Source: Amphiscolops sp. MND2022 (taxonomy: Eukaryota). Taken from it: DNA of 64,000 nucleotides. The notes under the pieces were generated by a model. It made no database searches. It was given only the letters and a program-made list of their open reading frames with translations, and had not been told where the DNA came from. Both the position numbers and the translations under genes were made by a program. The stretch spans positions 36,828,001 through 36,892,000 of the forward strand of contig OZ076414.1 in the NCBI GenBank assembly GCA_964187785.1, given 5' to 3'. Shown here in pieces: positions 1 to 64,000 of the stretch. The first letter of the stretch is position 1. Each line of letters begins with the position of its first letter.

Positions 1-2
1 AA

Positions 3-110
3 CTTGAAGCCCTAATTCATGTCAAAAAGGATAATGAAACATTACGTATCTTTGCACTAAAAGACCAACAATTAGTTGAAAAACACTTTTGTAATGACTC
101 AATCCAGATG
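3..110 (+). pseudogene. gag: Fragment of a Ty3/Gypsy gag related to the env-bearing element at 37050-53013
   Basis: Frame 3 reads LEALIHVKKDNETLRIFALKDQQLVEKHFCND, aligning by eye with IEALALVKKDNENVRHFALKVETLVKQGWYNE of ORF 49703-50005. Confidence 0.5.
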
Positions 111-826
111 GTTGAGAAGAAAGCAGGGATATGATGTCGATAATCCAGGAGGAGCGAAGGATATCCAAGGAGATAGGGATAAACGGACAGGGTGTCCAAG
201 AAAACGATATTAATGAAGACTAAAAATAAACAAAGTGAAGACTAAAAGAATAACTATGGGTTAATTTCAATGGCGATAAGATACTGGATAATACGAGAAT
301 AATATGGCGTGGAATTAAATATAAAGAATTGAAAAGCGGATAAGCAATATGACAAGATGTCAAAGTTGGTTTTCGTGAATAAACAGTTTGGTGTCAAATT
401 TGCAATTATGTGGAACCTATATCAATATGTGCATAGAGTCTGCCAGCGATAACTACATTATCTCATTTAGTTCTAAACTTTGTTGTTTCGTACGATTAAT
501 CCATTATTTTTACAATTCTTTTATTATTTTAATTATCTTAATTTTTACGTGGACCTTTTGGAAAGGAAGGAAAATTTGCTGCGATCTTATTGGCTGCTAC
601 AGGAAAAGCGAGACAGCGTGGCCTACAGCCGTATCTTCACCCACTTGAAATCTTCAAGTGGTTAATGAGTGCTGATAAACATTCATCATGGTGCTTCAAA
701 ATAAGAAGTAATGATAGAAGTGATGAGAGTCAACAAAGCCGCTGTCGGCATTTTCAAAGAGACCTCAACGGCGGGTTGCAGGCTGATCTCCAAAGAAAAT
801 TTTGTTATTGAGAGATTACTTGGTGA

Positions 827-1761
827 ATGGAATGTAAAACCCCGGAAAAAGTAAAAGGAAGCCGGACAAAATCCCCGCGGGCCGACGAGTGGAGAAGTAT
901 CATTCTTCCGATGTCATTCTCACTGATCAGCAGCCATACTGAGACTCAAAGTTTGAAAATTGATAGTCAACGTTTAAAAACTACTGAAAAATTGTGTAAA
1001 ATTAGAGCCATGTCGGACTTCACTGAAACTTTCCCTAAAGACTCTGTGGGCGCCGCCCAATCGGAGGGCAAGCCAGCTATAATCAACCTGTTGAGTGACG
1101 AGAACGAGTAAGAGAACATAATGAGCGTCAGTTCAATCTGGGACGTATCCTCTTCCATGTAAGACGAGATGGGAGAAGTGGCTATGATGGCCCAATACAT
1201 CGAAAGACAACTAGCTAGCCCTATTCTGATACCCTCCTCTGGAGCTACTTCGTCCCAGAAGAGGAGCAGTATTGCGAGGCCGAAATTGCCGCCATTCACG
1301 ACGTTCGACCAAAAGTTTCAACCTTGACCGTGGCAGTGGGCCAATCAGAAGCGATGGCAGAATCAGAAACTACCATCCCATCAACTTGTGTCGCAACTTG
1401 TTGCCCTAAGTGGACACTCCAATATCGCCCCCAGCCGCGGACAGAGGACCCAGTGGTGAGCAAAATACCTCCTGTTACTCATACTCAACCGACACTGTGT
1501 CAGTGGAGTCAGTCGCAAACCACTTTAAAAGGAACGGCCTTGGCAGAAAATTCAGCACAACCCAACAACTCAGATTGTGTGATCTGCGGGAAATGGGTCC
1601 AACAGATCCCAAATGAAACTGTAAACGAGTACCTGGACAGGACAGTAGTCCTGGGGGAGACGCTTCCAGAAACAGAAGCGAGAAGAGCATTTCTGGACGG
1701 CATGTGGGGGGACGTTCCTTTTTATGCCAGGAGGAGTGTCGCAGGCTACCGCCTGCGATGA
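827..1761 (+). pseudogene. Degraded accessory ORF (acidic/Ser-rich, CxxC near C-terminus), probably belonging to the plus-strand LTR element ending at 3300
   Basis: Consecutive ORFs 827-1111 and 1324-1761 linked by in-frame stops and a frameshift; IINLLSDENE and DCVICGKWV motifs; same position and sense relative to the LTR end as ORF 7129-7786 in element 1. Confidence 0.3.
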
Positions 1762-2735
1762 TAACTGGAAACGCCTCGCTTACAATCATTATAACGCCCT
1801 CTCGGGATCAATTCCGATGGACTGAATGGCCAAAAAGGGAAACTGTAACAAAACTTATTGTTGTATTGTTGTGTTTAAATGTGCAAAATATCGGACCAAA
1901 AGTCAGAATGAACTCTACCAAGCTCAAATTAGTGTTATTGAGATTAATGTGCTGTTGCTTTGATTTATTCATACAGGTAAACAGCGATGTATTATTAGTA
2001 TTTGGACACCAAGTGGTACAGGCAAAGGAAACGTGTTTAAATGTTTCTTGCCTTTCGTCTTGGACAGCTATTGCGGTTAAATATTTACCAATCAGAAGCG
2101 AGCATTTCTTTATTTACTGTGCTGTGAGTGCTTTTATTTAAAGGCCGTACGCGGCTGTTCATCTAATTGGAGTGGCCAACTAAGGCTGTGGGACATCCAG
2201 TGCCATATTAAATTGAAAGTACGAAAATGTTGAAAGGCATGATTGAATATGACCCTTATGGCCTGACGGAAGTTGCTGTTCGTAATCATAGATACATGAA
2301 ATCAATCCTGGAAGTTATGTGTAATATACGAAATTGGACAGGTTGTCCTTTTCCCCTTATTAGATGCTCATGCAATAAACATATATTTATCATGTAATAT
2401 ACTGAAGTGTTTGATGTTATGTCGGTGAGGCCGACAAGGCCAAGTAGACATTTTACTGTTTAGCATGTCATGTCAACTTTAGAAGTAATGTTACGTCATG
2501 ATGCTATTTTCAGTGACACGTTGTGAAAGATGTTACTATTTTTAGACCCTGTGTTCTAAAAATAGCTCAGTGACCCACTGAGTTATGCTAGTCTTGCAAA
2601 TTTCACTATATATACCCAGGGTGTCTAATCCTGGGGACGTTATGGAGTTGTCGCGTTCTGCACTACAGTTGATATTATAAATTCACGATTTGCAAGCCAG
2701 AGATGATTTACTCTTTTTCTCTTGCAATTTTTCTT

Positions 2736-3300
2736 ATGCCTTCCACTAGAAGATAAAAGGTGAAAGCTAGAATGTCAAGAGAGATGGACATGATGTCCGA
2801 TTTGAAAACATGGACGTTGTACTCGGAAGTGATAACGTTAATCAAATCGAACGAGAACTTTCAAACGTAATTGGAAGTACAGAAAGTCATTGTGGCAACG
2901 AGTCCAATTTACAATCTAGAGAGGACAATTCTCATGAAAATGGTTTCGGACACTACGTCCATGAGAACATGATCCCTCGGTATGATAGGTTTCAAGAAAC
3001 AATTGAAACTTTCACTAGCGAATTCAATATGAGACTCTCTCAAGAAATGGACTTGATGATGTCTATGATGCATAACCAAATAAATAGAGCAATCAGTGCG
3101 GCTATAGCTGAAAGAGTAATTCCAGAGATTCAGAACATTCTTGGTTCAATGTAATCTTTGGGAAACGAGACACCGAGGTCAGTTCGTCACCTAATTGCCA
3201 GGAGAACACTGAAGGGAACAATGAGTTCAAATCTAGATGTGCAAAAAAGGTTCACGGTCTGCAGTTGATCTAAGAGACAACAGGGACAGTAGTCCTTACA
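2736..3300 (+). mobile_element. 3' part (U5) of a Ty3/Gypsy solo or 3' LTR, containing a Gag N-terminal leader ORF; LTR ends ...CCTTACA at 3300
   Basis: Disrupted ORF starting MPSTRR (2736), continuing as ORF 2810-3154; ends in TTACA with no PBS behind it, the same organisation as 4701-5193 versus 21737-22136. Left boundary not determined. Confidence 0.55.
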
Positions 3301-3929
3301 GGAAACAATTTGGTCAGATCAAGAAATTCAATTTTCCCACAAAAACTAATCATGCATTCTAACGCCAATTGGTAATTCAATATGGTTGTACAATTCAATT
3401 CAATTTAAATCTTCATTTGAGCTTCCTATAATTTCTCCTGTTGTGATCACGTGGACATCAAATGCAGATGTCTTTTGATTAAATGTCTTCCGGGGGTCAA
3501 AGTTTTTCGAATGAGCAATTTTTCTCTTGTTTATTTTTCAAGGAAGATGTGATGTAATTTATCGAAAATATGCAGAAAATATCAAATTTAAACTGAATAA
3601 TAACGAATTAATAACGAATCAAAATGAATAATAGAGTAGGTAATTGGCAAAATGAACGTCTTTGACACAATGTGAAAAACTATAGAGGATGCAGAATTAT
3701 AAATGCTTCCTTTTATCCGCCAGTATAGCGTTCCCGCTATGTATCCAAAATACATTTGTATGAAAATGAAAAAAAACGTGAAAAAAAATGAATAATGTAA
3801 CGGTATCAATTTTCATTTTTCATAAATTTATTACTAACACTTCCCATAATACAATAATACATCGACTCATGAACTATTCTACATTTGACGAGAACAAGTA
3901 TATTTAATTTAAAAGTCAACTTTTTATGA

Positions 3930-4160
3930 ATCTGACTGTTCATGATTTCACTTGCTTTTCCCAATATTTATGATTTCAGTGTCATTTTCATTGAAAAAAG
4001 GCAGAAAAGAATAAGAAACAGAAAGAACTTACTGATAGAAATCCGTTTTTGTAGGTTTGTCTAAAATAGAAACTTTTCACAAGGGTCGCTAGGGCACAAA
4101 ATGATAAAAATTGGTATCGACCAAACAGCAATGTTTACTCGTCAATGATAACAACGAACA
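3930..4160. repeat. Dispersed repeat, copy 1 (diverged direct copy at ~62815-63050)
   Basis: Shared blocks atgatttcacttgcttttccca, aacttactga, gtcgctagg(g/a)cacaaaatgat(a/g)aaaattggtatc, gtttactcgtcaatgata. Confidence 0.75.
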
Positions 4161-4700
4161 CGTGAACTAACAGAAACATTCGTTTGATTAAACTCTGAGC
4201 TCTGTGAGACTGGTAACTTTTTGATAACAACATAAAAGTGAAACTAACTGCTATTACACGATGGCAATCCGAATAAATAACTGCAAATTCATAACTTAAC
4301 AGAACAATAATGAAAGATAACAAAAAGAACGTCCAGCTAGATCTACTGTTTTCATACTCAGCAAATTTAACTTCAACAACCGATATCATTCAAAAAATCA
4401 AAATCAAAAGACGACAACCAACAGAAAGGGATCTGAAAGTTTTCTATTTCGTCTGAGAGAAAAAGTCCAAGAGCATGCAAGCATTAGGACGCCAATCAGG
4501 GTTACCGAAAATCTTATTTTGAATATTTTTAGCTAAAAATACAACTATTTTATTTCTATCCTCAAAAATGAATAATTGCAAAACATTTGTTTCAAAAATA
4601 AATTATTGCAAAAAGTGCAATAATTTTACAATAAATTTTACAGTTATATGAGTTATATATATAAATTATATGACTTTTGAAACAGTTTCTGCCAACCAGC

Positions 4701-6674
4701 TGTTACGACTTACGTTCGTGTCGTTGTTTTGAGTAGAGTTTATCCTGACAATTTTAGTAGGAGTGTAAAAACTCCTCGTTTCATTTTCTACTTCCTCTTC
4801 TGTATTTTCTTTTACGTTCTCCCTGGTTTCAGGTCTTAAAAGCTTCAACAACTCTTTCTGGGATTCTACGAGCAAACTCTTGATTTCAGAAGTAATTTCT
4901 TCCTTCAACGAAGCTCTAAGACTTTCCAAAAGGCTGTTCTCAATTCTAGGGGATTTTGGTCTCGAAGGACCCGCAACACTTACGTCCTGCTCAAGAGCAC
5001 ATGAATTATTTACTACTATTGGGGATACGAAACCTTCACTAACACTTTCGGTGCTCTCCTGTTGATTGTTCCTTCTCTTTTGACTCCTTGTTGTTGACAA
5101 ATTGGTGAAGAAAGTTTGTTTCTCAAAGAATTCAATTTTGTCTTTTCTGATTTTAGACAGAGTTGAGATTGAGATGAGGTTTAAGCAAAACAAGTCGAAA
5201 CAACTGAAATATAGCGCTTGAAAAAGACTGAGTCCCTTAGCACTAGCAACCCATCATATTTATACCCTCCTAGCATCATTTGATCACGAATAAACCCCTA
5301 ATTTGCCTCGAACAATTAGTCATTTTCTGAATTATCGATGACAAATTCATTTTGTTCTCAAATTTGCGTCGACTTTTTGTCAAATTTTGAGACACGACGA
5401 TTTCAATCTAGCATTAGTCATCAACCATGATAATATCATTTCATCCGGCGTCCTTTCGTTTCCTCCCAGACAGGAAGTAGATATTACTTCAGTCTGTCCA
5501 ACCGGAAATATTTCCCTGTTTTACTGCTTTGGTTCGTGAGAAACTGACGCTGGGATGACGTTGACGTGAACAACTAATGACTGATTTTGAATTTTCACTT
5601 GAAGAAAATGCCATGACTAATGTTTTCAACGAATTTCTCACAAATGGAATTTCTAACGATGCTAGCAAGGGACAATGGCAAGAATATAGAATTAGCAACA
5701 ATTTCCAAATTAATTCTAAACTGAGTGATTATTAATTAGCGGAATGAAAGCAACGGGACATAGACGCTTGTTGAACTGGAAAACTGGATTGTTTATTTCA
5801 GAACTCTGCTCACAGTTATTGGTACTTTGACTGAACGTACTAATAAGTGACATAATGGCGTTAATTTAATATTCATACACTTTAACAATACACTGTCACC
5901 AGATATTACTTCACACATATAGTAATATTCTTGAACGCAAAATGGCTGACGACATAAGGTCGACACTTTATAAATTAGTCGAAGAAACAAAACTTCAAAA
6001 CGTTTTACCATCTAACTTCAGTATTACGAAACATATAGTAGCAACGTGGATCAACCGCTCATGGCACAATGCAAATGGAAATGCTTTTTGTCAGTCTGGT
6101 TTAACGCAAAAACTTCGAATACATAACTGTTTGATCCTGGAGTGGACGACGACAAGCCATCGTCTAAATGAGCATTGATGAATTACAACTTGTACATTAG
6201 GTAGTATAAAATACAAAAGCACAAACATGTAAAAAAAACGTTTCCAATACGAAAATACTTCCAATCTATTTTCATTATTATTATAAACTGTGACTTTCAT
6301 TTATATTACATGCAAAATTCCACTTCAGAATAAAATCTTAATGTAGTTTAAATCAGTTGCGTCCTATTTGACGGATGAATGGCGCTGAAATCGAAATCTC
6401 CTATTGTTTTCCTTGTTAAGTTAACATGCTATTCAAACGCATTCCTTGCACCAATTCGTAAGGATAGTTTTCATTTTGTCATTTTGCATAGACTAGGATA
6501 GCCTATTTCAATGGATTTTGGACGTAAAGTGGACGTACGTTTTAGTATTGGACTTAGTCTACCAATATAGCGGACGTAGCGTGGACGTAAATTTGGAATG
6601 AAATCTAGCTAGCTGCCATAGCTGTGACGTCATATTGCCGTCTGATTTGGAATACTTTCTAACTAGCTAACTAG
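4701..6674 (-). repeat. 3' LTR of element 1 (at least 1.97 kb; true U3 start unresolved)
   Basis: Colinear with 21737-23684 (roughly 90% identical by eye); ends ...GTCGTAACA on the minus strand with no PBS following. Confidence 0.8.
6520..6590. promoter_or_regulatory. Cluster of GGACGTA motifs in the LTR (candidate U3 enhancer)
   Basis: GGACGTA at 6520, 6531, 6572, 6583 plus GGACTTA at 6550; retained in the 5' LTR (~23530-23600) and in the duplicate (~10090-10160). Function inferred. Confidence 0.4.
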
Positions 6675-7128
6675 TTAGTGACGGAGTGCTGACGTCACGA
6701 TTATAGTAATATTTGAATGTGCCGCTAATACTTGCTTACTTAGCAACGAGATATCGTCCTATTCTACATTAATTGCTGTTTAAAATGCAATAAGTTGTCT
6801 TTTCTTGGAAGAAACGTAAATACTTCGGCGTGCCATCTCAAAGTGATTTCTGTTTTAGATCTGATTGATGTTCTTTCTCAAGGAAGATTTTGGATATGTT
6901 TTCATTTAGATCGGTCTATGATCTTTTATTTTAGGAGTGTTTTAATTTTTAGTTTTCAGATGGCGAATGTCTCATTCTGGCGTGGCAAAAGCGTCCTGCC
7001 GGAAATACGTGAAATCATTTTGGTTCATTTTATTTCCTGTTCTCATTTTCATTCAAAAGTTTGCGCCAAACAGACGTGCATTTTGTTTTTAGTCACAGTT
7101 TATTAAGTTTTTAAGTTAAAGTGTTAAG

Positions 7129-7786
7129 TTACCATCTCGCGAAGCGTAAGTTGCACCCGTGTCCTCTCCCGATTGCAATTCGTCTGCAAGTACATCCCAA
7201 ACCGGGAGCGGGTTGTGACAGGGCCACACTTCTGGAGAGAACGAAATTCCCAGGTTGGCGAGGCATAAGTGTCACAGAGGGCAAGCTCATCCCTAGTTCC
7301 GCTGTGTTGTCGATATTTCGTCTCTCTTCAAGATCGTTTAGAGGGCTTGTGGGTCTGAAGCTGATCTTTCTGGGTGTTCCCGGCGGCGTGCTGAAATAAG
7401 AGGAAGAATCCTCCTGTTGTACCTTTTCAAGGTATTCTGCTACCTTGCTGCTTGTTATCGACTTGCTTATCGAAGCTTTCGTATGGGCTTTCCAGGGAGT
7501 CAGCTATTATTTTTTCAGCACTTTCCGAAACCGGGTATTGTCCTGATTCCACTGTTTCGAAGCTCGTGTAGGATTCGCTAAGATTCATTCTTTTGCATTC
7601 AGTTTCCAGGGAGTTTAGAGAAAGGTCGAGAAATTCTTCCTCATCCGCAGTAGCTTCCGCCGCAACTATTCTGGGGTATACTTTGTTGTCCCTGGGTAAC
7701 GGAGTAGAAGCTCTTGTGCTCTCGCCTTCCTCCTCGCTTGACGATGAGATGTCGATTAACTCGTATACATCTAGTAGATTATTCAT
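7129..7786 (-). pseudogene. Sense-strand accessory ORF of element 1 (acidic, SIM-like motif, C-terminal CxC...HxC); one frameshift near 7430
   Basis: ORF 7427-7786 (LIDISSSSEEEGE) continues in another frame as AEYLEKVQQED...GLGCTCRRIAIGRGHGCNLRFARW* ending 7129. Confidence 0.45.
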
Positions 7787-7918
7787 CTTCCCTATGGGGT
7801 TTCTTTTCTTTGCAACTGTCGTTCGTGTTTAATTGTTCCACAATGGATTTCGGATTAATTAGGATTAGGGAGAATATTGGGATAAATCCCTCCCTTCTGA
7901 TTGATTTCTAAGTGTTGA

Positions 7919-8170
7919 CGTTATGCCAACGTCGCATTTTTATTGGCCACGAAATAAATTATTTTGTTCGACCAAAGTTGTCAACGTTTTGCTGACGTCA
8001 ATTTCATTAGCCCTCAACTAACTTCTGAATTTGCCACCGTTTTGATGACGTCATTAAAGATTATAGGATTAACTTTTAACCCTGATAACTTTTTTGTCGG
8101 CGTTTTGCTGACGTCATTTCTGTTGGTAATTAGCCAACATTAGGTTTTGTCACCGTTTTGGTGGCATCAG
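7919..8170. promoter_or_regulatory. Five ~55-65 bp spaced CGTTTTGNTGACGTCA-type repeats between divergent ORFs (candidate bidirectional promoter)
   Basis: Units at ~7919, 7985, 8038, 8101, 8154; three contain a perfect TGACGTCA (CRE) palindrome; duplicated at ~11491-11742. Confidence 0.5.
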
Positions 8171-8229
8171 TTTCCAGTTGTTATTTTCATCTTGAGTTGT
8201 TTTTTCAGATTCTTTGCTATTTCTTGATA

Positions 8230-9279
8230 AGTTCACGTCCAAACACTCCCCCTATTGTTGATCCTGGAGCACAGAGCGGGCAGGAGACTCAGTATTTGTT
8301 CTCTGCGGGAGATGTGCGCCACGATGAGGGTGAAGACATCTGTCTGTCAGCAACCGGTAGGTTTATCATTCCATGATCCATCAAGCTTTTGTGTAATATA
8401 CATATAGCAGTTAGACCTTTCCTGCCTTTGTATTTCCACACCTTAGATTTTCATGACGCGTCGATGATGGAATGTGAATTTTGTTTTAGTGCTTGGTGCG
8501 ACAACTAATGCTCCTTCCATGCTTGTTGCTTCGTCTAACAGGAATACCGACGAACAGGTTACTGTTGCCGCTCCTTCTGTTCCCGACAATCCTTCGCCTG
8601 ACGTTGTTCGTGGTGAGGCTGTTTGTTCGGCTTCTGGAAGTCAGGGGAATCTCCAATTTCTTGAAGCAATCGAGCCTACTTCAGGGGCTCAGCCACCTGC
8701 AGACGTAGCTACTCCCTCAATGGCAACCCAGCAGCATTCCCATGCTACTGAAGGAGGTAAAAATCTTCCAACCGCTCATCGTGAAGGCGATGAGGTTTGC
8801 CACCTCCTGAAAAAGAAGGGACGCCGCAAAACAGCAGAAACAGGTAGTGACAGTGATGTTTCCGAGGATGTTGCTTTGGCGGAAATGGCTCAAGGTGTTT
8901 CTGCTCTCAGCGGTCTGATCACGTCCGGGGCTGAAGATCAAAGTGTAGAACCTCTTGTGACTAGTAAGTGATTTTTTTCTTCTTTTTTTGTTTGTGGGTA
9001 ATTTGAGTTAGTGTATTTCTGGGTTCTGTTTTGTTTGTAGGGTTGCAGGATCTTGTGTCTCGTATGGAGGCGAGCTTAGATAAAGCAGTCGTCATCATGT
9101 GCGGAAAGACATGGTTGGAGATCATCCTGTTATCAGTGTTTTTGTCAGTGGGTCCAGTACCGGAGTGGCTACCCGTTTTCATTGCATGATCTGTCGGCGT
9201 GATGTATCGATGCAGTCACGTGGGGACAAAGAATTCACTCGTCATTACTCCTCGGACAGACATTGGGAGCGAGATGTTG
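8230..9279 (+). pseudogene. Truncated duplicate of the first exons of the element 1 cargo gene
   Basis: Identical to 11802-12851; GT donors at 8357 and ~8964, T-rich AG acceptors at ~8490 and ~9040; cut by the duplication junction just after the zinc finger. Confidence 0.6.
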
Positions 9280-10700
9280 ATTAATTCTAAACTGAGTTAA
9301 TTATTAATTAGCGGAATGAAAGCAACGGGACATAGACGCTTGTTGAACTGGAAAACTGGATTGTTTATTTCAGAACTCTGCTCACAGTTATTGGTACTTT
9401 GACTGAACGTACTAATAAGTGACATAATGGCGTTAATTTAATATTCATACACTTTAACAATACACTGTCACCAGATATTACTTCACACATATAGTAATAT
9501 TCTTGAACGCAAAATGGCTGACGACATAACGTCGACACTTTATAAATTAGTCGAAGAAACAAAACTTCAAAACGTTTTAACATCTAACTTCAGTATTACG
9601 AAACATATAGTAGCAACGTGGATCAACCGCTCATGGCACAATGCAAATGGAAATGCTTTTTGTCAGTCTGGTTTAACGCAAAAACTTCGAATACATAACT
9701 GTTTGATCCTGGAGTGGACGACGACAAGCCATCGTCTAAATGAGCATTGATGAATTACAACTTGTACATTAGGTAGTATAAAATACAAAAGCACAAACAT
9801 GTAAAAAAAACGTTTCCAATACGAAAATACTTCCAATCTATTTTCATTATTATTATAAACTGTGACTTTCATTTATATTACATGCAAAATTCCACTTCAG
9901 AATAAAATCTTAATGTAGTTTAAATCAGTTGCGTCCTATTTGACGGATGAATGGCGCTGAAATCGAAATCTCCTATTGTTTTCCTTGTTAAGTTAACATG
10001 CTATTCAAACGCATTCCTTGCACCAATTCGTAAGGATAGTTTTCATTTTGTCATTTTGCATAGACTAGGATAGCCTATTTCAATGGATTTTGGACGTAAA
10101 GTGGACGTACGTTTTAGTATTGGACTTAGTCTACCAATATAGCGGACGTAGCGTGGACGTAAATTTGGAATGAAATCTAGCTAGCTGCCATAGCTGTGAC
10201 GTCATATTGCCGTCTGATTTGGAATACTTTCTAACTAGCTAACTAGTTAGTGACGGAGTGCTGACGTCACGATTATAGTAATATTTGAATGTGCCGCTAA
10301 TACTTGCTTACTTAGCAACGAGATATCGTCCTATTCTACATTAATTGCTGTTTAAAATGCAATAAGTTGTCTTTTCTTGGAAGAAACGTAAATACTTCGG
10401 CGTGCCATCTCAAAGTGATTTCTGTTTTAGATCTGATTGATGTTCTTTCTCAAGGAAGATTTTGGATATGTTTTCATTTAGATCGGTCTATGATCTTTTA
10501 TTTTAGGAGTGTTTTAATTTTTAGTTTTCAGATGGCGAATGTCTCATTCTGGCGTGGCAAAAGCGTCCTGCCGGAAATACGTGAAATCATTTTGGTTCAT
10601 TTTATTTCCTGTTCTCATTTTCATTCAAAAGTTTGCGCCAAACAGACGTGCATTTTGTTTTTAGTCACAGTTTATTAAGTTTTTAAGTTAAAGTGTTAAG

Positions 10701-11358
10701 TTACCATCTCGCGAAGCGTAAGTTGCACCCGTGTCCTCTCCCGATTGCAATTCGTCTGCAAGTACATCCCAAACCGGGAGCGGGTTGTGACAGGGCCACA
10801 CTTCTGGAGAGAACGAAATTCCCAGGTTGGCGAGGCATAAGTGTCACAGAGGGCAAGCTCATCCCTAGTTCCGCTGTGTTGTCGATATTTCGTCTCTCTT
10901 CAAGATCGTTTAGAGGGCTTGTGGGTCTGAAGCTGATCTTTCTGGGTGTTCCCGGCGGCGTGCTGAAATAAGAGGAAGAATCCTCCTGTTGTACCTTTTC
11001 AAGGTATTCTGCTACCTTGCTGCTTGTTATCGACTTGCTTATCGAAGCTTTCGTATGGGCTTTCCAGGGAGTCAGCTATTATTTTTTCAGCACTTTCCGA
11101 AACCGGGTATTGTCCTGATTCCACTGTTTCGAAGCTCGTGTAGGATTCGCTAAGATTCATTCTTTTGCATTCAGTTTCCAGGGAGTTTAGAGAAAGGTCG
11201 AGAAATTCTTCCTCATCCGCAGTAGCTTCCGCCGCAACTATTCTGGGGTATACTTTGTTGTCCCTGGGTAACGGAGTAGAAGCTCTTGTGCTCTCGCCTT
11301 CCTCCTCGCTTGACGATGAGATGTCGATTAACTCGTATACATCTAGTAGATTATTCAT
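10701..11358 (-). pseudogene. Duplicate of accessory ORF 7129-7786
   Basis: Identical translation at +3572. Confidence 0.45.
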
Positions 11359-11801
11359 CTTCCCTATGGGGTTTCTTTTCTTTGCAACTGTCGTTCGTGT
11401 TTAATTGTTCCACAATGGATTTCGGATTAATTAGGATTAGGGAGAATATTGGGATAAATCCCTCCCTTCTGATTGATTTCTAAGTGTTGACGTTATGCCA
11501 ACGTCGCATTTTTATTGGCCACGAAATAAATTATTTTGTTCGACCAAAGTTGTCAACGTTTTGCTGACGTCAATTTCATTAGCCCTCAACTAACTTCTGA
11601 ATTTGCCACCGTTTTGATGACGTCATTAAAGATTATAGGATTAACTTTTAACCCTGATAACTTTTTTGTCGGCGTTTTGCTGACGTCATTTCTGTTGGTA
11701 ATTAGCCAACATTAGGTTTTGTCACCGTTTTGGTGGCATCAGTTTCCAGTTGTTATTTTCATCTTGAGTTGTTTTTTCAGATTCTTTGCTATTTCTTGAT
11801 A

Positions 11802-14800
11802 AGTTCACGTCCAAACACTCCCCCTATTGTTGATCCTGGAGCACAGAGCGGGCAGGAGACTCAGTATTTGTTCTCTGCGGGAGATGTGCGCCACGATGAG
11901 GGTGAAGACATCTGTCTGTCAGCAACCGGTAGGTTCATCATTCCATGATCCATTAAGCTTTTGTGTAATATACATATAGCAGTTAGACCTTTCCTGCCTT
12001 TGTATTTCCACACCTTAGATTTTCATGACGCGTCGATGATGGAATGTGAATTTTGTTTTAGTGCTTGGTGCGACAACTAATGCTCCTTCCATGCTTGTTG
12101 CTTCGTCTAACAGGAATACCGACGAACAGGTTACTGTTGCCGCTCCTTCTGTTCCCGACAATCCTTCGCCTGACGTTGTTCGTGGTGAGGCTGTTTGTTC
12201 GGCTTCTGGAAGTCAGGGGAATCTCCAATTTCTTGAAGCAATCGAGCCTACTTCAGGGGCTCAGCCACCTGCAGACGTAGCTACTCCCTCAATGGCAACC
12301 CAGCAGCATTCCCATGCTACTGAAGGAGGTAAAAATCTTCCAACCGCTCATCGTGAAGGCGATGAGGTTTGCCACCTCCTGAAAAAGAAGGGACGCCGCA
12401 AAACAGCAGAAACAGGTAGTGACAGTGATGTTTCCGAGGATGTTGCTTTGGCGGAAATGGCTCAAGGTGTTTCTGCTCTCAGCGGTCTGATCACGTCCGG
12501 GGCTGAAGATCAAAGTGTAGAACCTCTTGTGACTAGTAAGTGATTTTTTTCTTCTTTTTTTGTTTGTGGGTAATTTGAGTTAGTGTATTTCTGGGTTCTG
12601 TTTTGTTTGTAGGGTTGCAGGATCTTGTGTCTCGTATGGAGGCGAGCTTAGATAAAGCAGTCGTCATCATGTGCGGAAAGACATGGTTGGAGATCATCCT
12701 GTTATCAGTGTTTTTGTCAGTGGGTCCAGTACCGGAGTGGCTACCCGTTTTCATTGCATGATCTGTCGGCGTGATGTATCGATGCAGTCACATGGGGACA
12801 AAGAATTCACTCGTCATTACTCCTCGGACAGACATTGGGAGCGAGATGTTGCTTATCGTGTTCAGAACGATACGCCCACGTATGATCATCAGATGGAGCC
12901 TATGAACCTGTCGACCGGACAGCGCGATGAGTATATGAATCGTGAAAAAATTGCCAAGGATGAGGGATTTAGTTTCCCTGAAGACCTTTTACCTAGTTGT
13001 ACTCGCGTGGGATCTACTGTTCCTATGCTGACAATGGTGATTTGTATCGCTGAACTGTGTCGTTTTGGCTGTAGCTATGTGCTGTTGCGGAAAAAGTGGG
13101 GCAATTTCAGGGCAACCCTTGGACGCGAACCTCCCTTATATAATCTTCATTGGAATCGCTCCGAGACTTTATGGAGTATTTTTGGCATTGTTAGGAGTTA
13201 TGCGTAGAGGAGGGTGGGTAGGTGTTAATTGTATTTGACTGGTTGTTTTTTTTCTTTTTCTTCATTTTTCCTTATCATGTGATCTGTTTTGTTTCAGTCG
13301 TTAATTTGTCGTGCTCTTTTTCCTCGAGTCCTTCGATCTATGGTGTCACGAGTTGCAAAGTTCGGTCATTACAGTATGACGTTTGAAGAGCGGTCCGACG
13401 GGCAATATTGCTTTGTTCACACGTGGGAAGGCAATTCCTTGCTGAGTTTGTGTGTAAATGTGGAGAAGCTTGGTCAGCGTGTGCCACATGCCGAGTTGTC
13501 ATCGCTGTCTCGGGTGGTGACGAGTTTGCCTTCTGGGTTTATGCCCCTTAGTATCCGTGGTATGAGTCCGTCTTTTTTGCGTGTTGTTAGCGATGAGCGT
13601 TCAGATGGTCGTCGTTCCATCCTTGCTCGGGAATTCTCATCCAAAGTTTTCTTGCATTGTTATCGTGTGGCACATCAGGCGATCTTTGGAATGCTGGAAG
13701 TGACCACGATGATTGATTTCCTTATGCTGAGATTGCGTGGAGCTTTGCAGGAGCCCTGGATGGAGAATGTCGCTGAGTTGCGCCGAAGTGTGGTCGCTGG
13801 GCGGGTGACTTTTGACGAGCTTCGTGGAGTTGTGACTGATCTCGTGTCCGTGTGGGATACTGTTCGCGAGTACGTTCGATATACTGGTCCACGACATATC
13901 AAAAGTTCGTTCTTCTTTAATTTATTTTGCCCCTGTTTTTGTTTGTTTGTTTTTTTTGTTGGCTTGTGCTTCGTTTGATTTTCCTTGTGCGTTTTAGATG
14001 CGGGGTACAGACTGTTTGGTTAGTAGCGAGACGACGAATAAGCTTCGTTTGAAGTTGTTGCTTCATGTTCTGGATCTGTGTAAGTCCATTGCGTTGTGTG
14101 GTCGTATTCTACGTTGATTTTTGTTATTTGTTTCGTTGTTCTTACTTGATATGCTGACTGAAAACTGTGACTGCTTTGTTTGTATTTTCCATTGGTTCTG
14201 CTTTCTGTCATTGGGTTACTTGTTTAGATCATTGCACTTTCAAGAAGCAGAGGACAGGGCGGAGCGACTATAGTTTTCATACCTATAGTGAAGTCTGTCA
14301 ATTTGTCAACTGTCTCCTGACTCGCAGTCGGAAACTGTCGGGACTTCCAGAACTGAACGATTGGGGGGGCGTACATGGACACTTCTAAAGTGGCGCGATT
14401 GGAGAAGATTACCACAGCTGATTTCCTCTTGAACGATGACTTTGGAGTAGAGTTGAGTCAGTCTTCAAACAGTAAAGTTTGTGATTTTCGTAATCGCTGT
14501 CGCGAGTTTGCGGACCATCTTGTGAACGTCCTACTTGCCCAGCATGCAGTGTCTGCCAATTTTTCCTGTGGTATCTACTGTTTCTGTCCTGAGCTGTTGT
14601 TAGAGGGGGATGATCAGCGTGTCTTTCAGTTGTTCTCACGTGTAGTCCGTGTCTTGGAAAAAGTGGTAGTTTGACACCCAGTGTTGCCCGATCCAGCGTG
14701 GAGGAATTTACAACGTTCGTTGTGGATATCCGAAGGCGGCATGTCGAGTCAGGTTTGAGCGCCGAGAATATCAGCGATTTGGTGACGTACCTCTTAGGTG

Positions 14801-15555
14801 ATTATAGTTTCATGTCACGCAGACATTTAACACAAATTTTTAGGCTGTTTTGCCTCGCTGCTAAGGATTCGTGTGTTGATTTACCTGAGATCATCATTGC
14901 TCTGGATGGGTGTGCAGTGCCGGCTTCTGTTGTGACGTCTTGCGTGAAAGGTGTTCAGAGTCTGGTGTCATCTGCCTCGTACAAGCAGGGGGCATTTTCC
15001 ACTGAGGGCACTATGGAGAGTGTGCGGGAGTCTATTGCTCGCAGTCGTGAGTTTATAGTTTCATCAGCTTTTGACCCATGGAAAGGTATCACCCAAATTG
15101 GTCGTTTGGAGCTCGTCGCACGTCATGTTAGTGCTTTTGATGTTTATTTGGCTCGCAAGAAGAAAGAAGCTGAAGAAGGATTATATGGCGCTAATCGGTC
15201 GTCTCAGAGAAAAAAGCTGTCCTCCTCTAGTAGTTCGCCTGGAGCTACGTACGGATCTTTCCCTGGGGCGTCGCCGTTGCCCAAATCTGTCTTTGGGTTT
15301 AGTTCGCCGGCAGTTGTGTCAAAAGACTGTGCTAGTTCTGGTTGATCTAAGGGTGGGAAGGAATCACCTAGAGTGTCCTTGTCTGCCTTGTTGAAACGTG
15401 GGAAGACTGATAAGAAGCTGGACAAGAGTAGTGCTAAGCCTTTACGGTGGAGTGGGAGAGGATCTAGCAAAGAGAGTGGCAAAAAGAGTGACGATTCATC
15501 GTGCGCCAGCGGGAAGAGCTCTGCAAAGAATCGTGCTTCTGGGTCGAAGCTGTGA
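11802..15555 (+). pseudogene. Antisense, intron-containing cargo gene of element 1: BED-like zinc finger plus hAT-transposase-like body and Ser/Lys-rich tail
   Basis: Exons in ORFs 12046-12543, 12671-13207 (FHCMICRRDVS...RHYSSDRHW), 13289-13978 (HYSMTFEERSDG; FLHCYRVAH), 14375-14674, 14671-15345 (RRHLTQIFRLFCLA), 15373-15555; short T-rich GT-AG introns (acceptors ~12612, ~13298, ~13998). hAT affinity is inferred from motif order. Confidence 0.6.
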
Positions 15556-16043
15556 TTTGAACTGTTTCTATAGGCGTTGATACGTTCCGTTATTCATTGT
15601 TGTTATTGTATTTGTATGGTATTTTGGATCCGTTATTACGCTTTGTTGAAGTGAAAAGATAAAAGATGGAAAAAGGTACTTACAGACAATGGTTGTTGGG
15701 GTTATAGTATGCCTCTAATTAAAGTCGTCAGACCGGTTCGGTTTGGACTCTGTATAATAGTTTTCTTTCATTCAGTTTGTCGTAGTCATAGCGTCAAGTC
15801 GTCGAAAGTCAGGATTGGCAAAAGCTTAGGGTTAGGCCGCAAGTTATATTTGGCTATTTTTCGCGGGTTATACCCAACAATTGTAGGCGGCGACCTCGGG
15901 GGAATAAGGGGGGCTTTCAATGGGTGGGGGGCGTCGTACGTATGGATTATCCCCCACGTCTGTAGTAAGCTTTGAAAAGTCTGGTGACAATAGCGCGACG
16001 TCATTTGTGTCTTCAATTTGATTTCGTGGTGTTGGTGACGTCG

Positions 16044-17709
16044 TCATTCCGTCATTTGTGTTTGTGACTTCTTGTATTTCCACTTATTGGTTAGGTTCCG
16101 TACTTTTTGTTGTCTCATGTTCGTCGATTTGCTTTCCGAAATCCATTTCCCAAGATACTGCGTACCATTCATTGTGTGACATTTTAACGTCTGGATCTGG
16201 TAAATATTCGTTAGATCGTACTGTGACGTCAGGTATCCGTTGGTCTGGCACGTAGGGCATATTCGAATTCTATGTAGCGTCTGTGTGTATCTCGTGCCAA
16301 GTTTTCGTATTGTGTAGTTGTTATTTGATAGTATTTTCATCACGATAAACGGTCCTGTCAAGATGCAATCTTGGAACGCAAACTTTGTCAATTGGTTGTT
16401 AGCTTTCGGGTTGAGGACATAGCAGTAGTCGTTTACTTTTAGCGGAGCTGCCGACGCTTTGCGGTCGTAATATTTTTTGTATTTGAGGTAAGACAGCATG
16501 ATATTGTTCTTTGCTGTCGCTCGCACTTTGTCAATTTGTTTTTGTAGCTGCTCTGCTATATCTGAGTTAGGTGTAGTTTTCCACTTTGTCTTGATGCGTA
16601 ACTTTAGGTCACGAACGTTGTAGGGTATGCGTCCATGGAATACCGTGGATGGTTCGCATCCTAGGGTTTCGTGATACGTTGTATTATAGTTCATGACTGC
16701 GATCTGAACATATTTGTGCCACATTGAACGTCTTTCTCCCGTCGATATTTTTAATGCAGTTTTGAATGAAGCGTGTGTCCTTTCCAGAATCTCAATCGTT
16801 TGTGCATGTTTTGTTGACGCATGGTTAATTTGGACTCGAGTATTTGTGTTATCTCTGTGACGACTTCTGACCTAAATTGTGACCCTTTGTCTGATGAGTT
16901 GGTAGGTATGCATGTCTTGTCATGACGTCGACAATGCATCGTCCAATTGTTTTCGCTGTGACGATCTGTGTTGGATATGCAAATAAATAACGTGAGAATA
17001 CATCGATCATTGTAACAATGTTCTGGTATCCCGCAGAATTTGGTAGATTTGGCAGTATGTCGATTTCGAGTATGTCTTCCGGTCCCAATACGTGTTCTGT
17101 ATTGTTAATCATTTTCGGTCGAATTTGATTATTGTTGATTCTTCTGTACTTGATGCAGTCTTCGCATTGCATTACCCATTGTTTGATTTTTTTTGCTTAC
17201 CCAGGGCAGTAGTTTTTCGATCTGCATTCTTGGATCATTTTGGTGATTCCCGGGTGCTTTTCCATTTGCCCATGAATGGCTTCCAGAAGTTCTGTGATCA
17301 GGTGTTCGGGGATTAATATTTGGTGATGTGTGACTTGTCCACATTCCCCGTAGTATTTGCGCATTAGGATTCCGTCTTTGACTATTAGCCTAATTTCGTG
17401 GACTAAGAGGCGTTTAGCTTTCGGGTCTGTTTGTCGGAGATGTTTATCAAATTCTTCACAGATCAATTTCCTCTTGATTGCCTTGAAGACCAAATCTGAG
17501 TCTTGTTCAACTCTGATGCGTGCGCTTTCTTTGATAGCCCCAAAGGTATATGATGCCTTGTTTATTGGGATTGGGGTTCTTTCTTTGATTGATAATTTTT
17601 TTCGTCGTCTATTCGTCGCGTGCATTCTGCCTTGCTTGTTCTTTCTGCAGCAAGATCTCTTCTTCGGTCTCAATCGTTTCTTCTGGGAGGAAAAAGAGTT
17701 GTTCTTCAT
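16044..17709 (-). pseudogene. pol: Integrase of element 1 (frameshifted)
   Basis: HHCC region (IHGQMEKHPGITK...CEDC), LEIDILPNL, MIDVFSRYLFAYP, SDKGSQF, YNTTYHETLG, GPF C-terminal region. Confidence 0.9.
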
Positions 17710-18225
17710 CTGCGACGTCTGTCGATTGTAGGTTTACTTGTATTGGTTGGGTTGTAATGTCGTTTCGGATTTTTAGTTCGACTCTTTCTTTAGGGTTGAG
17801 GTCAATTCTCGATAGGGAATCAGCTGCGGTGTTTTGCGTCCCGCTACTGACATGATGTGAAAATTGAATTTCAGTACGTAGTGACATGCATTCCAAAGTG
17901 TAGGGGGAATCTTTTTTGTTCAAAAAAACCTCGTTACTGATCTGTTGTCAGTCATTACAAGAGTTGGTAGGGTTGTTTCCCACAGTATATGGCTGTATTC
18001 TAAGAATGCGTGATAGATTGCCAGAAATTCTTTGCAATAGATTGACATCTTCAGTTGTGCTGGTGAGAATACTTTTGATCCAAATGCCACAGGAGCAAAA
18101 GTTTTTTTGGAATGGAGGTTTTTGTCATTCTCTTCTTCGATCATTAGCGCATATCCTGAGGCGCGAAAACAAGCGTCCGTCATTAGGACGTACTGTCGTC
18201 CTGTGATTGGTTGTTTGAGAGCCAA
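17609..18225 (-). pseudogene. pol: RNase H of element 1
   Basis: VLMTDACFRASGY, YCKEFLAIY, VMTDNRSV, AADSLSR. Confidence 0.9.
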
Positions 18226-18427
18226 TCCACATGCCTCCGCTAGCGCTGCGTTGATCGCTTTTAGTTATCTAGCAATTCCTCTGTGACTTTGATTCGTTTG
18301 TCAGCTTTCAGTAGTTCGTAGAACCCGAGTCGTTTTTCTGACAACCGCGGGATATAATTGCGGTAGTAGTTGACAAAGCCTATGTATCTTTGTACTCGGT
18401 TCTTTGATTTCGGGAATCGTACGTTTG

Positions 18428-19345
18428 CTAAGAATTTCTGGATTTTGTGGTCTTGGGGGCGATTCCTAGTGGGGTGATCGTTCTTCCAAGGAATTCGCCC
18501 TTAGTCACCCCAAAATGGCATTTGTCAATGGATAGTTTAAGTCCTGCTTGTCTGATGCATTCAAAGACAGCTCGAATGTTTCGTATCAGTTGCGTCACGG
18601 AGTTGGGAGCTATTCCAATATCGTCCACATATTGCGCACACTGGTCAGCTTTGATTACTTTATCCAAGTATTCTCTCATGAAGCTTGAGAACGCTGACAG
18701 AGCTCTGCTCAGTCCTTGTGCCAGTCGTTTGTATGCAAAGGTTCTGCTTGCAAAATTGAACGCTAGCATTTCGATGGATCTTTGATCCGCCATTTGTAGG
18801 CAGTGATATGCCTGAGAGCAATCTAATTTACAGAACAACTTTTTCCCAGCTAGGCGTTGGGCTGCGTCTGACAGGGTGCTGACTGGATGGTTGTTGTTGA
18901 TGTAGTCGTCAGATATCAGTGCGTTAATTTTTCGCAGGTCAACGAGTAGACGTAGTTTACCAATTGGTTTACGTTGTGAGAAACGCGGGCTGGCATATTT
19001 TGAAAATGGTAATGTCGTGATTGTGCCATATCTATGCATGAGCGCTAGCTCGACTGTTAGGTCTTCTTTCAAGTTGATCGGTACTGGTAGGCTCTGTGTG
19101 TATATGGGGCGCTCGTCTTTTGGCGTAAGTTCCACTTTGAAACTATTGTTGATGCCAATGTCGAGTCGGTGACGCGCAAAAATGTCGTTGTATTCAACTA
19201 TCGTTTGCTCAAGTTGTTTTCTGTCGTTTCCCTCAATCTGCGACCCTTCCCATTTGAACATTTTGAGGAACTCCTTTCTTGATTCTTGGTCTTTGGTTGG
19301 TTCGAGTTGTTCTTTCTTTATGAGTTCTCTGATTTCCTTTAACAT
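18428..19345 (-). pseudogene. pol: Reverse transcriptase of element 1
   Basis: LRLLVDLRKIN, KLDCSQAYH, YKRLAQGL, QYVDDIG, FLGRTIT. Confidence 0.95.
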
Positions 19346-19420
19346 TCGTTGTTGTATTGGCGTGTGTTCGTTTTCGTTTCCCGGATTTTCGGATTATGGG
19401 AACCAGAGGTGTACGTCGTT

Positions 19421-20203
19421 TTATTCGTTGTTTGTGGATTTCATGAGCTCATTTACATACATTTGCGTGTCATTTGGGTCTTGTAGGGTGGTCAGAGTTG
19501 CGACGTCTATGGGTCGTATCTGCTTGGTGTCCTCTGGCTTAAGAATTTGCAATTCTGCCAATTTGGTATGGTTTTTTATGGTGTGAGGGAAATCTGTCAA
19601 GTTGGCTATTCGGAGGTTGATCCGTTTGTTATGGGTTGTAGCCAGAGCTGGTGCGTCGATGATGAAGGCTGTTTCATCAAACTGTGGTAACGGTTGTACT
19701 GCACCTGTGATGTCGGTTGCATTGGTGGTTATGACTATTGCATTTACTGTTGTTGTTTCTTGTGGTAGCAACGTCTGATTCCCTTCGGCCATGATTTGGA
19801 GCGATTTGTGGTTACAGTTTTTCTTTTCGTCCGTCATGGCTAATGTCATTTCGACGTATGGGAAGGTGATGGTCCCGTTGGCCGTATCTATCACTGCTTG
19901 GTTGTTTCTCATGAGGTTCAGTCTTATTATGGGGAATGACGTCTTTGATAGGTTGACAAAGTTGTCGGTGAACGTGTATGTTCCGATATTGAATTGAATG
20001 TTAGCAGTGGCGATAGGTTGTTCTAGTTGGGCGTTTGCGCATTCGATTTTGAAAGGAGGTTGTGGGTATTCCTTTGTAACGAAATTATCACTGTTCATTT
20101 TAATGGTGTTGTAGTCAGACCATGACATGGCATTGATGAACGCTCCTGAGTCAACGAGGCCGTCCATAGTTATTTCGCCGAATTCGAGTGGCAAATACAG
20201 CAT
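19421..20203 (-). pseudogene. pol: Aspartic protease and linker of element 1
   Basis: GLVDSGAFINAM catalytic motif upstream of RT. Confidence 0.85.
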
Positions 20204-20803
20204 TCGTTTTCTGTTCTTGAGGACTATTGTTGAGTGTAGAGGTTGGTAGGTAACTCCGTCTTTTTCAGTTATGTACTCTTTGATTGAGTTGAGCGAGGTG
20301 GGGAAGTCGTTATGGAAGATAGGTATCCTGGTGGAGCCGTGAGTATCTTTCTCAGTCGTTTGTGACGAAGGGTGGTCGTCGGGGGCGTTTTCGTTTTGAA
20401 CTATTTGTGTTGTAACAGAGAGTTCTTAGGTGGTGATGGTTGGCTGAGAGAGTAGGTTTGTGTGATTTTGATAGTCGCATGTGTAGTTTTGATCTAGTAG
20501 TAATGTTGCTTCCTGTTCTTTTTCGGGGGGTGGTCTTTTCATAGAGGCGATTGCTTGTTGTCTCAGCCAAGCTTCTGTTGGAGTACCAGTGCATTCCGCT
20601 GTTGTGTCAGTTGTGTGTGTGTGTGATAGGGGGGTCTTCTGGTGAATACGTCCTCGCGTCTACCGTTTCCCCGAATCGCAGGCGCGGCGTAATTAGTTTT
20701 TCTGTTCATCAGCAGGTTTAGTTGTCGCTTGTTGGACGGATGAGTCCATCTTTCGTTCTTGTGTGTTATGGGTCGTGGGTCGTGGGTCATTTGCAGAGTT
20801 GAC

Positions 20804-22136
20804 TCAATTCCAACAACCTTCCATTTTGTGGGGTTTTCCACAAGTGTCGCATTTGGGCGGTTTGCCTGCACTGTAATTGGTTTGTCCGTTATTTTTCCAA
20901 GTTTGCAGCCATTTATCGCGTTTCAATTTCCTGCATTCGGCCTTGTGGTGTCCGAATTTGTTACAATAGAAGCAGTATCCTTTTTTGGTGTTCTGCGTCG
21001 TGTTCTCGACTTGTTTTGTCTCTGATTTTGTTTGAGCCGGTTCTATTTTATTGAGTTGTACCATAGTTACTTCATCTGGCGCTCCAAGGCCGTTAAGTCT
21101 CATTTCTCGCTCCAAATGGAGTGCGATATCATTGTATGGTTTGTCCTCGAGATACGCCCTGTTGAGGATTTTCTTTACATGATCTGGCATTTTCGCGTAG
21201 ATTGCTTTGTCAATAAATTGTTGGGCTTCCAAACCGAAAGCTTCTTTGGCAGTTTTTTGAAGTACGTCCAGAAATTCATGTAGTTTTTGTGTTGCAGGAT
21301 CAAATTTGAGTCAGTCCCACTCGCATCTGGCTTTTGCCATTGACAGATAATCTCCAAATCGACGTTTAATTTCGTCATTATTTCGTCTAACAAGTCCTTC
21401 TTGGAGTCCACAATGTTGCAGAACGCCTGGAGGTCGTCTCCTCTTAGCAACGAGTGAAAGTAGTTGATTTTTTTTGGTGTTCCGTGAGGTGCGGGTACAT
21501 TTTTATGTTGTTACGGAACAAGTCTTCGAAGAGTTCAAATTTGTCAGATTTCCCATCGAAAGTTGGGAGTGATGCCGTTAGGGCCTTCGGCATAGGTAGT
21601 GTGGTGGAGTCAATCTTTTCTGCTCCGAATAGTGTTCTGGCCGCCGTTGGACGTTCTTTGGCCGCTGGTTGACTCTGGGACCTTATTTCCGTTCTTTTTG
21701 GGTGGTTTGTGGAGTCGGTTAGGACTCCTGACACCATGTTACGACTTACGTTCGTGTCGTTGTTTTGAGTAGAGTTTATCCTGACAATTTTAGTAGGAGT
21801 GTAAAATTTCCTCGTTTCAATTTCTACTTCCTCTTCTGTATTTTCTCTTTCGTTCTCCCTGGTTTCAGGTCTTAATAGCTTCAACATCTCTTTCTGGGAT
21901 TCTACGAGCAAACTCCTAATTTCAGAAGTAATTTCTTCCTTCAACGAAGCTCTAAGACTTTCCAAAAAGCTGTTCTCAATTCTAGGGGATTTTGGTCTCA
22001 AAGGACCCGCAACACTTACGTCCTGCTCAAGAGGACATGAATTCTTTAGTTTTATTGGGGATACGAAACCTTCACTAACACATTCGGTGCTCTCCTGTTG
22101 ATTGTTCCTTCTCTTTTGACTTCTTGTCGTTGACAT
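20804..22136 (-). pseudogene. gag: Gag of element 1, starting inside the 5' LTR (MSTTRSQ at 22136), two CCHC knuckles
   Basis: LPTFDGKSDKFELFEDLF; CFYCNKFGHHKAEC and CDTCGKPHKMEGC; frameshifts at ~21445 and ~21200. Confidence 0.85.
21724..21736 (-). other. Primer-binding site, tRNA-Leu type (TGGTGTCAGGAGT)
   Basis: Immediately follows LTR end ...GTAACA; complementary to the ACUCCUGACACCA 3' end typical of eukaryotic tRNA-Leu(CAG). Confidence 0.8.
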
Positions 22137-23684
22137 ATTGGTGAATAAAGTTTGTTTCTCGAAGAATTCAATTTTGTCTTTTCTGATTTTAGACAGAGTT
22201 GAAATTGAGATGAGGTTTAAGCAAAACAAGTTGAAACAACTGAATTATAGCGCTTGAAAAAGACTGAGTCCCTTAGCACTAGCAACCCATCATATTTATA
22301 CCATCCTAGCATCATTTGATCACGAATAAACCGCTAATTTTCCTCGAACAATTAGTCATTTCCTGTATTATTGATGAAAAATTCATTTTGTTTTCAAATT
22401 TGCGTCGACTTTTTGTCAAATTTTGAGACACGACGACTTTAATCTAGCATTAGTCAACAACCATGATCATATCATTTCATTCCGGCGTCCTTCCGTTTCC
22501 TCCCAGGCAGGAAGTAGATATTACTTCAGTCTGTCAAACTGGAAACATTTCCCTCTTTTACTGCTTTGGTTCGTAAGAAACTGACGCTGGGATGACGCTG
22601 ACGTAAACAACTATTACCTGACTTTGAATTTTCACTTGAAGAAAATGCCATGACTAATGTTTTCAACATTGGAATTCCTAACGATGCTAGGAAGGGATAG
22701 TGGCAAGATTATAGAATTAGCGAAAACATCCAAATTAATTCTAAACTGAGTGATTATTAATTAGCGGATTGAAAGCAGTGGGACATAGACGCTTGTTGAA
22801 CGGGAAAACTGGATTGTTCATTTCAGAACTCTGCTCACGGTTATTGGTACTTTGACTGAACGTACTAATAAGTGACATAATGGCGTTAATTTAATATTCA
22901 TACACTTTAACAATAGAATGTCACTAGATATTACTTCACACATATAGTAATATTCTTGAACGCAAAATGGCTGACGACATAACGTCGACACTTTATAAAT
23001 TAGTCAAAGAAACAAAACTTCAAAACTTTTTAATATCTAACTTCAGTATTACGAAACATATAGTAGCAGCGTTAATCAATCGCTCATGGCACAATGCATA
23101 TGAGAATAGCTTTTTGTCAACCTGAGTTAACGCAAAAACTTTGAATAGATAATTGCTTGATCCTGGAGTGGACGACGACAAGCCATCGTCTAAATGAGCA
23201 TTGATGAATTACAACTTGTACATTAGGTAGTATAAAATACAAAAACACAAACATGTAAAAATACGTTTCCAATACGAAAATACTTCCAATCTATTTTCAT
23301 TATGATTATAAACTGTGTCTTTCAGTTATATTACCTGCAAAATTCCATTTCAGAATGAAATCTTAATGTTGCGTCCTATTTAACGGATGGATGGCGCTGA
23401 AATCGAAATCTCTTATTATTTTCCTTGTTAAGTTAACATGCTATTCAAACGCATTCCTTGCACCAGTTCGTTAGGATAGTTTCCATTTTGTCATTTTGGA
23501 TAGACTAGGATAGCTTTTTTTAATGGATTTTGGATGTAACGTGGACGTAGGTGTTAGTATTGGACCTAGTCTACCAGTATAGAGGACGTAGCATGGACGT
23601 AAAATTGGAATGAAATCTAGCTAGCCGCCATAGCTGTGACGTCATATTGCCGTCTGATTTGGAATACTTTCTAACTAGCTAACT
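21737..23684 (-). repeat. 5' LTR of element 1 (homology to the 3' LTR ends at 23684)
   Basis: Colinear with 4701-6674; diverges after ctaactagctaacta. Confidence 0.8.
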
Positions 23685-24535
23685 ACATTACAGATGTAGT
23701 CATAGTAACCACGTCGTGTAGTGGTTAATTGAACGGCATTAGAGACCAATGAATGAGGTAAGAAACTTCGGTGAGGCAAGCGAGAGGAAGTAATTCTATT
23801 CATGCTGTCATAGTTCTGCGTCGGACAAGAGTAAACAATGATCTGATGTGGTGAGTGTGGCCACGTCATTCGGTCGTGCGCTTTGTAGTGAAGAGTACTG
23901 TTAGTCGGAAGTAGGATTGGCCGGAATTCAAATTAACTGGGCAGCGTAATCGATTGTTCGGCTAAATCGGACTAATGTAGAATGAAATGTAAATGAGTCG
24001 TGCATTAGCAAATAAAAACTTCGTCGATGCCAAATACGAGTTGAATGAAACAGTAATTCCAAAGTAGCTTTGAATTTTACATCGATTGGCAGTTGTTAGT
24101 TGTACTGCGGTATACCAGGTGGAAGTAAATCGCGTCGTGGAAAAACAAAACACAATTCAGTGATGACGATTAGTTGATCCAATCATCAAATAAGGGTTGG
24201 TAGATAGGTGGCCATCTGGATTGTTTTCTAAATTTGTTTAACCAATAAGGTGTTGAGCCGTAATAATCATTCAATCGTGCAATAAACGTAAGCGATCTGA
24301 TATTGATCGAACCATTGAGTTCTTTGGGTACGTGGGCAATTGAGGTAGAATTCGAGATATGCGATCGCACTCTTTTTGACGAAAAAATTTTTTGTTTCAC
24401 CTCTTAATTGACGTGGTTGATCAATCCACACCAATCATGTCGTGAAAACTCTGAAGGCTAGTAGATCGCATTTGTTTCTGTGGCAGATTGAGAGACAGAA
24501 CCGATTGTATTTCTTCGTATCATTATCGTTACGTC

Positions 24536-25411
24536 ATGTCCGCCGCTGATCCCCCTGATGAGGAGTTATCGTCACTCGGGGAAGTGTCATCGTTGGTTTT
24601 AGCTGCTGAGGGTATCCTGAGTGAAGGTGTTCTAGCGGAGCTGTCGAGTTTGAGCCATTCATCGGATGAAGGAGGACTGCGGACGTCTGTAGAGAGAGTA
24701 TTGGAGGAAGGAGTGAGTCCTTGCTGCCGTTTTGCAGAACGGGTTACCTCAAGCAATGTTGGATCAGCAGTGACATTGTTGGATTTCGCGTTGTCTACTG
24801 AGTTTCGTAAGTACCATTTTTATAGTTTCCATGTAGCTGTTAGTGTTCGTCAGGTTAACTCATCAAGGCAATTGTATGAAAAGGACGCCAATAAGACCAA
24901 GTCAACATATCGGCGTCATTACTTTATGTACTTGTCGGGAGCTATTGCCTTGGGTGGACTAGGTCTGTTGTAATGATGATTGGAATGATTGGTTGACGTT
25001 GTGTTCCAGGGGAGCTGAATTTGTCTGATATCGTCCGTGTGCTGCGTAGCATGCTTCGTCCTGATGCCGCGCATGTTGGTGCATCTACCCGCAGTTCTTT
25101 TGAAACTGGTCGTTGGAACTATGTTGCTGCTTCGTGCAGTAAGTTGTATGTACATTAGTTTCGTAGCTACTTTGTCGGCGTGTTTTGGCGCTGATATTAG
25201 TATATGTAGGGGTGGGTGGTCATCTAGTATTACGGGTGTAATACAGGGTAATCCATTTCCGGTTTGCTTTTTAGGTACGTCGGGTGCTGATTCGACGACC
25301 ATTGACGACGTTACTGCGTCCCTGAAACAGTTGGAGCTTGAGCTAGCCCGTATAACTAAGGCGACTGTGGAATCGACGCTAGGACGTCTGGGCACTGTTG
25401 GAGCTGTATAG
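24536..25411 (+). pseudogene. Spliced ORF fragments, possibly the 5' exons of the cargo gene that continues at 34449
   Basis: ATG 24536 (MSAADPPDEELSS...), donor GTAAGT at 24807, acceptor tttttag at 25274, exon ...LKQLELELARITK; acidic low-complexity content like the first exons at 11802-12540. Confidence 0.35.
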
Positions 25412-25660
25412 TATAGTATAGTATAGGACGAGTTTGTTGGCCAGCTTAAATCGGCCATGCAAGAGGTCTCTTATGCTTGAGTTGCGCCAGCGGGTGGTCT
25501 GGAAGGCGATACTATGGAACTGACAATGACTCCTACTCGGCCGTCCATAGTGCCACGAACTCACTACAGAATCAGTCTCTGCTCTGACTATTCTTTCACG
25601 ATTTAACTCTGATCTTCTGTAACTCTTTGTCGATTCATTCGAATTACTTTCCCTTCCCCA

Positions 25661-26907
25661 ATGCCTGCAACCAGAAGCACTGGTGGAAACAGTGACGACA
25701 CTTCAAAGATGGAAAATACCACTGCTGGTGATGATCTCACAAAAGTGAAACAATCCCGCTCCACTCAACGAGGGGTCGCGACAAAGCTCATGAAGCGCAT
25801 GGACGAACTGCTTCAACAAGCCCAAGATGCAACCGACAACTTGACTGCCGTTCAACAACTTCGTGGTTGCTACGAGAGGTTCGTTGACAAAATTGCTCTT
25901 TTGTCACGGTTGGATCAACAACTGCTCACTCTCTTGCCCGATGACGAACGCTCAGAGGAACAGGACTCTTGCTTGTGTCTCATGGAGGAGCTTCAGGAAA
26001 AGCTAGCGGAGGTGAAGTACGTGGTGCAACGTCCTACCTTGTCTTCTCCACCTGCCGTCACTGGATCAGCTACTCGTGTGAAACTCTCCAAACTTGACCT
26101 GCCTCTGTTCGACGGTAAGTATGCGAAATGGACTTCATTCTGGGATCAGTTCAATGCCTCCGTTGACGCCGAACCTTCTTTGGTCGACTCGCAGAAGCTC
26201 AACTACTTGAAACGTGCACTGCGGGGGGAGGCTTCCAAGGTGATCTCAGAGCTCTCTATAACCGATGACAACTACGCTGCAGCTCGTGCACTTCTTCAAG
26301 CTCGTTTCGAGAACAAGCGATGCATCATGCGAGCACGCTTCCAGTCCCTTCACATCTACCCTGCCCTCAAGATGGAGAACGCAGCTGGTTTGAGGAAGTT
26401 GCAAACAACGATGATGGAACATATTGTGGCACTGCGCAATCTAGGCGTCAATGAAGATCATCTACTGGTCTTTCTCTTTGCTGAAAACCTGGATCAAGAA
26501 ACCAGGGAGCATTGGGAGTTGCATGCACCCAACGAGGTAAATATTTCTGAGTTGCAAAAACTTGATGATCTTCTTACCTTTCTAGAAACTCGTGTTCGCA
26601 CTCTAGAGGTAACTACTCTCAAGTACATCTGAGAGTTCCAAAACCCAGACGAAACCACAATCAACCAACCAATCCTACCTTGGAGCCCAATCGAAACCCT
26701 GTGCAGTCTGCAACACTTCTGGACATCCGATTCACAAGTGCTCAGCCTTTAATGAGATGACAACTGTTCAGAGGTCAGACAAGGCTCGTGATCTGGGTTT
26801 GTGCTTCAACTGTCTCTCTTCTGGCCATCGTCCGAAGTCCTGCCAAAGCAGCAAGACGTGTCGTACATGCAGTAGGAAACATCATAGCTTGCTACACAAG
26901 GATTAGC
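25661..26907 (+). pseudogene. gag: BEL/Pao gag (DUF1759-like) with zinc knuckles
   Basis: LSKLDLPLFDGKYAKWTSFWDQF, SQKLNYLKRALRGEA; after a stop at 26632: CAVCNTSGHPIHKC, CFNCLSSGHRPKSC, CRTCSRKHHSLLH. Confidence 0.9.
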
Positions 26908-26987
26908 AGCCACTGGAACGCAATGGGCTTGTCAACAACTCTACACCCATTGTAACTACTCAAGGTGACCTCAGTACTATTCAAATA

Positions 26988-28446
26988 ATGGCTCGTGACA
27001 GGCATGATAAATGGGTCAACCTGAGAGCACTTCTTGATTCTGGCTCAACGGTGATCGTCATGACCACCCAGGCAGCCCAGCGGCTCGGTCTACCCACAAA
27101 GCGGACAGCAGCGACATACACTTGGATAGCGCGCAGGCGCATGCCTCGTCACTCAGCGGTAGTCACTCTGGACCTGTACTGTCTCTGCAAGGAGCAACTA
27201 CTAACTACAACTGCTCTGGTTCTCAAAACGATCACCTATGATCTACCTTCACAGACCATCAATGCTACTGAACTCACTCAATTAGCTGGTGTGCAAATGG
27301 CCGATCCCATGTTCCACACTCCTGGTCCAAACGATCTCCGCATTGGTATTGATCTTTGTGAATCAATTGTCCTTTCTAACAAGTTTCACCTTCAACCCAA
27401 GCTTTATGCAAGAGAAACCATGTGCGATTGGGTCCTCAGCGGTTCGCAACACTCAACCGCAAGCTGGTTCAGTCAGACCACCTATCTACTGCTTCCGACT
27501 CTTGCTCTGAGCAATCACTTCACGTCGCTCTTGCTCTTCATTCATTATCAACTGATGTCTCTTCTGTCGATCGGCTTTTGACTCGCTTCTGGGAAATCGA
27601 GGAGGTGCCTGGCGCTGGATCGGATCCATGCAATTCACCCCTGAAGAGCTGCAATGCGAAAACTTCTTCACTCAAACGACGTCTAGGACAGCTGATGGGC
27701 GCTACGAAGTGGAACTACCCTTCAACTCAGATGCACCTCCAATTGGTGAAAGCTTCAATCAGGCGAAGCGACACTTTCTGGCACTGGAGAGACGACTCCA
27801 GTCTACTGGTCTCGAACAAAAACTCACTGACTACATCAATGGATACAAGGATGCTGGTCACATGGAACGAGCCCCAACTGAGGATCTCGATAAACCACAT
27901 CATCAAGTTTTCTACCTTCTCCGCCACAATGTGATGAAGGATAGTTCAACACACAAGCTTCGCGTTGTCTTCGACGGCTCCGCAAAGTCTTCGTCTGGCT
28001 GGTCCCTCAACGCCTCAATTCTAACTGGTCCTACTCTGCAAGACAGTTTAACTGATATTTTGCTTAGGTTTCGCTTCCACACAATAGCTCTCTGTGCTGA
28101 GAAGATGTACCGTCAAGTGTGTTTGAAGCGAAGCAGCAGGGACTACCAACGACTTCTATGGCGCGATCAGCCTGGTGAATCAATTGAGGTGTGGCGCATG
28201 ACCCGTGTCACGTTCGGCATTCGATCTTCTGCTCACCAAGCTGTCAAGGCTCTTCAATCTACTGCCCACGAGCATCATCATCCGCTAGCAAGCCCAGTCA
28301 TCCTGCGTGACTTTGTGGTAGATTACATGATTTCTGGCGCCTCTTCACTCAAAGACGCAATCCAACTTCAGGACGCTCTTCAAAAAACCTTAAAATCTGC
28401 TGGCTTCTGCCAATATTCCCGCAGCGGTCCAGCATCTACCTCCTGA
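26988..28446 (+). pseudogene. pol: BEL/Pao protease and reverse transcriptase (frameshifted)
   Basis: LRALLDSGST; KLRVVFDGSAKS, SLNASILTGPTLQ, EKMYRQV, RVTFG, degenerate YVDD (FVVDY). Confidence 0.9.
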
Positions 28447-28552
28447 CCTCCAGGAAGCACCCAAGGCGCACGAATTTCACGACGACAACTACCAAACGAA
28501 AATTCTGGGCGTTCGATGGCTTCCTCTGCTGGATGTCTTCACCTTCACAGTA

Positions 28553-30909
28553 GTGAACAACGTCGATCCCGAATCAATCAAGACTAAACGTCAAACGCAT
28601 TCCGATATTGCAAAGCTATATGATCCACTGGGGTGGTTTTCTCCTCTTGTAATCACTTTAAAGGTCTTAGTGCAACAGACCTGGATAGCTGGAGTAGACT
28701 GGGACGACGAGGTTCCCGCAGCAATCCTCAAAACTTGGCTCTCAGCTCGAAAAGATCTCCCGGCCATCTCAAGCCTTTCTATACCCAGATGTGTGCTTGT
28801 TTCCTTAATTGCACAATCAACAGTGGAGCTGCATGTGTTCTGCGATTCCTCCGAGACAGCATTCAGTGCGGTTATCTACTCTCGTGTTTCATCCAGAGAT
28901 ACCTCCTATTTGGTCAGTCTACCTACTGCTAAGTCAAGAGCGGCTCCCGTCAAGACTCTCAGCCTACCTCGCCTCGAGTTCTCCGGTGCATTTCTAGCTG
29001 CAAAGTTGGTACAGTCAACTACTCTAGCTCTTTCCAAGCTCAGCGTCAACGTTTCTCATGTCAAGGCCTGGACGGATTCTACAATAGTTTTATCTTGGTT
29101 AGCGAGTTACCCAGAAACCTGGGGTTGTTTTGTTGCTAATCGCGTGTCTCTAATTCAAGAACAGGTTGCTCCTTCACAATGGAAGCATGTTCTTTCTGAA
29201 CAGAACCCTGCTGATTGCACTTCACGAGGGAAAACCGCGAAGACCTTCTGGACTTCAACCTGTGGTGGAAGGGTCCTGACTGGCTAGCGCATGATGAAAC
29301 ACCATGGCCTAAACAACCGATTCTTCCAATTGCTGCACCTCCAGAGCGACGCAAGCGTGCAGCTGGCATTTTTCATCTACAACCCAAAGGACATCGGCCA
29401 ATGATTGGAGTTGACCGTTTCTCGAACTTGGACAGGCTTCAGAGAGCAACAGCCTATGTGATGCGATTCATCGACTATTGTTGTGGTTTGGACATAGCCA
29501 AGGGCCCTATGCAACAATCGGAGCTCGTCATGGCACAGCTGAAGCTCCTAGATCTTCGCCAGAAAGAGTATTTTGGCACTGAGCTTGATATACTTCGAGC
29601 GCGCACGCGCAATTATTCTGGACGATTACTCGCACTCGGCCCCTTCTTCGACGAAGAAACATCCATCCTCGGAGTTGGGGGTAGGCTGGCCCAGGGTTCG
29701 TACTCTCCTGACATGACTCACCCAGCACTGGTTGATGACAACTCTCATCTAGCAGTTCTACTCATTCGGAAAGCCCATCGAATTCTTCTTCACGCTTGTC
29801 CCCAAGCCACTCTTTACGAACTCAGATGACAGTACTGGATTCTAGATGGTCCTCGCAGCGTACAGCAAGTGATACGACAATGCACGACCTGTCGTCGCTT
29901 CATGGCAAAGGCTGAGACTCCCTGGATGGCTAACCTTCCCTCAGAACCGATAACACCTAGTCGCCCTTTCACCAGAACTGGTTTAGACTTTGCTGGTCCA
30001 CTACTTATCGAAAGGCCAATGTCTAAGGCAACTCAGAAGGCTTATATTTTAATTTTTGTATGCTTCTCAACCAAAGCTATTCACATTGGGCTAGTTTCAG
30101 CACTCACCACATCCGCATACATTGCCGGTCTCAAGCGGTTTGTGTCTCGACGAGGTCTTCCTTGTACTATCTACTCAGACAATGGTACTAACTTCATTGC
30201 TGCCTGCAACGATTTGACGGCACTGTAGGGACTTCTTAACACGGGCTGCGACTCCTCCTTGACGTCCTACGCAGCGAGCCGAGGTGTTGAATGGGTGACA
30301 ATTCCTCCAAGGTCACCTCACTTTGGCGGTCTATGGGAGGCTGCTGTCAAATGTTGCAACACTTTACACCGACGTGCAATTGGGCAACAGATTCTCACAT
30401 TTGAGGAGCTCTACACAGTTCTCACAAAGATAGAAGCAAGCCTCAATTCTTGGCCTTTGTCCACCATGTCTTCTGATGCCAACGACTCAGCTGTTTTGAC
30501 ACCTGGTCATTTCCTAATAGGTTCATCTCTTCAGTCACTTCCTTCTTCAAAAAGTACTCGGAAGCGCGCTGCAGAACCTACTCTCCAAACTCGCTGAAAG
30601 CTGGTTCAATCAATCATCGACACCTTTTGGGATCGCTGGAGCAAGGAGTTTCTCTCTAACTTTCAGCAACGGACTATGTGGAAGGCTGACTCCCAGCCCC
30701 TCAATGTTTCTGATCTGGTACGCATCAAAGAAGACAAGACACCTCCGCTTCAATGGGCTCGAGGACGCATTCTAGATGTGTACACTAGCAATGATGGAGT
30801 CGCACGAGTAGCTCGACTCAAGACTCTAAGTGGAATCTACAATCGTTCAATTAACAAGCTAATCAGGCTGCTACTAGAAAATGAAATCACGCCTGAGTGT
30901 GACCAATAA
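28553..30909 (+). pseudogene. pol: BEL/Pao RNase H and integrase
   Basis: KLYDPLGW, HVFCDSSETAF, TLSLPRLE, AWTDSTIVL; H...CTTC, GLDFAGP, SDNGTNF, GLWEAAVK, LTPGHFLIG, FWDRWSKEFL. Confidence 0.93.
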
Positions 30910-33698
30910 AAACAATAATCACAAATCTGGCTTCGTCATGACCAACCCATTTCCATTCCCTTGCCTGTGTTTGAATAAAAATTCAGCTGAATATATTTTG
31001 TTGAGTGCGCATACGCGCATCTTACTGACCCTCTGTTATCTATTCAAAATTTGTTTCCTTTTCTCTTTTTTGTTATTTCTCCTCCTGAACTACGCGTTCA
31101 GGGCGGCCTGTGCTTCATACATGTTGCCTGTACTCAACTATGGTAGTAAACAATGCGTGAATCAAAAACATTGATGGTGGTGTCAATATATTTCCCTTTG
31201 TATTCATCTATAATACAATCTCAACGGTACAAAAAAACTTACTACTCTGAAAGTCTCTTGGAGTTGTCCCTACAGAACCGCCTCTTCCTCTTTGGCAACC
31301 TTCTCCCTTTGGATAGAGACAACTTGCTGGACCCTTGCGTTGTTGGACGAGTGAACTCATCATCTGTCTTGCTCTGACTGTCCATTCTCACTCACTTCAG
31401 AAGCGCCTGTGTTCTGGATGTCTCAGTATCGTCGTCGATAGAAACATCAACAGTCAACAAATAAGAATGCACAATTGACGCAGCGCAGTGCGCACAACCA
31501 GGAGGCAAGTAGATCACTTCTCCAGGCCTCTGAACGCAACACATGACACCTCTTGGAAGACGACGTTTAACCCTGTTTGCCCATGTGAGGACATCGCGCT
31601 TCGTGGATCGCAACAACTCCACCAGGTTCCGCTGCCCACTCGCCACGAACCAGAGCTTACAACCGTGTTGCAGGTGAGACCACGAAGCCCTGGTACGGGG
31701 ACGCAGATCAGCATACCACTGGCTGAAGGACAGCCCACTCTGCTCATTCGGAAAGCCCATCGAATTCTTCTTCACGCTGGTCCCCAAGCCACTCTTTACG
31801 AACTCAGACAACAACACTCGATTTTAGATGGTCCTCGCAGCGTACAGCGATTGATACGACAATGCACGACCTGTCGTCGCTTCATGGCAAAGGCTGAGGC
31901 TCCCTGGATGGCTAACCTTCCACAGAACGGATAACACCAAGTCGTCCTTTCTTCAGAACTGGTTTAGACTTTGCTGGATCACTACTTATCGAAAGTCCAA
32001 TGTCTAAGGCAACTCAGAAGCCTCATATTGTCATTTTTGTATGCTTCTCAACCGAAGCTATTCACATTGGGCTAGTTCCAGCACTCACCACATCCGCATA
32101 CATTGCCGGTCTCATACGGTTTGTGTCTCGACGAGGTCTTCCTAGTACTATCTACTCAGACAATGGTACTAACTTCATTGGTGCCCGCAACGAATTGACG
32201 GCACTGTAGGGACTTCTTAACACGGGCAGCGACTCCTCCTTGACGTCCTACGCAGCGAGCCGAGGTGTTGAATGGGTGACAATTCCTCCAAGGTCACTTC
32301 ACTTTGGCGGTCTATGGGAGGCTGCTGTCAAACATTGCAAGACTTTACACCGACGTGCGATTGGTCAACAGGTTCTCACATTTGGGGAGCTCTACACAGT
32401 TCTCACAATGATAGAAGCAAGCCTCAATTCTCTTCCTTTGTCCACCATGTCTTCTTATGCCAACGACTCAGCTGTTTTGACACCTGGTCATTTCCTAATA
32501 GGTTCATCTCTTCAGTCACTTCCTTCTTCAAAAAGTACTCAGAAGCGCGCTGCAGAACCTACTCTCCAAACTCGCTGGAAGCTGGTTCAATCAATCATCG
32601 ACACCTTTTGGGATCGCTGGAGCAAGGAGTTTCTCTCTAATTTACAGCAACGGACTAAGTGGAAGGCTGACTGATCTGGTACTTATCAAAGAAGACAAGA
32701 CACCTCCGCTTCAATTGACACAAGGACGCATTCTAGATGTGTACACTGGCAATGATGGGGTCGCACGAATAGCTCGACTCAAGACTCTAAGTGGAATCTA
32801 AAATGGTCCAGTTAACAAGCTAATCAGGCTGCTACCAGAAAATGAAATCACGCCTGAGTGTGACCAATAAAAACTATAATCACAAATCTGGCTTCGTCAT
32901 GACCAACCCATTTCCATTCCTTTGCCTGTGTTTGAATGAAAATTGAGCTGAATATATTTTGTTGAGTGCGCATACGCGCATCTTACTGACCCTCTGTTAT
33001 CTATTCAAAATTTGTTTCCTTTTCTCTTTTTTGTTATTTCTCCTCCTGAACTACGCGTTCAGGGCGGCCGGTGCTTCATTCATGTTGCCTGTACTCAACT
33101 ATGGTAGTAAACAATGCGTGAGTCAAAAACATTGATGGTGATGTCAATATATTTCCCTTTGTATTCATCTATAATATAATCTCAACGGTACAAAAAAACA
33201 TATTACTTTGAAGGTCTCTTGGAGTTGTCCCTACAAACTGCCTCTTCCTCTTTGGCAACCTTCTTCTTTGGATAGAGACGACTTGCAGGACCCTTGCGTT
33301 GTTGGACGAGTGAACCCATTATCTGTCTTGCTCTGTCTGTCCATTCTCACTCTCTTCAGAAGCGCCTGTGTTCTGGATGTCTCAGTATTGTCGTCGATCG
33401 AAACATCAACAGTCAACAGAGAAGACTGCACAGTTGACGCAACGCAGTGCGCACAACCAGGAGGCAAGTAGATCACTTCTTCAGGCCTCTGAACGCAACA
33501 CATGATACCTCTTGGAAGACGACGTTTAACCCTGTTTGCCCATGTGAGGACATCGGGCTTCCTTGATCGCAACAACTCCACCAGGTTCCGCTGCCCACTC
33601 GCCACGAACCAGAGCTTACGTCCGTGTTAAAGTTGAGACCACGAAGCCCTGGCACGGGGACGCAGATCAGCATGCCACTGGCTGAAGGACAGCCCACT
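29758..33698. repeat. Diverged tandem duplication (~1.98 kb: 29758-31739 and 31740-33698) covering integrase, 3' UTR and the 3' half of the JmjC gene
   Basis: Junction cagcccact|ctgctcattcggaaagccc at 31739/31740; copies differ by many substitutions and a ~21-bp indel near 32672. Confidence 0.92.
31260..31739 (-). pseudogene. Partial duplicate of the JmjC gene (HxD mutated to YxD; 5' half absent)
   Basis: SFSQWYADLRPRTRASWSHLQHGCKLWFV...VQRPGEVIYLPPGCAHC; stop at 31392. Confidence 0.8.
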
Positions 33699-34109
33699 GT
33701 TCCACATCAACTGAGCGTCAACTAGCTTGCAATGGGACCTTTTTGCAGCGTCGATATCGAACGAAATGTCTTGCAGAGCCTGAAAATAGTCAGCTTCGTC
33801 GTTCTTCGGATATCCTCCCTTCAAGAAGACTGTACTCTCCAGATGCTCGCTGCCATGATGAGTGTTCGCAAAATCGAATGAAGCTTCAATCATGGACTGG
33901 CTTGAAGCAGCTGTCGTCACTCCTTGTATGACATCATCAGTGTACCTGACAACTGGACCCCCAATCAACGCTGGCTCCTTTGCTGTGGCTTCCACCTCCG
34001 TCACAGTACATCGCCTGAGACGATGATCCGCTATGGCTTCGCTGATCACCCGCTCGAAAATAGCGAAGGCTCCGGAAACGTTCGAAACTGTTTGGTTTTT
34101 CAATGACAT
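33231..34109 (-). pseudogene. JmjC-domain 2-oxoglutarate/Fe(II) oxygenase gene (~292 aa, one in-frame TAA at 33627-33629)
   Basis: ORFs 33627-34109 and 33231-33605 are in one frame; motifs WHAD (HxD), W-x4-GRKLWF, VQRP(E/G)EVIYLPPGCAHCV (distal His); the other copy has CAA (Gln) at the stop position. Confidence 0.85.
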
Positions 34110-34170
34110 TTTGGTCTGAAACTCATTTACAAGTTATATACTTTGCACCAGTGTTGCAAGGCGGCCGGTA

Positions 34171-34448
34171 TGTTCACTGATTCAATTATGTTTACAAACT
34201 TTTTTATTTGATTGACACTCACATGATACAAAAAGTGCATATATTGATTAATGTATCTGTTTACATACTTGAAGATCTGAAGAACTCATAATTGACTGGT
34301 GTTGTATGTAAATACTCCATTCTTTAACCGTACTCCTGAACTTTCTCACTTTTTTATAAAAACCACCACGGCAGCAAGCACCTTGAATTCATTATTGCAA
34401 CATTAACAGTTTTCATCTTAGTTCAACAGTTTAGTTGATCACTAAACA
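34171..34448 (+). repeat. 3' LTR of the BEL/Pao element (278 bp)
   Basis: Starts TGTTCAC right after GGCGGCCGGTA, ends CTAAACA; no second copy in the window. Confidence 0.65.
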
Positions 34449-37049
34449 GGATCTGTAGTTTGTTCGGGCGACGTGTCGGTTTCAAGTCGCCATGGATCAT
34501 TAGTGCCTTCTGCATTCGGTGATGGCATGTCCGTGGAGTATTTTTCGTGTATTCCGACTACTGCTGCTACAAAACCTGGTAAGAAAACTCATAAGATCAT
34601 GGGAGCGGTTTTAGTGATAATTGTTTTACAACAAACGAGGGTTAACAATCATCGTTTTTTTGTAGGTGATCTTAGAAGGTGCAGAACTATAGTAAACATT
34701 GTCGCTTTTAATTGTTATGGTTGTTGTAGTTCGCTCACGGAAGATCAAGACGCTCAAACCGTCCTACTTCGTTTCTGGTGTGGTGGGAACTTTCTTGGGC
34801 TTCCCACGTCATAAGCGTGTTGTGGACGGCTTTGCTCGCTGTTTGTTATGCCGAGTAGACCTCAGTATTGCTGTGCGCGGACTGTCCTCCTTGTGGGATG
34901 GGATCATTGGAAAGGCATCGAGCACACAAGGTTGGAGCAAAAGTATAGAATCATGACACGGAATCCTTTATTGGACAAATCGTGTCGGCCCGTGAGTGCT
35001 GAAGAGGATCGGCGTATCAGACGGGCGCGCATGAATGAACCGCCAGTGACGTTGGAGTCTGGGCTATCGTTAACTGTGGAGGAAAGAATTGCGATTGAGG
35101 AGGCCCAGGAGGAAGAGGGACAACGTCCACATTTATCAGACGGAAGTGTCAGTTACCTGTGGCTGTGTTGTTTCATCAACAGTTTCGCGAATGTGGCTAC
35201 TTTCGCTGATGTTCTGCGCTTGGTAGACGCTTGACGGGAGTGTACTGCGAGTGAGCTGCGATTTGAGTGTCGCACGTTGACTTATCCTCGGTGTCAGGTA
35301 TGTATCGAGTTTTTTTCAGTTATTGTACGAAGCTGTTTGCCTGACGTTTGCTGTAATTTTTGCGTGTTGTATGATATTGAAACAAAATTGTGTTATATGT
35401 TTTTTTGTTTTTTTTGTAGATTGATACCGTTGGTTGAGTGTTGTTCAGAGTTTGGTGTTGTACGGGTTGTACCCTTATGTGGTAGAACAAATGGACCTGT
35501 TACTTGGAAGTTGTTCCTGTGCTGGAATTAGTGTTTGGCGTGATGGTTCACGGTGGCGAGCAGAGTTCCACGTCGTTAGTGAACATCGTGTCCAGTCAGT
35601 TGTCGTGGCCGTAGTTAGAGACTGTGCCGAATGGGAGCGGCGTCTGGTCGACAATGTGGTTCCTGTTCTGGCGTGCTTAGACGGAAGAAATCGGCTCAAG
35701 ACGATTTCTGTAGGAAGTGATAGTCTGGTGTGCAAAGCAGTCCGCGCGACAGTCAGTCCAATCAACCTGTTCGTAGCTGGGATGGTGAACCGTGCTACTG
35801 TGTTCCGAGAAGTTCAACGCCAGTTCAGGACAGAGCTTGCGGGTCTGGACCCTTTGAGCGTATTGCAGTATTTGCGTGTGCGTTTGATGTCTGTGTCTCA
35901 AGAGCGTTTCTTAGACAGACTACCTCATCTTCGTCAGATAACTAACTGTAAAGAAGTTGTTACTGTTTTTTTTTGAAAGAAGAAAGGGGTTGTGGGTGTG
36001 GGATACCTTGCTATGTTGGATTTTCACTGGTGTTGGCGTTTTGTTGCTAGTATATACGATCAGAAGTGGACGACGTTTTGGAGCTGGCAAAGACGTGTGC
36101 GGAAAAGGTCGAGTATTGGAACCACTTGACTTTTTATTTCGGAACAAACAGGCCTAACATAACCTCAAAACTTCGTGTTATCACGCCCCTGGAAAAGCAG
36201 TTCTTCGATGATGCGATGATCCGCCCGCGTTTTGCAGTTCTGCGTCTGGTGCTTGATTTGAGTGAGTATAAGGTTGGACAATTTCGGCGTCTGCTGATAT
36301 TTTTTGTTATTTTTATTTTGTTTTTTTTTTGCTTTAGACTTATGTTTTTTGATGTAGTTATTCCCGAATTGTTGCTGTTTTGGGTTCTACTTCAATAGGG
36401 TTTGTTTTAGTGGTAGAACACTGTGGTCGTCTTTGTGGGCATGGACGTGATCGTCAATTGGTTATTGAAAGAGAGTCAGCCCAATTCCTACGCGGTGTTA
36501 TGCAGTTTGTGTATCCGGCGAATAGTATTCCTGCTGAATTCGAAGTGTCGACGATACTAAAGCCTGTGGATGTGGAATGTGCAGAGATTGATACGAGTCT
36601 ATACCAACTACATTTCGGATAATTTTTCCGTTTTGACATTAGCACCCAACTACCGTTCTTTTACAAGTCTGCGCAGAAATTATTAGTCGGGCTTTGCGTT
36701 GGATTGACCAGAACATGGCAGCGAGAGTGGCATATGTACTTGAGCTTCACGCCTTTTGATCCAGTTTTGATCCACAGTGGTTCGGACGATCGACGTGTTG
36801 ATGGCAGTTGAGACTTGTGCCGCTTTTACCTCTCATGGATTACTGGAGACTTGTGACAGTGGGCTAGTTCAGCAGCAGTATCTAGAGGTTACTCAGTTTT
36901 TCAAACGTCGTTGGACTGCTGTGCAAGATGAAGTTCCTGTTGTTGAAGACATCTTTTCGATGTGGATGGCCTATCCACACTGGGAGCGTTGCCTGCAATT
37001 GAGACGTGTCCTGGATCTGGTTATTGGACTGACTATTACCAGTAGCTAC
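34449..37049 (+). pseudogene. Antisense spliced cargo gene (BED-like finger, hAT-like) assigned to element 4, 5' part
   Basis: Introns 34579-34665 and 35298-35419 (GT-AG, T-rich); ARCLLCRVDLSIAVRGLSSLWDHWKGIEH; LYPYVVEQM...AGISVWRDG; CLQLRRVLDLVIGLTITSSY at the insertion point of element 3. Confidence 0.6.
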
Positions 37050-37393
37050 TAAAGTACTTGGTTGTTATTGTTATTAAGTGTTGAGAGGGAATTAGGTCTT
37101 TTATCTGGATTACGATTAGTACTTTAAGAGACGCTAACAGAGCTGCAGTTATTAGGTCTTTTTGGTGAAGACAACTATTCGATGAAGAATCAATTCAAGT
37201 TGTGTTGTACAGATTATAATGTATGGTATTGAATATAAAGTAGTTACATCCGACAATTCATTTTACATCCAGAATATTAATTGAGTACATTCATAAATGA
37301 TGTGCACTGTTCTAAAGTCTAGACATATAGAGGTTGGGGGATAATTATAAATCATGAGATATTTGGTATATTAATATCATCTGGTATATCATC
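37050..37393 (-). repeat. 3' LTR of element 3
   Basis: Matches 52671-53013 with roughly a dozen differences (about 96%). Confidence 0.93.
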
Positions 37394-37809
37394 CGACCGG
37401 GTTTTGAAAAAAAAGAATTTTTTAAATTTGATGTTGTTTTTTAGAATTGGTTGGAGGAAATAATGAAATTGGAGGTTAAATCGTTTAAATTTTCAGGAGC
37501 TAGTTTAATACGGGCGAAAAGAAGGAATAAAAAAGGGGTTTGGCAGTTTCTGGTATAAAATGCTTAAAAGGAAGAAAGAAAAAAATTTTTTTAAGAGGAA
37601 ATCCTTGCTTTTACTCATAGAATTTTACTCATAGAAAGTTGTCTTCGTTTCTTAGAAAGTTGTCTTCGTTTCTTTCCTTTCGTGAGTTACGGGCAATATT
37701 AGGTTTTAGTCTGAATGAGGTCGTTTTATAAAGTAGCTAAATAGTGTTTTAATTAATAGAATAGAGGATGTATTTTAAGATTACAAAAGAAAAATTTTGT
37801 TTAAAATTT

Positions 37810-38127
37810 TTAAATTTTTTTAGAGTGACCTGCACATTCATGTTGGTGATGGGCTATGAGATTTTCATATATGATTATTTTCATATAGGATTTATTTTGA
37901 GTTTCTTCCGAGGCGGTAAAAGATTTGAGTGACAGGCAGGAATGCGTGAAAAATGGAAAATTGACAAGATTTAGGCAGTCTGATTGACAAAGTTCAGCAT
38001 GAAAGACTAAGATTCTTAGTTGTCTGGTAACTAAGCATTGATCTTTTTTGTCTTGTGAACAACTAAAAGAGAATGGCGGAACTTCAACGGAAAAAGATGA
38101 CGTGATCAAAGCAATTTTAAAAGCCAA
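37810..38127 (-). CDS. Putative small Cys/His-rich accessory ORF of element 3
   Basis: 105-aa sense ORF with CQSDC, HSC and HHQHEC; no homology recognised. Confidence 0.25.
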   Translation of the reverse strand: MAFKIALITSSFSVEVPPFSFSCSQDKKDQCLVTRQLRILVFHAELCQSDCLNLVNFPFFTHSCLSLKSFTASEETQNKSYMKIIIYENLIAHHQHECAGHSKKI

Positions 38128-38738
38128 AACAAATCCATGTGAGTCAATATGTGTTCAAAATTATATCATGTGGCAGGTTGATTTTTGATTGTGAAAAGGC
38201 AAAGAAATTTTTGAGCGAGCAAATGTATTCGCGAAATTAGCCAAAGACAAAGAGTTAGATACCGAGGTGAGTGAGTTTTAATATGTGATTCGATAAGAGT
38301 AAGGAGAAAAAAAGGAAGTGTTTTAGAACCGAAGTTATAGAGAAGCAAAGTTAAAATTTTGTGGGAGGAAGGTTAAAACAATGGAATTTTGATTTTAAAA
38401 AAATGTTTATTAAGGTGGAATAAAGGTAAAAAGAATAATGTAGCTCCACAATTTAAGAGAAATTGGGGCGTGGACAACATGCTAAAATGGGCGTTATAAA
38501 TTCTTGTTAGTTAGAACCGAAGTTATAGGGGAATTTTTCCATGAAATATGTAGGGAGTGAAGGGGGGAAAATTTAAAACAACATGAAAAAAGGAAGGGTT
38601 GAGCAGAAAGTAGAAGGTCTGGGGTTGAAGAGCAATATAGGGAGGGGGTGAGATTGTTGTACTAAAAACATAAAAGCATAGACAGTTTTGAGTAAAATGT
38701 ACAAGAGTATGTAGGGGAAAACAATCATACAAAATATT

Positions 38739-39458
38739 TTAATCAACATCATTCAATGAAGTTACTAAATTACCTAAGTCATTTAAGGGGGTGGGGAAGT
38801 GAGAGGGTGGTGTTATTGGTTCAATACGAATTAATGCGGGGGAAAGAGAGAGGGGTGGTAAAGGAGAATGGATTGTGTATTTTACTGGTACATGTGAACA
38901 ATGGGGGGTATAGCATTGAAGATAATTATGATAATTAGAGCAATTATGGGAGGGGATTTGAATGTTTAAAGGTGATAAATGTCGAGGTTTTGACTGAGTC
39001 AATTTGAATTCACGCAATTTTGAAGGAGGGAGTGTATTATTAATATTATCCAATTCAAGAGTAGTTTGTTGAATAAGTTCATCAAGATGTCTTTCATAAA
39101 GTTTTAATGCATCAATATATTGTGCGATTTTCTGTTTATAGACAGCTGTGTGGACCAGTCGACGGACGGGTGGACCAATTCCATCGAAAGGTGGCTGTGG
39201 ACGTCTGGGATGCCGTGGTTTCTTGCGTTGAAGATCATTGGTCAGTTGACGGACGGCAGAATTTTGTTGAAGATTGGGAGAAGTGGCGACTGCATCTTTG
39301 GGATGAAGAGAAGAAGTGAGGTCTGTCATCTCAACTGGAGATTGGAGAGAAGAAGAAATCACTGGGAGAGTAGTTGAAGCAATGGTTGTCGTCAAGAGAG
39401 AAGAAATGAGCGGCAGTTGAACAGTAGAGGTCGAGGAAGCAAGTGATGTCACAGACAC
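38739..39458 (-). CDS. Accessory ORF C of element 3 (Ser/Thr-rich N-terminus, basic and coiled-coil-like centre)
   Basis: 239-aa sense ORF; RKKPRHPRRP, KIAQYIDALKLYERHLDELIQQTTLELDNI. Confidence 0.5.
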   Translation of the reverse strand: MSVTSLASSTSTVQLPLISSLLTTTIASTTLPVISSSLQSPVEMTDLTSSLHPKDAVATSPNLQQNSAVRQLTNDLQRKKPRHPRRPQPPFDGIGPPVRRLVHTAVYKQKIAQYIDALKLYERHLDELIQQTTLELDNINNTLPPSKLREFKLTQSKPRHLSPLNIQIPSHNCSNYHNYLQCYTPHCSHVPVKYTIHSPLPPLSLSPALIRIEPITPPSHFPTPLNDLGNLVTSLNDVD

Positions 39459-40541
39459 AGGGGATGAAGCATCAGTGGTTGAAAGAGTAAACGTCGAAGA
39501 TGTAGAAGATGCAGAGAATGGGAGAAAGGTTGTCGAGAAGTTGATTAAGAAGAGGGTATGCCAGAGTGGAAGGAGGATAAGATGACATTACTGAAACAAA
39601 ATATTGTGGTTATTTTGTATGAATTGTATATAATTTAGAGCAATTGAATGTAGATAGAGAATGATGTGATCAAATTTATTGATGTGAGAGCAGAAAGAAT
39701 ATTGGTTGAAAATTGGAAAATAGATATTTGTTGAAGTATTGAACTTTAGAGGAGTTAAAGGAGCAAGTGAAAAGTAGAAATTAAAGAAGAGAAAATGCTT
39801 GTAGAAAAAATAGAGTTATGAAAATTAAGAGTAGGTTGTCAAAACTCATGAAAGAGGAACAAGTAGAAATGTCACATGAATAAATCGAAGAACAAAAGAG
39901 ATTAATAGGAAGAAGTGTCAAGAGAAAATGGAAGACATATGTTAATTAGAAGCGAGGAATATAATTGTATGAGAATTTAATGAAAGAAAAGAATACTTTT
40001 GTGAGAAGTCAATAAAGATAAGATATAGGAAATGGAAGTGTGTCTGAAAGGATTGAAAGGAAGTATGACGGATAAAAGATTTGAATTGAACAAAGAAAGA
40101 CACGAAGTCTGTGAGAGGGGAAAAGATTCTAAAAAGGGTAAAAAAATTGAAAGTAATGGTAAATATTTTTAAAGATGTAAACGCAAATAATTACCGAAGG
40201 AAGGGAAGGCAGATGAATATGGTTAGAAATTGGATTGAAAAAAAGAAAAATATGGATTAGGGATTTCATGTAAAGAAAATTTATCAATAGAAGAGAAAAG
40301 ATTTAAGATTAAGTGAATTGAGGAGGAGTTTCAAGTAAAACAAGTTTTTTAAGGAAATCGTTAACATGGATTGTAGAGAGTGTTAAATTTTGAATATCTG
40401 TTGAATGGAGTTGAAGTAAGGATTGGAGATTACTGAACGTGTCAAAAATATGGTTTAAGATAACAAAAGGATCGGTATTAGGAGCAATTTCAACATGAGG
40501 ACGGAGTAGAGTAAGAATTTCTGAACGAATTTGTCAGTAGA

Positions 40542-41786
40542 TCAGGAGAAGGAGTTGATACAAACATTAGGATTTGCAGTTTGGAGAACATAAGAAGTAG
40601 AGGGAGGAGGAATTGTTGAAGATGGAATTTGAGAAGATTCAGATACATTATTAGGAGGAGTATGTTTTGGGAGAGATTGGAAATCTTCATCAGAGACATT
40701 CAAAGAGAAGTATTTGTATTGTTTTTTCAGAATAAATGAGGAAAGTTTTGCAATAATGAAATTGAGTTGGGCAAGAGAATAATGTTTGTGAATTAGAGCT
40801 GTATATAAAGAGCGAGAATGATCATCAAGAGGTGTTTCCACTAATTTGTTCTTTTTTGGAAAGAAATTGGGAACAGCATTAGGGATATGGGTCGGAAGAA
40901 GAAAATCAACATTAATATTAAGAGCTTCTTGGGGAACGAACAAGGGACGCGTAGGATCATGGTAGGATGAGAGAATAAAATTTTGTTTGACAGGGTAATA
41001 ATCACGAATTGTTTCGATTGTGAAGAGATGGTTTAGGGAATAGTGAGAATGGTATGAAAATGAAGAAGTAAATTTGTGATTTTGGAAAATGAAGTTTTGG
41101 GGGTGTTTTTGTTCGAGAAAGAGTTGATAAGTTTGATGGTGAAGTTTTTTAACAGAAGGAGTTGTGGTAATATCGTTTGGATTAGTGTTTAGGTCATGTT
41201 GAGTCGGTTTAAGAAGATTAAATTGGAATTGAAAGGAACGAATACGATTATTCTGCCAAAAGGCGAGTTGGGGTAAGTTTTTGGAAGCATACGCAACATA
41301 GTGGTCAAAATTACGATCTTGAGGGAAACGAAATTTATAGGTAGTAGGGGTCATATATAATGAAGGGAGGTTAGCTTTGAAATTTGGATGGGTACGGAGG
41401 AATTCATCTGTCATGGTGTTGGATTGAGAAGGAGTTTTCAATGGATGAAGAGTAGGAGGTAAAATACCAGAATCAATGAAGACAGGATCTTCAAGAATGT
41501 TATATTTCTTTTTAGGGGGAATTGGATGATTATCAATAGTAATGTGAAGGTTATTTGGAGGAGGAGTAGGAGAGTGACGAGTTTTAAGGTTAGTAGAGGA
41601 TGGTTTAGTAAGAGTCTGAGAAGTAGTTGGGTTTGTATTTAGAGTAGGTTCAGGAGTATTGTTAGTTTCAAGAGGGAGTGAATCATTGACAAGGGGCATA
41701 TCAAGAGTACCAGATTTAAGAGAAAGAGGGGGTGATAAAGAAGCGATGCTTGACAGAAGTTCTTCTTCGGGATTTTGAGATACCAT
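40542..41786 (-). CDS. Accessory ORF B of element 3 (414 aa, unknown function)
   Basis: Longest uninterrupted ORF downstream of env; Pro/Thr-rich N-terminus then an aromatic-rich globular-looking region. Confidence 0.65.
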   Translation of the reverse strand: MVSQNPEEELLSSIASLSPPLSLKSGTLDMPLVNDSLPLETNNTPEPTLNTNPTTSQTLTKPSSTNLKTRHSPTPPPNNLHITIDNHPIPPKKKYNILEDPVFIDSGILPPTLHPLKTPSQSNTMTDEFLRTHPNFKANLPSLYMTPTTYKFRFPQDRNFDHYVAYASKNLPQLAFWQNNRIRSFQFQFNLLKPTQHDLNTNPNDITTTPSVKKLHHQTYQLFLEQKHPQNFIFQNHKFTSSFSYHSHYSLNHLFTIETIRDYYPVKQNFILSSYHDPTRPLFVPQEALNINVDFLLPTHIPNAVPNFFPKKNKLVETPLDDHSRSLYTALIHKHYSLAQLNFIIAKLSSFILKKQYKYFSLNVSDEDFQSLPKHTPPNNVSESSQIPSSTIPPPSTSYVLQTANPNVCINSFS

Positions 41787-42054
41787 TTCGGAGTGAGAAA
41801 AAGTTTGTTATAAATAAACAAGAAAAACAAGATGATGCAAGTGTGCGTGGTATGAAGAGTATAAAAGATTATGATTATAATGAAGATTTTCAGGAAAGTT
41901 TCAAGTCAAGTGATTGTTGAGGAAGAAAGGAGAAGTGACTAACAGATGAGTGAAAATTATGACAAATGAAATGGGAAGTAAGTGGAGATAATCGTAATTA
42001 TTATGGAGAGGAGGTAGAATAATAATATTCAAGATTATTTGGTTGAAAATTAAG

Positions 42055-44863
42055 TTAGGGGATTATTATTCTGCAGAGAAAATGAAATATTGAAAAGTTA
42101 GTATAATTTTCCGGAGGGAAACGGCAAGAAGAATAAGTTTTGACAGGACTGTCAGGTGGGTCAAAAATATTATTGACAGAAGTTAAAGGGATGTCGTTAG
42201 TTTTAATTGGCGGCGGAGTAGGGGGATAAATTTTAGTAGATTGACAGGGGTTATGTACGGGGGAATCGGTGGAAGAATTATCACAATTGGTGTCATCAGG
42301 AGGGGTATTATGCAAATATAGGGGAGAAGATAATGAAGATATTGGAGGGGGTCGAGGAGAAAGATTATTATGAGAGAGAAGATGAGAATTATAATTTGGA
42401 GGAGGGGGCGAAGAATTGTCTGTGTTAAAGGATGGTGCATGATCAGTGGGAGTAGAATGAAGAACAGAAGAGGAAAGGGGTTTAATTGGAGAAGAATTAG
42501 GCGAAGATCTTGGCACTGGGGTTTTATTTTTTAAATTAAGGATTTTAGTTTTAATGTTATTATGATAGTTAGGCGGACGGGGTTTGGGACTAGTAGAAGG
42601 AGTGTGATTTTTCGCTAATGGGGAATGGGGTGAATCTGAATCGTCAGATTCTGGGTGTGAATTAGATGACTTAAGCATAGCAGTCATCATGGTTTGGGTA
42701 ATAGTTCCAAAAAAACCAAATCCTAAGGCGGTTAGAACAGAAATTTGTTTTTTAAGCAAATTTCGAACAGTAAAGGAACGATAAATACTGAAGAGCGTGT
42801 TGAAAGCAAATTGTAAGAAAAGAGCAGTAGAGAAATAGATTCCACATTGGGTTAAAATATAGCATGGATAGCCAAAGAGTTTTATGAAAGCATCGGTAAA
42901 CCAGGCAGGAGAGAAAAATGGGGTTAAGTTTAACATATAGTCGCGAAGACCAATTCGGTGTGATCGGTAAGGATTATCTGGAAAAGAATTAGCAGATTGT
43001 TGATTCAAAAATTCATAGCTAATAGCTTTTCCAAGGAGTTGAAGAGTAATGTCAGAATGTTTAGTAAATAAAACTCGATTCCAAAAATGTTTTAATTCTT
43101 TTTGAGAATAAATGCCAGCATCTTGAGCAGTGAAGGTATTAGGACTAATAGCAGTTTGAAATTGGGTTGGTTCAAAAAGAAGAGGGGGATCTTTTTTAAA
43201 AGGTTGAGGCGTTAAAACATAATATTGATCGGTGTCTGGGTCAAGAGAAATAACATTTTGAGGGTTATTTTCACAAGGAATTTGATTGGCATATTCGAAA
43301 GTTTGACGGGTAATAGGGTCGACATACATAACTGTGTCAAGATAATTGACAGGAATTTTGTCATAGCATTGATCAGCGATGTTTAAAAGTGAAAGGTGAT
43401 GAGGACAATCGTATAACCAGGCGGTCGAGCCTTCAACGTATAAAAAGTTACTACGGTTTTGGGTTAAAAGGAAACCAGCGAGTTGTGGATTTTTAACAGA
43501 CATGGCGAGGATTGTTAAAAGTTGGGTTCGTTCGACTTCACATATAGTATGAAGAGTACTACGTTCAGCAACAGACATGCTTTTAAATACATGATTTATA
43601 GAATAGTCAATTTTGGTGTTAATATGAGCTTCGTAATCAAGGGTGGCAAAATTATTTGAAGAGTTTAGATCCGGGAAAAAAATTTGTTTTGGGTATGAAT
43701 TTATTTTCCAGATATTAACTGAGTAGTAAGTTGGTTGTACTGTTTGTTTTGTGGAAGTGGAAAAGGATTAGGTTCACCAGTATGCATATTAAATTCTTCT
43801 TTATATGTTATGAAAAGATCAGGGCATTGAGTAAGATGAAAAGGAGTGGGTTTATTACAGAACATTTTTTTTCAGGGAAGATTTCAAAACGAGAGAGGCG
43901 GGTTTGAGATTTGGTATCATGATAAGGAGTATCTGTTGGAATAGTAGAGGAGTGATTATTAAAAAAGTGTTCGGTTTCAAGCCAATAACGATTATTGAGC
44001 TTAGACATTCTACCAATAAAGGAAGTAATAGAAAAGATTAAACAAAGTTCTTCGGGGAACCAAACAATGGTGAATGGTGTTAATATAGTTGGTTTACAAA
44101 AACCATCATCGTGGAGACAAGGTAAAGTATGTCCATGGTAAATTAGTTTATTGTCTTTATCGTCATAAGTATTTTCAATTTCTTTTACTATAAGAGACCA
44201 TCTATCTTTTTCTATAATGTATTCATAGCGGTCCCAACAAACAGCTTTTTCTTTTAGAGTTGAATTTAATACTAATTGTGAATTGGAAATCCAAGCGAAA
44301 GCACCATAATGAAAGCTGTTTAGTTTAGTAATACGAAAAGGGGGTTGTTTTGTTTCTAAAAGACGTTGTTTTTGAATATCATCGAAGAATGTGAAAGAAT
44401 TAAAAGCGTCTAGTTGAGGGTAGTTAGTTCCGTTCAAATGGCGGATAGCATGTTTGCATTCGGTAGGATCAAAAGTACGAGGACGTTCCATAGTATTTTG
44501 ATGATAATCAGTACGAAAATGACGACGATATTTGTAATCTGATTGAGCACAGAAAAATTTTTCACGTTTTACATAAGCTCCACAGGTCCAAGCTTAATGA
44601 CGTTTAGCCTTAGCGCGAACAAAAACATTGACAATAGCACGGGTGCTTTCAAAAGCAGATGGAGCTTGAGCGCATGATTGGACTCGAGTAATACTGAACT
44701 GTATTAAATTATGTTGTTTAGAACAATCGTAGTGAGAGACTAAAAGGTCCGAAATATGAGGATCATTGGGATCTACATGATCAGAGGAGGAGGCAGTTTG
44801 AGAAGAGACTAAGAAAAGGGGAGAAAGAAAATAAAGGAGCGAGGGAAAAAAGAGGAAATGCAT
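42055..44863 (-). pseudogene. env: Envelope glycoprotein, class III fusogen (chuvirus G / herpesvirus gB-like), frameshifted
   Basis: Signal peptide MHFLFFPSLLYFLSPLFLVSS; HYDCS; LDYEAHINTKIDY; CEVERTQLLTILAMSVKNPQLAGFLL; CYDKIPVNY; AGIYSQKELKHFWNRVLF; C-terminal hydrophobic segments and Pro/Ser-rich tail. Confidence 0.8.
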
Positions 44864-45003
44864 TTTAAAATTGGGCAGTATATTTCAAAAATGTGAGGGT
44901 ATTAAGTAATGTAATGGAGCCGTGTAAAAGACGAAAGGGAGGATGGTCGCTGACAAAGAGACTAAGGTTGGTGGCAATAAAAGGATGAGGAAGAGATTTA
45001 AAA

Positions 45004-46188
45004 TTAACTGTTGTATGCAAGGGAATGGGGTGTGGACTCAAGTTGTGAAATTTGACGTTAATTTCAAATTTAAGCTCTAAATCCGTGCCTTCAAGGCGAA
45101 GAAATTCTTTACGGCGACGTACAATTGAAATATGGGGATTCGAATTAAGTTTATGAGTGGCAAGGTAGAGAAAGCGAGGATCTTGGCGAGGGCTACTGAC
45201 AAGAGTGTTATTTACGATTAAAGGGTAATCAACACGATTAGGTGTAGGAGGAGTAGAGTATTGATCAGTAGAGAGATCAATATTAAGTAGATGACTATCA
45301 GAAAGGATAGTGGAATTATGTGAGGTGGGACCAGAGAAAAGGTGACCAGAGTGATTATAAGAGGAAATAGAAGAACGTTGAGAAAAGGTAGTGTCAATTC
45401 CCGAAGTGGGAGAGTTGTCTGCGTTAGAGAGAGAGTCCGAAGAAAGAGATTGAACGTGATGGCGTAGAAGAGAAGAGTTGGTACTTGCGAGAGAAGGAGA
45501 AGGACGACGATTATTTCGAAGATTATATCTATGACGAAGTGGAGGATGAAGAGAAGATTCAGAGGTGGTGTCAAGAAGGTTATCTAAAGAAGAAGTTGTA
45601 TATTTCGAGGCGGAATATGTAGGAGGAAGACGAGGATAAAGAAGAGAGGATGTAGTTGAATCGATTTCGGTTAAGTCAGATTTTTTCTGAAGAGAATCAA
45701 GAGATTCAAGGGCAGGGATTTTAAGAGATTTAGGGGGAGGAAATGAAGATTGAGAGGAAATATGAGAACAAGGTGGAGGTATTGGAAGAGAATTATCTAA
45801 TTGGGAGCGTGTGCGAAAAGATTTTATGGAGGTAGGTATAAATTTTGGTTTGGGGGGGAGTTGGATGATTAATATTTCGAAAGAGAATAGGGTTTATATC
45901 ACTGGGATCAGGGATATGAAAAGAGGAAGGAGGTGGAGAATGGTTAGGGGTTATATTAAAAGGGTAGTCAGTATCTGAAAGTGGGAGAGTTAAAGAAGTT
46001 TGAGTTTGTTGAGGAATAGAAGTTTTAAGAGGAGTGTCAGTTGGGGTATTAACAGGGGTGGTATCTAAAGAAGGGGTGATTCGTATAGGGTTCAGGGGAG
46101 GTTGTTGAGGAGTTGGTAAAAAATTTTGCGAGGAAGGTAGAGTGTCAGTTGAAACAGAAGAAGAGGGTTGAGAAGAAGAATCAGACAA
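45004..46188 (-). pseudogene. Accessory ORF A between integrase and env (Ser/Pro/Thr-rich, basic C-terminus), frameshift near 45790
   Basis: ORF 45793-46188 continues as DNSLPIPPPCSH...RRRKEFLRLEGTDLELKFEIKRQISQLE...AYNS* ending 45004. Confidence 0.45.
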
Positions 46189-46517
46189 AAATACAGTAAG
46201 ATCCAGGATGGAAAGAAAAGGGAGATATATTACAACTTTTATTAAGTATGAAAAGATTAACGAAGATTGATATTGGAAAGGAGTAAAGTGTAGGTGGAAA
46301 GTAGTGAAGAGAGATTTGGGGAGAATACAAATTCTGTTTTGATGAAATGAAGGTTTGACGCAAGCAACCGTTCAGTTAGATTTCACTAAGGTAAAGTGAA
46401 AAAAAGGTGTATACTGTACAAGTACTAACTAAATTGTCATGCGTCAGACTCTAATAGAAGTCTAGACTAAGGACAAAATGTAAAGGCAGGAAATCCAATT
46501 AAAAAATGAATATTTAT

Positions 46518-48090
46518 TTAAGGAGGGAAATCGATGTTTGGTTTGGATGAATTATAATGTCGAGGAGGGAGTGAACGTAAATTATAAGGAGAATGAGGAG
46601 CTCTTTTATAGGTGGAGTCATTTTGAGGGTTAAGTGAAGGGGAGGGGGAAATATCAGGAGAATCGGCAATACGAGGAAAGAACTGAGGAAAGGAATCATT
46701 TGAGGAGTTTGAATAATAGATTGGGTTTGGAAGCATTTCAAAATCAGAGTCGTGAGAATCGATTGTATTATCAAGGTTATCTTGAGAAGAAGTATGTGAA
46801 AGGTTGTGGTAAACAAGAGTAGATGTTGGGATGTTATCTAATTTACCTTGTAAGGAAGAGTAATGTGATAAATTTTGATATCTAGGAATAGGAACGGTAG
46901 AATTGTTGGATTGTTTGCTTTTGAAGGATGTAGGGGTTAGAGAAGGATTTGGATTATGTTGTAAATCTAATGAGGAAAATTGAGAAAAGGTATCTTGGTA
47001 AGGTTCAGTATCAGGGTTATTAATAAGAGAAGGGGTAGAATGATAGTGTTTAATATATTGAAAAATTATAGGTTCTTTGGGATAAGATGGAAGAATATGA
47101 TTTCGATGGGTTTGAAATGTAGAGCCATCTTGGGACAGGAGTTCGTACGTTACTTCAGAGAGGTGGTTGAGTATTTTATATGGGCCAATTCGGAGAGGTT
47201 TGAGCTTTTTTGAAAATTTAACCGGTTTAAAATTCGTGTGTATGACAAAAGTATTGAGAGGTAATTGTTTTAAATGAGTTGTTTGAAATGTAGAACTTTG
47301 AGAATTAAGTTTTTGATTCAAATGGCGGTGGACAGTTGAATATATTTCTAACATTGCAGTTTCAGCCGCCAATAGCCATGGGGAGATAGGTTTATCAAGG
47401 AGAGAATGGAAAAAGGGATTAAGGTCTTGAGTGCTATAATGTGAATGAGAGGGAAGAGATTCACAATAAGTTGCTGTACAATTTTTTGATGCATCACGAG
47501 ACAGGTTAAGAGAAAAAGTAAGTGGTATACGAGGATGGGTATGGAAAACAATTTGATAAGGGGAAAGTTTAAGTTGAGAAAAGGGTGTTGTATTATGGGC
47601 ATATGCGTACATTTGAGTTTGAAATGACCAATTAGTAGGAGGAATTGTAAAAATATTCGGAGATGAGTTCCAAGATTTCGGTTTTGAACTTCTACTAAAC
47701 CGTTTGTCCACGGGGAGTAAGGAGTTCGAGGTGAGTGAATAATATGAAAAAGAGAACATAGATGAGCCATATCTTGATTGATATATTCAGTACCTCGGTC
47801 TGTAACTAGGTATTGGGGGGACCAAACTTTGTGATCCAGTGGTGGAGGAGGGTTTGAATTGCATATTTGGAAGTAATATGAGGAGCAGGGTTAGTAACAA
47901 CAAAGTGACTAAATGCGTCAATAATTACAAAAATATAGGAGTTGTTTTGAGATGATAGAGAAATAGGGCCTTTAGTGTCCATAGAGATCCGGTAGTTGAA
48001 GTGAGTTGCACTCTCGTAAAAGGGAAGGGGAGGCGAAATGTTTTGAGGTTTAATAGGAAAATGTTTATTAGTTTGACAATCAATAATTTG
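46518..48090 (-). pseudogene. pol: Integrase of element 3 (zinc finger mostly lost)
   Basis: ISMDTKGP, IIDAFSHF, VTDRGTEY, WTNGLVEVQNRNL, YAHNT, GPYKI. Confidence 0.9.
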
Positions 48091-48287
48091 GTGGACTTGA
48101 AGAAAATTAAAATTTGAATTGAATCGTGTATTAAAAAATGGATGAGGTGTGGAAGAAATATGAGTTCATTATCAGAAGTCTTAAACGTTAAAGGAAGTGT
48201 TGGTTGAATTGGAAAATGGATAATTTGAGAAGCGTTGGGTTTAAAATAGAGCTTATTTTTAACATTGATAGTGTATATGTAAAAAAA

Positions 48288-48683
48288 TTATGGATAATCC
48301 TTTTCTTTATGAGCTGTAAAAGGGAGGGTGGTAATGCGAGATGCGTGTGAAGTATTGAATGTCAGTGACATACTTTCAATATTAAGAGTTTTGACATATT
48401 TTTCAAAAAAAAAAGGGGTTCCAAGGATATTATATTTAATATTGGCTACAGCAAAAGGAATAACAAGGGTACGAGTATTTCCATGAAGGGAGGTATGAAG
48501 GGTAAGTATTAAATTATGGAGAATAGGTACTTCGGATTTATTGGCAACGGTTAAAGTTTTGTATTCATCTTGATGTGGGGGATGTTTTGAGCATTTTAAA
48601 AAGTGATTGGCTAGAATGGTGAAAGTGGGTAAATTTAAAACACAAATGGATGCTCCACTATCAAGTAAGAATAAAAGTTCCAA
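48288..48683 (-). pseudogene. pol: Aspartic protease of element 3
   Basis: FLLDSGASICVL and NILGTPFF. Confidence 0.88.
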
Positions 48684-48725
48684 TTTAGAAGGGATAGAAG
48701 TATCCTCACCAGGTTTGAAAATATA

Positions 48726-51614
48726 TTAATTAACAAACCAAGTGGAAGGAGTAATAGCATTAGCATGTTCAGTATAAGTTGAAGAAGGGTTGGACAACGG
48801 AGGGTTAGGGTGATACATGTTTATTTCAAAATTGGTTTCCGGATTGGAGTTGTTTTGAAGAGGTGGTGTAGATGGATGTGTAAGGTTTAAAGATGGTTTG
48901 TAACGGGATTGAGAATAATTATTCGAATTTGAATGAGATCTACTACGGTAACGATCATTGCGTGGTTTAGAAGGAGGGCGATACGGAGAATTGTATCTAT
49001 GAAAAGAGGAAAAATTTGAGGGACGTTCACGAGAACGATGGTAATATTTGGATGGGCTACGAGAGGAATTAGAGTTATGATATGTTCGTGAAGAAGTGTA
49101 TGATTTGTAAGGATTTTGATTGTAATGTTTATCATATCGAGATCTAACACGATGGTGGTAAGATGAATATGTACGGAAGGGAGTTTTAATATTGTTTCTA
49201 GGACGTGAATGTGAGCGTGAATAAGAACGAGATTGATATCGACTTTCACGAGAAGATCTGCGGGAAGGGTTACTGTGACTTCGATTACGGTAGCGAGGAT
49301 AATGAGATTTATTGGAAGGGCTTTTAACATGTTGATAAAAGGTTGGAGTCGGAGATCTAGATTGTGGTTTTGATTCTTTGAGCATATTGAGGCGGCGACA
49401 GCAAGTTGAAACAGAGTGGTTATTTTTATGGCAAAAGGAACAATATTTTTTGAATTGGGGTTTTGATTTATTGTTAGGATCCATTGCTTGAACTTGTGGA
49501 AATTCGGAAGGGGGATCTTGAATGGTTGTATTTTGTTGAAATTTATTAGAGCGAGTGTTAATTTCAAGGGAAAGTTCTTGAGTTTTAATTTTCTCAAGAG
49601 TAATATCTTCGGAATCAACCATATTGACGAGAGAGTGAAAAGGAATTGAAGGTTCTAAGGAACTGGAAATATGTTTGACTTGGCGTTTATTGGCAAAGTC
49701 CTTTAATTTTTTGGGAGACCACGAGTGAAAATTTCATTACATTTGAGGTTAATAGTAGAAGGGTATTCATTATACCAACCTTGTTTAACAAGGGTTTCGA
49801 CTTTAAGAGCGAAGTGACGGACGTTTTCATTATCCTTTTTAACAAGGGCAAGAGCTTCAATTTGAGCAAGATATGCGTGTTTTTGAGAATAGAATTGCTT
49901 TTTAAAGATCTGGAGAAAAGAAGACCAATCATCTTTATAAACTTGTGGGAGACGATCATACCAATTGGAAGCAGTTCCTGTGAGAGAACAGTAAAGGTGA
50001 GACATTCGACGAGAATGCCAAGTTAAATATGATTGAATATCTACAGGTTGAGGTCCAAGTTGAAATGTTACTCGTGCACTAAGGTGTGCTAAAAATTTCT
50101 CAGGAGGATAGGTGTGGTCGAGGCCATCAAATAGTTTAATAGGATCTGACAGAGCAGCAAAAGGGACAGAAGGAGTGGTTGGAAAAGGAGGAGATGAAAA
50201 GAGAGGAGGATTGGAAGGTAATGATGAAGTGGGAGGATTAGGATAAGAGGGGTTTGGAGGGGGTTGGAGAGAAGTATTGGGGAAGTTTTGAAAGGTAGGA
50301 TAGAGAGAAAGATAAGGGTTGTACGATGTGGATTGGGTAGTAGAAGAAGTATTTTGAGAAGTAGTAGGAATTGGTGGTATGGAAGAAGAAGAGAAGGGAA
50401 TTTGATTAAATGAAGAAGGATCATGAGTGGAAGAAGGTGGAGGATTTTGAGTGAGGGAAAGAGTGGGAAGAGTATTATTTAAAGAAAGAGGAATAGGAGG
50501 TAAGGTGGGGATTTGAAAAGCGGAAGGTTGAACAGTATTGTAAGGAACAGCAGGTGGAGTATTAGAAGGTGTAGTATAGTGGTTTGGAGAGTGAGAAATA
50601 GGAAAGGTTTCATTAGTTGTTGTGATGTGAGAAGTAGAAGTGGAAATGTGTTGATTTAAAGGTGGGTTAGGATTTATTCTAGCATTTGAAGATGAGGGAA
50701 GAGTGTGAATAGAACATTAGAATTTGTATCAGTTGAAAATGGTAGATAGTGTTGTTGTGTATAAGGACGAACAGGAGGAGGGAGGTTAAGACTTTTATCT
50801 GTTAGAGTCATAAGCTAGGCATTTAAAATGAGAAGACGGAAAGTCGAGAAGATTATAAAATTGAAGGTGTTGATTATCAAGAGTATCGAGAAAAGGTAAA
50901 AGTTCATTTTGAGTGAATTGTTGAGGAAAATTTATACAAGCATCTTGGAATTTTGAGTGCCAAACGAGTTGGTAATAATGTCGAAAGAATTTTTGAAGAA
51001 AAAGAGAGTATATCTGAATTTGTTCTTTTGTTTTTGTATTGAGGGTAATATTCTGAAAGAATTGGTATTGAAAATGATGAATTTGAAGAATATCTGTGGT
51101 AAGCCAATTGTGGGGATTATTTTCAATAGTGCGAAATTGTTCAATATTAGGAAGATCAAAAAGATTCCTTTTGATTCCAATTCCTTTTGGAGAAGGTCAT
51201 GTATAGAAGAAGGGTTAAAAACATGTTTAGGTAAAAGATTTTTTTTTGAAGATGATTGAGAAAGGTTGTAAAGATATTAGCGATTGGGATATAAAATTTG
51301 TTAGGATAAATGTTTTTTCGAAAGGTATCAGAGCGGGTTGTGAGAGAAGTAAAGGGAATAGAAAATGGGATTTCTTCAGTATTTGCAATAAGAGAACGGG
51401 TGTCAATATAGTATAGGTAAGAATCATGATGTTCACTAATAAGAGGAAATGTATAAATATCTTCCGGGTAGGTTTCAAAAGGAAGATGAGTGGTGGAGTT
51501 GTAAATAAGGTTGTTAAGAAATTGAGTGAGAGTTTGTGAAGTATCACGAGTGACACGTTGAGAAGTATTGAAAACAAAGGGAAGAGGGATAAGGGGTTGG
51601 ATAGGGTCAGTCAT
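48726..51614 (-). pseudogene. gag: Long gag of element 3 (N-terminal extension, capsid, one CCHC knuckle, Arg/Ser-rich tail), frameshifted
   Basis: SLTGTASNWYDRL...FLQIFKKQF; CSFCHKNNHSVSTC; RSHSNPSRRSSRESRYQSRSYSRSHSRPR. Confidence 0.75.
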
Positions 51615-52384
51615 TAGGAGTGTCTATGGGGATAGAAATATAGCCAAATCCAATCCATAATAACTTCAGGGTGGACGGATGGTCCAGTAGGGAGTGGAAA
51701 GAAATAGCGGTGAAATTTTTGGCGAATGTATATATAAAACGAGAAGATGAACGTGTGAAAATATACGGGTGTACTGATAAGAAGAAGGGAAAGGAAAATT
51801 AGTTGAAGAAGGGCAAGGCAAGGATTGGGGTGAAGGAAGAGGAGGTTCATACAAAAGGAAGGAGAAAAAGAAAGGAGGGTGGGAAAAATAAAGATGATTA
51901 TCAAAATTAGGTATGAAGATAAAAGGGAGAAGGGAGGAGGAAAGGGGGTAATTTAAGAAGAGAGGGAGTTAGTGGAAGAGAGATTCGACAATTTTTTCAA
52001 TGAAGAGCATTAAGAAAACAAGCATTGCAAAAATGTATGACACAAGAAGAAAAATGGTGGCAAGATTTTCGGTAAGAAACATAAATGAATGAAATAGGGA
52101 TTATGCTCTATATTGTTCAATGGCATGAGGAAGGAAAGGAAGAATAAATTTATCAACAAGAAGAAGAACAATGGCACAATGACCAAAAAAGTAGAGGAGG
52201 ATTAGACAAATACAAACGGAGTCATTAAGAGAAGGCATGAAAAAATTTAGGAGGAGGTAGCAATGGAAAAAAATTGAAATGGGAAATTTGATTATAGAAA
52301 AATGGAAGGTAAAAAAGAGGAATGAAAAAGGTGTAGCAGAGAAAGTTGAAATGATGTGATGGGGATTAGGACGGGAAAAGAAAG

Positions 52385-52590
52385 TGTACCAGCGCGTAGC
52401 TGAATCACAAAAGGTGATTAGTACAGAAGAAAATGTCGTACCAGCCAAAAGCTGAATCACTTGAAAGTGATTAGTACAGAAGAGATGAGGTGTACCGACT
52501 ACCAGGTCGAACCACTGTATGTGATTAGTACAGAAAAAGATAGGAGTTGTGTACCGACAATGGGTCGAATCACTTTGTGTGATTAGTACA
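52385..52590 (-). other. Four tandem three-way-junction RNA structure units in the 5' leader of element 3
   Basis: Each unit TGTAC-T-AATCAC-loop-GTG(A/G)TT-(CAGC/CGAC)-loop-(GCTG/GTCG)-GTAC(A/G); stems covary while loops vary freely. Confidence 0.75.
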
Positions 52591-52656
52591 GAAAGTTTGC
52601 TTGGTATTGAAAGAGAAAATGAGAACAAAAAGGTTTAGAAAAAGGAAAGAAAAGAG

Positions 52657-52668
52657 ATGGTCGCACCA
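52657..52668 (-). other. Primer-binding site of element 3 (TGGTGCGACCAT), 2 nt from the LTR
   Basis: TGG follows LTR end ...GTACTTTA-AT; TGGTGCG fits a tRNA-Gly-type 3' end but the tRNA cannot be confirmed here. Confidence 0.6.
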
Positions 52669-52670
52669 AT

Positions 52671-53013
52671 TAAAGTACCTGGTTGTTATTGTTATTAAGT
52701 GTTGAGAGGGAATTAGGTCTTTTATCTGGATTACGATTAGTACTTTAAGAGACGCTAACAGAGCTGCAGTTATTAGGTCTTTTTGATGAAGACAACTATT
52801 CGATGAAGAATCAATTCAAGTTGTGTTGTACAGATTATAATGTATGGTATTGAATGTAAAGTAGTTACATCAGACAATTCATTTTACATCCAGAATATCA
52901 ATTGAGTACATTCATAAATGATGTGCACTGTTCTAAAGTCTAAACATATAGAGTGTGTGGGATATTATATATCATGAGATATTTGGTATATTAATATCAT
53001 CTGCTATATCATC
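52671..53013 (-). repeat. 5' LTR of element 3
   Basis: Direct repeat of 37050-37393. Confidence 0.93.
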
Positions 53014-53760
53014 ACCCTTTTGACTTCGTGGATGAGTCGTCCACTGCTTTAAACGTCGATACATTGAATTCCAGTTTTCATCTAGTGAGGAGTTGGTTTA
53101 GGCATTCTTTCAGTGGTCAACCTCGCCGAAAACTACAGGGCTTATGACGTTTGGCTGAATCTACTGACATGCTGGTGTCGCGCCTTACCGATGATGTCCG
53201 TTCTAAACCGTGGGTCTAGTTGCTAAAGGTTGGACTTGACCAGACCTTGGCTACGTGTGTTGGTGTGCTAGAGAACGCTCCGGCTGAACACCGATTGTTC
53301 CAGCTGTAGACGAATATCGCTCGAGTGTCTTGGCGCAACTAAATGCTATAGAATTTGCTGTTACGAGACCTGTTGGAGTGTCGGCTAAGCCGAAGTCGAG
53401 GCGTTCTTCTGGGCCGAGTAAAGTAAAGGGTGCGCGTACGCAAGCCGATGTGAAGTTAAAATCTCAATCTACCGAGACTGGGTCTGTGGAGCAGGGACCA
53501 ACGTCGAAGCCAGCCAGTCATTCGAAACAGCCTAGAGCGAGCGTCCGAGGGCGTGGGGTGTCAGCCGAAGCGGGAGGAGGACTGGTGGAAATCCCCGTGG
53601 ACCGAAAACGTTGGTGCTCATCAGTTACGGTAGCGAATCGTCGATGCCGGATGTAGCGGGGCCTAGTAAGAAACTGAGTAGTGCGGTTGCTAAGCAAAGG
53701 TCGAAACGCACGACTATGGATTCATCTGATGATGCTTCTGAAGAGTTTGAAACTTTAACA
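53014..53760 (+). pseudogene. 3' continuation of the cargo gene interrupted by element 3 (hAT dimerisation-like segment, Ser/Lys-rich tail)
   Basis: YPFDFVDESSTALNVDTLNSSFHLVRSW continues the frame of ORF 36777-37052; tail ORFs 53330-53656 and 53611-53796 resemble in composition the tail at 15373-15555. Confidence 0.5.
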
Positions 53761-55106
53761 AACTTTGGAACTTTTGCCTGTGTTTCAGTGTGGTAGTGCT
53801 CACTCATGTTGTAATGATGCTGATTTTGTTTTCTTATATATTTTTTGTTGATAACTTTAAACTGATGTTATTGCTTCCTTGCCTTTGTTACAAGTGGGTA
53901 TACTTTTCGATTTATTGATTTGAATTGTGTATTGCGTTCTTAGCTGGTCTTCCTAGTAGTTTTTGTTAAATTTTCATGTTGACTACATTATACTAATTTT
54001 TTGACATATTTTGCATGTAACCTTCGTTAGCTGGTTTCGAAATGTTAGGTCAGTAGGCTCAGCTTTCACAAGTTTTTCGATTCTAGTAGAGTAGTTGCTC
54101 GCGCTACTACCATTTGAAAGCTCTCACCCATCAAGCGCCACTTGTTCATCGTAGTTGTTCGTGATTTTCGGTTACATATGACACAAGTGGAAACTTGGTG
54201 GGTGGGTGGAGCCGCTCCGCTCCTACAGATGATTTGAACATTTTAAGATTTTGCTTTTGTACTCCGCTAGTTGGTGGTTCAGCAGGTGTTTACTAACTAA
54301 GTGTGTCACTTTAGGTTGTCAATTAGTGTGCGGTTTTTCATGTGAGCATTTGTAATTTAAATGTCATTATCGACGTCGTCATCGCTGATGTGTGTCTCTC
54401 GACGTCATCACTCGAGACGTGTGTCAAATTTTAACATTCGGTCATTAGGAAATGGGTATCCCCATGTCCATTGAGTTTGTTGGCAACGCGTGGAGTAACC
54501 CATCCCTTTGTTTTTTGTTTATGTTGTCAAAGTGTCTACATGTGTTTAATTGCCTTGTTCTTTCTGACGCAAGGCGAAGCCTACGAATCACCAGTAAGAA
54601 CAAAGGCGTCACGACTTAATTGTCGAGTAAAGGTGACGACTGCTTGTTACTGTCCTGAGGAAGAAGTTTTTTGCTTTCAGTTCATTGGGAAGGTTGTTTG
54701 CCGTCACAAAAACCCATACAAAACTAACACCGAATCCACTTGCTAAAGGCAAGCTTCATCTGAATATGCACGACCAACCACACGGACACGTTTTTGATGA
54801 CGCACCCACATAGCCGACACCATAGCTATTAAGGTGGAAAACTTGGGACTAGGGTCTTTTCACGTAACCTAAAAAAGTCGGCTAAGTTTTTTTCATTCTT
54901 GGTTGTGGGGTGTTAGGTTCACAAAAGTGACTTAACCCTTTTTATTCAAGGCTGATTGTCACAGAAATGCAGAACAATTCCTTTAGAAAAGTGTGGTTGG
55001 AAAAATTTGTGAATTGCATAAATAAGCAATTCGGTTACATGTGAGTTACATGTCCTTAGTTCGGAAGTTTCTTATCAAAGGTTTGCAGATTTCCGTTGCA
55101 TTAATT

Positions 55107-56750
55107 TTACTGAGGCAGCTTTTGCTTGTAGTTCGTAGTCAAGGAAATAATGGTACGTTTTTGGTACAGACTATACCAGGTTATGTTGTTTCGCGTAATC
55201 GATACAGGCATTTCAGAAGTAGATGCAGTTGACCCCGCGTCATCATTGACAGGGACGTTGTTTTCAGCTTCGGCATGTGGTAATGGTGTGTTCGTTTGTT
55301 CAGGCAGATCTTCGGATTCAGATTGTTGAGTGTTGTTGAAGTAGACTTTTTCTGGTAGTGGTTGTGACAGAGGTGGGACCTCGTGCACTCGTTCATATTC
55401 ATAATAGATCATTCCGTGCTGTGCGTTGATTGTTTCAATTTCGTTTGTGTCGACGTCGCCCGTAGCAATGGTCGGCGCTTGTTGTTCAAGCTCAGGTAAA
55501 TTATCGCTGAAAATTGCTTGATCTTCAGTAGCGTCAAGGTCGCTGTAATGACGACTGGCATCGTCTATTACATCTTCAAAATGATCGTGTGGTACGAATG
55601 GGTGGAGCCGCATTCTATGTACGCACTGCGTTTTAAAGGTTCCTACTTTCCGAACAATGTAATTAGAATGTGACAAGACTTTGACTACATTGTAAGGTCC
55701 TTCACACTTGAATGCGTTAAATGCTAGTTTTTCAGACTGTGAACTGATTCTGGGGTTCAGCAAAAAGGCAAAGTCATTTACTTAAAGCGGTGATGCTTGT
55801 GCCTTTCGGTCGTAATGTGCTTTATACTTGTGAAAGGCTTTGGCAACATTTGCGTGCGTTTGTTTGAATTTGGAATTCAAGTTATCGATGAGTGACTGGG
55901 TGTCTCATGCATTCCTTGGTAAACTCAGAGGATTTCTAAATTTGAGCTCCATTACGTTGTATGGCACGTGTCCGTGGAAAACAATTTGGTCGGAGTACAT
56001 TTCAATGTTTGGTGGTACGTTGTGTTGTGTGCCAGTACGGCAATATCAACGTACCTGTTCCACTGAGGTCGGTCTGCTGGAACGTAAATTTTAAGAATTT
56101 GTTTTAGCTTTTGATGTGATCTCTCGATCATCCCAATTGTCGTAAACCGGTTCGAGTAGAGGTGTTATGGAGTTGTTTTTTACAGGTTTCGTTTTGATAC
56201 AAGTTTGACAGTTATTCACAAATTCTTGCACCTTTTCCGTTAAACCGGGGACGTAGTACTTTTTCCTAAGTTCGACTAGCATTTTTGAAGCATGGGATCG
56301 CCATATATCGTCCTGATTATGGCTTCTGTAGTTTCCGGAGGGACAACAATTTGACGGAAGTCTAAGTTCCCTACGTTGTCAAAGCACTGCCTATACAACA
56401 CGTTGTTCACAACTTCTAGCCTTTTACAGATTTTGAAAAGTTTTTGAAAGAAGGTACTCGTAAAGTTCACTTGGTTTGGGGGGGGGGTTTGTTGCACATT
56501 AAGAATTCTTATCATCCGTTGGACGTCACTATTTTCACCTTGGGCCTTAACAACTTCTGTAGTTCCCGAGGGGCATACCTGATTTACCATGTGAACCTGG
56601 TTCCGTTGGCAGAATCGGATGAAGAACAGAGTCTGGTCAGAAGGCGCCACAAACGGTTGCATCTGGGACTGGATTTCATCTATACGTTTGTGGTACTTTT
56701 CGTCATCTTCATGATGATCTCGTGGTAACATTGCTAGTAAGGTTTGCATT
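55107..56750 (-). pseudogene. pol: Integrase of element 4 with most of the catalytic core deleted
   Basis: PGASKMLVELRKKYY...NCQTCIKTK followed almost directly by VFHGHVPYN and GPYNVVKVL; no D,D(35)E region seen. Confidence 0.8.
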
Positions 56751-57007
56751 GTAGGGTTTTGTGGTGTGGTGCCGTCAGGTACATCGTCTCCTTCTGGGAT
56801 GTATTCCGCTTCATCATCGTCCTGTTTTGGTGTTTTGGAAGCCAGATCGATAACAACTTTGTAGACTGGAATTTCGTCGTTGAGCTTCAGGTGGATTCTG
56901 TCAGTCGGGTTTATATCAAGTCTGGACAGGTAATCGGCTGCTGGGTTTTCGACGCCAGGTACATGAGCCAGGACGAAGTCAAATTGGAGGGCCTGGTCGC
57001 AGTAGTT

Positions 57008-58524
57008 CTACAGTTTGGGCGGTATTCTCATCGATTGGAAGAATCTTGTGAGGGCTTTGTTGTCAGTCAGGACTATAGTTTGCTTTTTCACACCCCACAA
57101 GACATGCGCAAATTCGTCAAACGCAAAATGCATGGCCAGGAACTCTTTTGCGTACATTGTGAGTGACATCTGGCCTTCGGTGAACCTCTGCGATCCGAAA
57201 GCAACAGGAGCGTATGACTTCATCGACCCAACATCGGTGTCTGTGTAGTCCTCTATAAGTAGGACATACCCAGCTGCATGTTCACTAGCATCGCACATGA
57301 TGACCAGTTGTTTGTCTGGTAGAGGTAGTCGTAGGGACATCTTGGCAGCATTAGCGAGGGTCTCATTGATGTCAAATATATCATCTTTGTGAATTTGGGT
57401 GAGTTCATACTTGACGTGCTTCTGGAACAACTTGTATAGAAGAATCAGTTTCTCAGCTAACTTCGGTTTGTACTGGCGGTAGAATTGCACAAATCCAATA
57501 TACCGTTGAAGTGACTTCACAGACGCTGGCAATTTGATGTTTTTCAAGAACTTGTCGATTTTTTCTTCTATGGGTGCGACTCCCTTGGAGGTAATGCTTC
57601 GTCCCAGAAATTCGATTTCGGGTGTCCAAAAGCGCATTTAGCCATTGACAGTTTCAGGCCAGCTTGTCTAATCTTGATGAAGACTAATTCAATATTATCG
57701 ACTAGTTCTTCGACATTGTTGGCTGCAATGCCGATGTCGTCGACGTATTGATCACACTTGTCAGCTTTGACTAGTGGGACCAAGTACTCCCGAACTGTAC
57801 TATTAAAGGCTGATAGTGATCGGTTCAGTCCTTGAGCTAGTCTGAGGTAGGCAAACGTCCTACTTCCGAAGTTGAAGGCGAGTAACTGGACTGATTGTTC
57901 ATCTGCCATCTGCAAACAGTGATACGCTTGCGAACAGTCCAGCTTGCAGAAGTATCGTTTTTCACCCATATGCTGCGTTTCGTCGGCCATTGTCGTCACT
58001 GGATGGTTATGCTGGTTGTAGTCATTCTTCAGTAAGTGATTAATCCGTCTGAGGTCAACAAGAATTCTGAGCTTCCCATTCGGTTTTCGTTGGGCAAAGA
58101 TGGGTGATGAGTACTTACTGTACGGTAACGTGGTGATGATACCGTACTCCTGCATCAGTGCTAACTCAACTAGTAAGTCAACTTTCAGGTTCGTCGGAGT
58201 GGGTAAGCTTTGCGCATAGACTGGTTCATCGTGCTTGGGAGTCAACTTTATCTTGAATTCGGTGTTGATCCCTATATCCAGTCTGTGCCTGGCAAAGCTG
58301 CCATGGTACTTGACCAGTAGAGCCTCAATTCTTTGCTTCTCAAGTTGGCTCAGGATTGACTGTTCCCACTGAAAGTTTGCCAGGGACTCTTGCCGTTGGT
58401 CTTCGTTTACTGTTTGGTCCAATTTCTCCTCCTCCCTGAGTTTGATGATCTCGTCATAGATACGTCTTTCGATTTTGTTGTTTTGACGGGTCATCACATG
58501 TCTCAGGTGTAGGGTACCACCCAC
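57008..58524 (-). pseudogene. pol: Reverse transcriptase and RNase H of element 4
   Basis: LRILVDLRRIN, KLDCSQAYH, QYVDDIG; VIMCDASEHAAGY, YAKEFLAM, VLTDNKAL. Confidence 0.95.
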
Positions 58525-58903
58525 CTTCTGTCTGATTTCATGGTAGGATCCTGGAAGATTTGGTTCAAAACTGCATCAGCATCATCTGGGTATCGTGAGA
58601 TCAGATTGAGTTGATGCTCAGTCATCAGTTGTAGATTATTGGCTTGTTTGGGTGTCATGATTTTGAATGTTGCTACTGCGATTTGCACGTTGTTGGTTAT
58701 CTGGTAATCAAGTGGGTTGGTGATTTGGACATGTGTCCGGCCCTCCTGGGTCTCGCTGAGAGCCGGGGACACCAACAGGTGTGAACGTCGTTCGAAGGTG
58801 GGTAGTCCTTCTACAGTACCAGTGATGTTGCCTATGTCGCGTTCAATTACCACTGGGACGAATACTTGTTGGTTGGGTTGGATGACAATCTTCTGAGTTG
58901 TTT

Positions 58904-59330
58904 TCAGTTCGAGTAGCTTGTTTTTGAATTTCCCGTTAACTGATCGTAGATGGAGGGTGATGTCCGGAATTTCACAATGTTGTCATCTAAATCAAGGGTA
59001 ACTGAGTATTTCTTGAAGAACGACATTCCAATGAGTACGTTCCCCATGGTCGGGAGAACCATGAATGTTTCTTCGAAGACTCTTCCGCCGATGAAAAATC
59101 GTAGTAAAATTTGCTTCCTCACTGGTACAATGTTACCATTGGCGATTTGCACCTTGAACTCCGGGGCAAGGAGCTCGTGGAGATACGCTGCTGGATGCGA
59201 CGTAGTTCTGCTTCTGATATGGCACTTTGGATTGAACCGGTATCCAGAAGGCCAAAATTTTCTGTATGCACGAAATTGTACAGCATCCTGTCTTTCTTGT
59301 TGAGTTGTAAGGTGGCACTCAGCTGGCGGA
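58904..59330 (-). pseudogene. pol: Aspartic protease of element 4
   Basis: LLDTGSIQSAIS near 59240; VLIGMSFF. Confidence 0.75.
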
Positions 59331-59662
59331 TTTCGTACTTTGGTTTCTTCAGATGCTTTTTTGGCTCTATGCGTGTTGGTTGTTCAACAGTTCAACAGCG
59401 TTCGGCAATTCGGGGGTTGTGTTGCTTTTCTGTACTGATTTTACGTTGTTGGCTTCGGAGTTTCGTTTCAATTCCTTTGGTTTATTGGTGTAGGCATCAG
59501 TCGAATGTCGCGTAATGACAAAGTTTGTAGTTTCTTTTGTATATTTTGAAGGACGGGACTGCCACCCCGTGTGGTTTGTAGTCTTGAGTTGGTTTTGAGT
59601 AGAAGTAGGTTGCTTTTGGTTATGGCGCGCACTTTTGTTTGATTGAGGAGAATGACGTGGCA

Positions 59663-61189
59663 TTAGAAGTTTTTTCGGTCTTCAACGTCATCGTGTTGCT
59701 CAATCTCCACGGCATTCTCGGCTTCATCATTGGTTGCGTGGGACAGTGCGTTTGCGTTATAGATTCTGGCATTGTTTTGTCTAAAGTCCCTTTTGAATTG
59801 CCTGTTTTCCACCGTTGAGTGTTTAGGATACGGGACACTCGTGTATGCCGACGTAGCCGTATTCCTGTCGTAACGGTCTCGAGCTGAAAGTCCTACCTTC
59901 CCGCAAATTTGGCAGACTAGTTTCGAATTGTATTTGGGTTTGGGTTGTTGTTCTTGACTGGGTTGGGTGACGGGTTGCGAGTTTGAATTCGTCGATTTGC
60001 CTTGGTTTTCTTCCCGGAGTCGTTTTCGACATTCTGCCCACTTATGCCCGTGTATACCACAATGTCGGCTTTGACCAGCAAATTTCCTGTTCGTTTCCCT
60101 GTTTTGTTGGGGTTGAGATTGGGCGTTTTGTGGCGCAGTTGCTGCTGGTTGTGGTGCGCTCATCTGGTTGAATGGTTGTGTACTAGAGTTTGTTGGGAGG
60201 AGTTGTGCATACTGACATCTGCGTTGCACGAAGGTTCGGATTTCCTCCATTGAAGCATCATGCTTTCCTGCCATTGCCAGTTCATTTTGCAGTTGCACCA
60301 GAAGTTTGGCGAACAGGAAGGTCTCGGTTCTGTCGCCAGATCTATCGCCAGATCTATCGCCAAATGCTTGTTTCCCCACTTTTTTGAATTTTTTGAGAAA
60401 TTCGTTGAAAGTCTCTGCTGTCGGGTCATAGTGTATTTGGTCAAATTTGCATTTGGCCACTTCTTTCAAGTCTTGTTTTGCATTTTCTTTCTTGAAGTAA
60501 CGCAAGACTTGTGCGAGTGTCGTCTGGGTCGTTTTTTTCAGTGATTGCCAGAATTCAATGGCATCATCACGAAGCAGGCTCTGAAAGTAAGTCAGTTTTT
60601 GTTCCTCTGACAGTTTGTGTTGGCGTGGCCTGAGGTGGTTGAGCAGGAGGTGTTCAAATTCATTGTACTTCTTCCTGTTGCCTCTGAAGAGTGGAACCTG
60701 GGTGTGGAAGATTTTCTGATGTTGTACATTATCCGTCATCGTGTCTCTCAGGTGGTGGATTTCGGTGACTATGTCATCAATTTGGTGGGCGGATGACTGA
60801 GGGCAATGCGATGTGGATGGGCGCATTGGGTTCGGCTGATTATTGTTTGTCTGAACTCCTGTCACCATGTCGGAACGTGCCTCATGACTATTCGATACTG
60901 AGTTTCATTCTTTCCCTTCTCTATTACTAGAGGATTCACTTTCGGTTAATGCGAGTATTTAATTTGGCAATCCATATATTTGTCTGTTCATGTCGGAGAA
61001 GCGTTGGTTCACAGTATCTCGTCCAGAACTGTGTTGGTAATTCAGTACATCTCCATCGTTGAATTCACTAATTTGTTCCCTAGTGAAGACTTCGGGAATA
61101 CTACATTCGCTTTCAGAGTCACTATGTCTATCCATTTTGTTTGTTTCAAGCTGATTATCTCTAAGTGATTGTGATCTCGTTTTAACCAT
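59663..61189 (-). pseudogene. gag: Gag of element 4, starting in the LTR (MVKTRSQ at 61189); two nonsense changes in the LTR part
   Basis: ORF 60959-61189 is in frame with ORF 59663-60868 across two stops; VPLFRGNRKKYNEFEHL; two degenerate CCHC knuckles. Confidence 0.85.
60855..60867 (-). other. Primer-binding site of element 4 (TGGTGACAGGAGT), tRNA-Leu type with one mismatch
   Basis: Directly after LTR end CA; differs from the element 1 PBS at one base. Confidence 0.75.
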
Positions 61190-62814
61190 AAAGGAAAAAT
61201 ATAGTAGTTTTGTAGTATGAATTGAAAATGTTGAGAAGTTGAATTATATTGGAAGTTATGAAGTAGTAGCGACTGCACTGTAGCGTATAGCAAAATCTCT
61301 AATGGCGCTTTCTCACCCAATTTTGAGTATGTCGACGTAAATTCGCTTCAGTACATCGACCAATCATGTATCAGTATTTCGATTGTGTTAATTAGCACCT
61401 TGGTTGGTAATAACGTGGTTTGAGTCTACTAGTGGTAGTTACGTTACCATAGCAACATGACTCACTAATTAGGTGCGAATGGTATGACTTGGTACAAAGG
61501 GCATTGCTATGTAGTGATGCAGCCAACATGTGTCAAGATGAACATTTAATCATGATGCACTAAGACTAAAAATGGAAACTGATGATGCTCTGTCATCTAC
61601 ATTACAAAGTGGTTAATCATGATATTGCGAATTAGCTCAATAATCATATGAGGAAAAATGTATGATTTATGTTTATGAAACATTGGTAGTCCGAGGATTA
61701 AGGTAAACGATGCACTATGGATGTTTTTGTGTTTTAGTTTTATGATGCAGTTTGTTCAACAGCATTCTTCACTTTTGTATGCAATCAGGCATGACACTGA
61801 CGACGCAAGTCGTTGTTGTAGAATTATTTTGGCGGTTAAATGAATAATTTGTATTTCAAGATTCGAAAATAAATTATATTTATTCCATCATCTCGAAAAT
61901 AAATGATTATTATTTATTTATTGCAGTTATTTTCGTTGAAATAATTTTTTCGGCAACACTGACGCCAATAGGTGAAGGTTTCTTCAAGAATTGACAAAAG
62001 TTGGTTTTCGCACGTACCAAAATTTGTCTTCAAGAATTCACAAAAGTGCACTTCAAAGAAATTGGCAGTGCCGCCGAAATGATTGAAGAAATCACACACT
62101 AATATTAGCAGTGCAAAAATGAAATGTGAATTTTGTATGAAATCTGTTATGCTCAGCAAACAAACTGAAAACCAAATGTCAGCAAACGCAAAAACAATCG
62201 CTTCTGAAAATTTTTCAAACTTGCCTCACTGCAGTTAATGATAGCACCATGGAAATTATTCGTAAGATTGGGCTGAAAAAATAGTAAAACTGTCCGCCAG
62301 TTGTCTGGGACTACGTCAGGCACATATACCATGCGATTAAAAGAGATCTAAAAGGATGACAAAAAACAAACAATACTAATAAAACCAGTTTTCAGTGGAC
62401 GACGAGAACAAAAAAACGGAGGCTGACTCAACTTGAAAAAAGGAATACTTGGGCTTTCGGTAGGACCTTGAAACATCCTCAACTCTTTTGTGCTCTGCCT
62501 TACCTTTATCATAATGTTTTTTTGTCTTTCTCTCGCGTTAATTTTTCGAGGTTTTTTTCTTTCTCGCTTTAATCTCCATTGTAGATCCGACCTAGCCTTT
62601 TTTGGTGTTGTCGCGTTACGACTAACGCTAAATGAAGTATTTAAGTCTTTTTTATGACATGATAAACTGAACCACGATTGGTCGCAAACAAACATGCCTG
62701 TGTCACGTAGCTTCGGAAGAAATTGCGAAACTGACAGAGCACCAACGTTCTTTCCTCTCACTAACTTCACTTTTAGCAAACTAGTTCTCCCCGCTGCCTA
62801 CATTTTTATGAATC

Positions 62815-63050
62815 CGTCTGTTTATGATTTCACTTGCTTTTCCCATAGTTTATGGTTTCAGTGCCGTTTTCATTAAAAATGGGCAAAAAAGGAAGAAGAA
62901 ACTGAAACAACTTACTGAGTAAAATGCCTTTCTCGTTCATCTAAGCATAAGAAACTTCGCTTAAAGGTTCATCTAAGTCGCTAGGACACAAAATGATGAA
63001 AATTGGTATCACCAGAGCAGCAAAGTTTACTCGTCAATGATAAAAACGAA
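62815..63050. repeat. Dispersed repeat, copy 2 (see 3930-4160)
   Basis: Same conserved blocks in the same orientation. Confidence 0.75.
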
Positions 63051-63258
63051 AAACCAATTCTTGACATGTTTGATAATCATACGCTACCGGTCATCCAGTA
63101 TTTGAAAATAAGTGACCCGAATTAATCTTGACATTGAAAGATCTTCACAAATGTTTCCTCACAAATGTTTGACGCAAAATTCACGATATCCGAAAGCTAA
63201 AGACTTCTGTCACAAACATTGCTTGTTAAATTTGAAGTTCTGTGAACATGTATAAGGT

Positions 63259-63307
63259 CCCTAATTCATGACCTGTAATAACACAATGCCCTAATTCATG
63301 ACCTGTA
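63259..63307. repeat. 19-bp direct repeat (ccctaattcatgacctgta) separated by 11 bp
   Basis: Exact copies at 63259-63277 and 63289-63307. Confidence 0.85.
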
Positions 63308-64000
63308 GATGAAATTTTAATGAGATCTGTCTTGCGAAAAAGATAAAAATTGTTTTTTTTTCAGACATGCACAAGAGTGACAAGAGTTTACCAGTGCCAA
63401 GAGATTTGAGTACATGATAAAGATAACCGTTTTGGAGGCATGAAATCCGATTCAAAGTGCATTTGGTCACCTTAATGAACAAGTCATTTCGCAAAATTTA
63501 ATCCCGAGTGCATCAATTTTATCCAGAGAAATATACATTACTGTTTTACATTTTCCTAGTTTTGTCTACAGACAAAAAACTCGTTACAGACTACTTTCCA
63601 AGGGAACAACAGCGAATTTTAAAATGGAAAAGCGTTGAAAGCGCACCAAGAACATCATTGCGAACATATTAAAACAAACTTTGATTCATTAAAAGAGTTT
63701 TTATTATGAAATGAAATTTTCAATGTTTCTGAAATCGAAACTTATGGAGCTGATCATAGTTTTTCATGCAACTTTGAGAACACGTCATACATTATAATTG
63801 AATACAATCATTGTTACGACCGGTCGTGGTTGCAATTTCTGCTACGTGATGGGGAGAGGGAGAGGACGCAGCTATTGCAAGTACCATTAAACTATTAATT
63901 TAATTCTACTTACAGTACAACTAAAATAATAGTAGATAATTTCCTAGTTACAAAATCCAACGTAAGCGTTACGGGATATTTCCAGAAATGATTTTGGACT

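What the first reader, a model, noticed from the sequence alone, without database searches (positions are those of the whole stretch)
33231..34109. BEL/Pao retrotransposon encoding an antisense JmjC-domain oxygenase: candidate self-encoded chromatin eraser
Seen: an intronless ~292-codon minus-strand ORF between integrase and the 3' LTR, ATG only 61 bp from the LTR, with the full JmjC set: WHAD (Fe ligands), W...GRKLWF (2OG-binding Lys) and QRP(G)EVIYLPPGCAHCV (third Fe ligand); a single nonsense change, and a second partial copy at 31260-31739. Established: JmjC proteins are Fe(II)/2OG histone demethylases or protein/RNA hydroxylases, and the QxPGExxxxPxGxxH pattern is JMJD6/JMJD4/KDM2-like; histone methylation silences retrotransposons. 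Inference: a captured gene driven by antisense LTR promoter activity that may counter silencing or modify host/element proteins. I know of no described JmjC-carrying BEL lineage. Substrate cannot be read from sequence.
Basis: partly seen in the sequence, partly recalled or inferred. Interest (0 to 1): 0.92.

Follow-up and report, generated by a model that had tools for sequence, protein, structure and literature searches.

The report
Retrotransposon carrying antisense JmjC oxygenase gene
A family of BEL/Pao jumping genes in this animal genome carries, backwards beside its right-hand repeat, a conserved gene for a JmjC-type iron/2-oxoglutarate enzyme (the class that includes histone demethylases); the copy in this window is broken and rearranged, and the enzyme's target and expression are still untested.

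Summary
Window 33231-34109 (minus strand) is a 292-codon frame with one TAA. It starts 61 bp inside the 3' LTR (34171-34448) of a BEL/Pao element.

The fold and cofactor residues are JmjC:
- The family profile hits ceKDM7A, JMJD6 and PHF8.
- An AlphaFold model matches only JmjC structures (Z about 14.7).
- Five relatives pass Pfam's JmjC cut-off.

The gene is family-wide. Copies in this genome with paired LTRs and 5-bp target duplications carry it. Intact 299- and 326-residue versions lie antisense to intact Pao gag-pol in other assemblies. dN/dS is about 0.10, against 0.15 for pol.

A distant clade (about 25% identity, at least 63 matches in this genome at E below 1e-30) carries the gene inside 1.6-kb LTRs.

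The window copy is dead. It has the stop, 1-nt deletions that remove the conserved basic tail, a 1.98-kb tandem duplication (the source of the "second copy") and no 5' LTR. All 15 same-family copies I examined are broken. The youngest carry JmjC deletions, so the gene is not needed in cis.

Promoter, expression and substrate are untested. I found no publication describing this. This scan has already noted the same gene family many times elsewhere in this genome.

The parts
25547..34448 (+). One copy of a BEL/Pao LTR retrotransposon. It lacks its 5' LTR, is internally duplicated, and its pol is split into many frames.
   Evidence: It is collinear with LTR-flanked copies elsewhere in the genome, whose internal region starts at the equivalent of 25547-25550. 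Pfam finds DUF1759, Asp_protease_2, Peptidase_A17 (Pao), rve and DUF5641. No LTR partner lies in the window.
25661..26632 (+). gag (DUF1759)
   Evidence: Pfam PF03564, E 6e-30.
26988..30909 (+). pol (protease, RT/RNase H with the Pao peptidase_A17 signature, integrase, DUF5641), broken into at least 7 frames.
29757..33698 (.). Tandem duplication of a 1.98-kb unit (29757-31739 and 31739-33698, 93.5% identical). The unit runs from mid-integrase to JmjC codon ~137.
   Evidence: Self-BLAST and the repeat finder. Other copies do not have this duplication.
31270..31739 (-). Partial JmjC copy (codons ~137-298) cut off at the duplication junction. It has WYADL instead of WHADL and one stop; its basic tail is still in frame.
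33063..33072 (-). Pol-proximal copy of the 10-nt motif ACCGGCCGCC followed by a short inverted repeat. It lies between the end of pol and the JmjC stop.
33231..34109 (-). Antisense JmjC-like ORF of 292 codons. It is broken by a TAA at 33627-33629 and by 1-nt deletions near 33267 and 33236, which remove the conserved basic tail. Cofactor motifs: WHAD (His/Asp iron ligands), GRKLW (2-oxoglutarate Lys), CAHCV (third iron ligand).
   Evidence: Family-level JmjC evidence.
34110..34170 (.). 61-bp spacer between the JmjC ATG and the 3' LTR. It holds the LTR-adjacent copy of the motif (34160-34169, the plus-strand-primer region of the element), a TATATAA 31 nt before the ATG, and an invariant TTTCAG 7 nt before the ATG.
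34171..34448 (+). 3' LTR (278 bp, TG...CA)
   Evidence: It matches both LTRs of copies L031 and L034-L039 and the 5' LTR of L043, on which the same stretch stands in a longer repeat. Contigs from public DNA runs bridge 34421-34700 or diverge at 34448/34449, as expected at an LTR end.

Best explanation
This is a dead, rearranged copy of a BEL/Pao LTR retrotransposon. The lineage carries an accessory gene on the strand opposite gag-pol, between pol and the 3' LTR. The gene encodes a small (about 300-residue) nuclear JmjC-type Fe(II)/2-oxoglutarate oxygenase.

Shown:
- The fold and all cofactor-binding residues are JmjC.
- The gene travels with the element. It lies inside the target-site duplications and its divergence tracks that of pol.
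- It has been as constrained as pol.
- It ends in a conserved basic, NLS-like tail.
- In a distant sister clade it sits inside the LTR itself.

Inferred mechanism:
- The mRNA starts at an antisense promoter in or next to the 3' LTR and reads inward.
- The protein enters the nucleus and oxidises a methylated or hydroxylatable nuclear target to the element's benefit.
- The target is most likely methyl-lysine on histones over the element, which would counter heterochromatin silencing.
- It acts in trans, so copies that have lost it can still move.

In the window's own family in this genome the gene is decaying.

My odds: real family-wide JmjC cargo, about 0.95. Active oxygenase in intact members, about 0.75. 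Histone demethylation or anti-silencing as the role, about 0.35-0.4. The overall confidence figure of 0.5 covers the statement as a whole, including the inferred mechanism.
For: JmjC identity:
- The family profile against PDB sequences hits ceKDM7A (E 5e-5), JMJD6 (1.3e-4) and PHF8 (1e-3), with HxD, K and H aligned.
- The AlphaFold2 model has pLDDT 74 and pTM 0.73.
- The top 50 Foldseek PDB hits are all JmjC proteins, E 3e-9 to 2e-7. VIA-align gives Z 14.7 over about 227 residues to PHF2, PHF8 and KDM7.
- AlphaFold DB cluster hits: 21 of the best 30 are named, and 20 of those names are JmjC, cupin-like or kin.
- Pfam JmjC passes its gathering score for P0021 (29.4), P0029 (25.8), P0026 (24.6), P0057 (24.3) and P0007 (24.1).
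- W145, H146, D148, G163, K165, W167, Q207, H221 and V223 are invariant or nearly so across 27 members that share only about 20-25% identity.

Part of the element:
- Complete copies have LTRs 98.3-100% identical and 5-bp target-site duplications: L036 AGGTG, L037 ATAAT, L038 ACTGC, L039 AGGTT, L051 AAGGC. All hold the ORF between pol and the 3' LTR.
- Intact 299-residue ORFs lie beside intact 1744-residue Pao polyproteins in three assemblies: L050, L058 (from a marine metagenome record) and L059.
- An intact 326-residue ORF with intact gag and pol is in L051.

Selection:
- dN/dS between L050 and the window family is 0.10-0.15. For the same pair of lineages pol gives 0.15.
- Differences by codon position are 37/33/91.
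- No long sense-strand ORF overlaps the gene.

Co-divergence with pol (pol identity / JmjC identity): 79/77, 66/52, 62/49, about 40/25, 91/91 percent.

Basic tail: LPKRKRKFCR.NSK is conserved between members 52% identical, and basic tails are present in distant clades.

LTR-embedded clade: L055 and L056.
Against: - No RNA evidence at all. Every run that holds the sequence appears to be DNA.
- The promoter is inferred only from position and short motifs.
- Window pieces and P0001 score below Pfam's JmjC cut-off (16.6-22.8 against 24 bits).
- There are no reader or targeting domains, and the architecture is that of the JmjC-only proteins. From general knowledge, most of those are hydroxylases rather than demethylases.
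- The structural ranking does not resolve the subfamily.
- In this genome, all 15 same-family copies I examined (the window's own among them) have a broken JmjC frame. The youngest (L036 and L038, LTRs 100% identical) carry C-terminal deletions, one of which has itself spread (L038, L039, L040). The gene is therefore dispensable in cis.
- A JmjC-deleted variant is also visible in another sample.
- dS between lineages is near saturation (1.0-1.5), so the ratio is approximate.
Confidence: 0.5

Rival explanations
1. The protein is an active JmjC-only hydroxylase, like JMJD5, JMJD6, JMJD7, FIH or TYW5, rather than a histone demethylase. It would modify a host or element protein or RNA (for example a splicing, translation or transcription factor, Gag or integrase) to favour expression or replication of the element.
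For: - It is a minimal protein of about 300 residues with no reader domains.
- JMJD5, FIH and TYW5 score within 1 Z unit of PHF2/PHF8/KDM7.
- JMJD6 is the second-best sequence-profile hit.
- The only LTR-retrotransposon-borne 2OG oxygenase described so far acts on RNA, not chromatin (PMC9289625).
Against: - The best sequence-profile hit and the top structural hits are KDM7/PHF-type demethylases.
- The conserved NLS-like tail fits a nuclear target but does not discriminate between the two readings.
- No substrate can be read from sequence.
Confidence: 0.3
2. The protein matters little. The antisense unit serves the host or self-limits the element. Antisense transcription from the 3' LTR across the pol-distal region would yield double-stranded RNA or small-RNA precursors, or the protein would act as a repressor that keeps copy number tolerable.
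For: - The orientation is convergent with gag-pol in every clade.
- Copies that lost the ORF still transposed.
Against: - An RNA-only role does not explain a dN/dS of 0.10, equal to that of pol.
- It does not explain catalytic residues kept down to about 20% identity, or the conserved NLS-like tail.
- The ORF does not overlap pol.
Confidence: 0.1
3. The gene is a neutral passenger. A host JmjC gene fragment was transduced once and hitch-hikes without function for the element. The window simply shows its decay.
For: - All same-family copies in this genome are broken, and deletions spread.
- Within-family dN/dS is 0.25-0.42, and 0.41-0.85 among near-identical copies, though the latter rests on few substitutions.
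Against: - Intact frames persist in at least five diverged Pao lineages.
- Between-lineage dN/dS is 0.10.
- Divergence is concordant with pol down to 25% identity.
- Many 293-residue frames are open in this genome.
- No close cellular homologue was found among 1.84 billion representatives; there were only 38 hits in all, and of the six whose surroundings I read three lie in Pao elements and three are unresolved.
Confidence: 0.05

Closest known systems
JmjC-domain Fe(II)/2-oxoglutarate oxygenases (Pfam PF02373): the KDM7/PHF8/PHF2 and KDM2 histone demethylases, and the JmjC-only hydroxylases JMJD5, JMJD6, FIH and TYW5
   Same: Same fold: Z about 13-15 over 190-235 residues. The HxD...H iron triad is kept, as are the Lys on the fourth strand and a Ser/Thr three residues before the first His, which together bind 2-oxoglutarate.
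   Different: - At most 16% identity to any solved or AlphaFold DB protein.
- No PHD, CXXC, JmjN or other partner domain.
- Only 38 clusters among 1.84 billion representatives.
- Encoded by retrotransposons rather than by cellular genes.
- The subfamily and the substrate are unresolved.
AlkB-type 2OG dioxygenase (m6A RNA demethylase) ORF in Phalaenopsis Ty3/Gypsy elements (PMC9289625)
   Same: An LTR retrotransposon lineage that has fixed an extra ORF encoding an Fe(II)/2OG oxygenase. That ORF is proposed to counter host surveillance of transposons.
   Different: Here the oxygenase family is JmjC rather than AlkB, the host is an animal rather than a plant, the element is BEL/Pao rather than a 25-kb Gypsy, and the gene is antisense and in one clade lies inside the LTR. 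Activity was shown in vitro for the orchid protein; none has been shown here.
Retrotransposons that captured epigenetic machinery: DNMTs in dinoflagellate and charophyte retrotransposons (PMC5890265); a methyl-CpG-binding domain in arthropod Copia elements (PMC6673714)
   Same: A chromatin or epigenetic module has been acquired by retrotransposons and kept under selection.
   Different: Those elements carry writers or readers of DNA methylation. According to those papers they are mostly fused into, or co-oriented with, the polyprotein. Here the cargo is a separate antisense gene for a putative eraser or hydroxylase.
Antisense genes transcribed from a retroviral 3' LTR (HTLV-1 HBZ), and genes inside an LTR (MMTV sag).
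   Same: The position and orientation logic is the same. The gene starts at or next to the 3' LTR and reads inward on the minus strand. In the L055/L056 clade the whole ORF lies within the LTR, so each element carries two copies and every solo LTR would keep one.
   Different: HBZ is a bZIP regulator and sag a superantigen; neither is an enzyme. Transcription from the LTR is proven for them and only inferred here.
Additional (often antisense) ORFs between pol and the 3' LTR of plant LTR retrotransposons (PMC7264820) and extra ORF3s of bdelloid LTR elements (PMC5408684)
   Same: The ORF occupies the same slot in the element, between pol and the 3' LTR.
   Different: Most of those ORFs have no recognised fold or catalytic motif. 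Neither 'JmjC' nor 'dioxygenase' occurs in the bdelloid paper or in a review of retrotransposon accessory domains.

Membership tests
JmjC-domain Fe(II)/2OG oxygenases (PF02373, cupin/DSBH fold) | Double-stranded beta-helix JmjC fold | tested here: met
   The AlphaFold2 model of the natural intact homologue P0001 has pTM 0.73. The top 50 Foldseek PDB hits are all JmjC proteins. VIA-align gives Z 13.2-14.7.
JmjC-domain Fe(II)/2OG oxygenases (PF02373, cupin/DSBH fold) | HxD/E...H iron-binding triad | tested here: met
   H146, D148 and H221 (P0001 numbering) are at least 90% conserved in 27 members. They align to the triads of ceKDM7A and JMJD6. All three are present in the window copy, as WHAD and CAHCV. 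The partial copy has Y in place of the first His.
JmjC-domain Fe(II)/2OG oxygenases (PF02373, cupin/DSBH fold) | 2-oxoglutarate-binding Lys about 15-19 residues after the first His, and a Thr/Ser three residues before that His | tested here: met
   K165 in G-x-K-x-W is nearly invariant. S/T at position 143 is kept in most members. The Lys aligns to the corresponding Lys of ceKDM7A and JMJD6.
JmjC-domain Fe(II)/2OG oxygenases (PF02373, cupin/DSBH fold) | Score above Pfam's gathering threshold (24 bits) | tested here: inconclusive
   Below the cut-off: window pieces 16.6 and 19.7, L037 22.4, P0001 20.7. Above it: relatives P0021 29.4, P0029 25.8, P0026 24.6, P0057 24.3 and P0007 24.1.
JmjC-domain Fe(II)/2OG oxygenases (PF02373, cupin/DSBH fold) | 2OG-dependent oxidation activity | not testable with these tools
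   This needs a biochemical assay of a natural intact member.
JmjC histone lysine demethylases (KDM2/KDM7/PHF8 group) | Chromatin-reader or targeting modules (PHD, CXXC, JmjN and the like) next to the JmjC domain | tested here: not met
   Pfam finds no other domain in any member, and the proteins are only 245-326 residues long.
JmjC histone lysine demethylases (KDM2/KDM7/PHF8 group) | Specific affinity to this subgroup over the hydroxylase subgroups | tested here: inconclusive
   The best sequence-profile hit is ceKDM7A at E 5e-5, against JMJD6 at 1.3e-4. PHF2/PHF8/KDM7 score Z 14.4-14.7, against JMJD5 at 14.2 and FIH at 13.9; these are tied.
JmjC histone lysine demethylases (KDM2/KDM7/PHF8 group) | Demethylation of methyl-lysine on histones | not testable with these tools
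   Needs peptide or nucleosome assays and chromatin profiling.
BEL/Pao LTR retrotransposons | gag (DUF1759) followed by pol carrying the Pao peptidase_A17 signature, integrase (H2C2, rve) and DUF5641 | tested here: met
   Met in the window copy and in the intact relatives L050, L051, L055, L058 and L059.
BEL/Pao LTR retrotransposons | Paired TG...CA LTRs flanked by a short target-site duplication | tested here: met
   Met in sister copies L036-L039 and in L051, with 5-bp duplications and LTRs 98.3-100% identical. Not met by the window copy itself, which has only the 3' LTR.

The most novel reading that the evidence does not exclude
A whole radiation of animal BEL/Pao retrotransposons encodes its own histone demethylase. 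The enzyme would be made from an antisense promoter in the LTR, imported into the nucleus through a basic tail, and would erase repressive methyl marks over the elements in trans.

In one clade the gene is part of the LTR, so every element carries two copies and every solo LTR would keep one. Which of two copies of the plus-strand primer motif is used could move the gene between an internal position and a position inside the LTR.
Probability: 0.3. Interest if true: 0.92.

Novelty: new variant of a known kind. Interest (0 to 1): 0.78.

Why it matters
Hosts silence retrotransposons largely through histone and DNA methylation. A few transposons are known to carry writers or readers of DNA methylation, anti-silencing factors, or an RNA demethylase. 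I found no description of a transposon-borne JmjC enzyme.

If the protein acts on chromatin, it would be a mobile-element-encoded eraser of silencing marks. The system also offers natural controls within one genome: intact elements, truncated ones and JmjC-deleted ones.

If it is a hydroxylase instead, it would point to a new host-factor dependency of BEL/Pao elements.

The LTR-embedded version is also an unusual gene-carrying LTR.

For this particular window the practical message is more modest. The copy is a fossil, and the biology lies in its intact relatives.

Tried and rejected
- **Expression.** Two searches for sequencing runs found only four runs of one study, none recorded as RNA. Laying them on 29500-34700 gave short DNA unitigs. 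These confirm the LTR end and the flank junction only.
- **Host identity.** Not determined. Run, sample and organism names are coded. Accession strings found no paper. Atlas taxa for pol (Arthropoda commonest) reflect only where BEL/Pao elements are abundant. One relative comes from a record labelled marine metagenome.
- **More copies from this genome.** The 52%-identity family (open 339-residue frames) and the 293-residue family were therefore studied through a near-identical public assembly (L051, L055, L056).
- **A 5' splice donor in the LTR.** GTGAGT in the window family and GTAAGT in L051 looked promising. The L050/L059 family has no donor there. I do not claim an intron; only the TTTCAG before the ATG is invariant.
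- **"Also rides in Gypsy elements" (earlier notes).** Not confirmed here. The two loci of the P0021 clade that I could read (L053, L060) show no pol of any kind, only 326-bp direct repeats about 5.6 kb apart.
- **L050 as a complete element.** Rejected. Its left 652 bp is unrelated sequence. Its right end runs through the LTR into a JmjC-deleted variant. L059 and L051 are the clean exemplars.
- **The TAA as a shared or programmed stop.** Rejected; it is private to this copy.
- **L057 (an NCBI assembly contig).** Its neighbour is not Pao.
- **A weak SET-domain hit beside the gene in L053 (E 0.015).** Treated as chance.
Full report
**What is in the window**

The minus strand of 33231-34109 reads as 160 codons, a TAA at 33627-33629, then 131 codons.

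The surrounding plus strand carries a BEL/Pao element:
- gag with DUF1759, E 6e-30;
- an aspartyl protease;
- the Pao peptidase_A17 signature, E 1e-44;
- rve and DUF5641.

Its pol is split into many frames.

I fixed the 3' LTR by comparison with other genomic copies. It is 34171-34448, running TGTTCACTGA...CACTAAACA.

- It has no 5' LTR.
- 29757-31739 is tandemly repeated at 31739-33698 with 93.5% identity. This produces the "second partial copy" at about 31270-31739. That fragment has Y for the first iron-binding His, and a stop.
- The full copy has 1-nt deletions near 33267 and 33236 that remove the conserved C-terminal tail.
- The TAA is private to this copy. Twelve other copies read CAG or CAA there and one reads CGG.

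**Is it JmjC?**

Single sequences score just below Pfam's cut-off of 24 bits: window pieces 16.6-19.7, the longest natural frame in this genome (L037, 230 residues) 22.4, and P0001 20.7. Relatives pass it: P0021 29.4, P0029 25.8, P0026 24.6, P0057 24.3 and P0007 24.1.

A profile of 18 members hits only JmjC proteins among solved structures: ceKDM7A at E 5e-5, JMJD6 at 1.3e-4 and PHF8 at 1e-3. HxD, Lys and His are aligned in these hits.

An AlphaFold2 model of the natural intact homologue P0001 has pLDDT 74 and pTM 0.73. It matches JmjC structures exclusively:
- Foldseek E 3e-9 to 2e-7 for the top 50.
- VIA-align Z 14.7 for PHF2, 14.4 for PHF8 and ceKDM7A, 14.2 for JMJD5, 13.9 for FIH and 13.7 for KDM2A.
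- Among AlphaFold DB clusters, 20 of the 21 named hits in the best 30 are JmjC, cupin-like or kin, all at 16% identity or less.

Across 27 members that share about 20-25% identity, W145, H146, D148, G163, K165, W167, Q207, H221 and V223 are invariant or nearly so.

The fold and the cofactor site are therefore JmjC. The subfamily is not resolved, because demethylases and hydroxylases are tied. No member has any other domain.

**Is it part of the element, and family-wide?**

A DNA search of the window's own 1.07-Gb genome found at least 14 further copies of the JmjC region at 82-92% identity. The LTR recurs 5.7-6.8 kb upstream of these.

Fetched copies show the order LTR, gag-pol, antisense ORF, 61-bp spacer, LTR. 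Several are young and complete at their ends:

| Copy | LTR identity | Target-site duplication |
|---|---|---|
| L036 | 100% | AGGTG |
| L037 | 99.66% | ATAAT |
| L038 | 100% | ACTGC |
| L039 | 98.3% | AGGTT |

Intact versions exist in other public assemblies:
- P0001 (299 residues) lies beside an intact 1744-residue Pao polyprotein in L050, L058 (a record labelled marine metagenome) and L059.
- P0007 (326 residues, 52% identical to P0001) lies in L051. That element has 291-bp LTRs 99.66% identical, the duplication AAGGC, and intact gag and pol.

L059 shows the same layout as the window: LTR, 67-bp spacer, ATG.

**Selection and history**

| Comparison | JmjC dN/dS | pol dN/dS |
|---|---|---|
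| P0001 lineage vs window family | 0.10-0.15 (dS 1.0-1.5; codon-position differences 37/33/91) | 0.15 |
| Within the window family | 0.25-0.42 | – |
| Among near-identical intact copies | 0.41-0.85 | 0.29-0.60 |

The last row rests on only 12-16 substitutions in JmjC.

No long sense-strand frame overlaps the gene.

JmjC identity tracks pol identity across five elements. As pol/JmjC pairs the values are 79/77, 66/52, 62/49, about 40/25 and 91/91 percent. This fits one old acquisition followed by co-divergence. With so few elements it remains an inference.

The C-terminus LPKRKRKFCR.NSK is conserved between members 52% identical, and distant clades also end in basic clusters. By general knowledge this looks like a nuclear localisation signal.

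**A wider radiation, and a second architecture**

An exhaustive profile search of 1.84 billion representatives found only 38 proteins. The window's genome, in contrast, holds:
- at least 131 matches to P0001;
- at least 63 strong matches to the distant P0026 clade, many with open 293-residue frames and often in pairs about 7 kb apart.

A public assembly that is nearly identical to this genome (96% identity on P0021) explains the pairs. In L055 and L056 the ORF (274 and 309 residues, about 25% identical to P0001) lies entirely inside the LTRs of Pao elements. Those LTRs are about 1.6 kb long and 98-99% identical within each pair. The ORF is again antisense.

The LTR-adjacent motif ACCGGCCGCC plus a small hairpin occurs twice in the window family. 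One copy touches the LTR (34160-34169) and one lies between pol and the JmjC stop (33063-33072). In L055 and L056 the single copy sits at the pol-proximal place and marks the inner LTR edge. I infer that the choice of plus-strand priming site decides whether the gene is internal or part of the LTR. I have not tested this.

**How it probably works**

Shown:
- It is a conserved, element-borne JmjC oxygenase gene with an NLS-like tail.
- It is placed so that transcription must start in or next to the 3' LTR and run inward, convergent with gag-pol.

Inferred:
- An antisense LTR promoter drives it. The spacer holds a TATATAA 31 nt and an invariant TTTCAG 7 nt before the ATG.
- The protein is imported into the nucleus and oxidises a nuclear target in trans.
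- Histone demethylation that counters silencing is the most attractive target.
- A JmjC-only hydroxylase role is nearly as likely.

**Evidence that tempers the story**
- All 15 same-family copies I examined in this genome (the window's own among them) have a broken frame.
- The youngest copies carry C-terminal deletions. One deletion is shared by L038, L039 and L040 and so has spread.
- A JmjC-deleted variant is visible in another sample.
- The gene is therefore dispensable in cis and seems to be decaying in this family.
- No RNA data exist to show expression.

**Literature and earlier notes**

Seven full-text searches and four papers read gave no description of a JmjC gene in a retrotransposon. 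The nearest precedents are:
- the AlkB 2OG dioxygenase of orchid Gypsy elements (PMC9289625);
- DNMT- and MBD-carrying retrotransposons (PMC5890265, PMC6673714);
- antisense extra ORFs of plant elements (PMC7264820).

This scan's own notebook already holds about 120 notes on JmjC in this genome, including follow-ups that reached similar conclusions. I found the LTR-embedded clade before reading them, and I could not confirm their statement that Gypsy elements also carry the gene.

**Verdict**

I rate the finding a new variant of a known kind, namely retrotransposons that capture an epigenetic or oxygenase module. It is of high interest at the family level, but this window's copy is a fossil.

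Noticed in passing
L055:9078-11003 and 16467-18078; L056:2850-4527 and 9497-11167: In a distant Pao clade the antisense JmjC ORF lies wholly inside the LTR, which is about 1.6 kb long. Each element therefore has two copies of the gene, and a solo LTR would keep one. This explains the ~7-kb pairs of hits across the window's genome.
   Followed up: yes
window 34160-34169 and 33063-33072; L055:11005-11014: A 10-nt motif, ACCGGCCGCC on the JmjC strand, followed by a short inverted repeat, flanks the JmjC segment on both sides in the window family. In L055 and L056 the single copy marks the inner LTR edge. This may be a switch of the plus-strand priming site that moves the gene into or out of the LTR.
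   Followed up: partly
L050:7398-7688: A path through the LTR leads into a variant that keeps the JmjC ATG plus 16 nt and then jumps to the sequence 3' of the JmjC stop. This is a JmjC-deleted derivative in that sample.
   Followed up: partly
window 34116-34121; L037, L038, L059, L051 (alignment A4): TTTCAG lies 4-7 nt before the JmjC ATG and is invariant across three lineages (TTTTAG in L055). It looks like a 3' splice site. A matching donor (GTGAGT or GTAAGT in the LTR) exists in some lineages but not in the L059 family, which has a TGACGTCA palindrome there instead.
   Followed up: partly
L060:6042-11976; L053:3132-9645: The P0021 clade of the JmjC family (it passes Pfam's JmjC cut-off) sits in a ~5.9-kb unit flanked by 326-bp direct repeats. 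No pol is detectable in it. It may be a non-autonomous LTR element. In L053 a neighbouring frame (3170-3634) gives a weak SET-domain hit at E 0.015.
   Followed up: partly
L040 (G000:C7:3063500-3073300), locus positions 6753-8788: An internally deleted derivative of the window family. It consists of an LTR, 81 bp of leader, the end of integrase, a truncated JmjC region and an LTR. This is a short non-autonomous form that keeps the JmjC end of the element.
   Followed up: no
window 5709-12855: A 3.57-kb tandem duplication at 99.8% identity (5709-9283 and 9280-12855). In addition, 4701-6673 matches 21737-23685 at 92.7%. These probably belong to another retroelement.
   Followed up: no
window 37050-37393 and 52671-53013: A 344-bp direct repeat at 96.5% identity, 15.6 kb apart. 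It brackets a stretch with a very strong excess of G over C (skew 0.45-0.67 between 38 and 52 kb). It may be the LTR pair of a large element.
   Followed up: no
L055:6751-9027: A 758-residue frame with RVT_1 and a PHD_Pygo hit lies just outside the JmjC-bearing LTR. This is another retroelement carrying a chromatin-reader-like domain.
   Followed up: no
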